A stretch of 64,000 nucleotides of DNA from Gemmatimonadales bacterium (GTDB taxonomy: Bacteria > Gemmatimonadota > Gemmatimonadetes > Gemmatimonadales > GWC2-71-9), in assembly GCA_037189525.1 (NCBI GenBank), contig JBBCJC010000002.1, positions 320,001-384,000 of the forward strand, read 5' to 3'. Below are positions 1 through 64,000 of the stretch, piece after piece. Numbering within the stretch: position 1 is the first letter of the stretch; each line of letters opens with the position of its first letter. The notes under the pieces were generated by a model. It saw nothing but the letters and a program-made list of their open reading frames with translations, searched no databases and had not been told where the DNA came from. The translations under genes and the position numbers were made by a program.

Positions 1-128
1 TCTTCCCGTTCCTGATCCGGCCCATGCTCGATGTGATCTTCGGGATCAGCAGCGATCAGTTCGACGCCTACCTCACCGAGCGACAACGCAGTCTGCCCGG
101 TTTCATCCGGAGCGCACTCCGACCATGA
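1..128 (+). CDS. C-terminal end of a probable TetR-family regulator (5' truncated by window edge)
   Basis: Frame from nt 3 reads FPFLIRPMLDVIFGISSDQFDAYLTERQRSLPGFIRSALRP*; stop overlaps next ATG (ATGA); position ahead of a TolC/HlyD/ABC operon. Confidence 0.6.
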   Translation, partial: FPFLIRPMLDVIFGISSDQFDAYLTERQRSLPGFIRSALRP

Positions 129-1408
129 TCCTCCTTGCCACGCTCTCCCTGCTGAGCGTCACGGCGGCCGGTCCGGTTCAGGACACGCTCCGCCTGGAGA
201 CGCTTCACGCCGCCGCGCGCGATCGCGATCCCCGAGCGCGGCAGTTGGACCTGCTGGAGACCCAGACCGCCCTGCGTCTCCGGAACTTGCGCACCGAGCG
301 CCTGCCGCGACTGACCCTCGCCGGCGAGGGGACGGCGCAATCCGACATCACCCACATTCGGTTGGACGGCTCACCGATTCAACCACCCATACCGCCCAAG
401 GAACAATGGATGGCCACGATCCAGGCCGACCAGCTGCTCTATGACGGCGGTGTGATCGGCGCGCGCCAGGCGGTGGAACAGGCCAGGCTGGCCGAGTCGA
501 AGGAATCGGTCCGTACCGCACAGTACCGACTGCGTGACGAGGTGAACACCGCGTTCTTCACCGCCTTTCTGCTGCAGGAACGGGATGCGGAGCTGGCAAC
601 CGTCGCCGGCGACCTGGAAGGCCGCCTGGTGGTGATCCGGACCCGGCTCCGCGAAGGCGCCGCCGTGGCCGCCGATACCGCATCGCTCGCGGCTGAGCAG
701 CTCCGGATCAGACAGGCTCGCCTCGAAGCACGGACATCGCGGGATGCCGCCCTGGCGGTGCTCGCCCGCCTTACCGATCGCGACATCAGCGACTCGGCCG
801 TTCTGGTCCTTCCCGAGTTGGCCGGAACGACCGCCAGCACGGCCGCGCGGGATGCGGTCCAGGAACGTCCCGAGTTTGCGCAGTTCACCCGGACCCGAGA
901 CCGAATTACCAGCGAAGCGGCAGTGCTCGATGCGGAGCGCCGGCCGCGCATCGTCGCGTTCGGTACCGGCGGCTACGGCCATCCGGGCCTCAATCAGTTC
1001 AGCCCCGATGCCGACGCGTTCTGGCGAGCAGGCGTCCGATTCGAATGGCGCCCCTGGAACTGGGGCACGACCGCCCGTCAAAAGGACGTCCTCGAGCTGC
1101 AGCGCAACATCGTCGAAACCGAGCGGGCCGCCTTTGCCCGAAGCCTGGATCGCGCGGTCCAGCACGATCTGGCCACGATGACCCGGCTCGAAGCGACCCT
1201 GCAGGCCGATCAGCAGATCGTCGCGCTGCAGGAGCAGGTCGAACAGCGGGCCCGGATTCAGCTGGACGAAGGCGTCATCACCGCCGTCGACTATATCGAC
1301 GCCCGCAGCAATGTCCTGCAAGCCCGACTTGCTGCGCAGCGGCACCGCGTCGAACTGGCGCAGGCCCGTGCTCGTTATCTGACCACCCTTGGCATCGAAA
1401 CCCGGTGA
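125..1408 (+). CDS. TolC-family outer membrane efflux protein
   Basis: Signal peptide, two OEP-like helical repeats (LPRLTLAGEG, QLLYDGG, RPE), operon context. Confidence 0.9.
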   Translation: MILLATLSLLSVTAAGPVQDTLRLETLHAAARDRDPRARQLDLLETQTALRLRNLRTERLPRLTLAGEGTAQSDITHIRLDGSPIQPPIPPKEQWMATIQADQLLYDGGVIGARQAVEQARLAESKESVRTAQYRLRDEVNTAFFTAFLLQERDAELATVAGDLEGRLVVIRTRLREGAAVAADTASLAAEQLRIRQARLEARTSRDAALAVLARLTDRDISDSAVLVLPELAGTTASTAARDAVQERPEFAQFTRTRDRITSEAAVLDAERRPRIVAFGTGGYGHPGLNQFSPDADAFWRAGVRFEWRPWNWGTTARQKDVLELQRNIVETERAAFARSLDRAVQHDLATMTRLEATLQADQQIVALQEQVEQRARIQLDEGVITAVDYIDARSNVLQARLAAQRHRVELAQARARYLTTLGIETR

Positions 1409-2331
1409 CCGCCATGAACCCTCTCCAGGCTACGACGCTCGTTCTGTCCACCGTACTGGTCCTTGCCAGTTGCCGGTCGGACCAGCCCGATGCGTACGGC
1501 ACCTTCGAAGCCGACGAAGTCGTCGTTGCATCCGAAGCAACCGGTCGGCTGCTGCGCTTCGACGTGCGCGAAGGCGATCAGCTTACCCCCGGCGCCTCGC
1601 TCGGCCAGGTGGACACGGTGCCCCTTTCGCTCGAACGGCGGGAACTGACGGCTCGGCTCGCGGCAGCCCGATCCCGGACCACCGAGGTCGGGGCACAGAT
1701 CACCCTGCTGTCGTCGCAACAAAGCGTTGCGGAGCGTGAACTGGCGCGCACCAGGCGGCTGGCCGCAGCCCAGGCCGCCACGGCCCAGCAGCTCGATCGC
1801 GCCGAGCGCGACTATCGGACGCTCACCGACCAGATCGCGGCGACCCGCACCTCCTTCGGCACCACTCGAGGGGAGATCGACGCGATCGAAGCCCGGGTGG
1901 CGATCCTAGACGATCGGATCAGCCGGAGCACCGTCTCGAGCCCGATCGACGGCACTGTCCTGACCACCTATGCCGAGCCGGGTGAAACGGTGCAGGCCGG
2001 CCAGCCGCTCTACAAGGTGGCCCGTCTCGACACCCTGACGCTCCGCGCCTTCGTCAGCGGCGACCAGCTCGCTGCCGTGCGCTTAGGCGAAACCGTGTCG
2101 GTCCGGTTCGACCATGGCCAGCAATCGCTGAGCGAACGGGCGGGCCAGGTCACCTGGATTTCGCCACGCGCCGAGTTCACGCCGACACCGATTCAGACGC
2201 GGCGGGAACGGGTCGATCTCGTCTACGCGGTCAAAGTCCGCGTCCCCAATCCCGATGGCAGCCTCAAGATCGGGATGCCCGGCGAGTTGGTCCTCCCCGG
2301 CGTCGTGGCCGCGACAAACCCCGATCGGTAA
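1405..2331 (+). CDS. HlyD-family efflux periplasmic adaptor (lipoprotein)
   Basis: GTG overlaps TolC stop (alt ATG 1414); lipobox VLASC; YGTFEADEVVVAS, SPIDGTV, AEFTPTPIQT...VYAVKV. Confidence 0.9.
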   Translation: MTAMNPLQATTLVLSTVLVLASCRSDQPDAYGTFEADEVVVASEATGRLLRFDVREGDQLTPGASLGQVDTVPLSLERRELTARLAAARSRTTEVGAQITLLSSQQSVAERELARTRRLAAAQAATAQQLDRAERDYRTLTDQIAATRTSFGTTRGEIDAIEARVAILDDRISRSTVSSPIDGTVLTTYAEPGETVQAGQPLYKVARLDTLTLRAFVSGDQLAAVRLGETVSVRFDHGQQSLSERAGQVTWISPRAEFTPTPIQTRRERVDLVYAVKVRVPNPDGSLKIGMPGELVLPGVVAATNPDR

Positions 2332-3293
2332 TGGCTGCGCCGACCCGTTCCGACGGCCCGGCCGTCGAGATTCGCGACCTGGTGAAGCGCTACGGCCAGT
2401 ACACCGCCGTGCGCGACGTGAGTGTGTCGGTCGAACCCGGCGAGCTGTTCGGCTTCATCGGTCCCGATGGTGCCGGTAAGACGACGCTCTTCCGAATCCT
2501 CGCGACCTTGCTCGTGCCGGACGCCGGATCGGCCCGTGTGCTGGGACTCGATGTGGTCGACGACCTCTGGGCCTTGCGCCGCCGGATCGGCTATATGCCG
2601 GGACGGTTCTCGCTCTACCCCGATCTGACGGTCGAAGAGAATCTCGACTTCTTTGCCGCGGTGTTCGGAACGACGGTCGCTGCGCAATATGAGGCCATCG
2701 CGCCGATCTACCGGCAGATCGAACCTTTCCGCACCAGGCGGGCGGGCGCGCTGTCGGGCGGGATGAAGCAGAAGCTTGCGCTCTCCTGCGCGCTGGTGCA
2801 TCGGCCCGATATCCTACTCCTCGACGAACCGACCACCGGCGTCGACGCCGTGTCCCGCCGCGAGTTCTGGGACTTGCTCGATGACCTCAAAGCCTCGGGC
2901 ATGACCATCGTCGTCTCGACCCCGTACATGGACGAGGCCGATCGCTGCGACCGGGTCGCGCTGATCCAGAAGGGGCGGATCCTGATGGTCGAAGCCCCCG
3001 GTAGGATCGGCGCACAGTATCCCCTGCCCCTCCTGGCCATTCGTGATCCGCGGCGCGTCCCGCTCATCGATGCCCTGCGAGAATTTCCGCACGTGCGCAG
3101 CGTCTACCCCTTCGGCGAGGAACTGCACTACACCGATGCGCGTCCCGATGCTCCGGCCGATCAAATCCATGCGGAGCTTACGGAATACCTGTCGGGCCGC
3201 GGACTCGATGGTGTCGCCATCGAAGCCATTCCGGCCGGGATCGAAGACAGCTTCATGGAACTGATGGGCGAACCCGAAGGGGTGGCGCCATGA
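2331..3293 (+). CDS. ABC transporter ATP-binding protein
   Basis: Walker A GPDGAGKT, LSGGMKQK, LLLDEPT. Confidence 0.95.
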   Translation: MAAPTRSDGPAVEIRDLVKRYGQYTAVRDVSVSVEPGELFGFIGPDGAGKTTLFRILATLLVPDAGSARVLGLDVVDDLWALRRRIGYMPGRFSLYPDLTVEENLDFFAAVFGTTVAAQYEAIAPIYRQIEPFRTRRAGALSGGMKQKLALSCALVHRPDILLLDEPTTGVDAVSRREFWDLLDDLKASGMTIVVSTPYMDEADRCDRVALIQKGRILMVEAPGRIGAQYPLPLLAIRDPRRVPLIDALREFPHVRSVYPFGEELHYTDARPDAPADQIHAELTEYLSGRGLDGVAIEAIPAGIEDSFMELMGEPEGVAP

Positions 3294-4030
3294 CCTCGCC
3301 GGCGATCGAGACGGTCGATCTGACCCGGAAGTTCGGCAGCTTCACCGCCGTCGACGCCATTTCGTTCTCGGTGGGCCGAGGCGAGGTGTTCGGGTTTCTG
3401 GGCGCCAACGGAGCCGGCAAAACCACGGCGATCCGGATGTTGATCGGCCTGCTCGCACCGACCTCGGGCCAGGCACGGGTGGCCGGGTTCGACGTCTACA
3501 AGGAAACCGAGCAGATCCGGCGCAGTATCGGATACATGAGCCAGCGCTTCTCGCTCTACGAAGACCTGACCGTCCGCGAGAACATCCAGTTGTACGGCGG
3601 CATCTACGGACTCTCGGACGCCGTGATCCGCGAGCGGTCCGAGGAGATGCTCACGACCCTGGAGCTCGGTCACGCCGCCCGCGAGTTGGTCGGCGCCATT
3701 CCGCTGGGCTGGAAACAGAAGCTGGCCTTCTCGGTCGCGCTGCTCCATCGGCCGCAGATCGTGTTCCTCGACGAGCCCACCGGCGGCGTGGATCCGATTA
3801 CTCGGCGGCAGTTCTGGCAGTCGATCTATCAGACAGCGGCAGCCGGCACGACCGTGCTGGTCACCACGCATTACATGGACGAGGCCGAGTACTGCGATCG
3901 GATCTCGATCATGGTGGACGGCCGGATCGGCGCGATGGGCAGGCCGGCCGACTTGAAGCATGAGTTTGGGGTCGGCTCGGTCGACGAACTGTTCGTGCGC
4001 CTGGCGCGGCCAACGGAGAGCACGGTATGA
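3290..4030 (+). CDS. ABC transporter ATP-binding protein
   Basis: GANGAGKT, degenerate signature IPLGWKQK, VFLDEPT. Confidence 0.95.
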   Translation: MTSPAIETVDLTRKFGSFTAVDAISFSVGRGEVFGFLGANGAGKTTAIRMLIGLLAPTSGQARVAGFDVYKETEQIRRSIGYMSQRFSLYEDLTVRENIQLYGGIYGLSDAVIRERSEEMLTTLELGHAARELVGAIPLGWKQKLAFSVALLHRPQIVFLDEPTGGVDPITRRQFWQSIYQTAAAGTTVLVTTHYMDEAEYCDRISIMVDGRIGAMGRPADLKHEFGVGSVDELFVRLARPTESTV

Positions 4031-5130
4031 GCGCGCTGCGTGGCTTCGTCCGAAAAGAAACCTGGCATCTGCTTCGCGATCGCCAGACGCTCGGCATTCT
4101 GATTTTGATGCCGTTGATCCAGGTTCTGCTCTTCGGTTTTGCGGTGCGCACGGAAGTCGACAACATTCGCCTCGCCATCGTCGACCCGACGCCGGACTAT
4201 CGGAGCGTAGAACTCCGAAGCCGCTTTGGCGCCACGTCGAACTTTCGGATCGTCGGAGCCGTCGGCAGCACTGCCGAGCTGCAGCCGCTGTTCGAGAGCG
4301 GACAGGTTCGCCAGGCAGTGGTCTTCGAACCGAGGTTTGCGGAACGGATCGGCCGCGGCGAGGCGGTTGCTATTCAACTCATCACCGACGCCACCGATCC
4401 GAATACCGGTAGCATCATGCAAGCGTACGCGATGTCGGTGATTCGCCAATACGAGGCCGAGCTGGCTCGGACGGCGCCGCGCGTGCGGATCGTGCCGCAG
4501 GTTCAGATGCGGTTCAACCCGACGCTCGAGAGCGTCAACCTCTTCGTGCCCGGCCTGATTGCCTTCGTGCTAACGCTCACCTCGGCGCTGATGACGGCCA
4601 TCTCGATCACACGCGAGAAAGAGATGGGCACCATGGAAGTGCTGCTCGTCTCGCCGCTCCGTCCCTGGCAGATCGTGGTGGGCAAGGTGATCCCGTACAT
4701 CGCGCTCGGTTTCGGGAATGTTCTGCTCGTACTGACGGCGGCTCGGGTGGTCTTCGGCGTTCCGATCAATGGCAACCCCGCGCTGCTTCTGGCGGAGAGC
4801 CTGCTCTATATCGTGGTCGCCCTCGCGCTCGGTGTGCTGATCTCGACCGTGGCGCCCTCGCAGCGGGTGGCCATGATGGCGGCGCTGGCCGGGTTGATGC
4901 TGCCGACCATGATGCTCTCGGGATTCATCTTCCCGATCGAGAGCATGCCGGCACCGCTCCGTGCGCTCTCCAACATCGTTCCGGCGCGCTGGTTCGTCAT
5001 CGTCGTGCGCGGCATCATGATCAAGGGCATCGGCATCGAACATCTCTGGCGCGAAACGCTCGTCCTCGTCGGCATGGCCACCACGCTGCTGACCTTGAGC
5101 GCCCGGCGGCTCGCCGTCCGGCTGGGATAA
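4027..5130 (+). CDS. ABC-2 type permease
   Basis: TM helices, REKEMGTMEVLLVSP, LSGFIFPIESMP. Confidence 0.93.
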   Translation: MSALRGFVRKETWHLLRDRQTLGILILMPLIQVLLFGFAVRTEVDNIRLAIVDPTPDYRSVELRSRFGATSNFRIVGAVGSTAELQPLFESGQVRQAVVFEPRFAERIGRGEAVAIQLITDATDPNTGSIMQAYAMSVIRQYEAELARTAPRVRIVPQVQMRFNPTLESVNLFVPGLIAFVLTLTSALMTAISITREKEMGTMEVLLVSPLRPWQIVVGKVIPYIALGFGNVLLVLTAARVVFGVPINGNPALLLAESLLYIVVALALGVLISTVAPSQRVAMMAALAGLMLPTMMLSGFIFPIESMPAPLRALSNIVPARWFVIVVRGIMIKGIGIEHLWRETLVLVGMATTLLTLSARRLAVRLG

Positions 5131-5133
5131 CCC

Positions 5134-6276
5134 ATGCGCACCCTGCTCTTCCTGATTCGGAAAGAATACCTCCAGATTTTCCGCGATCGGGCCACGGTCT
5201 TCCAGATCTTCTTCATTCCGATCGTGCAGCTCCTGCTGCTCTCGAACGCGGCGACCTTCGGAATCACCAACGCGCGGATGCACGTCGTCGATCTCGACCG
5301 GAGCACGATGTCACGTGGTCTGGTGGAGCACCTCGTTGCATCGGGCCGGTTCGTGGTATCGTCGGCGGTGCCGTCGCAGGAGGCCGCCAATCAGAGCCTG
5401 CTCGATCGCGAGGCCACCGTGATCCTGACCATTCCGTCCCGCTTCGAGCGCGACCTGGTCCGCCAGGGCACCGCCCCGGTGCAGCTCGTTCTCAACGCGG
5501 AGGAGGGAGCGGCCGCGGGGATCGTTCAGGCCTATGCGCTGCAGATCATCGGCGACTATGGTCGCCAGCTTGGCATCGAACTGCGCCCCCAAACGGACCC
5601 GCGGATCGATCCGGCCCCGAGGGCGGCCACGGCGGCGTTCGACGTTCGTGCCCGCAGCTGGTTCAACCCGACGCTCAACTACAAGCACTACATGGTGCCG
5701 GGCATCCTCGTCTCCCTCGTCACGATCATCGGGATGCTGCTCACCGCGCAGAACATTGCCCGGGAAAAGGAGGCCGGCACGCTCGAGCAGCTCAATGTCA
5801 CCCCGATCACCAAGGGGCAGTTCATCGCGGGAAAGCTGCTGCCCTTCTGGCTGCTGGCGCTGGTGATGTTCAGCCTCGGTCTGATCGCCGGTAAGCTGGC
5901 GTTCGGAATTCCGATGCGCGGCAACCTGCTGCTCGTCTTCTTCTCGGCGGCGGTATATCTGACCGTGGCCCTGGGGACCGGCCTCTGGATCGCCACCATC
6001 GCGTCGACCCAGCAGCAGACCATGTTCGTCTCGTTCTTTGTGCTGGTGATTTACCTGCTGATGAGCGGTCTCTTCACACCGATCGACAGCATGCCCACCT
6101 GGGCGCAGTGGATGGCCGAGCTGAATCCGGTCAAGCATTTCGTGGTCATCATGCGTGCCGTGCTGGTGCGAGGCGCCGATCTGAGCGGTATCGCCGTACC
6201 GCTCGGCGCGCTGGCGACGCTCGGCCTGCTGGTGTTGACGGCTGCAGTCCGCCAGTATTCCAAGACTCACGGCTGA
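5134..6276 (+). CDS. ABC-2 type permease
   Basis: REKEAGTLEQLNVTP, MSGLFTPIDSMP. Confidence 0.93.
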   Translation: MRTLLFLIRKEYLQIFRDRATVFQIFFIPIVQLLLLSNAATFGITNARMHVVDLDRSTMSRGLVEHLVASGRFVVSSAVPSQEAANQSLLDREATVILTIPSRFERDLVRQGTAPVQLVLNAEEGAAAGIVQAYALQIIGDYGRQLGIELRPQTDPRIDPAPRAATAAFDVRARSWFNPTLNYKHYMVPGILVSLVTIIGMLLTAQNIAREKEAGTLEQLNVTPITKGQFIAGKLLPFWLLALVMFSLGLIAGKLAFGIPMRGNLLLVFFSAAVYLTVALGTGLWIATIASTQQQTMFVSFFVLVIYLLMSGLFTPIDSMPTWAQWMAELNPVKHFVVIMRAVLVRGADLSGIAVPLGALATLGLLVLTAAVRQYSKTHG

Positions 6277-6291
6277 CCTATCAGACCGCGC

Positions 6292-6340
6292 ATGCTCCGC
6301 GTCCTGATTGCCCTATGCCTGGCTGGCCCCCTGGCGGCGT
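6292..6340 (+). pseudogene. 5' remnant (signal peptide only) of a DUF885 gene
   Basis: MLRVLIALCLAGPLAA matches MIRVLLAFCIAAPLTA of the intact gene at 20420; similarity stops abruptly. Confidence 0.7.
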
Positions 6341-6592
6341 CAACGGCGCGATCTACTAGTTGGCGCGCTCAATCAGGCCGGGTTCCAATGCAAGCCACCG
6401 CAAGGCGCGCACCATATCCTGGCGGATTTACGGCAATCCGCCGAGTGGCTGACTATCGAGGGCGGCGTGGCGACGGTGCCGGGCACCAGCTTCTTTTCCG
6501 ATTCCCAGATGGGGCGGGACTACACACGATTCGCGTTCTGTAGGACGGAGGATCCGCTGCACGCGGCGGTGGAGCGGCGGCGGCGGTTGTAA
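6332..6592 (+). pseudogene. C-terminal fragment of a class I/II PLP aminotransferase
   Basis: RRDLLVGALNQAGFQCKPPQGA...GGVATVPGTSFF...YTRFAFCR; no N-terminal part or PLP-lysine region. Confidence 0.75.
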
Positions 6593-7044
6593 AGCCTGGC
6601 TGCGAGCCACCGACCGGAGCAGCTGAGGTGGCGGACAGTCCCGTTCGCGATTGGTCACCTAAGGCCAGTTGTTCGTCCGGCTGCGTTCATGTGAGCTTCC
6701 ACATGATCCGCATAAGTTGCGTATCTACAACATGTTACAGGATGACAGAACCTGGCTCATAACTTGAGATAGCATCACGCCAACCCCTTCCGGCGAGGCT
6801 ACGGGCAATGCATGCACCCTTCATCGTTGGGGCGATCGGGGGGGCGATCAGCTCTTCCTCCTTCAAGAGCACTCCCCAGTTGCAGCAGACCACGTCGTCC
6901 GATACCTGGTCCTGCAGTCCACCTCGGGGCCGCCAACTAATGTCATCGAACGAACGGCAGCAGTTGCTCAACCGACTGCTACCCGTTCACGTCGTCCTGA
7001 TGCTAGCATGCATTGAATGTCTACAAGCTTTGCGAGATATGTAG

Positions 7045-7761
7045 ATGGGAAACGCTGGCACCGCACAAGTATACATCCGGAACGGCATCTATTTCGTGAC
7101 GATCGACGGTGAGGGCATCGTTATGGACCTTCCGGGTGATCGGTACTATGGCCTTAGTGAGTTCGGTGCTATGGTCTGGCAAGCGATTGAACAAGGTCAC
7201 ACGGCTGCTGTGCCATTCCCTGAAAACCAATTTGCCCAGCAAGTGGACGAATGGGTACGGCTCGGCTTGATGACATTTCACGATCGGCCCCAAGTAGAGA
7301 TACCTATACGAAAGGAAGCCGGTACGCCTGCCATTAAGGCGTTTGATGATACTGTAGCACTGCAAGCCTCCTTTTCATGGACAGTGCTATGTCGCCTGTT
7401 TCTCTCTACGTGGCGGGTCAACCGAATACTCCGTCATCAAGGGATATGCGTTGCGTTGAAGCAAATTCAAGAGATTGCCATCGTCGACGAACTTAAAACG
7501 GACCATTGCGAACGACAACTTGGCAAGATCATCCGTACCTATCGCCTAGGGCGGCGCGTACTTAGCCAAGGTCAGGAAGATTGCTTGCCCCGCTCGCTGG
7601 CCCTGGCATATGTCCTCCGTCATGCTGGCATCGAAGCCGAAGTGTGCTTCGGAGTACGGCAGTTCCCGTTCTATGCGCATGCGTGGGTGGAAGCTAATGG
7701 AAGAGTTCTTAACGATGAGATCACAACGATCGGCTCCTACGCGGTTCTAGCACGATTCTGA
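7045..7761 (+). CDS. Lasso peptide B protein, fused RRE (PqqD-like) plus transglutaminase-like leader peptidase
   Basis: N-term DGEGIVMDLPGDRYYGLSEFGAMVWQAI (RRE); C-term CLPRSLAL...FGVRQFPFYAHAWVE...VLND. Confidence 0.92.
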   Translation: MGNAGTAQVYIRNGIYFVTIDGEGIVMDLPGDRYYGLSEFGAMVWQAIEQGHTAAVPFPENQFAQQVDEWVRLGLMTFHDRPQVEIPIRKEAGTPAIKAFDDTVALQASFSWTVLCRLFLSTWRVNRILRHQGICVALKQIQEIAIVDELKTDHCERQLGKIIRTYRLGRRVLSQGQEDCLPRSLALAYVLRHAGIEAEVCFGVRQFPFYAHAWVEANGRVLNDEITTIGSYAVLARF

Positions 7762-7782
7762 CAGCCTCACTAGGAGTAACGC

Positions 7783-9657
7783 GTGCATGGTTTTGTTGTG
7801 CGGTATATGAAAGCGATTGATGAACAGCAACCGCCAGTGCTTGACGTTTGCCAGGATGACAGGATTGGCCTAGCTGCAGGAAGGCGCTTCCGACTGCTAG
7901 TGCGGCCACTCCCGACAACACCAGAAGCAGAAGCCGAACGTCAACCGTATGTATTCGGGCACACCGTCGCTGTGTATCAGGGCCGGATAGACAATCGGCG
8001 TGAGATCATCGATCGAATTGGAGACTCACTGCTTGAGCAGGTCGGGGACAGCGAGCTTATTGCACGTGCCTATTCTAAGTGGGGGGCCAACTTCCCTGCT
8101 ATAGTACTGGGGGAGTACTCATTTGCGTTGATCAACCAGCATACAGAACAACTTATTGCCGGAAGAGACAGCCTTGGTATCGGTCATTTGTTCCAATATC
8201 AAGATACGAGCGCTGTCTGGGTCGCATCAAACCTGGAGATTCTGCTCGCCGCACTTCCGAGTCGCCCCTCATTTGACCGTAGTGCGCTGGCTGAATATAT
8301 CGCCACCGGCGGCTTACTCGTATCCGGTCGAACTATCTATACTGGGATCGATGAAGTTCCAGCCGCACATGTTCTAGTTCAGAGTGGAGCTGCCGTTACC
8401 GTTACGCGATACTGGGAGCCTGTTCCGGAATCACAGGCTCGTCTTCGCGGACCTGACGAATATGATGAAGAATTCAGGTCAATCCTATCGGCAGCCGTGA
8501 AGGCGGCTCTCCGATCCAATACACCAGTATGGTCGGACCTTTCGGGTGGACTCGATTCATCTACAGTGACCGCGCTCGCTGCGTCGCTTGATTGCAGTGG
8601 TAACGACGGTATAACAGCATTCTCGATGTCAGCATCGATGACAGCACTAAGCAACGAGAGCCCCTTTCAGGATGATTTCATTGCCCGTTACCCTATTCAA
8701 CAACATCGCCTCGACATTGATGACTATTTGAGCTTTGGGACACCCGAACCGCCATCATGCCACCCGTCTAAAGCGATCATTTATCGGCCGATTCGTCAGG
8801 CTACCGCCGAACTTTTTGCTCAGCATGGCGCGCAGACTCACCTCACTGGCCGTGGTGGCGACAACATCTTTTGCGGCGATGAGTTTCCACCAAGATACCT
8901 TGCCGGGTTGTTACGTGGACTCAAACTGCGCCAATGGATCCGAGAGATAAACGATTGGGCACGTCAAGGAAAACGGAGTCTATGGAATCTTGTGTGGCAT
9001 TGTAGTCGGTCGAGCTTAACGGACTTGTACGCCGGCGAAGCAGACCGCGGAATCGTTCCGACTTGGTTGATCGCTCCGTTTCGTGACCAGGTAACCCAGA
9101 TAGATGAAGGTCAGTGGACGTCAGGATACCGATTGTACAGCGACCCGGGTCGAGAACTTCAGTATCGCTCAATACAAATGACGTCAAGGGTTGTCCGCTT
9201 CATGCCTGTTGGCGATGAGCGGCACCCGTTGCTATACCGGCCCCTTGTAGAATTTGTTCTCGATCTTCCCTGGGAGCACCTCCTTCGACCAGATGAGAAC
9301 CGCATTATCCAGCGACGCGCTCTACGCAACGTCCTTCCAGAAAGCATCCGTCTTCGGACCTCAAAGACCAGTGCGACCCCCGTGTTTCTACGTGGGTTGC
9401 GCCGCCACTGGACAACTGTACGACACTATACCGAGGGACGGCGCCTAGCGGAGCTTGACATCCTTGACCCTATCCCTTTTCACGCCGCGTGCGAGCGCCT
9501 TCGGCATGGGCTGCTAGCAAAGCAGTTTCGCTACCTAGTTGGTGCCTTGACCCTCGAAATCTGGCTGGAGGCGAACTCCAATCCAGTGCGTGACCAAGCT
9601 ACAGCCGGATTCTTCGCCGCCGACCACAGCATAGGCCAAATGAAGTGCATGAACTAA
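7783..9657 (+). CDS. Lasso peptide cyclase (asparagine synthetase-like C protein)
   Basis: GRIDNR, GRDSLG, PP-loop DLSGGLDSS, LTGRGGD, RHPLLYRPLVEF; no N-terminal catalytic Cys; adjacent to B protein. Confidence 0.92.
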   Translation: MHGFVVRYMKAIDEQQPPVLDVCQDDRIGLAAGRRFRLLVRPLPTTPEAEAERQPYVFGHTVAVYQGRIDNRREIIDRIGDSLLEQVGDSELIARAYSKWGANFPAIVLGEYSFALINQHTEQLIAGRDSLGIGHLFQYQDTSAVWVASNLEILLAALPSRPSFDRSALAEYIATGGLLVSGRTIYTGIDEVPAAHVLVQSGAAVTVTRYWEPVPESQARLRGPDEYDEEFRSILSAAVKAALRSNTPVWSDLSGGLDSSTVTALAASLDCSGNDGITAFSMSASMTALSNESPFQDDFIARYPIQQHRLDIDDYLSFGTPEPPSCHPSKAIIYRPIRQATAELFAQHGAQTHLTGRGGDNIFCGDEFPPRYLAGLLRGLKLRQWIREINDWARQGKRSLWNLVWHCSRSSLTDLYAGEADRGIVPTWLIAPFRDQVTQIDEGQWTSGYRLYSDPGRELQYRSIQMTSRVVRFMPVGDERHPLLYRPLVEFVLDLPWEHLLRPDENRIIQRRALRNVLPESIRLRTSKTSATPVFLRGLRRHWTTVRHYTEGRRLAELDILDPIPFHAACERLRHGLLAKQFRYLVGALTLEIWLEANSNPVRDQATAGFFAADHSIGQMKCMN

Positions 9658-9737
9658 ATGACTTGCTCAGCCGGATGCCAGCTCCCCACGGTTCGAGCAT
9701 TTCTTTATCGGGAGCATTTCTCAAGACGAGGTGTATC

Positions 9738-9923
9738 ATGGAACGGAAGCAGAGCGCCCTCAGGCAGATCAACAGCACTGGTGGCAAGACCGAGTTCACG
9801 CCGACGCCGCTCGGCACTGTGTCCGGCACGAGGGTCCTGGGCCTGGATCGCCTCACGGGTACGATTCCTGGTTGTACCGCGTGCGACTTTAACACAGACT
9901 ACGCGAAGGGTGTGTTCGGCTGA
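9738..9923 (+). CDS. Lasso peptide precursor (61 aa)
   Basis: GAGGTG RBS at 9728-9733, ATG 9738; MERKQSALRQINSTGGKTEFTPTPLGTVSGTRVLGLDRLTG-TIPGCTACDFNTDYAKGVFG; LGxxxxT leader end with Asp at core position 9; directly after cyclase and followed by a hairpin. Confidence 0.75.
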   Translation: MERKQSALRQINSTGGKTEFTPTPLGTVSGTRVLGLDRLTGTIPGCTACDFNTDYAKGVFG

Positions 9924-9962
9924 AAATCGCTGAACCATACACCTGCAACAAAGGATGACAAC

Positions 9963-10018
9963 GGTGTGCACCCGTTCACTAGCCTCAAGCTAGCCTAGTA
10001 CACGGAACGGGTGCCACC
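9963..10018 (+). promoter_or_regulatory. Stem-loop downstream of the precursor gene
   Basis: GCACCCGTTC (9968-9977) pairs with GAACGGGTGC (10005-10014); extra ACTAG/CTAGT and GGTG/CACC pairing; no U tract. Confidence 0.6.
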
Positions 10019-10068
10019 AATGTCAGCCGAACCTGTCGCTGCCAGTGTAGGTCTGCACCGGAGACAAG

Positions 10069-11676
10069 ATGGTTTATCGTAAGAATCCTCACGAGACTGT
10101 TGGCTTGGTGTTGATCGCTTCTTGCGACGTTGATCCCTTACGCCAGGCCCTTCAGGTGGCTCTAGCACAGCGTGGAATCCGCTGCATCGTCGAGACGGCT
10201 ACGTGGGCCGCAGTGCAACCGGTCGACATGGCTACAAATCCCGAAGTACTACTACTACTCCCTTGGGATCTTGTCGCTGATCTTTCCTGGTGTCGCGGTG
10301 TCCCAGCCGATCCACCAGACCTCAGACAGCTTGAGTTGCGAATGGAAGAAGTCATCCAGTGGCTCGCAACACGGCACAACACCACGTTCGCGTATCTCCC
10401 TGCACCAATCCCACCGATTTGCGGCCGGGGACGCGACAATCGAATCCTAGCAAATACTCTCGTACGCGCCGTCAGCCGACTTTCGCCTATCGTATTGCCG
10501 TCAGAGATGTTCTCCTGCACCAGCTTATTCGATCATGGGTGCGCTATCGCCGATACAGCCCTTAGCACAGCCGCTGAGATACTCATTCGGACTGCAATGG
10601 CTGAATCGACAACTACGGCTAAGGTCCTTGTAACGGACTGTGATCATGTGCTGTGGAGTGGGGTAGTGGCGGAAGATGGTGTCGAAGGCATTTCATTTGG
10701 TCCTTGTGGGCAAGGATATCCCCATTTTGCCTACCAACGACTGCTAGTTCGACTGAAGCGTGACGGGATATTGCTCGCCGCGGTAACACGGAATGATCCC
10801 GAGGTAGTCGGTCCATTACTCGCAAGCGGTCGGTTGCAGCTCAACGACGGGGATTTTGTAGCAGGGATCGCCAGCCACGATGCTAAATCAGCACAGATCC
10901 GGCAGTTATCGGAACAGCTCGGACTGTCCTTGGATTCTTTTGTATTCGTCGACGATAATCCAGTGGAGCTGGCTGAAGTTGCCAGTGCACTTCCCAAGGT
11001 TCGGTGTCTTCAGTTCCCCGAGGACGTGCGCAACTTCCCCTCGTTTCTCGAGGAACTGGCTGGGCTATTCCCCAGAGGAATCAGGACCGCAGAGGATCGC
11101 GACCGAACCGCATACTACCGCCAGCGATTGGAGGGTGTACAACCGAGTCAACTGTCGGGGGCGGATCTCAGCCAATTTCTGCGGGGCTTGGAAATGCGAC
11201 TAACCGTCGAGAATCGAACGCACAGTGATTCCACAAGGGCGCTACAGCTCATCAATAAGACCAACGTATTCAACTTGAACGGCCATCGTTTTTCCGATCG
11301 CGAGATAACAGAGCTGCTTGTCAACGGAGGCCAGCTATGGACGGCAACGCTCGAGGACCGGACCGGCAATCACGGTGAAGTATTGGCATGCTTAACCGAT
11401 GGGGACAATGTGGTACGGTCTTTTGCAATGTCGTGTCGTGTTCTTCAGCGGCGAGTTGAGTATGCTTTCCTTGTCTGGTTCACGCGCCTTTCGAACGCAC
11501 CCCAGAAATGGCAGTTTGTTCCTACCGACCGGAACGAACCAATGCGGCGCTTCTTCGCTGACCCTGCCTTTAGGTCGTTAGGACCCGACGAGCCAATGCG
11601 GCTCGACACCAAAGCTTTTGCGACTACACACGCTGACGACCTAAGTTTATTCGATCTTCGTACCGTAGGAGTATGA
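10069..11676 (+). CDS. FkbH-like HAD-IIIC protein (glyceryl transferase/phosphatase family)
   Basis: KVLVTDCDHVLWSGVVAEDG, FVFVDDNPVE, QLINKTNVFNL, LEDRTGNHG, FAMSCRV. Confidence 0.9.
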   Translation: MVYRKNPHETVGLVLIASCDVDPLRQALQVALAQRGIRCIVETATWAAVQPVDMATNPEVLLLLPWDLVADLSWCRGVPADPPDLRQLELRMEEVIQWLATRHNTTFAYLPAPIPPICGRGRDNRILANTLVRAVSRLSPIVLPSEMFSCTSLFDHGCAIADTALSTAAEILIRTAMAESTTTAKVLVTDCDHVLWSGVVAEDGVEGISFGPCGQGYPHFAYQRLLVRLKRDGILLAAVTRNDPEVVGPLLASGRLQLNDGDFVAGIASHDAKSAQIRQLSEQLGLSLDSFVFVDDNPVELAEVASALPKVRCLQFPEDVRNFPSFLEELAGLFPRGIRTAEDRDRTAYYRQRLEGVQPSQLSGADLSQFLRGLEMRLTVENRTHSDSTRALQLINKTNVFNLNGHRFSDREITELLVNGGQLWTATLEDRTGNHGEVLACLTDGDNVVRSFAMSCRVLQRRVEYAFLVWFTRLSNAPQKWQFVPTDRNEPMRRFFADPAFRSLGPDEPMRLDTKAFATTHADDLSLFDLRTVGV

Positions 11677-11720
11677 ACTCATGAACTAGTCCATCCGCTA
11701 AAGCAGCAATCGAGTAAGCA

Positions 11721-14333
11721 ATGAAAAAAAACTTGTCACTTGATGCCATACGCGAATGGAACAGCATCTACTGGCCGACTCTGTCGCCCGATGGACAGTG
11801 GTTCGCTTGCTGCGTTGCACACGGCTCCGGCCTTACAACGTTGCTCGTTACAGGAACATCTACTCAATACAAATGGCGTCTCTCACTTAGCCTCAAGATC
11901 CCGAAGGCAGACCTCAAGACAGCGCCATTCAGCTTCTCGATGGACTCCCGCTGGCTCGTTGCAATTCACGCAGGTGGCGCCAAACTCATATCGATTAGCT
12001 CTGGCATCGTCCGTCAAATTGACGGTGCGACAAAAGTTGCTTTCAATAGTCCTTTATCGAGTTGGATTGCCGTAGAATACCGCAGCACTGTGAACGGCAA
12101 ATGTTCTCTGCTGCTATACAACCTCAGTACAGGCCATACCGTACGTATCGCAGAGGGGGTACGCGACTGGACTTTTAGGCCCGATGGCAGAGTGATCGCT
12201 TGGATTAAGAATTCCGAATCCGGTGCGGATCAGCTCATATGTCATAGCATGGGTACCGGCATCGAACAGGTTTTGTACCGAAGCACCCATGGCGAGCTCA
12301 CAAATCTTGGTTGGTCAACACTAGGGGAAAACGCTCTGATCGCGGTATCTCTGGGTCGGAGTACCGACCCAGGCCATGTCGTGGTCGCTAAGCGGATTCC
12401 ACTTAGAGCGTCGGACCCATCGGCTATCGTGTGTGTGGTACCGATTCCAGACGGAAAAATTGTTCCGACCCGCGACCTAATTGGACCACGCTTGGCCGCT
12501 GATGGTAAGCGGCTCATTATTCCATTGGCAACGCAAAACAGAACGTCTGACCGACAATCCCAACAGACCGAAAGGGTCGGAACCGGCGGGGTTACCTCCG
12601 ATAAAAACCCTATTGTCTGGCATTGGCGAGACCGTCAGTTACCCTCCCGACGCTGTAAAACACCGCCGGTACCGGATGTCATAGCGATCGTCTCGATCGA
12701 GGACGGTGTGACAGTATCGATCGAAGTTGGCACAGGGGCCGACCTCGTTTTGTTATCGGATGACAGGTATGCGATCTACAGCGATCACAGACCGTACGAA
12801 CGGGAAACCAGTATGTGTGGGCTCGTCTATCGAGACCTCTATATTGTTAACACACACACAGGTGACCGCCGACGCATCGAAACCCGGCTGCCTAATGTAG
12901 CCCATTGTGATACAGATCTCCCCTCGCCCGACGGTCGGCTCTTTCTGTACTGGAATGGTGCGACCGGTGAGTACATCGTGCTCGACGCGGCCACGGGTAG
13001 CGTTCGCGATATCACTCGCGGAATGTCCGTGAGTTTCGTAGACGATGATTGCGACTACAACGTCCCCTTTCCACCGATTCCGCCCGTGGGCTGGTGCACG
13101 AATAGTCGAGCGGTTGTGCTATGTGACGGATGGGACCTTTGGATTGTACCGATCGGCGAAGGAAAGCCAAGTCGGCTGACACCATCCGGACGAGAGACGA
13201 GTATCAGGTATCGTCGTGTCACACAGGCGGGCCAAAGCCGAGGCAACATCGATCTGAATCGGGACGTCTTTGTCCATATGTATGGGGAGCAGTCGAAACG
13301 CGAGGGGATTGCCCGGATTACTTGCAATAGTGACAATGGATTTCACGTCTTGCTCTGGGACAATGCGAAAATTTGGTGGACACACGCACTACAGGCCGAG
13401 ACTTTAGCGTATAGCCGCCAAACGTTTGTATGCTGTCCAGACTGGTTCGTTGTCGGCACAGATCATCGTTTGACGAATATCAATCCACAGCAAGCAGACT
13501 ACAACTGGTCCCCTGGAACTCGGCTGATCAACTATACGGATGCCTACGGAAAACACCTTCAAGCGGCTCTCTTCTTACCAAGCAACTATCAAGCCGGTGC
13601 AAAGTACCCTACTATTGTCTCCATATACGAGAAGCTATCGGGAACGTTGCACCGCTATGAACCACCAGACCTAGCTCGCATCGTCAATACCAGCATCTAC
13701 ACCAGTTGCGGCTATGCAGTCCTTCACCCCGATATCCGTTATATCATTGGTGAGCCTGGGCTCTCTGCAACCGAATGTGTGGTACGAGGGACTGAGGCCG
13801 CGATACAAACTGGAATCGTCGACCCAGACCGGATCGGCCTCTTCGGTCATTGCTGGGGCGGTTACCAAGCCGCAGCGATTGCGGCCAACTCCTCGTTATT
13901 CAGAGCGGTTGCCGTTAGCGGCGGTATTACAGATCTGGTGACAATGTACTATTCTGTATACTGGAAAACTGGTGAGTCAAACCAGGCTCTTATGTTGGCC
14001 AATCAAGGACGAATGGCGGGACCGTTTTTCGAGCATCCGAGCGCCTTTGTCCGTAATTCGCCACTGTTTGTTGCCGATCGCATCAATTCACCGATGTTGA
14101 TTCTTCATGGCGACAACGATGACGTAGTAGATTTTAACCAAGCGGTTACACTGTACAATGCGTTGCGGCAGTTGGGGCGTCAGGTCGTACTGATACAGTA
14201 TCCTGATGAAGGGCACTCGTTGCGATACCCACGAAACCAACACGACGCCATAGGCCGAGTCCGAGATTTCTTTGATTCGATGCTACAAGATACCACACCG
14301 CCCACATGGCTCGACGTAGGGGTTTCTCGCTAA
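11721..14333 (+). CDS. S9 (prolyl oligopeptidase family) peptidase, candidate lasso isopeptidase, Cys at nucleophile position
   Basis: Beta-propeller repeats (SPDG), GLFGHCWGGY, HGDNDDVV, PDEGH; no signal peptide. Confidence 0.85.
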   Translation: MKKNLSLDAIREWNSIYWPTLSPDGQWFACCVAHGSGLTTLLVTGTSTQYKWRLSLSLKIPKADLKTAPFSFSMDSRWLVAIHAGGAKLISISSGIVRQIDGATKVAFNSPLSSWIAVEYRSTVNGKCSLLLYNLSTGHTVRIAEGVRDWTFRPDGRVIAWIKNSESGADQLICHSMGTGIEQVLYRSTHGELTNLGWSTLGENALIAVSLGRSTDPGHVVVAKRIPLRASDPSAIVCVVPIPDGKIVPTRDLIGPRLAADGKRLIIPLATQNRTSDRQSQQTERVGTGGVTSDKNPIVWHWRDRQLPSRRCKTPPVPDVIAIVSIEDGVTVSIEVGTGADLVLLSDDRYAIYSDHRPYERETSMCGLVYRDLYIVNTHTGDRRRIETRLPNVAHCDTDLPSPDGRLFLYWNGATGEYIVLDAATGSVRDITRGMSVSFVDDDCDYNVPFPPIPPVGWCTNSRAVVLCDGWDLWIVPIGEGKPSRLTPSGRETSIRYRRVTQAGQSRGNIDLNRDVFVHMYGEQSKREGIARITCNSDNGFHVLLWDNAKIWWTHALQAETLAYSRQTFVCCPDWFVVGTDHRLTNINPQQADYNWSPGTRLINYTDAYGKHLQAALFLPSNYQAGAKYPTIVSIYEKLSGTLHRYEPPDLARIVNTSIYTSCGYAVLHPDIRYIIGEPGLSATECVVRGTEAAIQTGIVDPDRIGLFGHCWGGYQAAAIAANSSLFRAVAVSGGITDLVTMYYSVYWKTGESNQALMLANQGRMAGPFFEHPSAFVRNSPLFVADRINSPMLILHGDNDDVVDFNQAVTLYNALRQLGRQVVLIQYPDEGHSLRYPRNQHDAIGRVRDFFDSMLQDTTPPTWLDVGVSR

Positions 14334-14366
14334 ATTGCCGCACGGTGGCAGAGGATCGAGGATCCA

Positions 14367-16790
14367 ATGATCTCCCTAGTGCATGACGTCCGTCAGGCAG
14401 TTCGCAACATCCGCAATCACCCCGGCTTCGCGAGTCTAGCCGTTCTGGCTCTCGCACTCGGTATAGGCGCTGCTACGACTATCTTCAGCGTCCTCCAGCA
14501 TGTCCTTTTCAAGCCATTCCCCTATACTGATGCAGAACGTATAGTCGTTGTTCAAGTCCGGCGGTCAGATGCCGATCGTCGCAGCTGGCGCTCAGCCTTT
14601 CCGATCGCGGAGTTCCGCGAGTATGCCACACAGAGCGCCGTCTTCGCTGAGGTCGCAGCCGATGCTGTGGATGAGGTGCTGTTTGATACGTCGGAAGGCA
14701 TAGAGCATCTGCGTGGTGCGCTCGTGTCTGGCAACCTGTTTGCTTTTCTCGGCGTCCATCCTGTCCTAGGTAGGGGCATAGCGCCAGATGATGCGGCACC
14801 CGGGGCACCGGCTGTTTTCGTCATTAGCAATCGAATGTGGCGGGCACGGTTTGGCTCCGACCCTTCGGTCGTCGGGCAAACCTATGCGCTAAACGGAATG
14901 CCGACGGTACTGGTCGGCATCATGCCACCTCAATTCGCTCACCTGGACGCAGACCTCTGGCGGCCGGTGTCGCTCGATCAGCCGAGCCGTGATGCAGGTA
15001 GTCGTTTCTACAATCTGAAGGCGCGCCTCGCTCCCGGAGTAAGCACTACTGCTGCCGAGGCCCACCTGCAGTCGATCGCCACCAGAATCGCACCAGTCTT
15101 TCCGAGAATCTATCCGGAAGGCTATCGTGTGCACGTCGTCCGGTGGATCGACAGCGTAGTAGGCCCATTTCGCGCTACACTCTACATACTTGCTGCCGCC
15201 GTTGCAGTCCTCCTATTGATTGCCTGTGCCAACGTCGCCAATATGCTCTTAGCGCGTGCCAGTACGCGCGAAGGCGAACTGGCTATACGCGCCTCTCTCG
15301 GCGCCAGCCGGAGCGCTCTCGTCAGACAGCTCCTGATCGAGAGCTCGCTGTTGGCTGCGGCTGGAGCCCTCATCGGCGTCCTGGCAGCGGTCTTGGGTGT
15401 TACCTTCCTGGTGCGCATCCTTCCCGATCAGCTAATCCCTCCCGAGGCAACTATACGGATCAATCTCCCGGTGCTTGTCTTTGGCATCGTGCTCGCCTTC
15501 AGCACAGTACTCATCTTCGGCCTAGTACCCGCGTTACGGACCGCACATCGCGATCTCGTTTCATCCGTCCCGTCGGCAGCGCGCAGCACCAGTACAAAGA
15601 GCCAGACCACGCTCAGCAGTATGCTCGTAGTCGCCCAAGTTGCGTTAGCGCTCGTTCTTGCAGTCGGGGCCGGTCTTCTCATCCGTACGTTTGTCAATGT
15701 ACGAAACGTTCAGCTCGGCTTCGACCCAGCAAACACGTTGGCACTAACAGTTCGTTTGCCGTCGAATGGCTCACCACTATCCGGTTCGCTGCTTGTCGGT
15801 CAAATTCTTGACAGATTACGGACTGTTCCCGCTGTGACGGCAGCGACAGTCACAAACGGGATCCCCGGATACGGCGGTCTGCGGACTGAGGTCGAAGTTC
15901 CAGGCCAGCCCACGGTTGAGCCAGGTACCATGTCACTCGTTCAATTCTCAAGCGAGGATCTCGCCAGCGTGCTTCGCCTCCCGATCCTGCGAGGTCGTTT
16001 TTTGTCACGAGACGATATCACCGCTGGTCGGCGGGTAGCCGTTGTCAACGAGGCACTGGCACAACGGTATTTTGGTCATACGGACATCGTTGGGCGCTCG
16101 GTGCGCTTGAACATACTCGCGCTCCTGGCTGGCAATGCGGCGGACACGACAAGTTTCGAAGTGGTCGGCATTACCGCAGATGCTAAGAATCACGGGATCC
16201 AAGAGCCGGCAATTCCGGAGTCGTTCGTTCCATACTCACTCGCAAGCCTACCAAATTATGTACTGCTGATCCGAACTTCTGGATCACAGTTGGCGCCGTT
16301 TGACATCACCCGACAGCTGCGAACTGTCGACCGCGGCATCGTAGTCACTGAGAACCGGCGGCTTATCGAGTACCTACAAAAGTTCTCGTACTCCGAACCT
16401 CGTTTCGGCGTCGCCGTCCTCGGTATGTTTGCTAGTACTGCCCTTATCCTGGTGGCTCTTGGAGTGTATGGCGTGGTTGGGTATACGACCTCACGCCGAA
16501 CTCGAGAATTCGGCATCCGGCTTGCTCTTGGTGCGACGCCGGCGACCATTCAAAGACATGTGATCGGCCGTTCCCTCCGCCTAGTTGGGTTTGGTCTCGT
16601 ATTCGGGCTAATCGCCGCATTTGCAGTTACCCAACTCATCAGAAGTCAACTCTGGGGTGTACCGCCACGGGATCCCATGACCTTAGCCATTGCCGTCAGC
16701 GTGGTACTCATCGTGGGAATTGTAGCATGCTGGGCCCCCGCACGCCGGGCAACAAGTATTGATCCGACCGTTACGATGCGGAGCGAATAA
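14367..16790 (+). CDS. Duplicated MacB/FtsX-type ABC permease (ADOP-like)
   Basis: LALGIGAATTIFS, LLIACANVANMLLARA, RRTREFGIRLALGA, PARRATSIDP. Confidence 0.92.
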   Translation: MISLVHDVRQAVRNIRNHPGFASLAVLALALGIGAATTIFSVLQHVLFKPFPYTDAERIVVVQVRRSDADRRSWRSAFPIAEFREYATQSAVFAEVAADAVDEVLFDTSEGIEHLRGALVSGNLFAFLGVHPVLGRGIAPDDAAPGAPAVFVISNRMWRARFGSDPSVVGQTYALNGMPTVLVGIMPPQFAHLDADLWRPVSLDQPSRDAGSRFYNLKARLAPGVSTTAAEAHLQSIATRIAPVFPRIYPEGYRVHVVRWIDSVVGPFRATLYILAAAVAVLLLIACANVANMLLARASTREGELAIRASLGASRSALVRQLLIESSLLAAAGALIGVLAAVLGVTFLVRILPDQLIPPEATIRINLPVLVFGIVLAFSTVLIFGLVPALRTAHRDLVSSVPSAARSTSTKSQTTLSSMLVVAQVALALVLAVGAGLLIRTFVNVRNVQLGFDPANTLALTVRLPSNGSPLSGSLLVGQILDRLRTVPAVTAATVTNGIPGYGGLRTEVEVPGQPTVEPGTMSLVQFSSEDLASVLRLPILRGRFLSRDDITAGRRVAVVNEALAQRYFGHTDIVGRSVRLNILALLAGNAADTTSFEVVGITADAKNHGIQEPAIPESFVPYSLASLPNYVLLIRTSGSQLAPFDITRQLRTVDRGIVVTENRRLIEYLQKFSYSEPRFGVAVLGMFASTALILVALGVYGVVGYTTSRRTREFGIRLALGATPATIQRHVIGRSLRLVGFGLVFGLIAAFAVTQLIRSQLWGVPPRDPMTLAIAVSVVLIVGIVACWAPARRATSIDPTVTMRSE

Positions 16791-16830
16791 ATCTTCGGTC
16801 GTGCGGATCATCACTATTGTCAACGAAAAT

Positions 16831-17865
16831 TCATCGGGCCTTGTGGCCTGGCCCGACCGTAGCTCGATGTTCGATCGACGATCGCTCCTTTCGAAGCGAG
16901 ATTCCGTAACGCTGTAGCTCCTTGAAGAAGGTCGTACGGCCCAAGCCGAGAGCTAGTGCCGTACGCTCAGCATTCCAACTATTTGCAGCACAAAAGTCAA
17001 GAAGGCGGCCCCGCATCGTAACAGGTAGTGGTGTTTGTCGAGGCGCAACGCCACTTGGCATGTGAATTACCGCTGTCCCAAGTCCGAGGGATTCGGCCAC
17101 GACCCGACCATCGAGAACTCTCTCATCGGCGAGAAAGACAGCCCGCTCGATCGTACTCCAGAGTTCGCGCACGTTCCCTGGCCACCGGTGCCCGAGCAAC
17201 ACAGGTTCTGCACTTGGCGCCAGCTCGGCACCAGCCGGCGTAGCGAAATAACGGGCCAACAATATGACATCGCCCCAACGCTGGTCGAGAGGCAGCAGCG
17301 TAAGTACCGCACCAACTACCCGCTGCATCAGATCATATCGGACCAACCCATCGGCGACCTTATTACCCACATTCTCCTGGACTGCTGCGATGACGCGGAA
17401 GCGGCTTTGCCGCTTGGTTGTCTCGCCGACTCTACGGAAATTCTTGTTGTCCAAGACTCGAAGAAGCTTGCCCTGCGATTCATAAGGCATACTGCAAAGC
17501 TCATCGAGAAACAGGGTACCATTGTTCGCATCCTCGATCAAGCCAGATACACTTTCGATTGCACCGCTGAACGCCCCTTTGCGATGACCATATAGGGTGC
17601 CCTCGACAAGTTCGCGCGGGATGGCCGCGCAGTTCACATCAACGAGAGCGCCAGGCCGCCCACTCCATTGATGGATTTCCCTTGCAAACAACTCTTTCCC
17701 TGTTCCTGTAGCGCCGATGAGCAGAATCGGCAGGTCGCTTTTGGCAAAGCGTCTCGCATTTGCGACAGCATGTCGTATTTCTGGGGACGTTCCGAGTATC
17801 GTCGTTTCGGCAACTTCCCCGGCAACCTCGCCCGAAATCTCTACATCGCGAGCAGCATGCCGCAA
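16831..17865 (-). CDS. Sigma-54-dependent activator (AAA+ plus Fis HTH), no N-terminal sensor domain; start uncertain
   Basis: GATGTGKE, VNCAAIP, GAFSGA, LFLDEL, WPGNVREL, TALALGLGRTTFFKEL. Confidence 0.9.
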   Translation of the reverse strand: MRHAARDVEISGEVAGEVAETTILGTSPEIRHAVANARRFAKSDLPILLIGATGTGKELFAREIHQWSGRPGALVDVNCAAIPRELVEGTLYGHRKGAFSGAIESVSGLIEDANNGTLFLDELCSMPYESQGKLLRVLDNKNFRRVGETTKRQSRFRVIAAVQENVGNKVADGLVRYDLMQRVVGAVLTLLPLDQRWGDVILLARYFATPAGAELAPSAEPVLLGHRWPGNVRELWSTIERAVFLADERVLDGRVVAESLGLGTAVIHMPSGVAPRQTPLPVTMRGRLLDFCAANSWNAERTALALGLGRTTFFKELQRYGISLRKERSSIEHRATVGPGHKAR

Positions 17866-18517
17866 CCTGGAACGTTTTCTTGACGACCGTTCCAGACATG
17901 GCGCTCATCACTTTTTGACTAACTCGGGAGGTTGCGGTTCGGTGATCGTTTCCACATCGTCGTCCCTTCTGATGATGGTCGGCGCCAGAAAAAAATACGA
18001 ACGTTGTCTCGATCGACCGACTGTGTATGCCACCGAGCTACGCCCCTCTCGTTGGTAGGAAATGGGGAAACACCTAGTGGTCGGTCAGGACGACTTGGGC
18101 CGCGACGGCATCCTACGTTATGATTCCGTCTGGATCATAGCGTAGGACGCTGTACAACATATCGACGGACCTGAGCCCACCTCCACTTCGACCAGTATTT
18201 GTGTTACCTAGTCTAGGTGGTATTCAATCCGTAGACTTTGTCTGGATCGCATCCTCGATGGCTTTCCCCCGCGACGAGTCGTCTTCCCACTCTCCGCGAG
18301 ACCTTCTAGTAGGCGAGATACTCCTGCCGGAAAATGTCGTGCAGGCAAGACGTACATAACGCGTAAGACATGGGTTTTACTCGAGGGAACCCCAAAGACT
18401 GGAGTGCGGGTGGCGGGCCAGTGACGAAAGCACCAAACGCCATTGTACGACAACGGGTTAGCTCGCGGGGTGCGAGACTTAAAGTTGTAAATGGTTTCAC
18501 TTATGCTAGAGCAGTCG

Positions 18518-19467
18518 CTATCGATCTTTACGGACGTCCGTGGGCGCTTCGGCGAGGAGCTTGTAAAGCGACGGTCGCGAGATACCCATCAGGCGCCCAG
18601 CCTTGGCTTTGTTGCCATCTGTGGAGCGCATCATCTCTTGGGCTTCCTGGTGCTTGGTTTGACGCGCCTTCGCTTGTACTCAAATCGGCTTGGGAATATC
18701 GGATACTTGGATGGGACGTGGACTCCGCAGTCTGCTAGCGATGTACTGACAAACTGACCGGAGTTGTCTCATGTTTCCGGGCCACGGCGCTGTGCCAAGG
18801 ATCGCAGCAGCAGCAGCAGCAGACAGTACCGGCACAAAGTCGCGCCCCAGCTCGACGAATGCCTCCTGCAAGTACGCTGTCGCGAGTGGGTACTATTTCC
18901 CGATGGCGGTCACGCAGCGACGGCAGGGAACTGTAAGGCACTCCGCACGATAGAACAGTTCTTCGAAAAACAGGCCTTCTGGGAACGGGCTGCCAGATCC
19001 ACCGAGGTCGCGCAGATGATTCGGACATCAACTTTGCGCGGATGGCTATCGCCGATTCGTCGAATGAAGCCGGTCTCGAGAATGCCAAGGAGAGTTTGTT
19101 GAAAGCGATGTGATGCGTGTCCCAGCTCATCGAGGAGCAACGTCCCGGTATGTGCCTGTTCGACTAGGCCAACACGATCGTGATGGGCGCCTGTATATGC
19201 CCCTTTCGTTGAGCCGAGCAACTCTGCTTGCCGAAGTTCATCCGGAATGGACGTGACCGAAAGTTCCACAAAAGGGCTCGCCACGCGGGGTGATATCCGG
19301 TGTATATACCTCGCAAGCGTACTCTTCCCGGTACCCGTCGGACCAAGAATGAGTATTGGATAGGGTGTTTCCGCCAGATCCCTCACAAGGTGGTCAACCG
19401 TTGGGTGGGGTACAAGCTTCGCCTGTGTGCTCATGATACCAGCTTCCACGTCTTGATATGGGTACAC
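18518..19467 (-). pseudogene. Degraded sigma-54-dependent activator
   Basis: GPTGTGKS, GAYTGA, LLLDEL, then frame changes through ELFYR / LPSLRDR / WPGNMRQL, in-frame TGA at 18680-18682, then HTH GNKAKAGRLMGISRPSLYKLL ending at 18518. Confidence 0.85.
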
Positions 19468-19932
19468 ACCAACCGGGATGGCTTGTCACAATATCAACAT
19501 CGCGACGCACCTAGCGGGTGTGATGGGAGTCACATCCAACGTACATCCCTAGCGCCTTCCTGTGATGGGGTGCAAGAATTTACACAAAACGGCCGGCAAC
19601 GTTTGGGAAACGCGTGTCGAGCAACAATTGCACTCTATGCCTCGCTGGTACGTAGCTCTTTCGCCTCCCCCCGCATCCGCCGGATGGAATTGACCTGACT
19701 CCTTCTTGTAGGACAAAGGATCGCAGTAGTGTTGGTGCTGTTGTGGCCCTTCCTAAGCAATGATCGGCGATAGGTGAATCAATGTAGCCGTGTCGAGTCA
19801 GGAACGGTGTAAGACCAAGAAAACTGTCGATAGGTACGCAAGGATCGTGTCCACACGGTAGCTACGTATTACTGGCCACGGCATCACACGCGGTCATTCT
19901 CGCGACGCACGGATGTATCGATCCCTTTCAGC

Positions 19933-20400
19933 GTGCCCCTGCAAGCAGCAACTCGACGACGGCGCCCAAACGGCACCCTGCGCCCGATCCGCGCCGAATA
20001 CTTTTTGATCAACATGGTGTCGATAATCATCTTCCCGTTCCTGATCCGCCCCATGCCCGACGTGATCTTCGGCATCGGCGGCGATCGGTTCGACGCCTAC
20101 CTCACCGAGCGGCAACAGAGCCTGCCCGGATTCATCCGAAGCGCATTCCGACCATGATGTTCCTTTATCACACTCGCGCTGCTGAGCGCAGCTATTACCG
20201 CTCCGGCGCAGGACACGCTCCGACTGGAGGCGCTCCACGCCGCCACGCGGGATCGCGACCCGCGGGCGCGCCAGCTGCGGGCGGCGCTGGTGCGCGGTGC
20301 CGATCTCAGCGGTATCGCGGCACCGCTCGGCGCACTGGCGCTACTCGGCCTGCTGGTGTTAACGATCGCGGTCCGCCAGTATTCCAAGACGCACGGTTAG
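19933..20400 (+). pseudogene. Collapsed second copy of the TetR-TolC...permease operon (TetR 3' end, TolC 5' end, permease 3' end)
   Basis: 20030-20277 aligns with 1-247; 20276-20400 aligns with ~6152-6276; frameshifts in the TetR and TolC parts. Confidence 0.88.
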
Positions 20401-20419
20401 CGGCCTCCGAGGAGACTCC

Positions 20420-22096
20420 ATGATTCGCGTCCTGCTGGCTTTCTGTATTGCAGCGCCCCTCACGGCACAATCGGATCTCCGCTCGTTCCTTGAGACCTAC
20501 CAACAGGACCGTGGCGCGCTGCTCCGCCGCTGGGACGCGGAGTACTCTCCCGCGCGTCGAGCACGCCTGGTCCGTTTCTACCAGGAGACCCAGCAGGCCC
20601 TTCGCGCCACCGATTTCAACGCTTTGGACCGAGAAGGGAAGGCGGACTACGTCCTCCTCGACCACCGTCTGATCTACGAACGGGCCCTGCTGGACCTGGA
20701 AGCGCGACGCGCCCGCGACATGGCGCAGCTGGTCCCCTTTGCGCCCGCCGTCTTTCAGCTGCACGAGGCCCGGCGCGACCTGATCCCCGTCGATGGACGA
20801 ATCGCCGCGGATTCACTGGTGGCCATTGCCCGCCAGGCCGATGTGGCCCGGGCCGGACTCACCCGGCTCGACTCGCTGAACCGTCCCTCGCGCGTCACGG
20901 GCCTCCGGACCATCGAGGCCATCGACGGCTTCCGCACCCTGCTCCGCAACTGGTTCCGATTCTCCGAAGGCTACGACCCGATTTTCACCTGGTGGACCCA
21001 GGAACCCTACGGACGCGCCGACAGCGCGCTCGCCCGCTACCAGCGGGCCCTGCGCATCGAACTGGTTGGCCAGGCCCCTGGTGCGCCCGAACCGATCGTG
21101 GGCGACCCCATCGGCGTCGAAGGGATGCGTGCGGACCTGGCGCACGAGATGATTCCCTATTCGCCCGAGGAGCTGATCGCGATTGGTGAGCGGGAGTACG
21201 CCGTAGCCCTGAAGGAAATAATTCGCGCATCACGTGAACTCGGCTTCGGCGACGACTGGCGCCGCGCCGTGGAGCGCGTCAAAACGCTGCACCTTCCGCC
21301 AGGTGGGCAGACGGCACTGAGCACCGAACTGGCGCGCGAAGCAGAGACCTGGGTGCTGGAACGCGATCTTGTCACCATTCCGCCGCTGGCGCGGGAAATC
21401 TGGCGGATGGAGATGCTCTCCCCCGAGCGGCAGCGGGTCGCCCCGTTCTACCTGGGCGGTGAGACGATCCTCGTGGCATTCCCGACCGACGGAATGACCC
21501 ACGAAGAGAAGTTGATGTCGATGCGCGGCAACAACCCGCATTTCACCCGCGCGGTGGTCCATCACGAATTGATCCCCGGACACCATCTCCAGGGGTTCAT
21601 GACGGCGCGCCACTTCCCCTATCGCAGCATGTTCAACACCCCGTTCTGGGGCGAGGGATGGGCACTCTATTGGGAGTTCCGCCTCTACGACCTGGGCTTC
21701 CCGCGATCGGCCGAGGATCGGGTCGGGATGCTGTTCTGGCGGATGCATCGCGCCGCGCGGATCATCTTTTCGCTCAAGTTCCATCTCAACCAGATGACGC
21801 CCGAGCAGGCCATCGACTTCCTGGTCGATCAGGTGGGCCATGAACGTGCCAACGCCGAAGCGGAGGTGCGCCGCTCGTTCAACGGAACCTATCCGCCGCT
21901 CTACCAAGCCGGCTATATGCTGGGAGGCCTCCAGCTGCGCACACTGCACCAGGAATTGGTCGGGTCCGGCAAGATGACAGAACGGGCCTTCCATGATGCA
22001 GTGCTGACGGGCGGGCGAATGCCGATTGCGATGGTGCGCGCCCGGCTTGCGGGGCAGTCGTTCGATCGCTCGGGTCCCGCGCCCTGGCGGTTCTGA
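20420..22096 (+). CDS. DUF885-family secreted protein (putative metallopeptidase)
   Basis: GAGGAG RBS, signal peptide, HELIPGHHLQ and EGWALY motifs. Confidence 0.88.
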   Translation: MIRVLLAFCIAAPLTAQSDLRSFLETYQQDRGALLRRWDAEYSPARRARLVRFYQETQQALRATDFNALDREGKADYVLLDHRLIYERALLDLEARRARDMAQLVPFAPAVFQLHEARRDLIPVDGRIAADSLVAIARQADVARAGLTRLDSLNRPSRVTGLRTIEAIDGFRTLLRNWFRFSEGYDPIFTWWTQEPYGRADSALARYQRALRIELVGQAPGAPEPIVGDPIGVEGMRADLAHEMIPYSPEELIAIGEREYAVALKEIIRASRELGFGDDWRRAVERVKTLHLPPGGQTALSTELAREAETWVLERDLVTIPPLAREIWRMEMLSPERQRVAPFYLGGETILVAFPTDGMTHEEKLMSMRGNNPHFTRAVVHHELIPGHHLQGFMTARHFPYRSMFNTPFWGEGWALYWEFRLYDLGFPRSAEDRVGMLFWRMHRAARIIFSLKFHLNQMTPEQAIDFLVDQVGHERANAEAEVRRSFNGTYPPLYQAGYMLGGLQLRTLHQELVGSGKMTERAFHDAVLTGGRMPIAMVRARLAGQSFDRSGPAPWRF

Positions 22097-22116
22097 CCCG
22101 GGAGTTTGGTCGTAAC

Positions 22117-22162
22117 AAAAAACTGACGGTCCGGTCGGCAAGCCGAGACCGGACCGTCAGTT
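22117..22162 (-). terminator. Intrinsic terminator
   Basis: 16-bp stem AACTGACGGTCCGGTC / GACCGGACCGTCAGTT with a U run on the minus strand, between convergent genes. Confidence 0.85.
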
Positions 22163-22180
22163 GTCGCGCAAAACCCGGCG

Positions 22181-23074
22181 CTACTGCGGGCGATCGAGCC
22201 AGTCGCGCTGGATGTCGCGGGCCCGGGCTCGCGGATGTCGTTTGAGATAGTCCCGAACGTAGCCCCGTTCGACACCATGGCGCCGGAGGTCCATCATGCC
22301 GGGCACATCGGCGGCATCGAGACCCAGTGTCACCATGTCGTCGATCCACGAGAAATCGATACTTCCTGCGACAGCCCCACCAACCGACGCTCCTATCCGG
22401 GCCCCTTCGAGGCCCAGACGCGTCACATCACCGATGAACTGCGGGTTCACCACGCTCAGCGACTGTGAGATGATCCCGCCGATGTCGATCGCGTCGAGCA
22501 CGCGCATGGCGGTCGTGACGCCGACCTGCGCACCATGCGTCGCCTGCTCGACGATTGCCGCCACATCCGGGATATCGCCCTCGGCGACATCGAGATCATA
22601 TCCGGCGTAGCGCCGCCCTTCGCCGCGAGTCTTGCTGCCGACGGCCAGCGACAGCAGCTCGACCGGCGAAGGCTTCGGCCGACCGGCCCGGGTGGCGCGC
22701 TCGACATACGCCGGATCGGCGGCGAACCCGAAGCGACCATCGCCCCAGCCCGCTTCGATCTCACCTTCGAAGGTGATCGTCCCGCTTTCGCGGGTCAGCT
22801 CGAACCGGAGCGGTCGGCCGGTAAAGCCGGTACTGGTAGCCGGGAGTCCACTCAACCCGGCTACCGGTACCGACAGGGACCAGCGGGATGCGTTCCGCCC
22901 GGCTCCCTCAACCAACCGAAGATCGAGACACAATACCCGGCGCGCGACGGCAGGATCGCAGTGCGCCCTGACCAACTCTCCCGTCCAGCGACCGTCGAGA
23001 TCGGCGACCCGGTCGGAACCGACCGGAACCATCGCCAGGGTCGCACTAGCTAAGACAAAGCCCAACTTCAACAT
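22181..23074 (-). CDS. Secreted hypothetical protein
   Basis: GGAGGT RBS before ATG 23074, signal peptide, host-like codon usage, own terminator. Confidence 0.7.
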   Translation of the reverse strand: MLKLGFVLASATLAMVPVGSDRVADLDGRWTGELVRAHCDPAVARRVLCLDLRLVEGAGRNASRWSLSVPVAGLSGLPATSTGFTGRPLRFELTRESGTITFEGEIEAGWGDGRFGFAADPAYVERATRAGRPKPSPVELLSLAVGSKTRGEGRRYAGYDLDVAEGDIPDVAAIVEQATHGAQVGVTTAMRVLDAIDIGGIISQSLSVVNPQFIGDVTRLGLEGARIGASVGGAVAGSIDFSWIDDMVTLGLDAADVPGMMDLRRHGVERGYVRDYLKRHPRARARDIQRDWLDRPQ

Positions 23075-23197
23075 GGAAACCTCCCAACCGGGGGAGCTGG
23101 CTGCGATCGAACCTGGATTGTGAACCCGATACTCAATGAGACACGCCGGCACCCAAAAGTGTTGCACTCACGATCAGACTGCCAGGCCGGTCCATCC

Positions 23198-23225
23198 ACA
23201 ACGAAGCCGGGCACAGATTGTTTCA
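23198..23225 (-). promoter_or_regulatory. Candidate ECF sigma promoter
   Basis: TGAAAC-N16-CGTT upstream of the 23074 start. Confidence 0.45.
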
Positions 23226-23235
23226 GGTGGAAACC

Positions 23236-24150
23236 TCAGCCAACCGGTCGCCCTTCCTCCCGATCGGCGGTGACCAGGAGACCGTGCAACAACTCCTCAT
23301 ACCGATTGGCCAGAAACGAGTGGCAGCCCTCCTGAGCTGACACCCGCGCCTCGGATCGTTCGAGCGCCCGGGAAAGCCAAAGCCCCGCGGCCCCGCCCGC
23401 CGTCTCCGCCGGCCCGAACCAGAGATTCATGACCATGGGAACCTGGCGGGGCAGGAAGCCCCAGTCGCCATACACGGCGCGGAGATCCTCGATTGCCCCT
23501 TCCGGCCCACGCCGGAACGCTTCGCGCACCACGCTCCGGTAGTGTTCCCGCCAATCGGGATCGCGGACGACGGACCGATCCGGCTCGTCCACCACTCCCA
23601 ACAGCCGATCGATGGTGCGATCGGGGTCGGCGACAATCGCCGATGAGACCGCGCGAACCCATCGGGCCACCCACCACGGGAAGTAGCGGGCCGACAGGCG
23701 ACGGAGCTGCTCCCCGATCCCGCCTCCCGTGACGATCGCCCGATCCGGCGAGGCAATACCCGACACGATCCCGACCGCGCGAAGGCGGTGCGCCGCCCGG
23801 AGCGCCGAGGCCATCACGAACGGTGAGGCGCCGCCCCAACCGATCAGCGAGAACCGAGACAGCCCGACCGCTTCGGCAAACCCGATCAGATCGACCGGCC
23901 AGTCCAGTACGGTGCGCCCGGGTTTGGGATCGGACAGGCCAATCCCCGGCCGGTCCGGAGCTAGCAGGCGCACTCCCATACGGCGCGCGGCCCGGTCGAT
24001 GGCGGGCGTCGCAATCTCGAGGCGGCACCCCAGGACCCCATGGACATGCACCACCGGGATGCCCTCCGGATCGCCCGCCTCGGCGTAGCTCACGAGTCGA
24101 CCGTCACCCAGGGTGACCCGGTGCTCGACCACCGTCGCCGAAGTCGTCAT
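23236..24150 (-). CDS. Alpha/beta hydrolase fold protein with degenerate nucleophile elbow
   Basis: YAEAGDPEG, HG, PDRPGIGLSDP; GWGGA where GxSxG is expected. Confidence 0.85.
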   Translation of the reverse strand: MTTSATVVEHRVTLGDGRLVSYAEAGDPEGIPVVHVHGVLGCRLEIATPAIDRAARRMGVRLLAPDRPGIGLSDPKPGRTVLDWPVDLIGFAEAVGLSRFSLIGWGGASPFVMASALRAAHRLRAVGIVSGIASPDRAIVTGGGIGEQLRRLSARYFPWWVARWVRAVSSAIVADPDRTIDRLLGVVDEPDRSVVRDPDWREHYRSVVREAFRRGPEGAIEDLRAVYGDWGFLPRQVPMVMNLWFGPAETAGGAAGLWLSRALERSEARVSAQEGCHSFLANRYEELLHGLLVTADREEGRPVG

Positions 24151-24251
24151 CGTGCCGTCATCATCTTGCCACCTTCGGGAAACCAGCCTGCCATTCGACT
24201 ATCCTAACCTAGCTGCAATCCCCAGCCTCGAGGACGAACCATGCCCACCTC

Positions 24252-24638
24252 ATGTCCCGGTCCAGAAACACGCTCGCCACCGAGATGAACGTCCTGCCAT
24301 TGATCGATGTGCTGCTGGTGCTCGTGGTCGCCTTCTTCATGGTGCAGCAGGTCCGCATGGTCACGGAGATTCAGCTGCCCGCCGCGAGCCAGGCACAGGG
24401 CAATCCCTATCAGATCGTCCTGGCCATCGCCGCCGACGGGACGTTCACCCTGAACGGGCACGCCGTCCCGGACGCCGACCTGGAGCGCACCCTCACGGCA
24501 ATTTACCGCGATCGGCCGTCCAAGGTTCTGTTCATCAAAGCCGCCGGGGAGCGATCGTACCAGGACGTGGTCCGGGTCATCGACCGGGCCAAAGGCGCCG
24601 GCGTCCAGATCGTGGCCATCGTCCCGCGAGGCCGCTGA
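24252..24638 (+). CDS. exbD: ExbD/TolR-family biopolymer transport protein
   Basis: EMNVLPLIDVLLVLVVAFFM, LFIKA...YQDVVRVID. Confidence 0.88.
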   Translation: MSRSRNTLATEMNVLPLIDVLLVLVVAFFMVQQVRMVTEIQLPAASQAQGNPYQIVLAIAADGTFTLNGHAVPDADLERTLTAIYRDRPSKVLFIKAAGERSYQDVVRVIDRAKGAGVQIVAIVPRGR

Positions 24639-24711
24639 CCCGCACCTCGCGCCAACGGGGCGACGTCCATTACGATTTGACTGTCCTTCGCTCTCCGCAA
24701 GTGAGGTTCCG

Positions 24712-25905
24712 ATGAAGTTTTTCCGCGTCGCGGCCCTGGCATTGCTGCTGCCCCTCGCCCTGGCCGGCCAGACCAAACCGCGCGCCCGTCAGCTGGGCAT
24801 CCCGCTCGACGGGCGCCCCGGCCCCCTCAACGCCATTACCGACGTCGCCGGGATCGAGGTCGGGATGACGACGCTGATCTCGGGCAACGGCCCACTGGTC
24901 CGCGGCAAAGGACCGATCCGCACCGGCGTCACGGCCATCCTGCCCCGCGGCAAGCAGGGCAGCCAACCGGTCTACGGTGCCTGGTTCACCCTGAACGGCA
25001 ACGGCGAGATGACCGGGACGACCTGGCTCGAGGAGTCGGGCTTGCTGAGCGGACCGGTCATGATCACCAACACCCACAGCGTCGGCGCGGTGCACGAAGG
25101 GACGATCGACTGGTCCGTCAATCGCGACCGGCCCTACGCCTGGCTCCTGCCGGTCGTCGCCGAGACGTACGACGGCGGCCTCAACGACATCAACGGCTTC
25201 CATGTCACCAAGGCGCACGCGATAGCCGCGCTCGATGCCGCCAAGCCGGGCCCGGTGGCCGAAGGTAACGTGGGCGGCGGGACCGGCATGACCTGTCACC
25301 AGTTCAAGGCCGGCACCGGCACGTCATCGCGCCGGATCAGCGTGCTCGACCAGGAGTACACCGTCGGCGTGCTGGTGCAGTGCAATTACGGGGGACGGGC
25401 GCGGTTCAGCGTCGCCGGGGCGCCGGTGGGTCAGGAGATCACCGACCTGCTGCCCTGCTACACCATTGCGGCGCCGGCCGGCACGCGCACCCGCCCGATG
25501 TGCGACGCCGGCGGCGGCGAAGACCAGGGCGACACCGGCTCGATCATCGTCGTGGTGGCCACCGACGTGCCACTCCTGCCGCACCAGCTCAAGCGGGTGA
25601 TCAAGCGCGCCTCGCTGGGCATCGGCCGGATGGGCGGCATCGGCGGCGACTCCTCGGGCGACATCTTCGTCGCCTTCTCGACTGCGAATGCCGGCGCTGG
25701 CGCCTCCGATCGCCTCGTGACCGTGCAGACCATCCCGAACGACGCGATCAACCCGGTCTTCGAAGCCACCATCGACGCGACGGCCGAAGCGATCCTGAAC
25801 GCGATGCTGGCGGCCGAGACGATGACGGGCGCGAACGGTTACCGGGTCCATGCCCTGCCGCACGATCGGCTGGTTGCTGCGCTCAAGAAGTACGGACGGA
25901 TGTAG
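24712..25905 (+). CDS. DmpA-like aminopeptidase (P1/S58)
   Basis: NAITDVAGIEVG, EGNVGGGTGM, autoprocessing GSII motif, SGDIFVAFST. Confidence 0.92.
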   Translation: MKFFRVAALALLLPLALAGQTKPRARQLGIPLDGRPGPLNAITDVAGIEVGMTTLISGNGPLVRGKGPIRTGVTAILPRGKQGSQPVYGAWFTLNGNGEMTGTTWLEESGLLSGPVMITNTHSVGAVHEGTIDWSVNRDRPYAWLLPVVAETYDGGLNDINGFHVTKAHAIAALDAAKPGPVAEGNVGGGTGMTCHQFKAGTGTSSRRISVLDQEYTVGVLVQCNYGGRARFSVAGAPVGQEITDLLPCYTIAAPAGTRTRPMCDAGGGEDQGDTGSIIVVVATDVPLLPHQLKRVIKRASLGIGRMGGIGGDSSGDIFVAFSTANAGAGASDRLVTVQTIPNDAINPVFEATIDATAEAILNAMLAAETMTGANGYRVHALPHDRLVAALKKYGRM

Positions 25906-25917
25906 CGCGACGCCGAT

Positions 25918-26826
25918 TCAGACGCTCCGGCCCAATCCGGCCGGAGCGCGCGCCCGCCCGACGACGCCGGTCAGCGCTACCAGCGCCAGAAGATACGGCA
26001 ACATCAGGAAGACCTGATACGGTACGGCAAGGCCCATGGCCTGAAAGGCGAACTGCAGCGCGGTCGCCGCGCCGAAGCACCCGGCCGCCACGAGCGCACC
26101 AAGCGGATGCCATCGGCCGAGTACCACGATAGCAATCGCGATGAAGCCGCGCCCGGCGGTCATCCGCTCCGTGAAGGCTCCGACCTGTGCCAGCACCAGC
26201 GTGGCCCCACCGATCCCTGCGAATACGCCGCCGATGATGACGGCCGCCGTTTGTCGCCAGCGGACCGCCACGCCGGCCGCGCGCGCCGCCGAGGCGAGCT
26301 CGCCGACCGCGCGGAGCCGGAGCCCCGAGGTGGTACGGAAGAGGTACCAGGCCATTCCGAGCGCAGCTAGCATGGCCAGATAGGTGAGCCACGGTTGCCG
26401 GAACAGCGCAGGCCCGAGCCCGGGAATGGCTTCGAGGCCGGGAACATTCGCCGGGGAAAAGGTGGGCACCGACAGCCCGCCCGTCGTGCCATGCGCCGCC
26501 TGACGGTACCACATCCCGGTCAGCCCGATCGACGCCAGCGTCACCGCCGTACCCGCAATGATCTGATCGGTCCGCGCCCAGATCGCAATCGCGGCAAAGG
26601 CAGCGGCCACCGCGCCACCAGCCAGCATCGCAGCGGCCACACCCGCCCAGGGATCACCGGTCGACGAGGCCACGAGCGCTGCGGCCAGACAGCCGGCGAG
26701 CATCGCACCCTCAACGGACAGGTTGATCACCCCGGCGCGCTCCGCCAGCACTTCGCCCAGCGCCGCCCAGGTGAGCGGTGTCGCGATCCGAATGGCCGCC
26801 GCCACGAAACCGATGATCGGATCCAT
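25918..26826 (-). CDS. Nucleoside/sugar-type ABC permease
   Basis: AALGEVLAERAGVINLSVEG, AGRGFIAIA. Confidence 0.9.
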   Translation of the reverse strand: MDPIIGFVAAAIRIATPLTWAALGEVLAERAGVINLSVEGAMLAGCLAAALVASSTGDPWAGVAAAMLAGGAVAAAFAAIAIWARTDQIIAGTAVTLASIGLTGMWYRQAAHGTTGGLSVPTFSPANVPGLEAIPGLGPALFRQPWLTYLAMLAALGMAWYLFRTTSGLRLRAVGELASAARAAGVAVRWRQTAAVIIGGVFAGIGGATLVLAQVGAFTERMTAGRGFIAIAIVVLGRWHPLGALVAAGCFGAATALQFAFQAMGLAVPYQVFLMLPYLLALVALTGVVGRARAPAGLGRSV

Positions 26827-26827
26827 C

Positions 26828-27859
26828 TCAACCACCCGCGTCCGCGCGTAGCAAGCGAGCGCGACTGACACTGAGTAACGCCACGACGATGATGACGGCC
26901 TGGACCACGTAGACCGCGACCGCCGGGACGCCCGCCTCACGCTGCATCCCCGCCGCCCCGGCCTCGAGCGCCCCGAAGCCGAGTCCGGCCACGATGACAC
27001 CGAGCGGATGTAACCGCGCAATCAGCGCCACCGCAATCGCCGTGAACCCGTACCCCGGCGACAGGTTCGCATAGAGCGCATAGGTCACGCCCGAGACCTC
27101 GAAGGCGCCGGCGAGTCCGGCCAGTCCGCCGGAGATCGCCAGCGCGAGGGCCAGCACCCGAGGCGCGTCGATCCGGCCCGATACCCACGACGCGCGGGGC
27201 GATTCGCCGACCGCGCGGAGACGGAAACCCCAGGCGCTTCGGGTGAACAGAATCCAGAAGATCAGCCCCAGCACCAGGACGACGAGCAGCCCCAGATGCA
27301 GCCGCGAGCCCGGCAGCACCGGCAGGCGCGCAGCGGCGGGGATTGGATCACTTTGCGGATAGATCCGGCTGGCTTCCTGGAGCGGTCCGTGCACCATGAA
27401 ACTGACCACCGCCTCCGCGACGAAGTTGAGCAACAGGGTGCTGATCACTTCGAGCACGCCGAACCGGAGGCGCAACCAGATCGGGACCGCAATCCAGATC
27501 ACGCCAGCCAGGCAGCCGGTCAGCGCCACGGCAACGATGGCGACGGGGCCGGGCCAGCCGCCGACCTGCATCGCCATCCAGGTCGCCCCCACCGCCCCGA
27601 CCGTAAACTGCCCCTCGGCGCCGATGTTGAGCCCGCCGGCTCGAAAGGCCACCGCGAGACCGAGTCCGATGAGGATCAAGGGAACGGCCCGGACCAGGGT
27701 CGCCGACCCGAACGCATACCATGACCCGAAGGCGCCCCGCCAGAGCGCACCGAGCGCGAGGGGCGCGTCGTATCCGAGAACGGCAAGGCCCAGCATCAGC
27801 AGGAGCAGCCCGGCCAGCACCGCGGCAATCGGAACGAGGAGCGGACGCAGGTACCTCAC
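26828..27859 (-). CDS. Nucleoside/sugar-type ABC permease
   Basis: NIGAEGQ, EVISTLLLN, GYGFTAIAVAL. Confidence 0.9.
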   Translation of the reverse strand: MRYLRPLLVPIAAVLAGLLLLMLGLAVLGYDAPLALGALWRGAFGSWYAFGSATLVRAVPLILIGLGLAVAFRAGGLNIGAEGQFTVGAVGATWMAMQVGGWPGPVAIVAVALTGCLAGVIWIAVPIWLRLRFGVLEVISTLLLNFVAEAVVSFMVHGPLQEASRIYPQSDPIPAAARLPVLPGSRLHLGLLVVLVLGLIFWILFTRSAWGFRLRAVGESPRASWVSGRIDAPRVLALALAISGGLAGLAGAFEVSGVTYALYANLSPGYGFTAIAVALIARLHPLGVIVAGLGFGALEAGAAGMQREAGVPAVAVYVVQAVIIVVALLSVSRARLLRADAGG

Positions 27860-29271
27860 CCTGCCCCCTCGAGCATCAGCCGTCCCAGCTGCTCTCGCGT
27901 CGTTGCTTCGGGAACCGGCAGCACCACGCCACGATGCACGACCACGATCCGGCTGGCGAGTTCGAGAACTTCGTCCAGGTCGGTCGAATAGACCAGGACG
28001 CCGGCGCCCTCGGCAGCTGCGCTCCGCAATCGCGCGTGGACGGCCGCAGCCGCTTGAAAGTCCAGACCCCGGGTCGGATTCTCCGCAACGACCACTCGGG
28101 GAGCCAGATCGAGCGCCCGGGCCAGGATCAGTTTCTGCTGGTTGCCCCCCGACAGGGTTCGGGCCGGAACATCCGCGCCCGGCGCCCGCACATCATGCGC
28201 ACCAAGCAGATACTCGGTGCGCTCGGCCGCACCCCGCCAGTCGATCCAGCCTCGCCGAGTCCACCGCCCGAGCTGGCCCAGCACGAGGTTCTCGGTCAGG
28301 CTGAAGCCCGGTATCAAGCCCTCGGTGGTTCGATCACCCGGAATGAAGGCCACCGGCGGCATCACGACGTCGGCAGCGGCTCGGGGCACCACGCCCGCGA
28401 TGCGCCGGAGCAGTTCCCATTCTCCGTTGCCCTCGACCGCCGCGACACCGACGATCTCGCCGGCGCGAACGGCGACACCGGACACCTGCACGACGATGTC
28501 GCCAGTCTGAGCCGATACCTCGGACCGCTCCTCGAGACCGGCCCCGGAGCCGAGCATTGCCGCGGCCAGGGTGGAGGCGGTCTGTTCCGCGACCGCACCC
28601 GACCAGACCACCTCGCCCCGCCGCAGTACCGTGACCCGGTCCGCCACTGCCAACGCCTCGGCCAGCTTATGGGTAATCAGGACCACCGCCCCGCCCTGGT
28701 CGGCGAACTCGCGGAGCAGTTGAAGCAACTCCGTGCTTTCCTCGTGGGTTAGCAGCCCGGTAGGCTCGTCGAGCAGGAGCACGCTGGCATCGGTCGCCAA
28801 CGCCTGCAGGATCTCCAGACGCTGCTTACCGCCGACGCCCAGATCCTCGGCGCGCACAGCCGGATCGAGTCCCTGCCAAAGCCTAGCCCGGGTGCGGTCG
28901 AGGCGATCGGAGGTCGAGGCCGAGGCGGGCGGGCTACCGACGGGATGGCGGACCTGGCCGGCAGCCAGCCAGAGGTTCTCCCGGACCGTCATGGCCGGCA
29001 CAGACGTGAAGTGCTGGTGGACCATCCCCAGGCCACGCGCCTTGGCATCGCGCGGACCGGCGAGACGCACGGTCTCCCCGCGAATCCGAATCGTTCCGCT
29101 GTCGGGCATGACCAGGCCGAACGCTATCTGCATCAGCGTCGATTTCCCCGCCCCGTTTTCGCCGAGCAAAGCATGGATTTCTCCGGGCGCCAGAACGAAA
29201 TCGGCCCCGTCCAGAGCCTGAACGGAGCCGTACCGCTTGCCGATGCCGGCGAGTTCGAGAACGGGAGTCAC
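27856..29271 (-). CDS. ABC ATP-binding protein with two ATPase domains
   Basis: GENGAGKS, LLLDEPT, LSGGNQQK, NPTRGLD. Confidence 0.93.
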   Translation of the reverse strand: MTPVLELAGIGKRYGSVQALDGADFVLAPGEIHALLGENGAGKSTLMQIAFGLVMPDSGTIRIRGETVRLAGPRDAKARGLGMVHQHFTSVPAMTVRENLWLAAGQVRHPVGSPPASASTSDRLDRTRARLWQGLDPAVRAEDLGVGGKQRLEILQALATDASVLLLDEPTGLLTHEESTELLQLLREFADQGGAVVLITHKLAEALAVADRVTVLRRGEVVWSGAVAEQTASTLAAAMLGSGAGLEERSEVSAQTGDIVVQVSGVAVRAGEIVGVAAVEGNGEWELLRRIAGVVPRAAADVVMPPVAFIPGDRTTEGLIPGFSLTENLVLGQLGRWTRRGWIDWRGAAERTEYLLGAHDVRAPGADVPARTLSGGNQQKLILARALDLAPRVVVAENPTRGLDFQAAAAVHARLRSAAAEGAGVLVYSTDLDEVLELASRIVVVHRGVVLPVPEATTREQLGRLMLEGAG

Positions 29272-30050
29272 AGTCCGGTGGGATGGTGATGAAACTCCCA
29301 GGGCAGATCGAACCGCTCCGCCAGGTGGGCAGCGAGCGCTTTGACCCCGACCTGCTCGGTTGCGTAGTGACCGGCAAAGATCGCATTCACCCCGAACTCG
29401 GTAGCATCGAAGTAGGTGTAGTGCGCCCCTTCGCCGGTGATGAAGAGATCGAGTCCCGCATCCCGGGCCGCGCCGATCCGCCCCCCCGCTCCGCCCGTGA
29501 TGATACCGACCCGCCGAACCCGTTCCGGACCGCCCGGAATGAGTCGGGCATCGGTATCCAGCAACTGATTGAGGCGCCCCACCAGATCCTCCCGCGCCGT
29601 CGGCTCGGCCAGCGTGCCCTGAACTCCCATCGGGATGCCCTTGTAGCTGTCGAAGGTCTCGAGCTGTTGGAGACCGAGCAGCTGCGCCAGAACAGCGTTG
29701 TTGCCGACTTCCGGATGGACATCGAGCGGGATGTGCGCCGAATAGAGCGGGATATCATGCCTCATCAGAGCAGACAGGCGACGATAACGGCGCCCGGTAA
29801 CCGGCAGATTGCCGTCCCAGAACAAGCCATGATGGACCAGCACGAGAGGCGGAGCCTCGAATCGCGCGGCGGCGGCGACCACACCGTCGATCGTGGCCTG
29901 ACTGGCATCGACCGCTGCAATGATCCCGCCCACCCAGCCGGAGCTGGCCACCTGCAGTCCGTTGACCGCGCCATTTTCGTCGGGCACTTCCCGAATCCGC
30001 AGGTAGCGGTCGAGATAGTCCGTCAGCGTCTCGAGGGCAATCCGCGCCAT
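29268..30050 (-). CDS. Nif3/DUF34 dinuclear metal-centre protein
   Basis: NGLQV, VHHGLFW, HIPLDVHPEVGNN, AGHYATE. Confidence 0.93.
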   Translation of the reverse strand: MARIALETLTDYLDRYLRIREVPDENGAVNGLQVASSGWVGGIIAAVDASQATIDGVVAAAARFEAPPLVLVHHGLFWDGNLPVTGRRYRRLSALMRHDIPLYSAHIPLDVHPEVGNNAVLAQLLGLQQLETFDSYKGIPMGVQGTLAEPTAREDLVGRLNQLLDTDARLIPGGPERVRRVGIITGGAGGRIGAARDAGLDLFITGEGAHYTYFDATEFGVNAIFAGHYATEQVGVKALAAHLAERFDLPWEFHHHPTGL

Positions 30051-30052
30051 GG

Positions 30053-31015
30053 TCAGTTGGCCGGTACCGGCGTCAACGTGCCGGCGATGATGGAATCGGC
30101 TGCGGCCCGAACCCGCGCTTCCAGGTCCGCGGGCACTGCTCCGGTGCGAGCTGGATTGGGAACGTATCGGATCACACCGCTCGCCAACCCGAAGGATTCG
30201 ACTTTCGGCACGAACGCGCCGGTGGCTACCTCCCGCGCCACTGCGAGGAGGGCGCGGGGCAGATCGAGGATGACGGAGCCCTGGACTCGCTCCGGGGCGA
30301 GGTCGGCCTGATCGGCGTTGGCGCCGAAGACAAAGACATCGTTGCTCTCCCGCGCCGCCTGGAAGACGCCCTTGGCGGCTTCATCGGCGTTGTGATGGAG
30401 CATGTCGACGCCGAGTCGAATCATCGCGAGCGCGGCCTCGCGACCGGCGGCCGCGTCATCGAAGGTGTTGAGATAGGTCACCCGCGATTCGACCGCGGGA
30501 TTGATGCGCTGCGCACCGTGCAGCCACCCCCGGTAGCCGCGCTGGATCGGCGGCAACTCGATTCCACCGACGAATCCGATGCGGCCGGTTCGGGAAAGGC
30601 CGGCCGCGTACATCCCGGCCAGGAAGGTGCCCTCTTCGATCCGGAACACCAGCGGCGCCACATTGCCTTCGACCCGTTCCCCCGAGGTCACGACGAAGAT
30701 CGTGCCGGGATATTCGCGGCTGACCCGTTCGGCCGGCTGCTGGAACTCGAACCCGTGACCGAAGACGATGCGATACCCGGACGCGGCATAGGCCCGGAGC
30801 GCCTCCTCCTGCGCACCTGGCGTTCTGGCTTCCTGGTGGCTGATCGACGCCTGCAGCGAATCGCGGATCCACTGGAGCCCCTGATAGGCGCCGGCATTCC
30901 AGGAGGCGTCCGCGACCGACCCGGGCGTGACCAGCGCAACGGTCAATCCGTCGCCGGTCGTCGCGCGGCCGCAGCCGACGAGCAGCGCGATTGCTCCGAA
31001 CGTGAGGCTACGCAT
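30053..31015 (-). CDS. BMP-family ABC substrate-binding lipoprotein
   Basis: Lipobox LVGC, DASWNAGAYQG, IGFVGG. Confidence 0.9.
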   Translation of the reverse strand: MRSLTFGAIALLVGCGRATTGDGLTVALVTPGSVADASWNAGAYQGLQWIRDSLQASISHQEARTPGAQEEALRAYAASGYRIVFGHGFEFQQPAERVSREYPGTIFVVTSGERVEGNVAPLVFRIEEGTFLAGMYAAGLSRTGRIGFVGGIELPPIQRGYRGWLHGAQRINPAVESRVTYLNTFDDAAAGREAALAMIRLGVDMLHHNADEAAKGVFQAARESNDVFVFGANADQADLAPERVQGSVILDLPRALLAVAREVATGAFVPKVESFGLASGVIRYVPNPARTGAVPADLEARVRAAADSIIAGTLTPVPAN

Positions 31016-31403
31016 TACCGGCGGTCGCCGCGGTTTCCATTCGGATGCCGCCATTGATGCACCCGCCTTCCTGAATCAGCAGTCGCGGCGCCACGATATC
31101 ACCGTGGATCTGCGCCGTGGCCTGGACTTCGACCCGCTCGGCTGCGATGACCGGGCCCAGGACCGTACCGGCAATCACCGCTTCCCGGGTCTCCAGGCCG
31201 CCCTCGACCACCCCTCCTTTGGAGACGAGGACCTGATGGCCGGCAATCACGTTGCCGGCCACACGGCCTTCGACGCGAATCACGCCCTCGGATCGCAGGT
31301 CACCGGTGATGACGAGATCACTTGCAACGATAGAAAAGGTGGCAGATTCCGCGCGACGACGCGAGGTGCCAGGGTCGGTTCCATTGGAGGAAAACATCCC
31401 CAT
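31008..31403 (-). CDS. Bactofilin (polymer-forming cytoskeletal protein)
   Basis: Beta-helix repeats ITGDL-SEG-IRVEG-VAGNV, GVVEG, IHGDI. Confidence 0.9.
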   Translation of the reverse strand: MGMFSSNGTDPGTSRRRAESATFSIVASDLVITGDLRSEGVIRVEGRVAGNVIAGHQVLVSKGGVVEGGLETREAVIAGTVLGPVIAAERVEVQATAQIHGDIVAPRLLIQEGGCINGGIRMETAATAGNA

Positions 31404-31405
31404 GG

Positions 31406-32200
31406 TCAGCGTCCTTCCCGAATCAGAGTCAGCGGATCGACCGAGGTGCCTTCGCGGCGGATCTCGAGGTGGAGGTGCGGCGCCGAGGATCGCCCGGTGT
31501 TGCCACTGCGGCCGATCACTTCCCCGGCGGGGACCTGTCGCCCGACGGCCGTGGTGATCCGAGACATGTGTCCATACATCGATTCGTACCCGTCCGGATG
31601 CTCGATCAGCACGAACAGGCCGTAGTGAGGGTCATCGCCGGTCTGCCGAACGGTTCCCCCGCCGACCGCCCGAACCAGCGTCCCGACCGGCACCGCGAGA
31701 TCGATGCCGGGATGAGCTTCGTCCTGGGCTCCGGCCGGCACCTGGCCGCGAGTGAGATATCCGGCCTCGTCGAACGGCCAGTGCGCTGGCACCGAGGGAC
31801 CGGGTTGGAAGCGGCGCCGCGGTCCGCCGACCGTCACCTCGATGGCCGGTGCCACCAGGATCGCGCCGACGAAGCCGACCGGATCGGGAATCCTGTCGGC
31901 GCCAACCATGCTGCGCAGCTTGCCGTAGCTCCCTTCCATCGATTCGAGCGCCGCGGCCAGCTCGCGAATCCGCCCCGTTTCGAGCGTCAGCCGGCCGATC
32001 TCGCGTTCGAGACCGGGCACCCGTGACGCTTGGCGCGCAATCGGAGCGTAGAGCGCAATGCCGAGTACCAGGATGACGCCCACCGCAATCACCCCGGCGA
32101 TGACGGCCCGGAATGCCACCGCCGACAGGCGGTATGTCGTGGACGTGAGGTCGCCATCGCGAACGACGCTGACCGTCACCCCACGGCGGGGCCCCTTCAT
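31406..32200 (-). CDS. M23 metallopeptidase with TM and coiled coil
   Basis: HPGIDL, YGHMS, SGNTGRSSAPHLHLE. Confidence 0.92.
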   Translation of the reverse strand: MKGPRRGVTVSVVRDGDLTSTTYRLSAVAFRAVIAGVIAVGVILVLGIALYAPIARQASRVPGLEREIGRLTLETGRIRELAAALESMEGSYGKLRSMVGADRIPDPVGFVGAILVAPAIEVTVGGPRRRFQPGPSVPAHWPFDEAGYLTRGQVPAGAQDEAHPGIDLAVPVGTLVRAVGGGTVRQTGDDPHYGLFVLIEHPDGYESMYGHMSRITTAVGRQVPAGEVIGRSGNTGRSSAPHLHLEIRREGTSVDPLTLIREGR

Positions 32201-33084
32201 CCGCCGAACGGCTCGCCCAGAATCTTTTCGAGCACCCGTGCGAGATCGTCGTTGGAGAAGTAACTGATGGTGACGAAGCCGCGCCCTTTGCGTCGGGCGG
32301 TGACCCGGACCTCGGTCTGCAGTCGATCCCGCAGCACTTCCTCGACGCGTCGCGTCTCGGCCGACTGGGTTCGTTCCGGCGTCTTGGTGGTTCGCTTCCG
32401 CCCGCCCGGCACCTCGCCGCGCACCCGGCTTTCGAGGTCGCGCACCGACCAGCCGCCTTGGACCGCCGCCTGGCCCAGGCGGGCCATCTGGCGCTCGTCC
32501 GCCAGGCCAAGCAGGGCGCGGGCGTGACCTTCGCTGAGCACCTTGCGCTGCACCAGCGCCTGAATCTCGGCCGGCAATTTGAGGAGACGGAGCGAGTTGG
32601 CAATGGTGGCCCGGTTCTTCCCCACCAAGCGCGCGATCTCGGCCTGGCCCAGATCAAACTCACGAACCAGTCGTTCGTAGCCCACCGCTTCGTCGATCGC
32701 GGAGAGATCGTCGCGCTGGAGGTTCTCGATCAGCGCCAGCGTGAGGAGGGCCTGGTTGTCGACCTCCTTCACCACCGCGGGCACCTTCTGCCAACCGAGC
32801 CGCTGCACCGCGCGCCATCGCCGCTCACCGGCAATCAATTCAAAGCGGCCGCCGGGTTTCGAGCGAACCACGATCGGCTGCAGGAGCCCCGAGGCATCGA
32901 TCGAATCGGAGAGTTCCTGAATGGCTTCCGGCGTGAAGATCCGGCGGGGCTGGTAGGGATTGGGCTCGATCACGCCGACGGGCAATTCGCGCAGCGCGCC
33001 CTCCGCCTGCGCTTCTTCTTTCGAGATCGGGCCGAGCAGGGCCTCGAGCCCGCGACCCAGACGACGACCTGGCGTTTCGCTCAT
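32197..33084 (-). CDS. parB: Chromosome partitioning protein ParB
   Basis: [35 protein letters not shown]. Confidence 0.96.
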
Positions 33085-33875
33085 ACGTCCTCCCGAGCGC
33101 CCGCCGCGCCACGCGCGCGTTTGAGCAGCTCCTGCGCAACGGCGAGATAACTCTTCGCACCAACCGACTGCACGTCGTACATCAGAATGGGTTTACCGAA
33201 GCTGGGGGCCTCCGCGAGACGGACATTCCGCGGAATCACGGTCTTGAACATCTTGGCGCCGAAGTACTCTTTCGCCTCGTCGGCGACCTGGCGGCACAGA
33301 TTGAGGCGCGCATCGTACATGGTGAGCAACACCCCTTCGATCGCCAGGTCCGGATTGAAGTTCTGCTGGACCAGGCGGACCGTGTTGAGCAGCTGCGAGA
33401 TTCCTTCGAGCGCGTAGTACTCGCACTGGATCGGGATCAGCACGCCGTCCGCCGCGGTCAGCACGTTGAGGGTGATCAGTCCGAGCGACGGCGGACAGTC
33501 GATCAGGACAAAATCGAAGTCATCCGCTACCTGCGCAAGCGCGCCGCGCAACCGGGTTTCCCGCCGCGGCAGGCCAACCAACTCCAATTCGGCGCCTACC
33601 AGTTCCTGGTTCGACGGGATGGTCGCGAGATAGGGGAGTTCGCCGTCGCGCACGATCGCATCGATTGCGGGCCGCTCCTCGACCAGGAGGTCATACAGGG
33701 AGGGCCGATCGGCGTTTTTGTCGAGGCCGACGCCGCTGGTGGCGTTGGCCTGCGGATCGGCATCGATCAGGAGCGTCCGCTGCTCAGCAATCGCAAGAGA
33801 GGCCGCGAGATTGACCGCCGTGGTCGTCTTGCCGACGCCACCTTTTTGGTTCGCGACCGCGATGATCCGCGCCAT
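33081..33875 (-). CDS. parA: Chromosome partitioning ATPase ParA/Soj
   Basis: [33 protein letters not shown]. Confidence 0.96.
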
Positions 33876-34875
33876 AAACCTCTCAAGTTGTTGCCATTAA
33901 ACGACTTACAGGACAACCCACCAAACAGGCACCCCACGGGGGACACCGAATATACGCCGCACCTGGCAATCCGTAAATGCAGCAGGCGCACGAAGTTCCG
34001 TCAGGTGGGTTCTTCAGAACGCGGCATCACCAAAGGCCGTGTATTCAGAGCACAGGCAACCACGATGAAGACATACACCTGCATCCGCATTCCTGTTGAT
34101 AGCACCGAAGGCCCGCGATTACCCCGATCACCATCCCCATCCACCCCGGATCGACGTGAGCGAAGGATACCCCTGCCCTCTGCGGGTTAGAGGCGGCACG
34201 TCTTTAGAGTGATTGGCCTCTGGGCGCCGTATATCGACAATGAGCAATACGAATGACCCCAACAGCACATGGGTCCAGCACAAGGACTCAAGGCGCTGAA
34301 CGGTACCAACCTCATGCCAGCGTTGAACTAGACGGCACTCAGGAATCGGGGTCATCTACGACGTGAAGGGACATCCTAGTCAATGCAGACACCGGTGCAC
34401 GAGCTCGGCGTATCGGACGGAACGACGATCCCCACAGCACATCTCGCCTCCAGATCAACTGGCGACCTTAGCAAACACGGAGTGGGTTCGCTCTTACCTT
34501 GAGAGGCGAACGGAGAGAACGCGCCGTCACGCGTGTCTTCTACACTAAAAGCGGTAAACGTCGTAGCGCGACGTATGGGGGGGGAACGAAAGAACCTTCA
34601 TTACGACGCCATTGGATGTAAGGGACAGGGGTTTCGATTTTCTCAGCCCAGAGAGAGTGAGAGACCACGGGGAAAAGGGCAACGACCATACACGAAAGCA
34701 CCAACGCCCTTCCGACATCTACCAAATCGACACCTCTCCCGTGGCTAACCGGCTTCGGCCCTGTTCTACCATTACCAAGATCCAGGCACGTACTCCGAAC
34801 CACACGGTTCGGTCGGGATAGCAGGTCGCCTCGATTCCGGCACGAAACAACCAGGCCTACCCGACGTAGCCGATC

Positions 34876-34891
34876 TGTTTCACGTGAAACA
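34876..34891. promoter_or_regulatory. parS site 1
   Basis: Perfect palindrome TGTTTCACGTGAAACA. Confidence 0.95.
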
Positions 34892-34935
34892 TCCGATATC
34901 CAGATGGCGTCCCCAGGACGGAAAGCGGGATCGCG

Positions 34936-34951
34936 TGTTTCACGTGAAGCA
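34936..34951. promoter_or_regulatory. parS site 2
   Basis: TGTTTCACGTGAAGCA (1 mismatch). Confidence 0.85.
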
Positions 34952-35224
34952 GCTTCGGAAGAACCGGCCAACGAGCGTCGCACCTCAGAAGTGCCCCCCC
35001 ATGAGTCGACTATCGCTTGTTAGTCGATCAGGATGCCCACCCAATACTTCTGACCAAGCCGGCACAACTTGGTCCTGTCTCCTGAGACCAGCGCCGCGAG
35101 TTCGCTGTTCAACGAGCGATCAGAGTGGGATGGAAGCCTGGATTCTGGCGTGGGAACGGGAATGGAGGACCATGGAGAACTGAACAGTCAGCGGGGACCT
35201 GTAGGACTGAGTTGGCTGACTTGG

Positions 35225-35240
35225 TGTTTCACGTGAAACC
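35225..35240. promoter_or_regulatory. parS site 3
   Basis: TGTTTCACGTGAAACC (1 mismatch). Confidence 0.88.
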
Positions 35241-35294
35241 TTCGCCTGCCGGTTTACCGGAGAAAGTGAACCGATCATATGAGATCGGGGGATT

Positions 35295-37154
35295 CTACGA
35301 GCTCCTACGACGCTTCGTCACCTCCATCGCTACGGAATGAAGGTCGCTCGGAGAAATACCAGGAATCCGCGACGCCTGCCCCAGCGTCGAAGGGCGCCGA
35401 TCCGAAAGTTTTTCCCTGGCCTCAAAGGAAACCGAGGCAAAGGCCCGGTACTCGATGTCGTCCGGAAGCTCGAACGACTCGAGTTCCGAAAGCTTGCTCG
35501 CCATCTCGCGCTCCCGCTCGAGATAGCCACCGTACCGGAGCTCGATCTGGGCCCACTCGGCCTCATCGGCGTCATGCTGCACGCCCGCGAGCGCCAGAAG
35601 CTCCACCAGCGGCACCCCGGGACGCTTGACCAAATCAGAAATCCTCGTTGCCTCCGTGATCGTCCGCTCACCAATTCCGGCAAGGACTGAATTTGCTCCA
35701 TCAGGCTGAACGTTCGTTGCCATCGCACTGGCCAGCACTCGCTCTTCCGCTTCGAGCCTGCTCTCAGCCCCGCGACGCTCCTCGTCCGTCAGCAGCCCCA
35801 GCCGAGTCGCCACAGGCAAGAGCCGACGAAGCGCATTGTCCTGTCGGAGCAGCAGCCGGAACTCCGATCGGGAGGTGAAGAGCCGGTACGGTTCATCGAC
35901 GCCGCGGGTGACGAGATCGTCGACCAGCACCCCGATGAACCCGTCCTGCCGGCCAAAGGTCACCGGGTCGCGATCGAGGGAGTACAGACCGGCATTGAGA
36001 CCCGCGACGATTCCCTGGCCTGCCGCCTCCTCGTACCCCGTTGTTCCGTTGATCTGTCCCGCAAAGTAGAGCCCCGCGATCGACCGCACCGCCAGGGTCC
36101 GATCGAGCTGGGTCGGCGGGTAGTAGTCGTACTCGATCGCGTAGCCCGGCCGGGTCATCTCCACCCGCTCGAGGCCCCGGATGCTGCGCAGAAACTCGAG
36201 CTGGACCGGCGCCGGCAACGAGGTCGAGAGCCCGTTGACATACATCTCGTGCGTGTCGTGCCCCTCGGGCTCGAGAAAGACCTGATGCCGAGCGGCGTCG
36301 GGAAAGCGCTGGATCTTGTCCTCGATCGAGGGACAGTACCGCGGCCCCCGGCCGCTGATCGCCCCGCCGTAGAGGGCCGACTGCATCAGCTGCGCAGTGA
36401 TGATCTCCTTGAGCCGGTCACCGGTATGCGCCAGATAGCACGGCAGCTGTGCAGGATGCGGGTGCCGGACATGATACGAAAACCAGTACGGCGCCCGATC
36501 GCTGTCCTGTCGCTCGAAGGCGCTCAGGTCGATCGAACGACCGTCGATCCGGGGAGGCGTCCCCGTTTTGAAGCGTTCGACCGTAAGTCCATGATCCTCA
36601 ATGTCTTGCGCAACGTCTACCGCGGGCGGTTCCCCCGCCCTTCCGGCCGGAATCTGGGTCTCGAGACCCATGAAGATCCGGCCCCTGAGAAAGGTGCCCG
36701 CCGTCAGAACGACCGCCCGGGCCCGATACTCGCGCCCATCGGTGGTGACCACACCCGTCACCCGGTCGCGCACCACCAGCAGGCGCGCCACCGTCCCCTG
36801 GGCAAACCGCAAACCGGGCAGCCGCTCGAGCTCGCTCCGCACCGCGCGCCGATAGAGGCCCCGGTCGCATTGCGCCCGAGGCGACCAGACCGCCGGCCCC
36901 TTCGACTTGTTGAGCATCCGGAACTGGATCCGCGCCCGGTCGGTTGCCCGGCCCATCACCCCGCCCAGCGCGTCGACCTCACGAACCACCGTTCCCTTGG
37001 CGATCCCGCCGATGGCCGGATTACATGACATCTGGCCGATGGTCTCGAGATTCTGGGTCAGCAGGAGCGTCCTGGCACCCAGGCGCGCCGCCATCGCAGC
37101 CGCCTCGGCCCCAGCATGCCCACCGCCGATCACCAGAACGTCGAACGTATCCAT
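35295..37154 (-). CDS. mnmG: tRNA uridine-5-carboxymethylaminomethyl(34) synthesis enzyme MnmG (GidA)
   Basis: GGGHAGAEAA, MSCNPAIGG, GPRYCPSIEDK, AGQINGTTGYEEAA. Confidence 0.97.
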   Translation of the reverse strand: MDTFDVLVIGGGHAGAEAAAMAARLGARTLLLTQNLETIGQMSCNPAIGGIAKGTVVREVDALGGVMGRATDRARIQFRMLNKSKGPAVWSPRAQCDRGLYRRAVRSELERLPGLRFAQGTVARLLVVRDRVTGVVTTDGREYRARAVVLTAGTFLRGRIFMGLETQIPAGRAGEPPAVDVAQDIEDHGLTVERFKTGTPPRIDGRSIDLSAFERQDSDRAPYWFSYHVRHPHPAQLPCYLAHTGDRLKEIITAQLMQSALYGGAISGRGPRYCPSIEDKIQRFPDAARHQVFLEPEGHDTHEMYVNGLSTSLPAPVQLEFLRSIRGLERVEMTRPGYAIEYDYYPPTQLDRTLAVRSIAGLYFAGQINGTTGYEEAAGQGIVAGLNAGLYSLDRDPVTFGRQDGFIGVLVDDLVTRGVDEPYRLFTSRSEFRLLLRQDNALRRLLPVATRLGLLTDEERRGAESRLEAEERVLASAMATNVQPDGANSVLAGIGERTITEATRISDLVKRPGVPLVELLALAGVQHDADEAEWAQIELRYGGYLEREREMASKLSELESFELPDDIEYRAFASVSFEAREKLSDRRPSTLGQASRIPGISPSDLHSVAMEVTKRRRSS

Positions 37155-37246
37155 CCGGGAAAAACTAGGGGCGCCCTCCCAAAACAGAAGGGCGCCCCCC
37201 GAATTGTCCGGATCCCGGTCGCAACCGGCCAGCCGTGCTCAGATCA

Positions 37247-38836
37247 TCAGCTGGCAGGCTTGATCAGCCGTTTGGCCAGCCAGTCCGCCACCAGGCCTAA
37301 CGTCTCCTTGTCGACCGCAAATGACGGCAGCTGAGTATACCGGCCCGGGAAGCCGTCCGGATCATAGACGAAGAGGTGATTCAAGTTCGGGAGGATCTTC
37401 GCCGTGACATCGCGATTGCCCGCTTCCTTGAATGCCTTCTCGAGCAGCGGCACGTGATCGACCGTCACCTGCTGATCCGTTGCCCCGTTCAAAATCAGCA
37501 CCGGCGTCGTGACCTTGCGCGCGGTCGCACTCGGATCGTACTCGATGAAGTATCGCATCCACGGCGACGTCGCCGCTGCGGAGTCGATGATCGCGGATAC
37601 GCCCGCGAGCGCCGAATCGCGTCGCGCCGGCGTCAGTGACGTGTCGTTCTTGATGTTGTTCGACAACTGGAAGGTCAGGATCGACCGCCCCTCGTACGCC
37701 GTACCCGCGAGCAGCACGATCCCGGCCAACGCCGGTTCCTCCGCTGCAACCTTGGGCGCAATGAGCCCGCCCTCGCTGTGACCAACCAGCGCCAGCTTGG
37801 TCGGATCGATCTCCGGCCGGGTCCGAAGGTACGCAAGCCCAGCCTGGATGTCCTTTGCGAAGTCGGCGGAGGTCGACGTAGCTGCATTGCCGCCCGACCC
37901 GCCATAGCCCCGGTCATCCATCCGCAACACCGCAATGCCCCGGCGGCCCAGCGTATCCGCAATTTCGCGGAAGAGCTGATAACCCTTGAACAACGCGATC
38001 GCTTCATCCCGATCCTGCGACCCCGAGCCCGTGATAGTGACGATGGCCGGTACCCGGGCCCGCGCACTCGCTCCCTTGGGAATCGTGATCGTCCCAGCCA
38101 GCGTATGCCCCATTGGCGTAGGAATCACGATGTCTTCCGCCGTATACGGTGCACCCGCCGGCGCCGAATAGTCCGGCTTCTCCACCGCGAGCTGACTGGC
38201 CTGCGCCCGAACCCGTTCAATGGTCAGACGTTGCACCGGGATGTTCCCGCCCAGGATCCGCCCCTGCGGATCGACTCGGAGTCGCACGTCGCCGCCGGCC
38301 ATCGAAACCAACACCGAATCCGCACCCTGCCGCTTGACCGTGATCGGGAGCGTCTGGCCGCCCGCCACCATGAACCCCGGATACTCGGCCGAGTCGGTGG
38401 CCGCACGCCGAAAGCGCTCGAGTATCAGCTCGAAGAGCGAGAACGTCGGGTTGACCAGCGGGAGCGCCCCGGCCCGGGTGGCGAGCCGTTGCTGTTGCTT
38501 CTGCTCGCCCGACGCCAGGTCCGCAATGACCGAGTCGCCCTGGAAGGTGAGCACGGCAGTCTGGCGGGCGGGCGCGTCCGCCGCATCGGTGGCACTCCAC
38601 GCCCGGTTGGTCAGCGTCCGGACCGAACCATCCGCACCCAGGACGGCCGACAGCCCGAAGCGAACGCCCATTGCCTTGACCAGCACATCCGCGTCCACGC
38701 CCTTTGCAGTCCGGGTGAACTGCTCGACGGCAATCGTGTCGGAACCGCTCCGAAGCACGAAGGCATCGCGCTGGGCCGCGACCGGCGACGCCGCTACCAC
38801 GAACAACAGAGCACTGCAGAGAAAACGTGTCGACAC
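37247..38836 (-). CDS. Secreted alpha/beta hydrolase
   Basis: Signal peptide from GTG 38836; GSGSQDRDE, GHSEGG, DQQV, NHLF. Confidence 0.88.
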   Translation of the reverse strand: MSTRFLCSALLFVVAASPVAAQRDAFVLRSGSDTIAVEQFTRTAKGVDADVLVKAMGVRFGLSAVLGADGSVRTLTNRAWSATDAADAPARQTAVLTFQGDSVIADLASGEQKQQQRLATRAGALPLVNPTFSLFELILERFRRAATDSAEYPGFMVAGGQTLPITVKRQGADSVLVSMAGGDVRLRVDPQGRILGGNIPVQRLTIERVRAQASQLAVEKPDYSAPAGAPYTAEDIVIPTPMGHTLAGTITIPKGASARARVPAIVTITGSGSQDRDEAIALFKGYQLFREIADTLGRRGIAVLRMDDRGYGGSGGNAATSTSADFAKDIQAGLAYLRTRPEIDPTKLALVGHSEGGLIAPKVAAEEPALAGIVLLAGTAYEGRSILTFQLSNNIKNDTSLTPARRDSALAGVSAIIDSAAATSPWMRYFIEYDPSATARKVTTPVLILNGATDQQVTVDHVPLLEKAFKEAGNRDVTAKILPNLNHLFVYDPDGFPGRYTQLPSFAVDKETLGLVADWLAKRLIKPAS

Positions 38837-38934
38837 GGCCCCATCCTCAGAATGACGTGAACAGCATCCGGATGAGGGGCCGCCGAGATCGACGAACCCC
38901 TGCACCGGTATCTCCTGCCTTGCCTAGCCCTGCA

Positions 38935-40251
38935 TCAAGCCGTCCGGATCCAGCGCCACATATCCTTGAGCGACGCCTGCTTGCCGTACATCAGGATGCC
39001 GACCCGATAGATCCGGGACGTCAGCCACACGATCAGGACCAGCCCCGCCACCATCGCGAGGATGTAGAGCAAGAGCTCCGGCAGCGGAATCCGCGCAATC
39101 GAATACCGCACCGGTACCACGAACGGCGCCAGCGGCGGAATCAGGCTCGCCACCTGCGCATAGGTGCTGGTCGGATCACGCAGCAACGCAAAGCCGCTGA
39201 ACCAGCCGGCCAGGGTCAGGACGACCACCGGGGTCTGCAGCTGCTGCGCTTCCTGTACCGTGTTGACCATCGAACCGATCGCGGCGTACGCCGACGAGTA
39301 GAACAGGAAACCCAGCACGAAGAAGAGCAGGAAGACGACGATGAGCATCGGATCCATCGACGGGAGCATCGACGCCATCCCGCCACCGGAAGCCGCGCTC
39401 ACGCCGAAGAGTCCCACGATCTGCGCCTGATATTTCTGGAAGACGAAGAGCGCGCTGACCCAGATCCCCAGCTGCAGCAGGCTGACGAGACCGACACCGA
39501 GCACCTTGCCCAGCATCATCTGGAAGGGGGTCAAACTCGACACCAGCACTTCGACGATCCGATTCGACTTCTCCTCGATCACCGAGGTCATGACCTGGGT
39601 GCCGTAGAGCACCAGCGCCATGTACAGGATGATGCCCATGGCATACGCGAGGATGAAGGTCGAAGCGCCGCTCTCTTCCGTCAGCCGGCCTTCCGTCACC
39701 TTCCGGGTCTCGAGGTTGACGGGCGTCGAGGCCTTCATCGCCACGCCGGGATCGACCCCGACGGCGCTGAGCCGCTCCGACACCAGGACCGGCGTCAGGT
39801 TGGTGCGCAGCTCGCGCATGTCCTCCATGCTGCCGACGTTTTTACCGAAGTACCGGAGCTTCCCGGTCGTCACGGCGCCTTCATCGAGGATCAGCAGCCC
39901 GTCCAACGCGTTGGCATTCTGCTTTTTGGACACGCCGGTGAGCGGCACCAGTGAGTCGACCACGTCCTGGACCCGGCCAGAGGCCGCAATCCGGATCGGG
40001 GCGTAGGTCGCCTCCTGGGACTGCCGGTTCTGCGCCGCAGCCAGGACCTGCTCGACGCGCGCTCCGAAGTCGCCGGGCGCGCCGTCGACGACGACGATGC
40101 GCTGGCCACTGCTCTGCCGAGTCAGGATCAGCGACGGCAGGATGGCGAGGGCGCCGAAAAACACCGGCCCCAGAATCGTACCGAGAATGAACGCCTTGGT
40201 CCGGACCCGCTCCACGAACTCCCGGCGTACGACAGCGAGAATCTTTCCCAT
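38935..40251 (-). CDS. ABC-2 permease (NatB-like)
   Basis: SVIEEKSNRIVEVLVSS, GKVLGVG, YRVGILMYGK. Confidence 0.9.
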   Translation of the reverse strand: MGKILAVVRREFVERVRTKAFILGTILGPVFFGALAILPSLILTRQSSGQRIVVVDGAPGDFGARVEQVLAAAQNRQSQEATYAPIRIAASGRVQDVVDSLVPLTGVSKKQNANALDGLLILDEGAVTTGKLRYFGKNVGSMEDMRELRTNLTPVLVSERLSAVGVDPGVAMKASTPVNLETRKVTEGRLTEESGASTFILAYAMGIILYMALVLYGTQVMTSVIEEKSNRIVEVLVSSLTPFQMMLGKVLGVGLVSLLQLGIWVSALFVFQKYQAQIVGLFGVSAASGGGMASMLPSMDPMLIVVFLLFFVLGFLFYSSAYAAIGSMVNTVQEAQQLQTPVVVLTLAGWFSGFALLRDPTSTYAQVASLIPPLAPFVVPVRYSIARIPLPELLLYILAMVAGLVLIVWLTSRIYRVGILMYGKQASLKDMWRWIRTA

Positions 40252-40260
40252 ATCGATTCC

Positions 40261-41214
40261 TCAGCTTTCCTCGGTAACGGCGTAGGGACGGGCGCCATCG
40301 GCCCCGACTTTGGCGATGAAGATGGATTGCAGCGACGCCTCGGCGACCTCGAACCGGGAAAGCCCCACCCCGGCCCGCACCAGCTCGGCGAGCAGCGCAT
40401 CGGGATCTCCACCCGGCGCCAGCTCGACTTCGGCGCTTGCCCCCCGATCTTCGACCCGGCCCACCAACCGCCGGTCGGCCAGCACCGGCGCTGCCCGATC
40501 GCCATCCCGGCTGAAGGTCAGGTTGACGTGCTTGCCGCCGAACTCACGCTTGATCTCGGCCAGACCGCCATCGACCACTTTCTTTCCGTGCGCGATGATG
40601 GCAATCCGGTCGCACATCTGTTCCGCGTGCTCCATGATGTGGGTCGAGAAGAGCACCGTCCGTCCCGTCCGCGCGACCTCCACGACCACCTCTCGCATCA
40701 CCCGGCTGTTGACGGGATCGAGGCCGCTGAACGGCTCGTCCAGAATCACCAGCTCGGGATCGTGGAGCAGGGTGCCGATGAACTGGACCTTCTGCTGCAT
40801 GCCCTTCGACAGATCTTCGACCTTTTTATTGGTCCAGTCCGACAGATCCAGCCGCCGGAGCCACTCGACCGCCTTGTCCCGTCCGGCGCGGCGCGACAGC
40901 CCCTTGGTTTCCGCCAGGAAGATCAGGTGATCGAGCACCTTCATCTTCTTGTAGAGTCCACGCTCCTCGGGCAGGAATCCGATCCGACCCGATTGATCCC
41001 GGGCGCCCGCCTTACTGCCGAACAGGTCGACTCGACCTTCGTCCGGAACGATGATGTTCATGATCATCCGGATGGTCGTACTCTTCCCCGCGCCATTCGG
41101 ACCCAGCAAACCGAAGATCCCGCCCCTCGGTATGCTGAGCGAAAGGTCCTGAACCGCCACATGACCGGAGAACCGTTTGGTCACTCCGTTGACGGAAATC
41201 ACCGTCTCGGCCAT
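40261..41214 (-). CDS. ABC ATP-binding protein (NatA-like)
   Basis: GPNGAGKS, LSKGMQQK, ILDEPFSGLDP. Confidence 0.93.
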   Translation of the reverse strand: MAETVISVNGVTKRFSGHVAVQDLSLSIPRGGIFGLLGPNGAGKSTTIRMIMNIIVPDEGRVDLFGSKAGARDQSGRIGFLPEERGLYKKMKVLDHLIFLAETKGLSRRAGRDKAVEWLRRLDLSDWTNKKVEDLSKGMQQKVQFIGTLLHDPELVILDEPFSGLDPVNSRVMREVVVEVARTGRTVLFSTHIMEHAEQMCDRIAIIAHGKKVVDGGLAEIKREFGGKHVNLTFSRDGDRAAPVLADRRLVGRVEDRGASAEVELAPGGDPDALLAELVRAGVGLSRFEVAEASLQSIFIAKVGADGARPYAVTEES

Positions 41215-41248
41215 CGACCCGTCCTTCCCTGATAGGGTTCCAACCACA

Positions 41249-41482
41249 CTACGCACTCGTCACATCGCCATGATCCCCCGGCGGTCCGTTGCCGTTGGGG
41301 TCGAAGATTGCCTCGATCGGATGCCCGAAGACCCGGGCGATCCCGAACGCGAGCGGCAGACTCGGGTCGTACTTCCCGGTCTCGATCGCGTTGACGGTCT
41401 GGCGCGAGACGCCGAGCCGTTCCGCCAGCTCCGCTTGCGACCAGCCCCGCTCGGCGCGCAATACCCGGAGTCGATTGATCAC
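41249..41482 (-). CDS. XRE-family HTH transcriptional regulator
   Basis: NRLRVLRAERGWSQAELAERLGVSRQTVNAIETGKYDPSLPLAF; GTG overlaps upstream stop. Confidence 0.92.
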   Translation of the reverse strand: MINRLRVLRAERGWSQAELAERLGVSRQTVNAIETGKYDPSLPLAFGIARVFGHPIEAIFDPNGNGPPGDHGDVTSA

Positions 41483-41877
41483 CGGTACTTGCGCCGCACG
41501 GCCAGGAATCCGAGATACCAGAACCCGAACATGCCAAGCCACACATAAGGAAAAGCGTCGGTCACCCGGAAATCGGGGAGGACCCCGAGCCGCGCCAGCA
41601 TGCCATAGGACATCACCGCAATCCCGGTGAGCGCGAACTGCACCATCAGCGCCTCGAGATGAATCATCCGCTCCAACTCGTCGATCTCCTTGAGCCAGCG
41701 GCTGATCCCCAAGTACCAGAACACGAGTGGGATGTTCGGGACGAGACCCGCGACCGCCCGCAACTCGCGCGGGATGAGCCCGGCCCGGCCGAGCATGGCC
41801 ACGGCCGTGATCAGCACCGCCGAAAGCACCGCGAAACCGATCGTTCGGACCGCGAAATCGGTGTTACGCCTGGTCAT
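41479..41877 (-). CDS. Small membrane protein
   Basis: About four hydrophobic segments, DELER motif, GAGGAG RBS, coupled to HTH gene. Confidence 0.8.
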   Translation of the reverse strand: MTRRNTDFAVRTIGFAVLSAVLITAVAMLGRAGLIPRELRAVAGLVPNIPLVFWYLGISRWLKEIDELERMIHLEALMVQFALTGIAVMSYGMLARLGVLPDFRVTDAFPYVWLGMFGFWYLGFLAVRRKYR

Positions 41878-41902
41878 GCCGAACCCGAGCCTCTCCTCGA
41901 GA

Positions 41903-41944
41903 CGTAAAGGATCATTTACGATGTGTCAATTTTACTTGACACAT
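41903..41944. promoter_or_regulatory. Tandem palindromic operators, probably bound by the XRE regulator
   Basis: CGTAAA-N6-TTTACG and ATGTGTCAA-N6-TTGACACAT. Confidence 0.65.
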
Positions 41945-42109
41945 CACATCGCGCAATACCCGCCGACAACCAACATTAGTAGTTGCTATTCATACTTCTA
42001 TAGAATCAGAAGGGATCGAAGGGGCGAGCGGGTCAGGGTACCGAAGGCGGGAGGAGATGGAGGGAACATCGGCCTGCCCTTCTCAGGACAGACCGATGCA
42101 AACGACACT

Positions 42110-42388
42110 TCAGAGATCGGAAAATCGGGCGATGTCGCCGGCTTCCCCTTCAGGAACGACCATGGTGCGCTGTTCGATTCGAACCCCGAACTTCCGCTGC
42201 CGCTCGAGCCAGGCCGCGAGCGACAGGTCGGACGTCGCCGGATCGTGAATACCGACGTCCCTCAGCACCACCCCGGAGGGACGGCGCTCGTGGTAGCGGC
42301 CCAGGTAGGTCTTTCCCGAGGCGCCACTCACCGTGACGGTGACCCCGTGGAGCTCCTCATGACCCGGATGGAAGACGTGCCCGCTCAT
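42110..42388 (-). CDS. Small hypothetical protein (92 aa), possible Sm-like beta-barrel
   Basis: ATG 2 nt after the upstream stop, host-like codons; LHGVTVTVSGASGKTYLG...VVLRDV. Confidence 0.7.
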   Translation of the reverse strand: MSGHVFHPGHEELHGVTVTVSGASGKTYLGRYHERRPSGVVLRDVGIHDPATSDLSLAAWLERQRKFGVRIEQRTMVVPEGEAGDIARFSDL

Positions 42389-42390
42389 GA

Positions 42391-42813
42391 CTACGAGGCG
42401 CAGTGCTGATCGAACGCCGCCTTGAGGTCGGCCGCGATCGCGTCCGGGCCTCGGCCTTCGATCTGATAGCGATGCATGAAGTAGACGACCTCGCCGTCCT
42501 TGAGCAGGGCCATCGATGGCGAACTCGGCTGATAGTCGGCAAAGTAGCTGCGCACCCGGGCCGTGGCGTCGACATCCTGGCCGGCAAAGACGGTCAGCGT
42601 CTCTCCGGGAAGCACGTCGTGCTGGAGCGCGCGCGCCAGACCTGGACGCGCGGCACCGGCAGCACAACCGCAGACGGAATTGACAAAGAGGAGCTGTGTC
42701 CCCTTCGGATCGCCCAGCGCCGCGTCGACATCCGCCACCGTGCGGAGTTCCTTGACGTTGAGTTGCGTCACTTCGGCGCGCATCGGCGCCACCAAACGTT
42801 CATCGTACGGCAT
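42391..42813 (-). CDS. BrxA/BrxB-family bacilliredoxin
   Basis: NSVCGCAAGAARP, TVFAGQD, PSSPSMALLKDG. Confidence 0.92.
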   Translation of the reverse strand: MPYDERLVAPMRAEVTQLNVKELRTVADVDAALGDPKGTQLLFVNSVCGCAAGAARPGLARALQHDVLPGETLTVFAGQDVDATARVRSYFADYQPSSPSMALLKDGEVVYFMHRYQIEGRGPDAIAADLKAAFDQHCAS

Positions 42814-42819
42814 ATTCGC

Positions 42820-43314
42820 TCAGATACCTTTCAGGTTCGTTGGATCCGTCTGTCCCTCGGCCGCGGCGGGCTCGATCGCCTTGAGCATGGTGTGCCAGGC
42901 CAGCGTCGCGCATTTGACCCGAATCGGAAACGCCGCCACCCCCGCAAAAGCGCCCAGGCTGCCGAGCGGTAGCCGTCCACCGCCCGCGTCGGCCGGCGTC
43001 GCGCTCTGGGCGGAGCCGCCGGTCACCAACCCGTGAAAGCGATCGAACAGCGCCCTGGCTTCCGTCAGCGTCTTGCCCTTGATGGACGTCGTCATCACCG
43101 ACGCCGACGCCTTCGAAATCGCGCACCCCTGGCCCAGGAACGACACGTCGGCCACCACACCATCCTTGACGTCGACCCAGACTTCGAAGCTATCGCCACA
43201 GAGCGGATTGCGTCCTTCGGCATGTCCCGACGACTCGGTCAGCGCCCGGAAATTCCTGGGCGACCGATTGTGATCGAGGATCACACTCTGATAGAGCTCG
43301 TCCAGTTCGCTCAT
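42820..43314 (-). CDS. sufU: SufU (NifU-like) protein
   Basis: LYQSVILDH, NPLCGD, GCAISKAS, RVKCATL. Confidence 0.93.
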   Translation of the reverse strand: MSELDELYQSVILDHNRSPRNFRALTESSGHAEGRNPLCGDSFEVWVDVKDGVVADVSFLGQGCAISKASASVMTTSIKGKTLTEARALFDRFHGLVTGGSAQSATPADAGGGRLPLGSLGAFAGVAAFPIRVKCATLAWHTMLKAIEPAAAEGQTDPTNLKGI

Positions 43315-44594
43315 TGCCCGAAGACCTTCCTGGCCCGTTCGACGCCGGCCACCAGGGCATCGACCTCATCGCGGGTGTTGTACGGCGCAAACGAGGCTCG
43401 CACCGTCGCCGGCACCCCGAGCCGCACCATCAACGGCTGGGCGCAGTGATGACCCGCGCGCACCGCGACACCGCCCGCGTCGAGCGCGGTGCCGACATCG
43501 TGCGGATGCACCCCGTCGACCGTGAACGTAACCAGACCGACCTTGGTTCGGCTGCGCCCGTGAATCACGACACCAGGAATGGCTTCCAGGCGTTCCGTCG
43601 CATACCGGACCAGGTCACGCTCGTGCCGTTCCGCGGCGCTCCGATCCCAGCCGGCCAAATAGTCGATCACCGCGCCCAGGCCAAAGACCTCCGCGATGGG
43701 CGGGGTACCCGCCTCGAAACGGGCCGGCGCGGGCAGGAAGGTCGACCGTTCGATCTCGACTTTGGCAATCATACCGCCGCCACCCATCCAGGGCGGCATC
43801 CGCTCGAACAATGCCCGTCGGCCCCACAGCACGCCGAGTCCGGTTGGTCCGAACAGCTTGTGAACGGACAGGACATAGAAGTCACAGCCCAACGCCTGGA
43901 GATCGACCGCCAGGTGCGGTGCCGCCTGAGCGCCGTCGACGACGCACACCGCCCCCATGGCATGCGCCAGCTTCGCAACCTGCGCGATCGGCACGACGGT
44001 GCCCAGTACGTTGGAGACGTGGCAGACCGCCACCACCTTGGTGCGATCGGTCAGGTGCCGCTCCAGCCAGGCCAGATCGAGGTCGCCTGCATCGGTAATC
44101 GGGATGCCCCGTACCCGCGCCCCCGTCTGCTCGGCAATCAGCTGCCACGGCACCAGATTGGAGTGGTGCTCCATCTCGGACACCAGGATTTCGTCGCCCG
44201 GCCTGAGCACCGAACGGCCATATGACTGGGCAATCAGATTGATCCCGGCCGTGGTGCCCGGCGTAAAGACCACCTCATCGGCGGCGCCGGCATTGAGGAA
44301 ACCGGCCGTCTGTTCGCGCACGGCCTCGTAGCGAGCCGTCGCTTCCTGGCTCGCGGTGTGAACGCCGCGCGAGACATTGGCCGTGACGTCCCGATAGTAT
44401 CGCACCATCTCGTCGATCACCGACTGCGGCGTCAGGCCGGTGGCGGCGTTGTCGAGATACGCCAACGGGGCGCCACGGATCTGCCGCGCGAGCATCGGGA
44501 AATCCGGTCGGATCGCTTCGGGATTCCAGGTGCCTACTGGCACGAACGCCCCCGTCGAGTCGGGGGCGCCGCTGGTCATCGTCTCACTGGCCAC
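43311..44594 (-). CDS. sufS: Cysteine desulfurase SufS
   Basis: YLDNAAT, EHHSN, SVHKLFGP, RAGHHCAQP; AGGAGG before GTG 44594. Confidence 0.95.
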   Translation of the reverse strand: MASETMTSGAPDSTGAFVPVGTWNPEAIRPDFPMLARQIRGAPLAYLDNAATGLTPQSVIDEMVRYYRDVTANVSRGVHTASQEATARYEAVREQTAGFLNAGAADEVVFTPGTTAGINLIAQSYGRSVLRPGDEILVSEMEHHSNLVPWQLIAEQTGARVRGIPITDAGDLDLAWLERHLTDRTKVVAVCHVSNVLGTVVPIAQVAKLAHAMGAVCVVDGAQAAPHLAVDLQALGCDFYVLSVHKLFGPTGLGVLWGRRALFERMPPWMGGGGMIAKVEIERSTFLPAPARFEAGTPPIAEVFGLGAVIDYLAGWDRSAAERHERDLVRYATERLEAIPGVVIHGRSRTKVGLVTFTVDGVHPHDVGTALDAGGVAVRAGHHCAQPLMVRLGVPATVRASFAPYNTRDEVDALVAGVERARKVFGQ

Positions 44595-44604
44595 CACTCC
44601 TCCT

Positions 44605-45906
44605 TCAGCGCACCGTGCCGAGCCTGGCGTGCACCAGGATATCGAGCGCGTCGCGCACCGGGGCGGACGAAATTTCTTCGAGCACTTCCGCCGCAAATGC
44701 GTAGGTCTGAATCCGCTTGGCCATCTCCGCCGGAACTCCTCGGCTCTGAAGATAAAATCCCGAGAGCGGATCGAGGTTGCCGACCGTGGCACCGTGAGTG
44801 CATTTCACGTCGTCGGCAAAGATCTCGAGCTGCGGCTTGGTGTCGATCTTGGCCGTATCCGACAGCAGCAGGGTCCGATTGGTCTGCTTGGCGTCGGTCT
44901 TCTGCGCAATCGGCTGCACGAAAATCTTGCCGTTGAAGACGCCGTGCGACCGATCGTCCAAGATCGCCTTGTAGACTTCCCAGCTGCGGCAGTCGGGCTG
45001 ATCGTGGAAGACCACCGTGTGGTTGTCGATCAGCTGATCGCCGTGCGCCAGCGAGAGGCCGTACAAGAGCGCCTCGGTGTTGGGCGCGTTGAGCCGGGTG
45101 TGCAGATTGTGCCGAGCAATCGCGCCGCCCATGGCGAGCGAGAACGAACGGTAGTGACTGTCGCGCCACTGATTGACCTGGGTGAAGCCGGTGTGGAACG
45201 CGGCTTCACTCTCCCGCTGAATCCGGCTGTGCTCGATCCAGGACCCTTCGGCCATCGAAATCTCGCAGACCGGGTTGGTCCAGTACCGGGCGCCCGGCGC
45301 CAGTGTCACATAGCTCTCAACCAGCTGCGCCCGCGCCTCGCGTTCGACCAGGACGAGTGCGCGCGGGTGGATGGCCACGCCATCGGCTTCGGCGGTGCTG
45401 ACGAAGACCAGGTGAATCGGGGTTTCGATCTCCGCGCGCGCCGCGATGCGCACCAGGGCTCCGTCGCGCGACAGGGCGGTATTGAGCGCCGTGAAAGGCG
45501 TCGCGTCGGGCGAGACGTGCTGGCCCAGATGACGCTCCAGGATTTCCGGCTCCGCAGCAAGCGCCACGGCCAGGGTCGTCGCGGTCAGTCCTTCCGTCGC
45601 CGGGCTGCTGGAGAGCTCGGGCGCGAACAGGCCGTTGACGAAGACGAGCCGGGTCCACTCCGGATGGCCGAAGAGAAACGGCTCCAGATCGGCGGCCGTG
45701 ACCGTCGCCGTGCCACCCGCGGCGGCAAACTCCACCCCCGCGATGGGCGCGACCGGGGTGAAGCGCCATTCTTCATCCTTGGCCGTCGGGAACCCGGCCT
45801 GCTGGAAGCCATCAATGGCCGAGCGGCGGAGCCGCTGGAGCCAGGGAGGCAAGCCGGCGGCATCGGCGCTCTGCGCTTCGTACTGCCGGAGGTACGTCTC
45901 GATCAC
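44605..45906 (-). CDS. sufD: Fe-S assembly protein SufD
   Basis: EEWRFT, AQKTDAKQ, KPQLEIFADDVKCTHGAT. Confidence 0.95.
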   Translation of the reverse strand: MIETYLRQYEAQSADAAGLPPWLQRLRRSAIDGFQQAGFPTAKDEEWRFTPVAPIAGVEFAAAGGTATVTAADLEPFLFGHPEWTRLVFVNGLFAPELSSSPATEGLTATTLAVALAAEPEILERHLGQHVSPDATPFTALNTALSRDGALVRIAARAEIETPIHLVFVSTAEADGVAIHPRALVLVEREARAQLVESYVTLAPGARYWTNPVCEISMAEGSWIEHSRIQRESEAAFHTGFTQVNQWRDSHYRSFSLAMGGAIARHNLHTRLNAPNTEALLYGLSLAHGDQLIDNHTVVFHDQPDCRSWEVYKAILDDRSHGVFNGKIFVQPIAQKTDAKQTNRTLLLSDTAKIDTKPQLEIFADDVKCTHGATVGNLDPLSGFYLQSRGVPAEMAKRIQTYAFAAEVLEEISSAPVRDALDILVHARLGTVR

Positions 45907-46670
45907 GCGCTGGCCTCCACCGCCCCGGTCAGCCATTCGTAGCCCTTGGCTTCGAGTTCGAGGGCCAGCTCCTTGCCGCCGGACCGGACGATCTGCCCAT
46001 CGGCCAGCACGTGCACGAAATCGGGCACGATATGGTTGAGGAGGCGCTGGTAGTGCGTCACCACGACATAGGCGTTGTCGGGGCGCCGGAGCGCATTGAC
46101 GCCGTTGGCCACGATGCGGAGCGCATCGATGTCCAGCCCGGAGTCGGTTTCGTCGAGCAGAGCCAGCTTGGGCTCGAGAATCGCCATCTGCAGGATCTCG
46201 TTCCGCTTCTTCTCACCGCCGGAGAAGCCCGCGTTGACCGCCCGCTGCACGATCTCCGGACCCCATTCGACCAGATCCAGCTTCGACTCGAGCAGGTCGA
46301 GGAAGTCGATCGGATCGAGCTCCTCCTGGCCGCGCGCCTTGCGGATTTCGTTGTAGGCGGCGCGGAGGAAGTAGGCGTTGGTCACGCCGGGAATTTCGAC
46401 GGGATACTGGAAGGCCAGGAAGATGCCGGCCTGCGCCCGCTCCTCCGGTTCGAGTTCCGCCAGATCCTCGCCCTGATAGATGATCTCGCCGCCCGTGATC
46501 TCGTAGGCGGGATGTCCGGCAATGACCTGCGCCAGGGTGCTCTTGCCCGAACCGTTCGGGCCCATGATCGCATGCACCTCACCCGCATTGACGGTCAGGA
46601 AGAGACCCTTGAGGATCTCCTTGTCGCCCGCGCGGGCGCGGAGGTCTTTGATTTCCAGTAACGGCGCCAC
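45903..46670 (-). CDS. sufC: Fe-S assembly ATPase SufC
   Basis: GPNGSGKS, FSGGEKKR, LDETDSGLDIDA. Confidence 0.96.
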   Translation of the reverse strand: MAPLLEIKDLRARAGDKEILKGLFLTVNAGEVHAIMGPNGSGKSTLAQVIAGHPAYEITGGEIIYQGEDLAELEPEERAQAGIFLAFQYPVEIPGVTNAYFLRAAYNEIRKARGQEELDPIDFLDLLESKLDLVEWGPEIVQRAVNAGFSGGEKKRNEILQMAILEPKLALLDETDSGLDIDALRIVANGVNALRRPDNAYVVVTHYQRLLNHIVPDFVHVLADGQIVRSGGKELALELEAKGYEWLTGAVEASA

Positions 46671-46689
46671 GTGTGCACTTACTCCGTAG

Positions 46690-48126
<1,437 letters not shown>

Positions 48127-48379
48127 TGCCCATCCTCGTTCATTGCGCCGCACCCAGGGACGCAACTCGCAATCCTAAGTGAAATAGTCGGAATTGTCAA
48201 ATGAGAATGGCTGAAATGTAACCCGTTGTGAAACGGGCACTTCGACATCGTGAAATGCGGATGATTCTCATTTTAAATTGCCGTACCCCACTCCACCTCG
48301 CTTAGGAGTATGCTGTAATACTCCGCTTGAAATCCCGGTTACCACTTGCCGCCATACCAGAACATACAAGATTAGGGGG

Positions 48380-48943
48380 ATGGCCGTCCATCGTATTCGA
48401 AGCCTCGGCGACCCCGTCCTCCGGACCAAATGCGAACCCGTCGCCAAGCCCAGCTCGGCCGCCGTGCGCATGGTCATCGACGACATGCGGGAAACCCTGC
48501 GAGACTGGCAGTCCCGATTTGCCACCGGACGGGCGATTGCCGCCCCCCAAATCGGCGCGCCGATCCGGATCATCTATGTCGAGATGGACCAGCCCTGGGC
48601 GCTGATCAACCCCGAGATCATCGACATCGGCACCGAGGACTTCACGGTGTGGGATGACTGTTTTTCGTTCCCGAATCTGATGGTCCGGGTCCAACGCGCT
48701 TACCGGATCCGGGTCCGCTACCAGGACCCCAAGGGGGCAACCCACGAGGTCGACCTCGAGGGCGATCGGGCCGAACTGCTGCAGCACGAGATCGACCACC
48801 TGGACGGTGTCCTCTCGATCGATCGCGCCCATGGCGCGGACGCCTTTTGTCTGCGGGAGGAGTGGACCCGCTGGTACACCTCCACCGACCGCTACGGCGA
48901 CCCGGAGCCCCGGCACATCCAGCTCGCCGCGCCGCTCCTCTAG
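48380..48943 (+). CDS. def: Peptide deformylase-family protein with variant motifs
   Basis: LGDPVLR, GRAIAAPQIG, DDCFS, QHEIDHLDG. Confidence 0.85.
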   Translation: MAVHRIRSLGDPVLRTKCEPVAKPSSAAVRMVIDDMRETLRDWQSRFATGRAIAAPQIGAPIRIIYVEMDQPWALINPEIIDIGTEDFTVWDDCFSFPNLMVRVQRAYRIRVRYQDPKGATHEVDLEGDRAELLQHEIDHLDGVLSIDRAHGADAFCLREEWTRWYTSTDRYGDPEPRHIQLAAPLL

Positions 48944-49032
48944 GCATTTAGTACTTCGAGACCTGCGCATCGGACCCGGTGGCGCGAGGTACTTATGTTT
49001 CCTCCTCAATTCCCAACCGCGCGGGAGGACCC

Positions 49033-49710
49033 ATGGGCACCATCGTGAGCTATCCGGCCAACGGACACACTACCTCCGGCTATCTGGCGCTTCCGGAGAG
49101 TGGGACCGGCCCGGGGATCCTCGTCATCCAGGAATGGTGGGGACTGGTCGATCACATCAAAGACCTGGCCGACCGCTTCGCGCGCGCCGGGTTCGTGGCC
49201 CTGGCTCCCGACTTCTACCACGGCGAAACGACCAAGAGTCCCGACGAGGCCGCCAAGCTTTTCATGGCCATCAACATCGACCGGGTCGGCGCCGACCTGA
49301 ACGGCTCGGCTGCGTACCTGCTGAGTCGCGCCGAGGTAACCTCGAAGCGGGTGGGCGCCGTGGGGTTTTGTATGGGAGGCCAGTTGGCCCTCTATGCCGG
49401 AATGCAGTATCCGGAGTCGATCGGCGCCGTGGTCGATTTCTACGGTATTCACCCTAAGGTGGCGATCGACCCGGCCCGGCTCACGATCCCGGTCCAGGGG
49501 CACTTCGGCCAACGGGACGGATCGATTCCCGCCGAAACGGTCGAGCGCCTGGCCGAGGGGGTTCGCCAGGCGGGCGGGACCTTCGAGGTCCACTGGTACG
49601 ACGCCGACCACGCCTTCGTCAACGATACCAGGCCGGCCGTGTATCATCAGGCCAACGCCGACCTGGCGTGGGACCGGACCTTGCAGTTCTTCCGACAACA
49701 CCTGGCCTGA
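49033..49710 (+). CDS. Dienelactone hydrolase family protein
   Basis: QEWWGL, GFCMGG, ADHAFVND. Confidence 0.93.
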   Translation: MGTIVSYPANGHTTSGYLALPESGTGPGILVIQEWWGLVDHIKDLADRFARAGFVALAPDFYHGETTKSPDEAAKLFMAINIDRVGADLNGSAAYLLSRAEVTSKRVGAVGFCMGGQLALYAGMQYPESIGAVVDFYGIHPKVAIDPARLTIPVQGHFGQRDGSIPAETVERLAEGVRQAGGTFEVHWYDADHAFVNDTRPAVYHQANADLAWDRTLQFFRQHLA

Positions 49711-49801
49711 GCCGACCGGGCTGGGGCCGGGGGCCCTTGCGCGGTTGTCGTCCACCTCATACTGTGTCCGCTCGACCAGTGCAGTTCATCTTGGAGGACT
49801 T

Positions 49802-50065
49802 GTGGCGTACGTAATCACGGAAGCATGCATCGGCGTCAAGGACAGGGCCTGCGTCGACGTGTGTCCGGTCGACTGCATCTACGAAGGCGCCGACCAACTC
49901 TACATCCATCCGGACGAGTGCATCGACTGCGGTGCCTGCGAGCCGGAATGCCCCGTCAGCGCGATCTACCCTGAAGAGGAAGTGCCTGAAAATCTGGCCT
50001 CCTACGTGGCCAAGAACCGGGATTCGTTCTCGAGTCCGACGCCGCCGGGGCGGCCGCAGCGCTAG
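49802..50065 (+). CDS. 7Fe-type ferredoxin
   Basis: GGAGG RBS, GTG start; YVITEAC...CVDVCPVDC...CIDCGACEPECP. Confidence 0.93.
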   Translation: MAYVITEACIGVKDRACVDVCPVDCIYEGADQLYIHPDECIDCGACEPECPVSAIYPEEEVPENLASYVAKNRDSFSSPTPPGRPQR

Positions 50066-50099
50066 TCGTCCGCTCGGTTTCAGGACCTGCGTCGCGTCG

Positions 50100-50123
50100 G
50101 GCGGCTTCTTCCAGGAAGCCGCC
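50100..50123 (+). terminator. Probable terminator hairpin of the ferredoxin gene
   Basis: GGCGGCTTC-N6-GAAGCCGCC followed by TTCGT. Confidence 0.6.
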
Positions 50124-50149
50124 TTCGTCGTATTCGGGGGTGCCACAAT

Positions 50150-50245
50150 GAGGTGAGCCCCAAGGGTGGAACCGCCACCCTTGGGGCCCGGGATTGGAGG
50201 AACTACGGGGCGGAGACTCGGGGAAAGTGAGTCAGGCCGCCTTAC
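50150..50245 (-). ncRNA. Candidate small RNA (~95 nt)
   Basis: ECF-like promoter upstream, C/U-rich tracts, 13-bp 3' hairpin at 50157-50187. Confidence 0.5.
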
Positions 50246-50249
50246 TTAC

Positions 50250-50279
50250 TTAGACGCCCGAGCCCCCCAGATGGTTTCA
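50250..50279 (-). promoter_or_regulatory. Candidate ECF sigma promoter
   Basis: TGAAAC-N17-CGTCTAA. Confidence 0.6.
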
Positions 50280-50389
50280 CAACCTATGAATTCCGGTCGC
50301 TTCCTGTACGAAAAAGTTGAAACTCCTCAGCTGACCGAAAATCATCCGGACGATTCGCGGAGCTGCCGGCGGCGCGGGCCAGGCAGCTG

Positions 50390-51586
50390 CTAACGAAGCG
50401 TTTGCAGGAACTTGAGAATCGCGCGGGTGGTCGGCACCGGTTGTTCGACACAGGGCAGATGACCGGCCCCGGGCACCTCCACCAGCCGGGCATCGGGAAT
50501 CACGCCGGCCATGGCCTGGGCAATGGCCGGCGGAGTGATGACGTCTTCGTCGCCCACCATGACCAGCGTCGGAACGCCGACCAGCGTCGACAGCAGTGAG
50601 GTGCTGTCGGGACGGTCCCGCATCGAGGTGAGCGCGCCGACGATACCGGACACCGGGGTGCGGACGATCATGTCGCGCACCAACTGGATGATCTCCGGGG
50701 GCACGCTTGCTGTGAAAAAGCGCGGCAGCATCGCTTCGGCGGCCGCGAGCGCCCCCTGATCCCGCACTCGGGTCACCAACTGATCGCGGGCTTTGCGTCC
50801 CTCGGCGCTGTCGGCCTCGGGGCGGGTATCCATCAGCACCAGGCCACCCACGCGGGCCCGGTATCGCCGCAGAAATTCGAACGCGATGTAGCCGCCCATC
50901 GAGTGCCCGATCAGGACGACCCGATCCTCGCCCAGGACATCGATCAGCGCGGCGAGATCATCGGCATAGGTCGCCATGGAGTAGCCGAGATCCGGCGCAT
51001 CGGACTGGCCCATACCGCGGAGATCGGGAGCGATCCGGCGAAACCCGGTGAGCGAATCGATCTGATGGCGGAAGATGGTCCGATCGAGCGGAAAGCCATG
51101 CACGAAGACGAGCGCGGGCCCCGAGCCGCGAATCTCGACGGCCAGGCTCACTCCGTTGACGGTCAGGCGATCGAGCATTTCGGCGTTCGGACGAGTGTTG
51201 AAGAATCGGGCGACTTCATCGGGAACCGGCTGCGGTTTGCCCTGGCGATCCACACAAACAAAGACGAACTCCGCCGTCGCAATCGCACCGTCGTCGGTGG
51301 CCCGCCGCGCATGCTGCCGGAGGGTGAAACTGGTCCGGCCCAGATGGGTCAACGTCTGGCCGAACCGCAGCACGTCTGCCGCGTGGACCGGGGCATGACA
51401 GTCGAGCACGTTGCGACGAACCACCGGCGCCAGTCCGTGCCGACCGAAGACATCCACGCCGGGTCCCCGCGCGAACTGGTCCCAACGGGCCCGTTCGAAC
51501 AGCCGCAACAGCGCCGCATGGCTGATCGAGCCGGCGGCATCACAATCGTCAGGCACCACGACGAACTCGACTTCGGCCTCGCGCAT
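50390..51586 (-). CDS. Fusion of hotdog acyl-CoA thioesterase-like domain and alpha/beta hydrolase
   Basis: DDCDAAGSISH...LFERAR; then HGFPLD, GHSMGG, GAGHL. Confidence 0.85.
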   Translation of the reverse strand: MREAEVEFVVVPDDCDAAGSISHAALLRLFERARWDQFARGPGVDVFGRHGLAPVVRRNVLDCHAPVHAADVLRFGQTLTHLGRTSFTLRQHARRATDDGAIATAEFVFVCVDRQGKPQPVPDEVARFFNTRPNAEMLDRLTVNGVSLAVEIRGSGPALVFVHGFPLDRTIFRHQIDSLTGFRRIAPDLRGMGQSDAPDLGYSMATYADDLAALIDVLGEDRVVLIGHSMGGYIAFEFLRRYRARVGGLVLMDTRPEADSAEGRKARDQLVTRVRDQGALAAAEAMLPRFFTASVPPEIIQLVRDMIVRTPVSGIVGALTSMRDRPDSTSLLSTLVGVPTLVMVGDEDVITPPAIAQAMAGVIPDARLVEVPGAGHLPCVEQPVPTTRAILKFLQTLR

Positions 51587-51702
51587 CACGATTCGCTCGC
51601 TGTTTCGAACTGGTTGCCAATCAGAAACTACGCCAGAGGGCGTCGCCGTCGCTACCTTTCGGGCGTTCACCACCGGTCGCGACCCCATCCGGAGCAGGCA
51701 CC

Positions 51703-51873
51703 ATGCCGCCCCAGACTGATTACATCCGACACGCCGCCCGGCTGGCCCGGAAAATCCACGCCGACGCCGCGCTGGGCGGTACTCCGCAGCTCGATGCCGA
51801 CTTTTTCAAGACCCTGGCCAAGGCGCTGGACGAAATCGCCGCCGGTCTGGAACAATCGAGCCGCCGCGAGTGA
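51703..51873 (+). CDS. Small hypothetical protein (56 aa), not in ORF track
   Basis: GGAG RBS; MPPQTDYIRHAARLARKIHADAALGGTPQLDADFFKTLAKALDEIAAGLEQSSRRE; GTGA overlap with RNase D start. Confidence 0.65.
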   Translation: MPPQTDYIRHAARLARKIHADAALGGTPQLDADFFKTLAKALDEIAAGLEQSSRRE

Positions 51874-53015
51874 CTGCTGATCCCGTTCGCCTCGTTACCA
51901 CCCCCGACGAGTTCAGCCGCCTGATCGAACAGTGGGGGGACGAACCGGTCGTGGGAATCGACACGGAAGCCGCCAGCTTCCATAAGTACCGCGATCGCGT
52001 CTACCTGCTGCAGCTGTCGACGGCCACCGACACCGCCGTGATCGACCCGCTCGGTACGCAGGGCATCACCCTGCTGCGGGACTGGCTCGCCGCCGGGCGG
52101 ACCGAGTTCATCTTTCATGATGCCGACTACGACGTTCGCCTGATGCATCGCGAAGCCGGTCTCCGGGTGCACCGGCTCTTCGACACCCGGGTAGCCGCCC
52201 AGTTCCTCAACCTGCCGAACATCGGGCTCGCCGCCCTGCTCTCGGAACGGTTCGGCGTGGCCACCGACAAACGGTTTCAGCGCGCCGATTGGTCCGCACG
52301 ACCGCTCTCGCCCGAGATGGTGGTCTATGCCGCTACCGACACCCGCTATCTGCCCGAACTCCGCAGCCAGCTGCTCAACGAACTGACCCGGGCGGGCCGC
52401 GCCAGCTGGGCAGCTGAGGAGTGCGAGCTCCTGTCCCGGGTGGAGTGGCCGGTGCCCGACCCGCCCGAGGAGGCCTTCCTGCGGATGAAGGGCGCCCGGG
52501 ACCTCGACCGGCGCGGGCTGGCCGTGTTGCGGGAGCTCTTCGTCTGGCGGGACCGGACGGCGGCCCGATTGGACCGGGCCCTCTTCCGCGTGCTCGGCAA
52601 CGAGCCGCTGCTCACCCTGTCAGCTGCGCAGCCGCAGTCACTCGAAGCGCTCGGCAAGATTCCGGGAGTCGGCGCCGAGAATGCGGCGCGGCGCGGCCAG
52701 GAAATTCTCGACGCGATTGCGCGCGGGCTGGCCGTTCCCGACCGGGAGTTGCCGGCATTCGAGCGACGCCCGCGGCATCGTCCTGATCCCGCATTCGACG
52801 CGCGGGTCGAGCGACTCAAGGCGTGGCGCGTCGGCCTGGCGGAGCGCTATCAGTTGTCTCCCGGACTCCTGGCGCCCAACGGGATGCTGGAAGCCGTGGC
52901 CCGTGCCGTACCAACGACCGTGGACGAGCTGATGAAGGTACCGGGCGTGCGGCGCTGGCAGGCACAGGAGTTCGGCGCCGAACTCCTGAAGGTGCTCGGG
53001 ACCCGCGGGGCATAG
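51870..53015 (+). CDS. rnd: Ribonuclease D (3'-5' exonuclease plus HRDC domains)
   Basis: IDTE, FHDADYD, LFDTRVAA, DWSARPL, YAATDT. Confidence 0.9.
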   Translation: MTADPVRLVTTPDEFSRLIEQWGDEPVVGIDTEAASFHKYRDRVYLLQLSTATDTAVIDPLGTQGITLLRDWLAAGRTEFIFHDADYDVRLMHREAGLRVHRLFDTRVAAQFLNLPNIGLAALLSERFGVATDKRFQRADWSARPLSPEMVVYAATDTRYLPELRSQLLNELTRAGRASWAAEECELLSRVEWPVPDPPEEAFLRMKGARDLDRRGLAVLRELFVWRDRTAARLDRALFRVLGNEPLLTLSAAQPQSLEALGKIPGVGAENAARRGQEILDAIARGLAVPDRELPAFERRPRHRPDPAFDARVERLKAWRVGLAERYQLSPGLLAPNGMLEAVARAVPTTVDELMKVPGVRRWQAQEFGAELLKVLGTRGA

Positions 53016-53092
53016 GACCGCCCCGGGTCCCGGAAAGGCCGGTATATCGCTCGACCGCCCGGCGGACTGCGGCTCAGACCTGAGCCGAGCGA

Positions 53093-53395
53093 CTACCCCA
53101 GAAAGGCGCGGACCCGCGGATCCATCTTGTCCGGGGTCCAGTACGGCTCCCACACCAACTCGATCGATGCGCTGTTGACACCCTCCATCTGCTCGGCAAC
53201 CAGCCGGGCATCTTCGAGCATCTCGGGCCCGGAGGGACACCCGGGCGAGGTCAGCGTCATCTTGATATGCACATCATTGGCCTCCGACACCTCGATATCG
53301 TAGACCAGACCGATGTCGACGATGTTGAGTCCCAGCTCCGGGTCTTTCACGGCCCGGAGCGCTTTTCGTACGGTTTCTGACGTCACCATTTCCAT
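53093..53395 (-). CDS. DUF59/SufT-like metal-sulfur cluster biosynthesis protein
   Basis: DPELGLNIVDIGLVY, MTLTSPGCP, VWEPYWTP. Confidence 0.92.
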   Translation of the reverse strand: MEMVTSETVRKALRAVKDPELGLNIVDIGLVYDIEVSEANDVHIKMTLTSPGCPSGPEMLEDARLVAEQMEGVNSASIELVWEPYWTPDKMDPRVRAFLG

Positions 53396-53465
53396 CGCTC
53401 CCGAATCGAACCACCCCGGGAAGCTAATCGGGTGGCCGGAAGCCGGGTCAACCGACCGGCTCGGG

Positions 53466-54299
53466 CTACGGAATCCGAAGCGGCCCCGGCGGGAGCGTGT
53501 AGAGCAGCACGATGGAGGCGCGATCCCGTCCGGACGGACCGGCAACCTGGACGGTCGGATACATCACGTCGCGCCGGTCGGCCGAATGCGGTAAACCCAG
53601 CACGTGTCCCAACTCGTGCACAGCAACCGCCTGGAGTTCCTCGCGCTCCAGCACGCGGGTCTGATGGAGCCGTGCCAGCGTCACGACGGCGCTGACGATG
53701 ACGCCACGGCCATCGCCCGTCATTTCCGCCCAGCCGGTGCGGGAAACGCCCGACCGCGCGCTATCGGCCGGCTCCGGCTCGAAACGTTCGACCCACCGAA
53801 TCCGGAGATCGGCCGAGGCGGTGTCGGGCACGGTGACGAACCGGATGCCCACGCCGAGGTTCTCCCAGCTGCGCATGGCCGCCTCGACTGCGGCGATCCG
53901 CTCGGAGCCCGTACTGTCCGGAGCAATCGCGACCCGGATCGTGGCGTCGTCGGGCCAGCGGCGGATGACCGAGTCGGGCGAGGCAAAGACGGAATCGAGG
54001 TAGGTCGCGCGCACCGAGTACTGGAACCGCCGGCGCGCCTCGAGCAGCGCGCGCTGGGCGAGCACCGGGGTGCGGAGTTGGGGACTGGTTTCGCTGGCCA
54101 GCGGGAGCGGGGTCGCAGGAATAACCGGTGGCACAGCGGCAGGCACTGGTACCGAGCCGACCGCGGCACCAGCATGCGAGGTAGCTTCAGCAACTACGGT
54201 TGGTTCCTCAACAGGAGCCGCTGCCGGACGCCGAGTCCAGCGGGCGCCGGCCAGCAGCGCGAGGCAGGCCACCACGAGGGCCAGGAAAACACGACTCAT
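53466..54299 (-). CDS. Matrixin-like (M10) metallopeptidase
   Basis: HELGHVLGLPH plus Met-turn DVMYP; N-terminal TM. Confidence 0.88.
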   Translation of the reverse strand: MSRVFLALVVACLALLAGARWTRRPAAAPVEEPTVVAEATSHAGAAVGSVPVPAAVPPVIPATPLPLASETSPQLRTPVLAQRALLEARRRFQYSVRATYLDSVFASPDSVIRRWPDDATIRVAIAPDSTGSERIAAVEAAMRSWENLGVGIRFVTVPDTASADLRIRWVERFEPEPADSARSGVSRTGWAEMTGDGRGVIVSAVVTLARLHQTRVLEREELQAVAVHELGHVLGLPHSADRRDVMYPTVQVAGPSGRDRASIVLLYTLPPGPLRIP

Positions 54300-54432
54300 C
54301 GACCCCGCGAGCCGCAAGATGGACGCCCGGGCTCGCTTCGGCTGGCCAGCACCCGGGGGCCCCCTTACATTTGCCCCGGTTCGATACCGTCAGGACCGAG
54401 GCTAACTAGTTGTCGTACGAACAGATGGAGCG

Positions 54433-56700
54433 TTGGTGATCCTGGCGTCCCTGGCTCGAGCCCTGGTTCGATGGCGAGCCTTCGTCATCGCCGTCTGGGT
54501 CATCCTGGGCGCGTTTGCCTTCACTCAAGCCCCCAAGACGCCCGAACGCCTGGCGCTTCGAGGCGGCAGCGAGCATCCCTCCGAGGCCCGGATCGCCGAC
54601 CGGATGCTCACCGAGCGGTTTGCCCGCCCCTTCGGTGAGTTCTTTGCCGTCACCATTGAAGGTCCGAGTTCATTCCGGACCGGGCCGGCCCGCGACGCAC
54701 TCGATTCGCTGACCAAAGCCGCCGGGCGCCTGCCGTATGTCCAGACCGTCGTATCCCATCTGACCCAGGCAGACTCGACTTTCCTCTCCGCCGACGAGCG
54801 CTCGACCTTTTTCCTGGTCTCGTTCGAGGCCAGCAGCGACAGCATCGGCAATCTGGTCCAGCCATTCCGCGCCGAGATGCAGCGGGTGCTGGATCACATT
54901 CCCAATCGACCCGCCTATGCCCTTCTCGTGACCGGCCGCTCGGCGCTCGACCTCGACATTCGCAACGTCAGCGCAGCCGACGGCAAGCGGTTCGAGTTGA
55001 TGCTGATGCCGATCACGCTCGTGATCCTGGTTCTGGCCTTTGGGGCGCTGGTAGCCGCGCTCCTGCCGCTGACCATCGGCGTCCTGGCCATTGCCGTGTC
55101 GTTGACGGCCATCGGGATCATGGCTGAGTTCACCCCGATGTCGGTCTTCGTGCTCAACCTGACCACGATGATCGGCCTGGGTGTCGGGATCGACTACTCC
55201 CTATTGATGGTGACTCGGTTCCGCGAAGAAATGGCGCGCGGCCTGCGCCGGCGGGAGGCGGCCGAACGTACCGTCCTCACGGCCGGCGTTGCGGTCTTCC
55301 ATTCGGGCGTCACGGTCGTGGTGGGATTCGGGGCGCTCCTACTCACGCCGATGGTGGAGACCCGGAGCGTGGGCATCGGCGGGCTGCTGGTGGTGAGCAC
55401 CGCCGTACTGCTCTGCCTGACCCTGCTCCCGGCCCTGCTCGCTGCGCTGGGCCCGAGTATCGACCGGCCCCGCTGGCTGGCCCGCCGGCTGACCTGGTAT
55501 CACGCGCCGCAGATCTGGGAAAAGTGGGCCCGGTCGCTGGCTCGGCATCCGGTCCGCGCCATGATCCTGGGCGGCGCCACCATGGCCGTGCTCACCTTGC
55601 CGCTCCTCTGGATCAAGATCGGTTTGCCGGCGCGGCACTGGTGGCCCAGCGCCACGGAGGCCGGCGCCGGGGTCGACGCGCTCGCCCGGATGGGCGTCTC
55701 CGGCTACATCACGCCGGTCCGGATCATGGTCGAGTTTCCCGAAGACCAGCCGGCCACCCAGGCCGTGTCGCTCCGCGGTCTCCGGGCGCTGTCCGATTCG
55801 ATGCGGGCCGATCCGCGGGTGCGCGACGTGCGCAGCATGGTCGACCTCCAGCCCGGGATGTCGATCCTCGCCTACTCGATGCTCTACGCCGACATCGACT
55901 CGGCCCGAGCCGGCCAGCGCGAGTTTCTCGACGCCTACCTGAGCCGCGACGGCCGCGTGGCCCTGGTCGACGTGGTCCTGCAGGACACCACCTCGCTCAC
56001 CTCGGCCATGGATGTGGTGGCCCGGGCACGCACCCTGGCGGCCTCCGACAGCATTCGCCAGCTGCGCAACGCCGAGGTGCGGGTCGGCGGGTACATCGCG
56101 GGGAGCGTGGATCTGCAGGAGGAGATGCTGGATATCTTCCCGCGCCTGATCGCACTGGTCCTGACCGCCACCGCGATCATGCTGGCGCTGGCCTTCCGAT
56201 CGATCCTGGTACCGCTCAAAGCGGTTCTGATGAACTCGCTCTCGGTGGCGGCGACCTTCGGCCTGATCGTGCTGGTGTTCCAGAAGGGGTACGGCGGGAG
56301 TCTCTTCCACCTGTCCGGACCAACCGAAGCGATCTTCGTGCTGATTCCGGTGCTCGTCTTTGCGGTGGTGTTCGGATTGAGTATGGACTATGAGGTCTTC
56401 CTGCTCAGCCGCATCAAAGAGGCCTTCGACCGGACCGGGCGCAACAGCGAAGCGACGATGGAGGGCCTGAGCGCCACCGCGTCGGTGATCACCTCCGCGG
56501 CGCTGATCATGATCTTCGTCTTTGGCGCCTTTGCCTTTGCGCGGGTCATCGTGATGCAGCTGCTCGGCTTCGGCCTAGCCGTGGCGGTGCTGCTCGATGC
56601 GACCATCATCCGGATGGTTCTGGTGCCCGCCTTCATGCATCTGATGGGGCGCTGGAACTGGTGGCCGGGGGCGCGCCGCATCACACCCCGGGCTCGCTGA
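54433..56700 (+). CDS. MMPL-family RND transporter
   Basis: GLGVGIDYS, FGLSMDYEVFLLSRI, DATIIRMVLVP. Confidence 0.93.
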   Translation: MVILASLARALVRWRAFVIAVWVILGAFAFTQAPKTPERLALRGGSEHPSEARIADRMLTERFARPFGEFFAVTIEGPSSFRTGPARDALDSLTKAAGRLPYVQTVVSHLTQADSTFLSADERSTFFLVSFEASSDSIGNLVQPFRAEMQRVLDHIPNRPAYALLVTGRSALDLDIRNVSAADGKRFELMLMPITLVILVLAFGALVAALLPLTIGVLAIAVSLTAIGIMAEFTPMSVFVLNLTTMIGLGVGIDYSLLMVTRFREEMARGLRRREAAERTVLTAGVAVFHSGVTVVVGFGALLLTPMVETRSVGIGGLLVVSTAVLLCLTLLPALLAALGPSIDRPRWLARRLTWYHAPQIWEKWARSLARHPVRAMILGGATMAVLTLPLLWIKIGLPARHWWPSATEAGAGVDALARMGVSGYITPVRIMVEFPEDQPATQAVSLRGLRALSDSMRADPRVRDVRSMVDLQPGMSILAYSMLYADIDSARAGQREFLDAYLSRDGRVALVDVVLQDTTSLTSAMDVVARARTLAASDSIRQLRNAEVRVGGYIAGSVDLQEEMLDIFPRLIALVLTATAIMLALAFRSILVPLKAVLMNSLSVAATFGLIVLVFQKGYGGSLFHLSGPTEAIFVLIPVLVFAVVFGLSMDYEVFLLSRIKEAFDRTGRNSEATMEGLSATASVITSAALIMIFVFGAFAFARVIVMQLLGFGLAVAVLLDATIIRMVLVPAFMHLMGRWNWWPGARRITPRAR

Positions 56701-56706
56701 GACGTA

Positions 56707-59493
56707 TTACCGCTTGGCGTCGAGCCAGTTCGGGCCCACTCCGATATCGACGACCAGCGGCACCGACAGCTCCGCAACCCCTTCCATACAGGTACGGACC
56801 AGACTCGCGACCGCGTCGACCTCGCCCGCGGGAGCTTCCACCACCAATTCGTCGTGGACCTGCACCAGCAGCCGCGCCTCGTGCCCGGCCGCGCGCAGCG
56901 CGCCGTGCAGCCGCACCATGGCAATCTTGATCAGATCGGCGGCCGATCCCTGCAGCGGCGAGTTCTGGCTCAACCGCTCTCCGAAGGCGCGGGTGTTGAA
57001 GTTCCGGTCCTTGATCTCGGGAATGTACCGGCGCCGCTTGAACAGGGTCTCGACATAACCCTGTGATCGGGCCAACTCCACCTGTCGGTTCAGATAGGCG
57101 CGCACGCCGGCAAACCGGGTAAAGTAGGACTCGATGAAGCCCCGGGCCTCCTCCATCGAAATCTTGAGCTGCTTGCTGAGCGCAAAGGCCCCCTGGCCGT
57201 AGATCGTCCCGAAATTGATCGTCTTGGCCCGGCCGCGCATCTCGCTGCTGACCAGGTCGGGCGACACCCCGAAAATCAGCGACGCCGTCTGCCGGTGGAT
57301 GTCCTCCCCGCTCCGGAACGCGGCCACGAAGGCGGGGTCGCCGGAGAAGTGCGCCATCAGCCGCAGTTCGATCTGGGAATAGTCGGCCACCACGAACTGC
57401 CAGCCGCTGGTCGGAACGAAGCCGCGCCGGATTTCTTCGCCTCGCTTGGTCCGGATCGGAATGTTCTGGAGATTCGGATCGGACGACGACAACCGCCCGG
57501 TCGCAGCGCCGGTCTGGTTGTAGCGGGTGTGGATCCGGCCGGTCCGGCGATTGACACGGGCGGGCAGTACATCGACATAGGTCGATTTGAGTTTCTGAAG
57601 CTCGCGATACTCGAGCAAGAGACGCGGCACCTCATGCCCCTGCTCGGCCAGCTGCTCCAGCACGTCGGCGTCGGTCGAGGGGCCGGTCTTGGTCTTTTTG
57701 AGTACCGGCAGGCCCAGCTTGTCGAAGAGAACGGCGGCCAGCTGCTTGGGGCTGTTGAGATTGAGCGTGGCCCCGGCCGACTCCGCAATGGCCCCTTCGA
57801 GCCGGACCAGATCGGTGGTCAGTTCGCGCGACAGTCGTTCGAAGACCGTCGCGTCGATGGCAATGCCGGTCCACTCCATGTCGGTCAGGACCCCGACCAG
57901 CGGCATTTCGATCTCGTCCAGAAGCGGCACCAGCGACGCCTCGGACAGCCTCGGCGCGAAGTTGGTGTCGAGCGCCAGCACGGTGGAGGCAATGGCCGCG
58001 CCAAATCGCGCCGCCGCGTCGACCTCGACTTCGGCAAAGGGGATCTGATGGCGGCCGCTCTTGGTCAGATCCGTTACCGACGGAAGCGGACGATCCAGAT
58101 AGTCGAGACTGAGAATGTCGAGCGCCGTGGACCGCCGCCCGGGATCGATCACGAAACTCGCAATCATCGGGTCGAATCGTCCGCCGGCCAGCTCCACCCC
58201 GGCGCGTCGCAAGAGCTGCCACTGCAACTTGAGATCGTGCGCGGCTTTCGGAACCGAGGCATCCTCGAGGAGAGCAACCAGTGGGGCACATGCCGCGTCG
58301 GCAAGCGCCGGCAGGTTCTGAACCGGCGCCGGCGCGGCCAGCGCGCCATCGGCGGGACGGTGCCCGAGCGGCAGGTACCAGGCCTCGGCCGGGCTCACGG
58401 CCAGGCTGATGCCGATCAGCTCGGCGTCATGCGGTTCGGCGCCGTCGCCCCGGACATCGAGCGCCACGAGCGGCGCCTGGCGAAGCCGCGCCACCAGCGC
58501 CGGGAGATCGCCCGCGTCCGACACGACGATAGGCGCCGAGGTCAGCGTCGGCGCGGTGGACGCGGCCGGGCCGGCAGGCGTCTCGGCCGCCTCGCCCAGA
58601 TCGAGACGATTGACCAGGGAATGGAACTCGAGCCGGGTCAGGATCTTGCGCAGCTGCTCGGGATCGGGATCCACCGAGACAGCCGTGGCCAGCTCGAGCG
58701 CGACCGGAACATCGGTTTGGATCGTCACCAGCTGGCGCGACAGCCGCGCAGCATCGGCTTCGGCGAGCAGCGCTTCACGAGGGCGCTTGGCCTTGATCTC
58801 ACCCGCCTTGCTCAGGATCGTATCGAGGCTTCCGTAGTCCTGCAGCAGCTGGGCAGCGGTTTTGTCGCCCACACCGCGCACTCCGGGCACGTTGTCGGAG
58901 GTGTCGCCGACCAGGGCGAGAAAGTCGATTACCTGGCGGGGCGGCACGCCGAGCCGTTCGGTGGCGTTCCGTTCGTCGACCCAGAGTTCGTCGACGCCCG
59001 CGGGGCCGCCGCGGCCCGGGTTGAGCAGGGCAACCTGCGGACCGATCAACTGATAAAAGTCCTTGTCGCCCGAGACGATCACGACCTGGAGCCCCTGCTC
59101 CGACTCGCGCCGCGCCAGCGTGCCGATCACGTCATCGGCCTCGTAGCCCTCGAGCGCCACGCGCGGAATGCGGAACGCTTCCAGGATGTCGCGGACATGC
59201 TCCAGCGCCAGGTCGAAATCCTGTTGCAGCTCGACGTCGAGCTTCTGGCGGGTCGACTTGTACTCGGGAAAGAGCTGGGTGCGAAACGAATCGCCCTTGT
59301 CGAGCACCCAGACGAGGTAGTCGGGCTGGTATTTGGATTTGAGCCGGAGCAGGAAGTTGACGACGCCCCAGGCCGCCGAGGTGTTCTCGCCGCGGGAGGT
59401 ACGAAGAGGACGACTGATGAGCGCGAAGAACGCGCGGTAGATCAGGGCGTGGCCGTCGACCAGGAAGAGCTGCGGCGGATCATGATGAGCCAT
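56707..59493 (-). CDS. polA: DNA polymerase I
   Basis: 5' nuclease YEADDVIGT, GDTSDNVPGV; polymerase ADYSQIELR, RAKTINFG, QVHDE. Confidence 0.97.
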   Translation of the reverse strand: MAHHDPPQLFLVDGHALIYRAFFALISRPLRTSRGENTSAAWGVVNFLLRLKSKYQPDYLVWVLDKGDSFRTQLFPEYKSTRQKLDVELQQDFDLALEHVRDILEAFRIPRVALEGYEADDVIGTLARRESEQGLQVVIVSGDKDFYQLIGPQVALLNPGRGGPAGVDELWVDERNATERLGVPPRQVIDFLALVGDTSDNVPGVRGVGDKTAAQLLQDYGSLDTILSKAGEIKAKRPREALLAEADAARLSRQLVTIQTDVPVALELATAVSVDPDPEQLRKILTRLEFHSLVNRLDLGEAAETPAGPAASTAPTLTSAPIVVSDAGDLPALVARLRQAPLVALDVRGDGAEPHDAELIGISLAVSPAEAWYLPLGHRPADGALAAPAPVQNLPALADAACAPLVALLEDASVPKAAHDLKLQWQLLRRAGVELAGGRFDPMIASFVIDPGRRSTALDILSLDYLDRPLPSVTDLTKSGRHQIPFAEVEVDAAARFGAAIASTVLALDTNFAPRLSEASLVPLLDEIEMPLVGVLTDMEWTGIAIDATVFERLSRELTTDLVRLEGAIAESAGATLNLNSPKQLAAVLFDKLGLPVLKKTKTGPSTDADVLEQLAEQGHEVPRLLLEYRELQKLKSTYVDVLPARVNRRTGRIHTRYNQTGAATGRLSSSDPNLQNIPIRTKRGEEIRRGFVPTSGWQFVVADYSQIELRLMAHFSGDPAFVAAFRSGEDIHRQTASLIFGVSPDLVSSEMRGRAKTINFGTIYGQGAFALSKQLKISMEEARGFIESYFTRFAGVRAYLNRQVELARSQGYVETLFKRRRYIPEIKDRNFNTRAFGERLSQNSPLQGSAADLIKIAMVRLHGALRAAGHEARLLVQVHDELVVEAPAGEVDAVASLVRTCMEGVAELSVPLVVDIGVGPNWLDAKR

Positions 59494-59540
59494 TCCGGTA
59501 AGTTAGCCGGACGAGCGGCGCCGCGCGGGCGCCGCCTGGA

Positions 59541-60917
59541 TCAGCGAGCGCTCCGCGGGCTCCGTGGAATCATGGCGCGCGCGCGGCTGAATTCCGAGCG
59601 CGACTGCGGGGTGAGACGGAGCCGGGAAAAACCCAGCGTCCCTTCGAAGTCGATGACCGCGCGATACTCGCTGTAGACCCAGCGGACGAAGCGGCGATCG
59701 GCTGCCAGCGAGTTCTCATAGACCTGGTCCGGCTCGCCCAGCGTGATGAAGACCTCGCCGCGATCGGTGCGCCAGCCTTCCCCGCCCTCTTCGCGGAACC
59801 GCTCGTTGGCAATGGCCAGGCGGGTGAAGTAGCGATCCAGCGCCTCGTTTTCCGGGGTGGCCGGGATCGGGTCGGTCGCCACCCAGAATTTGCGCCAGAG
59901 CTGGGCCCGATCGGCCGGCTTGGCATTGCGGAGATCGTCGAGCATGCCCGGCTCGTACGGGAAGTACCGCATCAGGCTGAGCAGGTTTTCGTAGTTGGTG
60001 ACCACCCAGCCGCGGGCAAACGAGACCAGCGCCTGGACCTTCTGCGCGGACGGCCCTTCGCCGACTTCGATGGTCAGCTCACCAAGCGGCGGCGTGTCCG
60101 AGCTGAGCCGGACGATCCGGCCTTCGACGCTGCGTCCTCCGGCAAACCGGACGTCGCTGCGATAGACCACGCTGTCCCGGTCGTCCCGCACCACGACCGG
60201 CACGGTGGCGGGCCCCGAAAAGCGGTAGCCCTCGACGTAGATGAACAAGGTATCGCTGCCACCGTGGGCCACGGTGCCGCGGGAATTGAGCACGATGTCG
60301 ATCGGCTCGTTGGTCGAGGTCCGGCTGCGCACCTCGTAGACCAGGACCGGCGGCGCAATCGACCCCGCATCGAAGCGCGGCACCGTGAGCGGACGTTCGA
60401 CACGGCTCGCGCCGTTCGACGACGGGTCGCGCATCACGACCGACAGGGTGTAGTCACCCGGGCGGATCAGAAAGCCCTGCTGGAAGAAGATGCTCTCGTC
60501 ACTCCGCTGGGTTTCGCCAAAGGTGTTGACCCGGACCACCTTGGTTTCGCTGGCCGTGATCGGCTCACCGCCGCCTTGGGGCGTCAGCGTCAGATCGACG
60601 CGATAGCTGCCCGTGAAGCTGCCCTGATCGCGCTGGAACGAAATGGAGCGGTTACTGAAGGAGAGCCCGATGTCGACCAGCGTCGAGTCGCCGGGGCCCG
60701 CGAGGGTCGCGACCGTGCCGACGAACGGGACCTGCCCGCCGGCGGCGAGGCGGCCGAGACGTTGATAGACGGAGGTCAGACTGAAGAGTTCGCTCAGGGT
60801 CTGATCGGTCATGGTCGACGGCGCACCGGGACCGTTGCTGCGACCCGAGGAACAGGCTCCGAGCAACCCGACGACTGGGATCAGCGTGAGCGCAAAACGC
60901 CCCAAGAATCCGCGCAT
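59541..60917 (-). CDS. GWxTD-domain lipoprotein
   Basis: Lipobox LGAC; FW..TDP.P.TPENE, GWRTDRG, LGEPD. Confidence 0.88.
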   Translation of the reverse strand: MRGFLGRFALTLIPVVGLLGACSSGRSNGPGAPSTMTDQTLSELFSLTSVYQRLGRLAAGGQVPFVGTVATLAGPGDSTLVDIGLSFSNRSISFQRDQGSFTGSYRVDLTLTPQGGGEPITASETKVVRVNTFGETQRSDESIFFQQGFLIRPGDYTLSVVMRDPSSNGASRVERPLTVPRFDAGSIAPPVLVYEVRSRTSTNEPIDIVLNSRGTVAHGGSDTLFIYVEGYRFSGPATVPVVVRDDRDSVVYRSDVRFAGGRSVEGRIVRLSSDTPPLGELTIEVGEGPSAQKVQALVSFARGWVVTNYENLLSLMRYFPYEPGMLDDLRNAKPADRAQLWRKFWVATDPIPATPENEALDRYFTRLAIANERFREEGGEGWRTDRGEVFITLGEPDQVYENSLAADRRFVRWVYSEYRAVIDFEGTLGFSRLRLTPQSRSEFSRARAMIPRSPRSAR

Positions 60918-61013
60918 GCTGCTTCCTCGCACAACGTGGAAAGCCCGCGACCGGCAGCGGGAGTGTGCTATCTTGCTTAAGCCCGGCAGCGGCGTGTAGC
61001 TTGAACCGATCCC

Positions 61014-61913
61014 ATGAGCCAAGATAACCTCGTCGGCCGCACGGTGGCCGGGTACACGCTCCTCGAGTACGTCGGCGAGGGCGGCACCGCCACCGTTTAT
61101 CGCGCAACGCACCCAGAACGGGGCGTTGCCGCGGTCAAGATTCTGCGCATTCGCATGTCGCAGGATCCGGTCGCCGTCAAACGTTTTCTCCGCGAAGCCG
61201 AGTTCGGGGCCCGCCTCGATCATCCCAATATCGTCCGCACCTACGAGTATGGTGAAGCGGAGGATATGTACTACCTCGCGCTCGAGTGGGCTGCCGGAGA
61301 ACCGCTTGCCAATTTTCTGACAGCGTCGGGGCCGCTGGCCCCTGACGTGGTGGCCAAAATCGTCGCCCAGTTGGCGGCGGCGCTGACGGTTGCGCATCGA
61401 GCCGGGATCATCCACCGTGATCTCAAGCCCGCCAACATCATGTACGACCCCGCCACGCAGACGGCCCGTCTGCTGGACTTCGGGATCGCGCGGGATCAGG
61501 AGGACGACCCCAACCAGCGGCTCACCAAGGCGGGGTTCTTCGTCGGGACGCTCCAATATGTCGCGCCCGAGGCGTTGAGCGGCGAACTGGTGAAAGAGCA
61601 GGCCGACGTCTACAGCTTGGCTACGATTGCGTACCATCTGCTAACCGGGCAGCTCCCGTACCCCGGGAAGAACCCAAGGGAGTTGTTCCAGCAACTCCTC
61701 TCCAAGCCGCCCATTCCGCTCAGCCAGGCGGCGCGCAACCTCAAGTTCTCGTCGGAGCTCGAAGCCGCCGTGATGCGCGGCCTCAACCGCGACTTGGGCG
61801 AGCGCTGGAAAACGGTCGGCGAGTTTGCCGAGGCCTTTTGCGCCGCGGCAACTCAGGAAGACAAGAACAAAGGCGGATTTCTCTCCTCGCTCTTCCGAAA
61901 GCGGCCGTCATGA
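61014..61913 (+). CDS. Ser/Thr protein kinase (cytoplasmic, kinase domain only)
   Basis: GEGGTATVY, AVK, HRDLKPANI, DFG, APE. Confidence 0.95.
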   Translation: MSQDNLVGRTVAGYTLLEYVGEGGTATVYRATHPERGVAAVKILRIRMSQDPVAVKRFLREAEFGARLDHPNIVRTYEYGEAEDMYYLALEWAAGEPLANFLTASGPLAPDVVAKIVAQLAAALTVAHRAGIIHRDLKPANIMYDPATQTARLLDFGIARDQEDDPNQRLTKAGFFVGTLQYVAPEALSGELVKEQADVYSLATIAYHLLTGQLPYPGKNPRELFQQLLSKPPIPLSQAARNLKFSSELEAAVMRGLNRDLGERWKTVGEFAEAFCAAATQEDKNKGGFLSSLFRKRPS

Positions 61914-62482
61914 GCAACCTCCAGGCCCTCGAATCTCTGCTCCTGGCCCGCTCGCTGGCGTTCGGCGATTTCACCCTCTCCTCCGGTCAACGGTCTTCGT
62001 ACTACATCGACGCCCGCAAGACGACCATGTCGGCCGAGGGGTTGGAGCTGATCGGCCGGTTGGGACTGGACCTGATTCGTGGCTGTGGCTGGGCGCCGCG
62101 GTCGGTCGGGGGCCTCACCATGGGCGCCGATCCGGTCGCGTATGCCGTGGCCCTGGCCAGTCGCCAGAGCCCGCCGATCCTGGACGGGTTCAGCGTCCGG
62201 AAGGCGACCAAGGAGCATGGCACCAAGCGCCGAGTCGAGGGGAACTTCGACGCCGGTGATCAGGTGGTGATCGTCGAGGACGTCCTGACTTCAGGCGGGT
62301 CGGCCATTCAGGCGGTCGACGCCGTTCGGGCCGAAGGCGGCATCGTGCTGGGTGTGCTTGCGGTCGTCGACCGGGAACAGGGCGGGCGGCAGGCGATCGA
62401 GTCCAAGCAAATAGAGGTTGTAACTATTACTACTATTTCCCGCCTGGGCATCGACCCCACTTCGGGCAAGCGAATCGGCTGA
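61910..62482 (+). CDS. pyrE: Orotate phosphoribosyltransferase
   Basis: FTLSSGQRSSYYID, RKATKEHG, VEDVLTSGGS. Confidence 0.95.
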   Translation: MSNLQALESLLLARSLAFGDFTLSSGQRSSYYIDARKTTMSAEGLELIGRLGLDLIRGCGWAPRSVGGLTMGADPVAYAVALASRQSPPILDGFSVRKATKEHGTKRRVEGNFDAGDQVVIVEDVLTSGGSAIQAVDAVRAEGGIVLGVLAVVDREQGGRQAIESKQIEVVTITTISRLGIDPTSGKRIG

Positions 62483-62530
62483 CCCGTAAAGACCTCGCGA
62501 CAACGACAACCAATGCGATGCCCATCCCGT

Positions 62531-63553
62531 TCAGGCGGGAGTCGTTCCGGTGTGCCCATCCGTCGGCCGGCGCCGCTCGAGCAGCTTGGACCAGGTATCG
62601 GGCCGAGCCTCGGCCGGCACCGCAACGCCGACCAGGTCGGGGGCCGGGCTCCGGTGAACGCCGTGCTTCGGGGGGCGACCCGGACGCCCGGCCACCAGCG
62701 GGTGGAATGCCATCCATTGGCGAACAAAAGGGACGATCAGCAGGGCAACGAAACGATCGATCGCACTGTCGAACGTAAAGCGGCGGCGGAACTCGCTGGC
62801 AGTAATCCCGAGCATGGCACGGAGATGCCGTCCGAGACTCTGGGGTGACGAGTAGACCAGGCGGTATGCAACGTCGGCGACCGACAACGCATCGTTCTCG
62901 AAGTACTGCGCTGCGTAAAGCAGGCGGATGGCGGCCATGTAGGTTTTGGGCGAGGGCAGGTTGGCGCGCTGAAACCGCGACATCAGGGTGCTGGGCCGCA
63001 TCCGTGCCTGACCGGCCAGGTGACGGGCAACCGGGGTAGTGGGAGCCACGCGAATCATGATTTCGAGGAAGAGCCTCGTATCGGCGGGCAGCTCGGGGAG
63101 CGCGGACAACACGCGCGCCGTAATCCGCGCCGCCGCCCGCGAGGCCGGCTCGGCCACGATTCGCCGGAGCCGCGACCAGCCCGCCGGGCCGGTCACGTCG
63201 ACCACGTGCCGAACCCCGGTGGCGCCCAACCGGAGCAGGGCTTCCGGGGCGTTGGGGTCCTGCCGGGTCAGGAGTGCCACGGTCGGGATGTCAGGGAATC
63301 GGCGGACCAGCTTGTCGATATCCTGGACCTCCGTACCTTGACAATCATGGATCGAGAAGACGATCGCGTCGACGGGTCGTTCCCGCACCGCTCGCAACGC
63401 ATCCGGCAGCGAGGGGCGGTGGACCACGGAAAAGCAGCCGAGACCGGCCGCTTCGAGGCTCGCGCGTTCCTGGACCGACACCACCGCCGCGACGGTGACA
63501 CCCGCTTGGTGCAGCAGACTCATGGATTGCCCGACCTGGATAGGTCGAGGCAA
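62531..63553 (-). CDS. AraC-family regulator with receiver-like N-terminus (start uncertain)
   Basis: C-terminal SVADVAYRLVYSSPQSLGRHLR...GITASEFR. Confidence 0.8.
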   Translation of the reverse strand: MPRPIQVGQSMSLLHQAGVTVAAVVSVQERASLEAAGLGCFSVVHRPSLPDALRAVRERPVDAIVFSIHDCQGTEVQDIDKLVRRFPDIPTVALLTRQDPNAPEALLRLGATGVRHVVDVTGPAGWSRLRRIVAEPASRAAARITARVLSALPELPADTRLFLEIMIRVAPTTPVARHLAGQARMRPSTLMSRFQRANLPSPKTYMAAIRLLYAAQYFENDALSVADVAYRLVYSSPQSLGRHLRAMLGITASEFRRRFTFDSAIDRFVALLIVPFVRQWMAFHPLVAGRPGRPPKHGVHRSPAPDLVGVAVPAEARPDTWSKLLERRRPTDGHTGTTPA

Positions 63554-63633
63554 CGTCGCGAGACTGGCTCAACCTGGCGTCAACCGGCGGCCGAGACCGA
63601 AGCAACGCGAATGGGGAGCCTGGGCACACGATC

Positions 63634-64000
63634 ATGACCGCGGGACCGACCATGCCTCCGTCCGGTTTCGGCGACGCCTTCGAGCGCGCGCTGGGTCATC
63701 AGTACCGGATCGAACGCGAGATCGGGCGCGGTGGCATGGGCATCGTCTATCGCGCCCGCGACCTGACGCTCGATCGCCTGGTCGCCATCAAGGTGGTCCA
63801 TCCGGAACTGGCCGCGAATCCCACCATCGCGAGCCGCTTCCTGGCCGAGGCTCGGACCGTAGCCAAGCTGCGCCACCCGCACATCGTGACGATTCACGCC
63901 GCCGGCGCCGTCGACGGATACCTGTACTATGTGATGGATCACCACGAAGGCGAGACGCTGCGCCAGCGCTTGGTGCGCGAAGGACGGCTGACCCCGGAGT
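63634..64000 (+). CDS. Ser/Thr protein kinase (3' truncated by window edge)
   Basis: YRIEREIGRGGMGIVYRARD...VAIK...LRHPHIV; alt start 63652. Confidence 0.9.
   Translation, partial: MTAGPTMPPSGFGDAFERALGHQYRIEREIGRGGMGIVYRARDLTLDRLVAIKVVHPELAANPTIASRFLAEARTVAKLRHPHIVTIHAAGAVDGYLYYVMDHHEGETLRQRLVREGRLTPE

Follow-up and report, generated by a model that had tools for sequence, protein, structure and literature searches.

The lasso pathways closest to the locus described here are those of the McjABCD type with a fused B protein, with which it shares a precursor with Thr at position -2 and Asp9, a fused RRE-peptidase, an AsnB-like cyclase and an adjacent transporter. The isopeptidases AtxE2 and SpI-IsoP have an S9 fold and are encoded in lasso clusters, as is the S9 peptidase of this locus. 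Genes of acyl chemistry in lasso clusters, together with a core Lys, are known from the albusnodin and IatT systems (GNATs) and from Snou-LP (CoA-transferase), and class V lassos (gelatinamin with GelP, lariocidin B) combine a conserved Lys with a gene for a cysteine-nucleophile peptidase; according to PMC13178200, the second ring of these peptides, from Lys to the C-terminus, is closed by GelP, a clostripain-like cysteine peptidase. FkbH, OzmB, Mad7 and Mad14 are glyceryl-ACP loaders, and those FkbH enzymes that have been characterised each load an ACP of their own (PMC7489565).

In the 64-kb stretch of DNA that was analysed (the window), six intact ORFs, all on the forward strand, occupy positions 7045-16790 in the order B, C, precursor, FkbH, S9 peptidase and ADOP permease, with gaps of 21, 80, 145, 44 and 33 nt (Table 1), just as an earlier note on this DNA had described six co-oriented genes. 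SD-like sites lie upstream of most of them, whereas promoter and terminator scans at the locus gave no more than the shuffle level, and a search for a sigma-54 consensus site upstream of B found none. One sequencing run (X1) yields a single contig over 5000-21500 with 0 differences at a depth of 112, and the gene order and the Cys codon of the S9 gene are thus not assembly errors, with the restriction that X1 may be the source and is not independent. In another run (X2), the ADOP stretch 14574-16694 is found at 97.7% identity, 7204-13815 is almost uncovered, and a joint from 6621 to 14173 is supported by just 27 letters; nothing was drawn from this run.

Table 1. Features of the lasso-type cluster and of the surrounding island (positions in the window)
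Feature	Position	Strand	Remarks
Island 5' region, frameshifted remnant of gene start	6641..6998	+	71% homologous to 5' end of paralogous island, G000:C2:278653-279017
Lasso B, fused RRE + leader peptidase	7045..7761	+	NF033537 above cut-off
Lasso cyclase C, uncharacterised subfamily	7783..9657	+	Asn_synthase + GATase; SGGLDSS motif
Precursor A, 61 aa	9738..9923	+	SD-like GAGG; two relatives, 22 invariant positions common
Long-type FkbH	10069..11676	+	TIGR01686 above cut-off
S9, beta-propeller + alpha/beta hydrolase	11721..14333	+	PF00326; GHCWGG
ADOP duplicated permease, MacB/FtsX type	14367..16790	+	TIGR03434 above cut-off
Sigma-54 activator without sensor domain, island backbone	16831..17865	-	paralog G000:C2:268615-269670
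Second sigma-54 activator, truncated, island backbone	18910..19467	-	185 aa vs 306 aa in paralogous island

The lasso-type character of the cluster, also claimed before, holds: B matches the B2 family (75.4 bits, cut-off 33), the best NCBIfam family of C is the lasso cyclase, and the precursor has Thr(-2) and Asp9. The RRE/PqqD match of B at residues 14-53 is weak (PF05402 at E 0.003, below cut-off, and NF033536 weak too); B carries Cys180, His212 and Asp224, which we take to be the peptidase triad, and is 30% identical to the fused B of the sister locus L221. C reaches 225 bits on NF033535, under the cut-off of 525, but has both the PF00733 and the GATase domain, an intact ATP-binding motif, and 138 of 145 near-invariant columns. 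A PDB sequence search with C gives AsnB-type enzymes only, and 17 cyclases are 50-62% identical to it over most of their length. The permease (TIGR03434 763 bits, cut-off 622) is probably the exporter of the cluster; the "ABC permease" noted before is indeed encoded, but as a lone ADOP, and the ORFs of the island include none recognised as an ABC ATPase.

The precursor consists of a 41-aa leader and a predicted 20-aa core with Thr1, Cys5, Cys8, Asp9, Tyr14 and Lys16. Thr40-Gly41, followed by Asp at core position 9, is found in 3/3 precursors, this one and two database relatives (P0255 and P0259) with the same source and the same length of the longest contig (7502 and 6035 bp) as the two best cyclase matches, and with the cleavage site placed accordingly, Thr1, Cys5, Cys8, Asp9 and Lys16 are predicted alike in all three. 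None of the lasso leader models run on the precursor matched. The predicted lasso (core minus water) would have a monoisotopic mass of 2060.90 Da, or 2058.88 Da with a Cys5-Cys8 disulfide. In comparison with the McjABCD-type systems, the peptide differs in Thr1, in having Cys5 and Cys8 inside the ring and in a longer spacing between motif and cut, and the cluster differs in an ADOP without its own ATPase. Lasso peptides with Leu, Trp and other residues at position 1 are known as well. In the metanodin paper, Gly, Cys, Ser and Ala are given as residue 1, and Asn is added. In two papers that matched "Thr1", the residues were Thr12, Thr15 or Thr18; Thr1 is at most a candidate for a new lasso start. 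Lys16 is located in the tail, four residues from the C-terminus, and not in the ring; it is kept also in the two relatives, for which the searches gave neither an FkbH nor an S9 partner, and its conservation was therefore rejected as proof of acylation.

The identity of the FkbH-like enzyme is firm (TIGR01686 192 bits, cut-off 146.65), and its HAD residues Asp190, Asp192, Asp295 and Asp296 and the C-terminal Cys456 are invariant in 45/45 rows. It has the HAD motifs and the invariant Cys in common with FkbH, OzmB, Mad7 and Mad14 but is of the long type, with an additional domain at the N-terminus as in BF1531, and there is no ACP, FabH or dehydrogenase with it. The N-terminal domain (about residues 1-180) is eroded, with 19/39 columns kept, whereas the HAD domain is intact and 116 of the 125 near-invariant columns of the catalytic part are kept. 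The model has an alpha/beta domain at 376-533, which may correspond to the GNAT-like C-terminal domain of FkbH loaders; in the fold searches with the full protein, the HAD part took up the listed matches, and no GNAT is among them for this domain. BF1531 (3slr) is a fold match at Z 22.5 and also the sole FkbH match in the PDB sequence search, the best database matches (50-51% identical) are ordinary members of the subfamily, and the tree gives no supported sister group. The kin of this FkbH are normally encoded in polysaccharide loci, next to ACP, GNAT, MaoC-SDR, AAC(3)-like or MBOAT genes. Of 46 subfamily loci, 41 have an ACP-like gene no more than 5 kb away, as do 22/22 of those in which each flank extends over 3 kb or more. 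PF00550 finds no ACP in the cluster or the window, and a genome-wide search with the ACP profile and the partner families gave a FAS-type ACP on contig C3 only and no partner families. The enzyme thus stems from polysaccharide-acylation cassettes, the ACP and transferase of which were left behind. When FkbH and the precursor were modelled together, the score was 0.00, which is evidence neither way. The earlier note knew of no characterised lasso pathway with an FkbH protein, and a literature search agrees with this in that no paper pairing the two was found.

Also the Cys nucleophile of the S9 peptidase is real: in this protein of 870 aa (PF00326 94.8 bits), Cys711 is encoded by a TGC codon at 13851, and Asp800 and His832 are in place. 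Ser is found at this position in 34/34 relatives, the Cys being unique in this comparison to the protein of this cluster. The model (pLDDT 79) is a complete S9 fold that DPP IV/S9 structures match at E 1e-30, with AtxE2 (5txe) at rank 43. The assignment as a standard lasso isopeptidase of the AtxE2/SpI-IsoP kind was rejected, as the protein scores 83.6 bits on NF033523 (cut-off 400), where an ordinary secreted relative (P0261) has 80.7, carries Cys711 for Ser, and groups with secreted S9 peptidases. Its best database matches are 32-35% identical, and no B2 gene was found near its kin in 21 loci with 1.5-kb flanks. The ESM Atlas holds one unnamed cluster at 0.90. The protein descends from secreted Ser peptidases and has lost both the nucleophilic Ser and the N-terminal signal-like stretch of its relatives. 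Both FkbH and S9 are co-oriented and tightly spaced with the cluster, and both change fast, yet are intact and under purifying selection, and pseudogene status was rejected for either of them. The S9 domain has 0 stops where neutral drift would give 4.2 (2 of 300 simulations were without a stop), and its changes are more conservative than neutral ones (BLOSUM 0.0 versus -0.60 +/- 0.16).

The cluster lies in an island with a GC content of 0.52-0.59 (1-kb bins) against 0.62-0.70 in the flanks, and a GC3 of 0.52-0.59 against 0.79-0.80. An atypical composition shared by the six genes had been noted before, and the low values do run across the cluster, but the precursor is host-like (GC3 0.79), and the shift extends to about 20 kb, over unrelated sigma-54 activator genes. 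It marks an island that is wider than the operon, and was rejected as proof that the six genes are one operon. The paralogous island carries type II secretion-like genes that are absent here. Other signs of loss are seen in the island as well, in which the lasso cluster occupies a cargo slot of variable content. In 21 genomes of the same genus, the island DNA was not found, apart from short paralogous stretches.

The co-occurrence of lasso B, C and FkbH, which the earlier note had proposed as a check, was not seen as far as the loci reach: B2 is near FkbH in 0 of 171 FkbH locus records and FkbH near a cyclase in 0 of 24 cyclase loci, which do not include those of the 50-62% identical clade. 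None of the contigs of 45 cyclases coincides in size with those of 120 (of 654) FkbH matches, and no S9 or FkbH clade was found to track the 50-62% identical cyclases; one cyclase contig and one S9 contig of equal size (5395) have different sources, and this was taken as chance. The close cyclase clade was not found in genome samples of 400 from the own phylum, 400 from the phylum of G430, 400 from the own family, 194 from the family of G532 and 400 from its class, which overlap and in which 3-6 candidates per genome were scored, nor in viral contigs and plasmids; the best cyclase loci from the samples are those of G532 and G839 (34-35%). The sister locus L221 has LuxR, A, fused B, C and ADOP, and L244 has C and ADOP, both without FkbH or S9, so that B, C, A and ADOP are the conserved core. 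In these two, the nearest sister clusters, with cyclases 34-35% identical and one of them cut at a contig end, C runs directly into ADOP, and FkbH and S9 are inserted between A and ADOP, at a position that is empty in the sister clusters. The pairing of FkbH and S9 with a lasso core was thus seen in one genome only, and a conserved tailoring system has no support in the loci and contig sizes that were compared.

We tentatively prefer the reading that the locus encodes a true lasso-type pathway to which two optional genes were added in a single lineage. By analogy to the known family, the RRE of B would bind the leader and B would cut after Gly41, whereupon C would adenylate Asp9 and join it to the amine of Thr1, which closes a ring of 9 residues and leaves 11 for loop and tail, and the ADOP permease would export the lasso with an ATPase encoded elsewhere. 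The main product would be the unacylated lasso. The Cys-S9 would be a peptidase of the cytoplasm, probably a slow one, with no more effect on the peptide than trimming or turnover, and FkbH a 1,3-bisphosphoglycerate-using phosphatase or loader acting on a thiol of the host, for instance that of the fatty-acid ACP, with no route onto the peptide. Against this speak the intactness, close spacing and purifying selection of the two inserted genes, the low identity (34-35%) of the sister clusters, the inferred cleavage site, the cyclase score below the NF033535 cut-off and the lack of a leader model match. The last two points also suit a product other than the canonical Thr1-Asp9 lasso (another cut, a link between Asp 9 or 13 and Lys16, an unthreaded ring, or cysteines binding a metal), as do the distance between the RRE-type motif and the cut, which by eye exceeds that in the L221 precursor by 8-10 residues, a ring-internal disulfide that fits none of the classes I-IV defined in PMC13352647, and a 7-residue ring with a Cys start that is arithmetically possible in the two precursor relatives. 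However, all three precursors have Thr(-2) and Asp9, the alternative start would give Pro1 here, and B2, RRE and C are all present, which makes such a product improbable. Least probable is a silent and slowly decaying island without any product, to which the frameshifted 5' gene, the truncated sigma-54 activator, the missing secretion genes and the flat GC3 would fit, but not the six intact ORFs, the well-kept cyclase and the SD-like sites.

That FkbH tailors the peptide, for example by glyceroylation, appears unlikely, and the glyceroylated lasso of the earlier note would have to be made without the ACP and transferase that accompany this subfamily. It stays possible because FkbH and S9 are intact and under selection, and the kept HAD Asp residues and Cys456 beside an eroded N-terminal domain are as expected if the partners were dropped and the chemistry was kept. 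The switch from Ser to Cys in S9 points the same way; Ser/Cys switches occur in thioesterases and N-acyltransferases of the alpha/beta-hydrolase fold and can switch the activity (PMC9825947). Acylation of Lys is known in lassos, but by GNATs; the known acylation systems use acyl-CoA and are found together with their clusters in more than 110 BGCs, whereas in this locus 1,3-bisphosphoglycerate would have to serve as donor, and the combination was met once. With FkbH lacking an ACP and S9, with Cys for Ser, presumably now cytoplasmic, one may imagine a carrier-free thioester relay from 1,3-bisphosphoglycerate via Cys456 to Cys711 or a core Cys, placing a glyceroyl group (+88.016 Da) on a Thr1 lasso with a ring-internal Cys pair. 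This is quite unlikely, and on steric grounds it is doubtful that one buried cysteine could pass the group straight to another with no phosphopantetheine arm in between. Yet two independent recruits that both shift towards thiol chemistry can hardly be put down to coincidence, which speaks against the preferred reading. Finally, the Cys-S9 could act as a transpeptidase, either trimming the tail or joining a tail carbonyl to Lys16 or another nucleophile, with FkbH being unrelated; the complete fold with Cys711-Asp800-His832 would permit this, and GelP is a precedent of a cysteine peptidase making a second ring. Yet GelP is clostripain-like (C11), membrane-anchored outside the cell and acts on a ring Lys, whereas here an S9 fold without a signal-like stretch would meet a Lys in the tail, and no S9 orthologue was found with related cyclases, so that a transpeptidase is very unlikely.

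The cluster is thus best regarded as a lasso variant with single-genome accessory genes, in which a new decoration of the peptide is possible. If these genes act on the peptide, the locus would provide three things for which the literature search gave no published example: a lasso that carries a glyceroyl group, an FkbH that needs no ACP of its own, and a naturally occurring S9 acyltransferase or ligase with a Cys nucleophile. The Cys-S9 would also be of interest to peptide-ligation work. If they do not act on it, the locus would clearly illustrate how a RiPP operon recruits and reshapes enzymes, and would caution against inferring tailoring from adjacency in a single genome. The firmer novelty is the peptide family itself, with a Thr1-Asp9 ring and two or three cysteines predicted in three precursors, a ring layout outside the disulfide classes as reviewed in 2026, and an unstudied cyclase clade, in a cluster that is small and can be tested in E. 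coli.

ORF calls and family matches bear out the six co-oriented reading frames at 7045-16790 that the earlier note had described, and the region is covered by a single contig of the sequencing run X1 with 0 differences, X1 being possibly the source itself.

Genes of the lasso cluster
Feature	Coordinates	Strand	Evidence
lasso B	within 7045-16790	+	NF033537 above cut-off; RRE weak
lasso C	within 7045-16790	+	best family NF033535 (lasso cyclase), 225 bits, cut-off 525 not reached
precursor	9738-9923	+	61 aa
FkbH	within 7045-16790	+	TIGR01686 above cut-off
S9 peptidase	within 7045-16790	+	nucleophile motif GHCWGG
ADOP permease	within 7045-16790	+	last of six ORFs

The cluster lies in a low-GC stretch from about 6.6 to 20 kb, which also holds two sigma-54 activators. 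GC3 is 0.52-0.59 in the five large cluster genes and both activators, whereas the precursor has 0.79 (vs 0.79-0.80 in two host genes), so that the atypical composition claimed for all six genes holds for the large ones; because the low GC covers the activators and the precursor is host-like, composition marks an island and not this operon. A second island of this genome, on contig C2 at 258.9-279.0 kb, matches it at 71% over the 5' region and at 75-79% over the sigma-54 pair. It has different cargo in the equivalent slot, and its activators flank type II secretion-like genes (names by eye); the window island is without these, and one of its activators is truncated. The cargo at C2:258900-279100 (L014, L015) encodes proteins of 161, 570 and 1537 aa. 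The window island was not found in the 21 same-genus genomes searched (73-98% complete). Both its edges (6152-6592 and 19884-20449) hold degenerate copies of neighbouring genes, i.e. a permease end (85%), a TetR/TolC junction (83%), an aminotransferase end (76%) and a DUF885-like start (by eye), which suggests insertion with flank duplication. At 33900-35300 a ParA-like gene is separated from an MnmG-like gene by a reduced-GC gap without clear genes (by eye), possibly near the replication origin.

The predicted core, TIPGCTACDFNTDYAKGVFG, follows a 41-aa leader that ends in Thr-Gly; no lasso leader model matches the precursor, and its motif-to-cut distance is greater than in L221, a sister cluster from another genome. 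Of 6 matches among 1.84 billion representatives, one is the precursor itself and two are short relatives; the other three, to repeat proteins, were dropped. The precursor and both relatives share Thr(-2), Thr1, Gly4, Cys5, Cys8, Asp9, Thr12, Asp13, Tyr14, Ala15 and Lys16, and both relatives have an extra Cys3. Since each relative agrees in source and longest contig (7502 and 6035 bp) with one of the two best cyclase matches, they are probably the cognate precursors of these. Among the best 120 of 153 matches to the cyclase, 17 are 50-62% identical to it over most of its length; it keeps 138/145 near-invariant columns and is, as far as its sequence tells, a normal member of its group. The nearest clusters with surrounding DNA are more distant (C 34-35% identical): L221 has the order LuxR, precursor, fused B, C, ADOP, and L244 has C then ADOP at a contig end; FkbH is present in both genomes, but on other contigs. 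The 49-aa precursor of L221 (1200-6464) has a core with four consecutive Asp and one Cys. This genome has a second lasso cluster (C3:126385-129059, L013), in which RRE, B2 and cyclase accompany a precursor of 39 aa that matches the lasso leader model NF033521 weakly (18.5 bits vs cut-off 19); two S9 peptidase genes lie a few kb upstream. L245:8300-19400 holds two B2 and two cyclase-like genes, ADOP, an oxidoreductase-like gene and an adjoining integrase-like gene (by eye), and in the lasso-like loci L223:7857-8993 and L246:7924-9048 a methyltransferase-like gene adjoins the cyclase (by eye).

Position 711 of the S9 peptidase is Cys, where 13/13 database relatives and 21/21 loci of this genus, three being paralogs in the same genome, have Ser; Asp800 and His832 are kept. 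By family score and fold search it is not of the AtxE2 type, and not the standard lasso isopeptidase that had been assumed. In the tree it belongs to a 14-row clade with 98/98 support, its exact place being unsure owing to a long branch (1.25 vs at most 0.41 for the others). The open frame of 871 codons starts where the mature chains of relatives start (their signal-like starts judged by eye), and 98/155 near-invariant columns of the catalytic domain are kept. A pseudogene was rejected: when a paralog was mutated neutrally to 67% identity, the mean was 4.2 stops and 2/300 runs kept a stop-free frame, and the substitutions are more conservative than simulated (BLOSUM 0.0 vs -0.60 +/- 0.16 simulated, a rough comparison of conserved sites observed with all sites simulated). 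Judged by these patterns, S9 is a maintained gene under changed constraints. The accessible parts of PMC9825947 treat Ser/Cys switches, with Cys-S9 cases possibly in Table S5 and Figure S11, and those of PMC13178200 describe GelP.

The best relatives of FkbH (44-51% identity, best 120 of 654) belong to one subfamily with proteins of about 545 aa; going by the named ones, the host is probably a member of the Gemmatimonadota. In 46 subfamily loci picked by hand, two from same-genus genomes, the neighbours are glycosyltransferase, polysaccharide deacetylase, GNAT, MaoC-SDR, AAC(3)-like, MBOAT and NeuB genes. Of these loci, 41/46 have an ACP-like gene no more than 5 kb away, as do 22/22 of those with 3 kb or more of sequence on either side. 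The ACP profile, built from 22 of the 46 loci (ACP family matches are weak), finds only the FAS-type ACP in the window's genome; of 17 PP-binding matches listed, 0 lie within the window, and three partner families are absent from the genome. A recurrent cassette of ACP and long FkbH in polysaccharide loci (L011, L012, L017-L038, L097-L117, L122) has as partner a GNAT, a 320-aa protein without clear Pfam family, a MaoC-SDR fusion or an AAC(3)-like acyltransferase; no paper on this cassette turned up in the literature on FkbH, ACP and polysaccharide. One database protein (P0011) is a MaoC-FkbH fusion. The window FkbH deviates at 29/168 near-invariant columns vs 6.0 +/- 3.3 (maximum 13) in 44 others. 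The loss falls in the N-terminal domain (19/39 kept); the catalytic part keeps 116/125, including Asp190, Asp192, Asp295, Asp296 and Cys456, and residues 3-338 of the model (pLDDT 86) match BF1531 in a fold search.

FkbH loci were taken from genome matches (best 80 of 578) and metagenome matches (best 80 of 545). The co-occurrence with lasso B by which the earlier note's idea could be judged was not seen: the B2 profile, which matches 15/24 cyclase loci of its own building set, had a match in 0/171 FkbH locus records (two duplicates; 96 of at least 12 kb). The FkbH profile had a match in 0/24 cyclase loci (control 171/171), and in an indirect check 0/45 cyclase contigs (15 of at least 8 kb) matched the best 120 FkbH contigs by size.

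Gene content, catalytic residues, origins, the missing ACP, selection on both inserts (FkbH and S9) and the nil FkbH-lasso co-occurrence in the loci obtained are established. B and C would make a lasso with a predicted Thr1-Asp9 ring, which ADOP would export. That the inserts are dispensable and the main product is unacylated is the most likely reading, if somewhat short of an even chance. The strongest point in favour of tailoring is that two unrelated genes came into one operon with their catalytic cores kept, both hinting at thioester chemistry; the strongest point against it is that the pairing was found once, and carrier and transferase are missing. Glyceroylation of the lasso, by whatever route, is doubtful. 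A carrier-free relay from 1,3-bisphosphoglycerate over Cys456 to Cys711 or a core Cys is unlikely. In work on OzmB the glyceryl group is reportedly carried by the Cys. FkbH enzymes require an ACP according to the accessible text of PMC7489565, and that of bioRxiv 2024.12.31.630886 has acylation by GNAT.

A non-canonical ring is less probable again. Known first residues of lasso cores are listed in the accessible part of PMC12670498, and the disulfide classes defined in those of PMC13352647 and, likewise, PMC9266682 do not include a ring-ring case. Transpeptidation by S9, with its Cys nucleophile, ranks lower as improbable, and a silent island comes last as very improbable.

The earlier interpretation is supported in part, the observation itself being confirmed. 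That the earlier note knew of no characterised lasso pathway with FkbH agrees with the literature on both terms, a genome report only, subscription papers being mostly outside its scope; among the matches listed, by title or abstract start, none on FkbH and RiPPs concerns this pairing, and the term 'glyceroyl' is absent from the matches listed. The lasso modifications in the accessible part of PMC13352647 are without glyceroylation (0 matches to 'glycer'), and likewise those in that of PMC9266682. New here is an undescribed lasso subfamily, together with two reshaped accessory enzymes that are so far seen in a single genome.

Follow-up and report, generated by a model that had tools for sequence, protein, structure and literature searches.

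The classes of lasso peptides rest on disulfides that join ring to loop, ring to tail, or tail to tail, and cysteines that lie within the ring fit none of them. These three links are the only lasso disulfides on record in the available parts of ten sources (PMC13352647, PMC9266682, 10.64898/2026.10.14.759041, PMC12214591, 10.1101/2020.11.25.399105, 10.1101/2024.10.25.620295, PMC6784204, PMC7168211, PMC7689547, PMC7489565), which mention neither an FkbH-containing nor a metal-binding lasso. Engineered stlassin variants carry ring–loop links, according to the available part of one report (PMC9266682). Class I peptides (humidimycin, siamycin, sviceucin) share with the family described here a nine-residue ring on Asp9, and their tie between ring Cys7 and the tail, as given in the available part of PMC7168211, resembles a cysteine pair in five relatives. 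However, class I peptides have Cys1 and two fixed disulfides, whereas here residue 1 is Thr, Ser or a bulkier residue and Cys1 occurs in 0 of 27 cores; no Cys lies in the loop or tail of the window peptide, and Cys8 is the constant. Class III (BI-32169) and class IV (LP2006, pandonodin, felipeptins) likewise have two core cysteines. Their disulfide runs from ring to tail or within the tail in the available text of PMC13352647 and HighFold-Lasso (10.64898/2026.10.14.759041), whereas both cysteines here fall in the ring: the window core has no tail Cys to match class III (Cys7 and Cys17 occur together in 5 of the 27 cores), and in the supported register both cysteines precede Asp9, unlike class IV. 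Class II lassos with starts other than Gly (fusilassin, Trp1–Glu9; halolassin, Tyr1–Glu8; Thr1 cores in LassoPred) show that a bulky residue 1 can be accepted, but they lack a conserved Cys beside the acceptor, and the present family differs from them in its P-x-x-L-G leader and longer spacer to Thr(-2). Whether the window peptide belongs to class II would turn on whether Cys5 and Cys8 are oxidized; as predicted from its sequence, it fits no disulfide class unless its thiols remain free.

The locus lies in a 64,000-nucleotide window (the whole stretch of DNA analyzed) from a Gemmatimonadales bacterium. A host in the Gemmatimonadota is also probable from a second lasso precursor of the genome, which is much like a LassoPred row carrying that label. 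An earlier note, made from the letters alone, had proposed a lasso precursor with Thr40 as the -2 residue, Asp50 as the acceptor, and a Thr1–Asp9 ring holding two cysteines. Our analysis supports this proposal. Very probably the gene specifies a lasso peptide, one belonging to a soil family that seems not to have been described before; in this family a Cys always adjoins the ring-closing Asp and the cyclase has apparently changed in step, which hints at sulfur chemistry new to lasso peptides. The features are as follows.

6273..20275, no strand: low-GC island that holds the cluster, bounded by a 121-bp direct repeat
7045..7761, forward: fused RRE and leader peptidase B (Cys180, His212); NF033537, 75.4 bits against a cut-off of 33
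7783..9657, forward: lasso cyclase C, asparagine-synthetase fold, with His327 (8761-8763) and His353 (8839-8841)
9728..9733, forward: ribosome-binding site GAGGTG, read from the sequence, 4 nt ahead of the ATG
9738..9923, forward: lasso precursor A, 61 aa (41-aa leader, 20-aa core), from ORF calls and a family of 29
9801..9815, forward: leader motif P-x-x-L-G (residues 22-26), predicted RRE-binding strand; P, L, and G in 29/29
9855..9857, forward: Thr40, the -2 residue, invariant in 29/29
9861..9887, forward: predicted nine-residue ring Thr1–Asp9 (putative closure) with Cys5 (9873-9875) and Cys8 (9882-9884)
9900..9908, forward: Tyr14-Ala15-Lys16, predicted threaded segment and plugs (putative role); Ala15 in 27/27
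9953..10028 (approximate ends), forward: long RNA hairpin 3′ of the precursor gene, from folding (z = -3.66)
10069..11676, forward: FkbH-like HAD enzyme, catalytic motifs kept and N-terminus diverged; TIGR01686, 192 bits against a cut-off of 146.65
11721..14333, forward: S9-family hydrolase without a signal peptide, Cys711 (13851-13853) at the catalytic Ser position
14367..16790, forward: ADOP-family ABC permease, possible exporter; TIGR03434 over cut-off

The cluster genes lie on one strand in the order RRE-peptidase B, cyclase C, precursor, FkbH, S9 hydrolase, and ADOP permease, with gaps of 21, 80, 145, 44, and 33 bp between successive genes. A short precursor clustered with a leader peptidase and an asparagine-synthetase-like cyclase is the arrangement of a lasso locus. 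B scores above the leader-peptidase cut-off and retains its catalytic Cys and His, and its PqqD matches fall below cut-off. The permease is weakly linked to the peptide because its own genome holds ∼54 such matches. The island is ∼54% GC in a 65% GC genome, and the two copies of the flanking repeat (6152-6272 and 20276-20396, 121 bp) are 85% identical. A second direct repeat (19944-20277 and about -86 to 247; 335 bp, 84%) was also observed; together the two repeats bracket the island plus the preceding ABC-transporter operon, which suggests a history of duplication or insertion. The island also contains two sigma-54 activator-like ORFs on the reverse strand (16831-17865 and 18910-19467, the second short) with 83% and 81% identity to copies 50–60 kb upstream on the same contig. 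A 78-aa ORF directly 5′ of B (6808-7044) has no family match and is probably not a gene.

The precursor is encoded by a 61-codon ORF nested in a 92-aa GTG-start call that begins at 9645, as the earlier note had recognized. The ORF itself, its GAGGTG site, its GC3 of 0.77 (against 0.52–0.59 in the adjacent B, C, FkbH, S9, and permease genes), and 28 homologues all agree with that recognition. The homologous small proteins (n = 28) are mostly 50–66 aa long; the shorter start at 9738 is therefore favored, and the 92-aa start was rejected. Two longer homologues (78 and 83 aa) look like over-extended calls. Over 6000-20500 the window shows 0 differences from a Logan contig (depth 112) assembled from what is probably its source run, a soil metagenome; this contig excludes assembly error only, because it comes from the same sample and is not independent. 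Behind the stop codon, the folded segment 9915-10075 was more stable than all of its shuffles (0/200 equally stable), and we infer that the hairpin stabilizes the mRNA. A scan for promoters and terminators gave results at chance level. The ESM Atlas offered no named family for the precursor, the lasso precursor models in NCBIfam and Pfam matched 0 of the 29 family members at E 0.1, and no family member matched a solved structure. The 61-codon ORF is a genuine gene within a lasso cluster.

A single-sequence search with the window precursor returned only itself, and the family was reached through the cyclase. Searches with the window cyclase led to a subfamily at 32–62% identity. A single-protein cyclase scan of genome contigs gave no match, and scans with cyclase alignments contained one in-clade locus only among the best 80 of 603 and of 605 stretches. 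The earlier note had asked for homologous precursors beside cyclases, and two were found directly. At one locus (L034), directly behind a 48%-identical cyclase, lies a precursor that shares Thr(-2), Thr1, and Pro-Gly-Cys-x-x-Cys-Asp with the window peptide. At another (L032/L033), a 38%-identical cyclase precedes a precursor with the same leader and a Cys-free Gly1–Asp8 core in the same register; this Cys-free precursor (L032/L033:9908-10108) precedes several glycosyltransferase-like ORFs and may possibly yield a glycosylated lasso. A profile built from the window, L034, and L032/L033 precursors found 11 proteins among 1.84 billion representatives, from which P0143 (2,729 aa, six stretches) was dropped as not being a precursor. 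A wider profile found 26 proteins and, with P0139 and two cluster members, brought the family to 29 including the window (28 relatives): 27 of Cys type and two Cys-free. The 27 Cys-type precursors collapse into 16 clusters at 80% and 11 clusters at 70% identity. Eight further precursor–cyclase pairs share a source and exactly equal longest contigs (7502, 6035, 285375, 8837, 3577, 3433, 9242, and 43758 bases), which we read, indirectly, as co-location; the Cys group thus has two direct and eight indirect pairs. Counts within the family overstate the evidence because its sequences are kin. Moreover, Cys-Asp cores served as search seeds and the leader alone scores just 17–47 bits, so relatives lacking Cys8 are under-sampled and its invariance is partly selected.

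Among viral contigs, none of 71 stretches was a relative, and plasmids gave only matches below 30% among the 10 listed of 432. With the three-row precursor profile, 400 genomes of the phylum yielded none outside the own genome; the four weak matches (E 4e-4 to 0.01) in this sample include three in long frames. Among 301 genomes from the class of a Vicinamibacterales genome, the one match lies inside an unrelated 419-aa protein, and 301 genomes from the class of a Pyrinomonadaceae genome contained no precursor. The only match among 330 genomes of the own family occupies a frame opposite a Lon-like gene, and five single genomes had no member. In total, ∼1,300 genomes sampled with precursor profiles gave no further member; two unpublished genomes (G090 and G1075) are counted in tallies only. 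Seven precursors (P0150, P0152, P0156, P0157, P0140, P0135, and P0162) carry a conserved acidic C-terminal extension ending in G-T-L-x-E, which is perhaps a follower or second recognition site. Separately, a candidate precursor lies upstream of a B gene beside a 37%-identical cyclase outside the clade (L038:3-173). Its Trp-rich core has Cys at 8 and Asp at 10, so that a 7–9 ring counted from Thr(-2) would need a different acid.

Alignment of the family supports the register originally proposed. Pro22, Leu25, Gly26, Leu39, and Thr40 are invariant in 29/29. The leader shows P-x-x-L-G instead of the actinobacterial YxxPxL motif, which is not universal among lasso leaders. The 14 residues from its L-G to Thr40 are unusually many. 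Thr at -2 is reported as general for lasso precursors in the available part of PMC6784204. An acid falls at core position 7–9 throughout: Asp9 in 27/27 of the Cys type and Asp8 in the two Cys-free relatives. The earlier note had made conservation of Thr40 and Asp50 among homologues a test of its reading, and both proved invariant in the Cys group; the 20-residue core counted from Thr40, with Cys5, Cys8, and Asp9, stands as first described. A start one residue earlier leaves an acid at 7–9 in just 11/27. A start one residue later (ring 1–8) retains one in 27/27; nothing but the Thr(-2) rule and the Gly1–Asp8 outgroup excludes it. Residue 1 is Ser in 11, Thr in 10, Ile in two, and Glu, Asn, His, or Val in one each; it is never Gly, the residue with which the Cys-free relatives start. 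Together, Ser or Thr at residue 1 (21/27) and the presence of Thr(-2), Cys8, Asp9, and Ala15 in 27/27, window included, support a predicted Thr1–Asp9 ring, and we regard a lasso with this ring as highly likely. Thr1 is an uncommon start but not a unique one: six Thr-start trigrams recovered 18 predicted cores in LassoPred, a lower bound for the Thr1 cores there.

A model of B, C, ATP, and the precursor points the same way. It scored 0.74, against 0.44 for the best of three controls; the mark it passed is reached by 116/157 solved complexes and 2/215 mismatched pairs. Contact agreement between runs was at least 45% and the partner pLDDT at least 42. The modelled leader (19-31) lies on the RRE (B 25-75) and residues 38-44 lie at Cys180/His212, and the core was left unplaced; the cut site is resolved more coarsely than one residue. 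The model may have passed owing to its likeness to solved RRE–leader complexes. We counted binding of the leader by the RRE of B as present on this modelled evidence.

In the scheme we favor, genes, motifs, conservation, covariation, and the cyclase clade are read directly, and the cut site, ring, threading, and thiol roles are predicted from them. The RRE of B would bind leader residues at about 20–30, and B would cut after Gly41, the core beginning two residues beyond Thr40. C would then adenylate Asp9 and join it to the Thr1 amine, so that the tail is caught within a ring of nine residues and five residues form the loop. Ala15 would thread the ring, flanked by Tyr14 on one side and Lys16 on the opposite side. 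Cys8 would most likely be retained as a free thiol for recognition by the cyclase via clade-specific histidines, and the product would bind a soft metal with Cys8 and whichever of Cys3, Cys5, and Cys11 are present. This account, a lasso of an apparently new Cys-ringed subfamily, we judge likely.

The cyclase phylogeny bears on this scheme. A tree of 53 sequences groups the 10 cyclases that have linked Cys8-Asp9 precursors, without exception, in a single clade of 25 (support 0.999); the other 15 members lack a linked precursor, and the cyclase of the Cys-free L032 falls outside the clade. His327 occurs in 24/24 clade members against 0/28 outside, Glu being the most frequent residue there. His353, immediately ahead of the TGxGGD loop, occurs in 24/25 against 1/28. 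We infer that this cyclase clade may read the Cys8 thiol through its histidines. C itself shares only ∼30% identity with ordinary lasso cyclases, and its scores do not reach the cut-offs of the NCBIfam models for such cyclases, NF033535 and NF033561 (225 of 525 and 150 of 300). Its SGGLDS ATP loop is invariant or nearly so and its fold is confirmed; the confident predicted structure (pLDDT 92) matches only asparagine-synthetase- and beta-lactam-synthetase-type structures, with no lasso cyclase among the solved structures matched. In 300 genomes of the order there was no in-clade cyclase, the best long matches being at or below 32%. The locus, as predicted, shows every lasso feature that could be tested except scores above the named-family cut-offs.

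The earlier note had taken the CxxC motif as the defining feature, which the family does not bear out. Cys5 occurs in 17/27 cores, Cys3 in 13/27, and Cys11 in 7/27, whereas Cys8 is constant and is the sole Cys in 5/27; Gly4 is present in 23/27. The hallmark of the family appears to be Cys8 beside the acceptor, not CxxC. The total number of cysteines is odd in 12/27 cores and three ring cysteines occur in 13/27, which fits metal binding better than fixed disulfides. Given a Thr1–Asp9 lasso, a role of the thiols mainly as metal ligands is possible and held tentatively; a role mainly in a Cys5–Cys8 disulfide is somewhat doubtful, as is enzymatic modification of Cys8 or its use as an acyl relay, and any other thiol role is improbable.

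The first alternative is that the Thr1–Asp9 lasso acquires a Cys5–Cys8 disulfide within its ring after export. If so, the 28-atom ring would become a 24-atom aperture and a 14-atom loop, a redox-tightened lasso outside classes I–IV. By arithmetic, a seven-residue ring closed on Glu has 23 atoms, nearly as few as these 24, so threading is conceivable, and a tighter aperture would account for the small residues at 14–15. Lasso disulfides also seem to form without dedicated enzymes, in the available part of PMC9266682, and the CxxC spacing of 17/27 cores would suit such a bond, which may form in the window member. However, retention of Cys8 in the 5/27 cores where it has no partner cannot be explained by a fixed Cys5–Cys8 disulfide, and no pairing rule covers all the patterns. 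Cys3 and Cys5 do not covary (p 0.69), and clean covariation is confined to Cys7 and Cys17, found together in 5/5 with no discordant case. We consider a lasso with such an intra-ring disulfide unlikely.

The second alternative makes Cys8 a chemical handle, either as a thioester relay by which the His-bearing cyclase acylates a bulky N-terminus, or as an acceptor for glycerate from FkbH. On the latter route, glycerate from 1,3-bisphosphoglycerate would pass to the ring thiol, directly or via Cys711 of the S9 hydrolase, and perhaps shift to the hydroxyl of Thr1 or Ser1. Known acylated lassos, namely albusnodin with its acetylated Lys and Snou-LP with a Tyr acylated by a CoA-transferase, also have an acyl-transfer gene beside A, B, and C, as described in the available part of PMC13352647; FkbH/glycerate chemistry is not described for them, and acylation here is hypothetical. 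The FkbH enzyme resembles those of glyceryl-ACP systems (tetronate, methoxymalonate, and ACP–FkbH–MaoC::SDR cassettes), whose cassette members are 45–50% identical to it, in scoring over its cut-off, in its motifs (DxD, DDNPVE, and the Cys of MSCRV), and in its acyl-accepting Cys. It differs in that its N-terminus is shortened and diverged and its cluster has no carrier protein, dehydratase, or GNAT. None of the 17 PF00550 matches in the genome falls in the window (divergent ACPs can score below that cut-off), and the gaps around FkbH are only 145 and 44 bp, whereas an ACP-like gene lies within ∼1.5 kb of FkbH in three of its five closest relatives.

Several observations agree with a handle. 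FkbH normally acylates a thiol, in the available part of PMC7489565; its motifs are intact here, with no carrier-domain match in the window. Cys8 is invariant and residue 1 is never Gly in 27/27, against the Gly start of the Cys-free relatives, and Ser or Thr1 could receive the shifted ester in 21/27. The S9 hydrolase has Cys711 where 50/51 matched stretches have Ser, a substitution confirmed in the source-run contig. It keeps its Asp and His motifs and starts right behind an in-frame stop, having lost the signal-like N-terminus of its two closest paralogues. As an S9 hydrolase adjoining a lasso cluster it recalls the AtxE2-family isopeptidases, but it differs in its Cys at the nucleophile position, its lack of a signal peptide, and its score of 83.6 bits against a lasso-isopeptidase cut-off of 400. 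S9 genes lie within 5 kb of a cyclase match in 23/193 loci.

Against a handle, FkbH is seen beside the present family once only, and L034 ends 31 bp past its precursor. FkbH was found in 1/190 cyclase loci (its own), which is no test of co-occurrence because the loci lie almost all outside the clade. The closest FkbH relatives (45–50% identity, in 5/340 other genomes searched) sit in surface-glycan clusters with GNAT and MaoC::SDR genes, and no precursor of the present family lies near any of the five; FkbH may be cargo, use another ACP, or be decaying, and S9 may be decaying too. An eight-membered Cys-Asp thiolactone would also presumably be strained. A cautious reading takes FkbH and S9 as cargo or decay in a mosaic island, a bold one as a putative carrier-less glycerate relay onto the peptide. 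We consider the handle as a whole unlikely. Its fullest form, in which the His-bearing cyclase activates Cys8, carrier-less FkbH and a cytoplasmic Cys-type S9 put glycerate on the ring, as a thioester on Cys or an ester on Thr1 after a shift, and the peptide replaces the ACP, is based on a single cluster and is decidedly unlikely. As a side observation, L243–L247 (G211, G169, G172, G084, and G092) form a distinct full-length FkbH subfamily whose glycan clusters contain ACP, MaoC::SDR, and GNAT genes; at L245 there are, in addition, PqqD and a lasso-B2-like gene with no evident precursor.

A third alternative is that B cuts elsewhere, giving an Ile1–Asp8 ring (one residue later), a Ser29–Asp37 ring after Val28 with Thr27 as the -2 residue, or Pro1–Asp7 after Ile43. 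Each puts Asp at 7–9 in the window peptide, which holds for Thr27 and for Thr42 as the -2 residue. The Ser1–Asp9 ring counted from Thr27 looks canonical and would leave both cysteines in a long, class IV-like tail, and the spacer before Thr40 is unusually long. But Thr27 was rejected, being Ala in nearly all relatives and sitting on the RRE in the model, and so was Thr42, kept in only 10/27; the invariance of Thr40, the Gly1–Asp8 ring that the Cys-free relatives give in its register, and the reported generality of Thr at -2 make another cut site very unlikely.

With Thr1–Asp9 retained as the preferred ring, its tail can be considered. Of the plugs suggested earlier, Phe10, kept in 3/27 only, and Phe19, absent from the 5/27 cores that stop at residue 17–18, were rejected; Tyr14 fits, and residues 14–16 are the probable thread. 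Position 14 is Tyr in 12, Asp in 10, Phe in three, and otherwise His or Trp (aromatic or His in 17/27); Asp14 (10/27) would be a weak plug for a nine-residue ring. Position 15 is always Ala, and position 16 is Lys in 16, Arg in five, Tyr in five, and otherwise His (27/27). This pattern suggests that Ala15 passes through the ring between residues 14 and 16 with a five-residue loop, a plausible size because lasso loops are given as 6.4 ± 3.5 residues in the available part of PMC12214591. The Cys7/Cys17 pair occurs in three lineages that are 31–38% alike in the core, one of which has sisters lacking both residues; the naive p of 1.2e-5 overstates the case, as kin are counted. Humidimycin has a Cys7–Cys19 disulfide on a 1–9 ring (available part of PMC7168211). 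Because it ties Cys7 to the tail, the covariation supports both register and threading, and it suggests that Cys7/Cys17 forms a ring–tail disulfide. Ala15 invariance and this covariation bear indirectly on the predicted macrolactam with a threaded tail. An unthreaded product (branched-cyclic or, for example, a Cys-Asp thiolactone) or a silent relic would suit the distant, below-cut-off cyclase, the absence of the island from the relatives searched, and the unusual changes in FkbH and S9, but it is highly improbable given the threading predicted from a small invariant Ala15 between larger residues and from Cys7/Cys17, the open state of all ORFs, and the retained catalytic motifs of B and C.

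Six core motifs of the family were all absent from the LassoPred table (4,749 precursors), and two leader motifs had no true match there; the capistruin control was recovered. The searchable LassoESM supplements contained no family motif. The literature searched holds no description of a Cys-ringed family; most subscription journals lie outside it, and an earlier listing of a member is possible. If our reading is right, a metal-binding lasso, a ring–ring disulfide, or a glycerate-decorated lasso would each be new by the surveyed literature. The family also offers a natural experiment in how cyclases choose residue 1 and read the ring, with seven starts in 27 cores and cyclases sharing two histidines absent from close outgroups. 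Lasso engineering would profit from a cyclase that tolerates Thr, Ser, Ile, Val, His, Glu, and Asn as residue 1. The same genome carries a second, ordinary lasso cluster (L001:8941-9060; G000:C3 at about 128.9 kb), with two S9 genes upstream and a 39-aa precursor whose Gly-start core is close to LassoPred row LP_MBX3145954_1.
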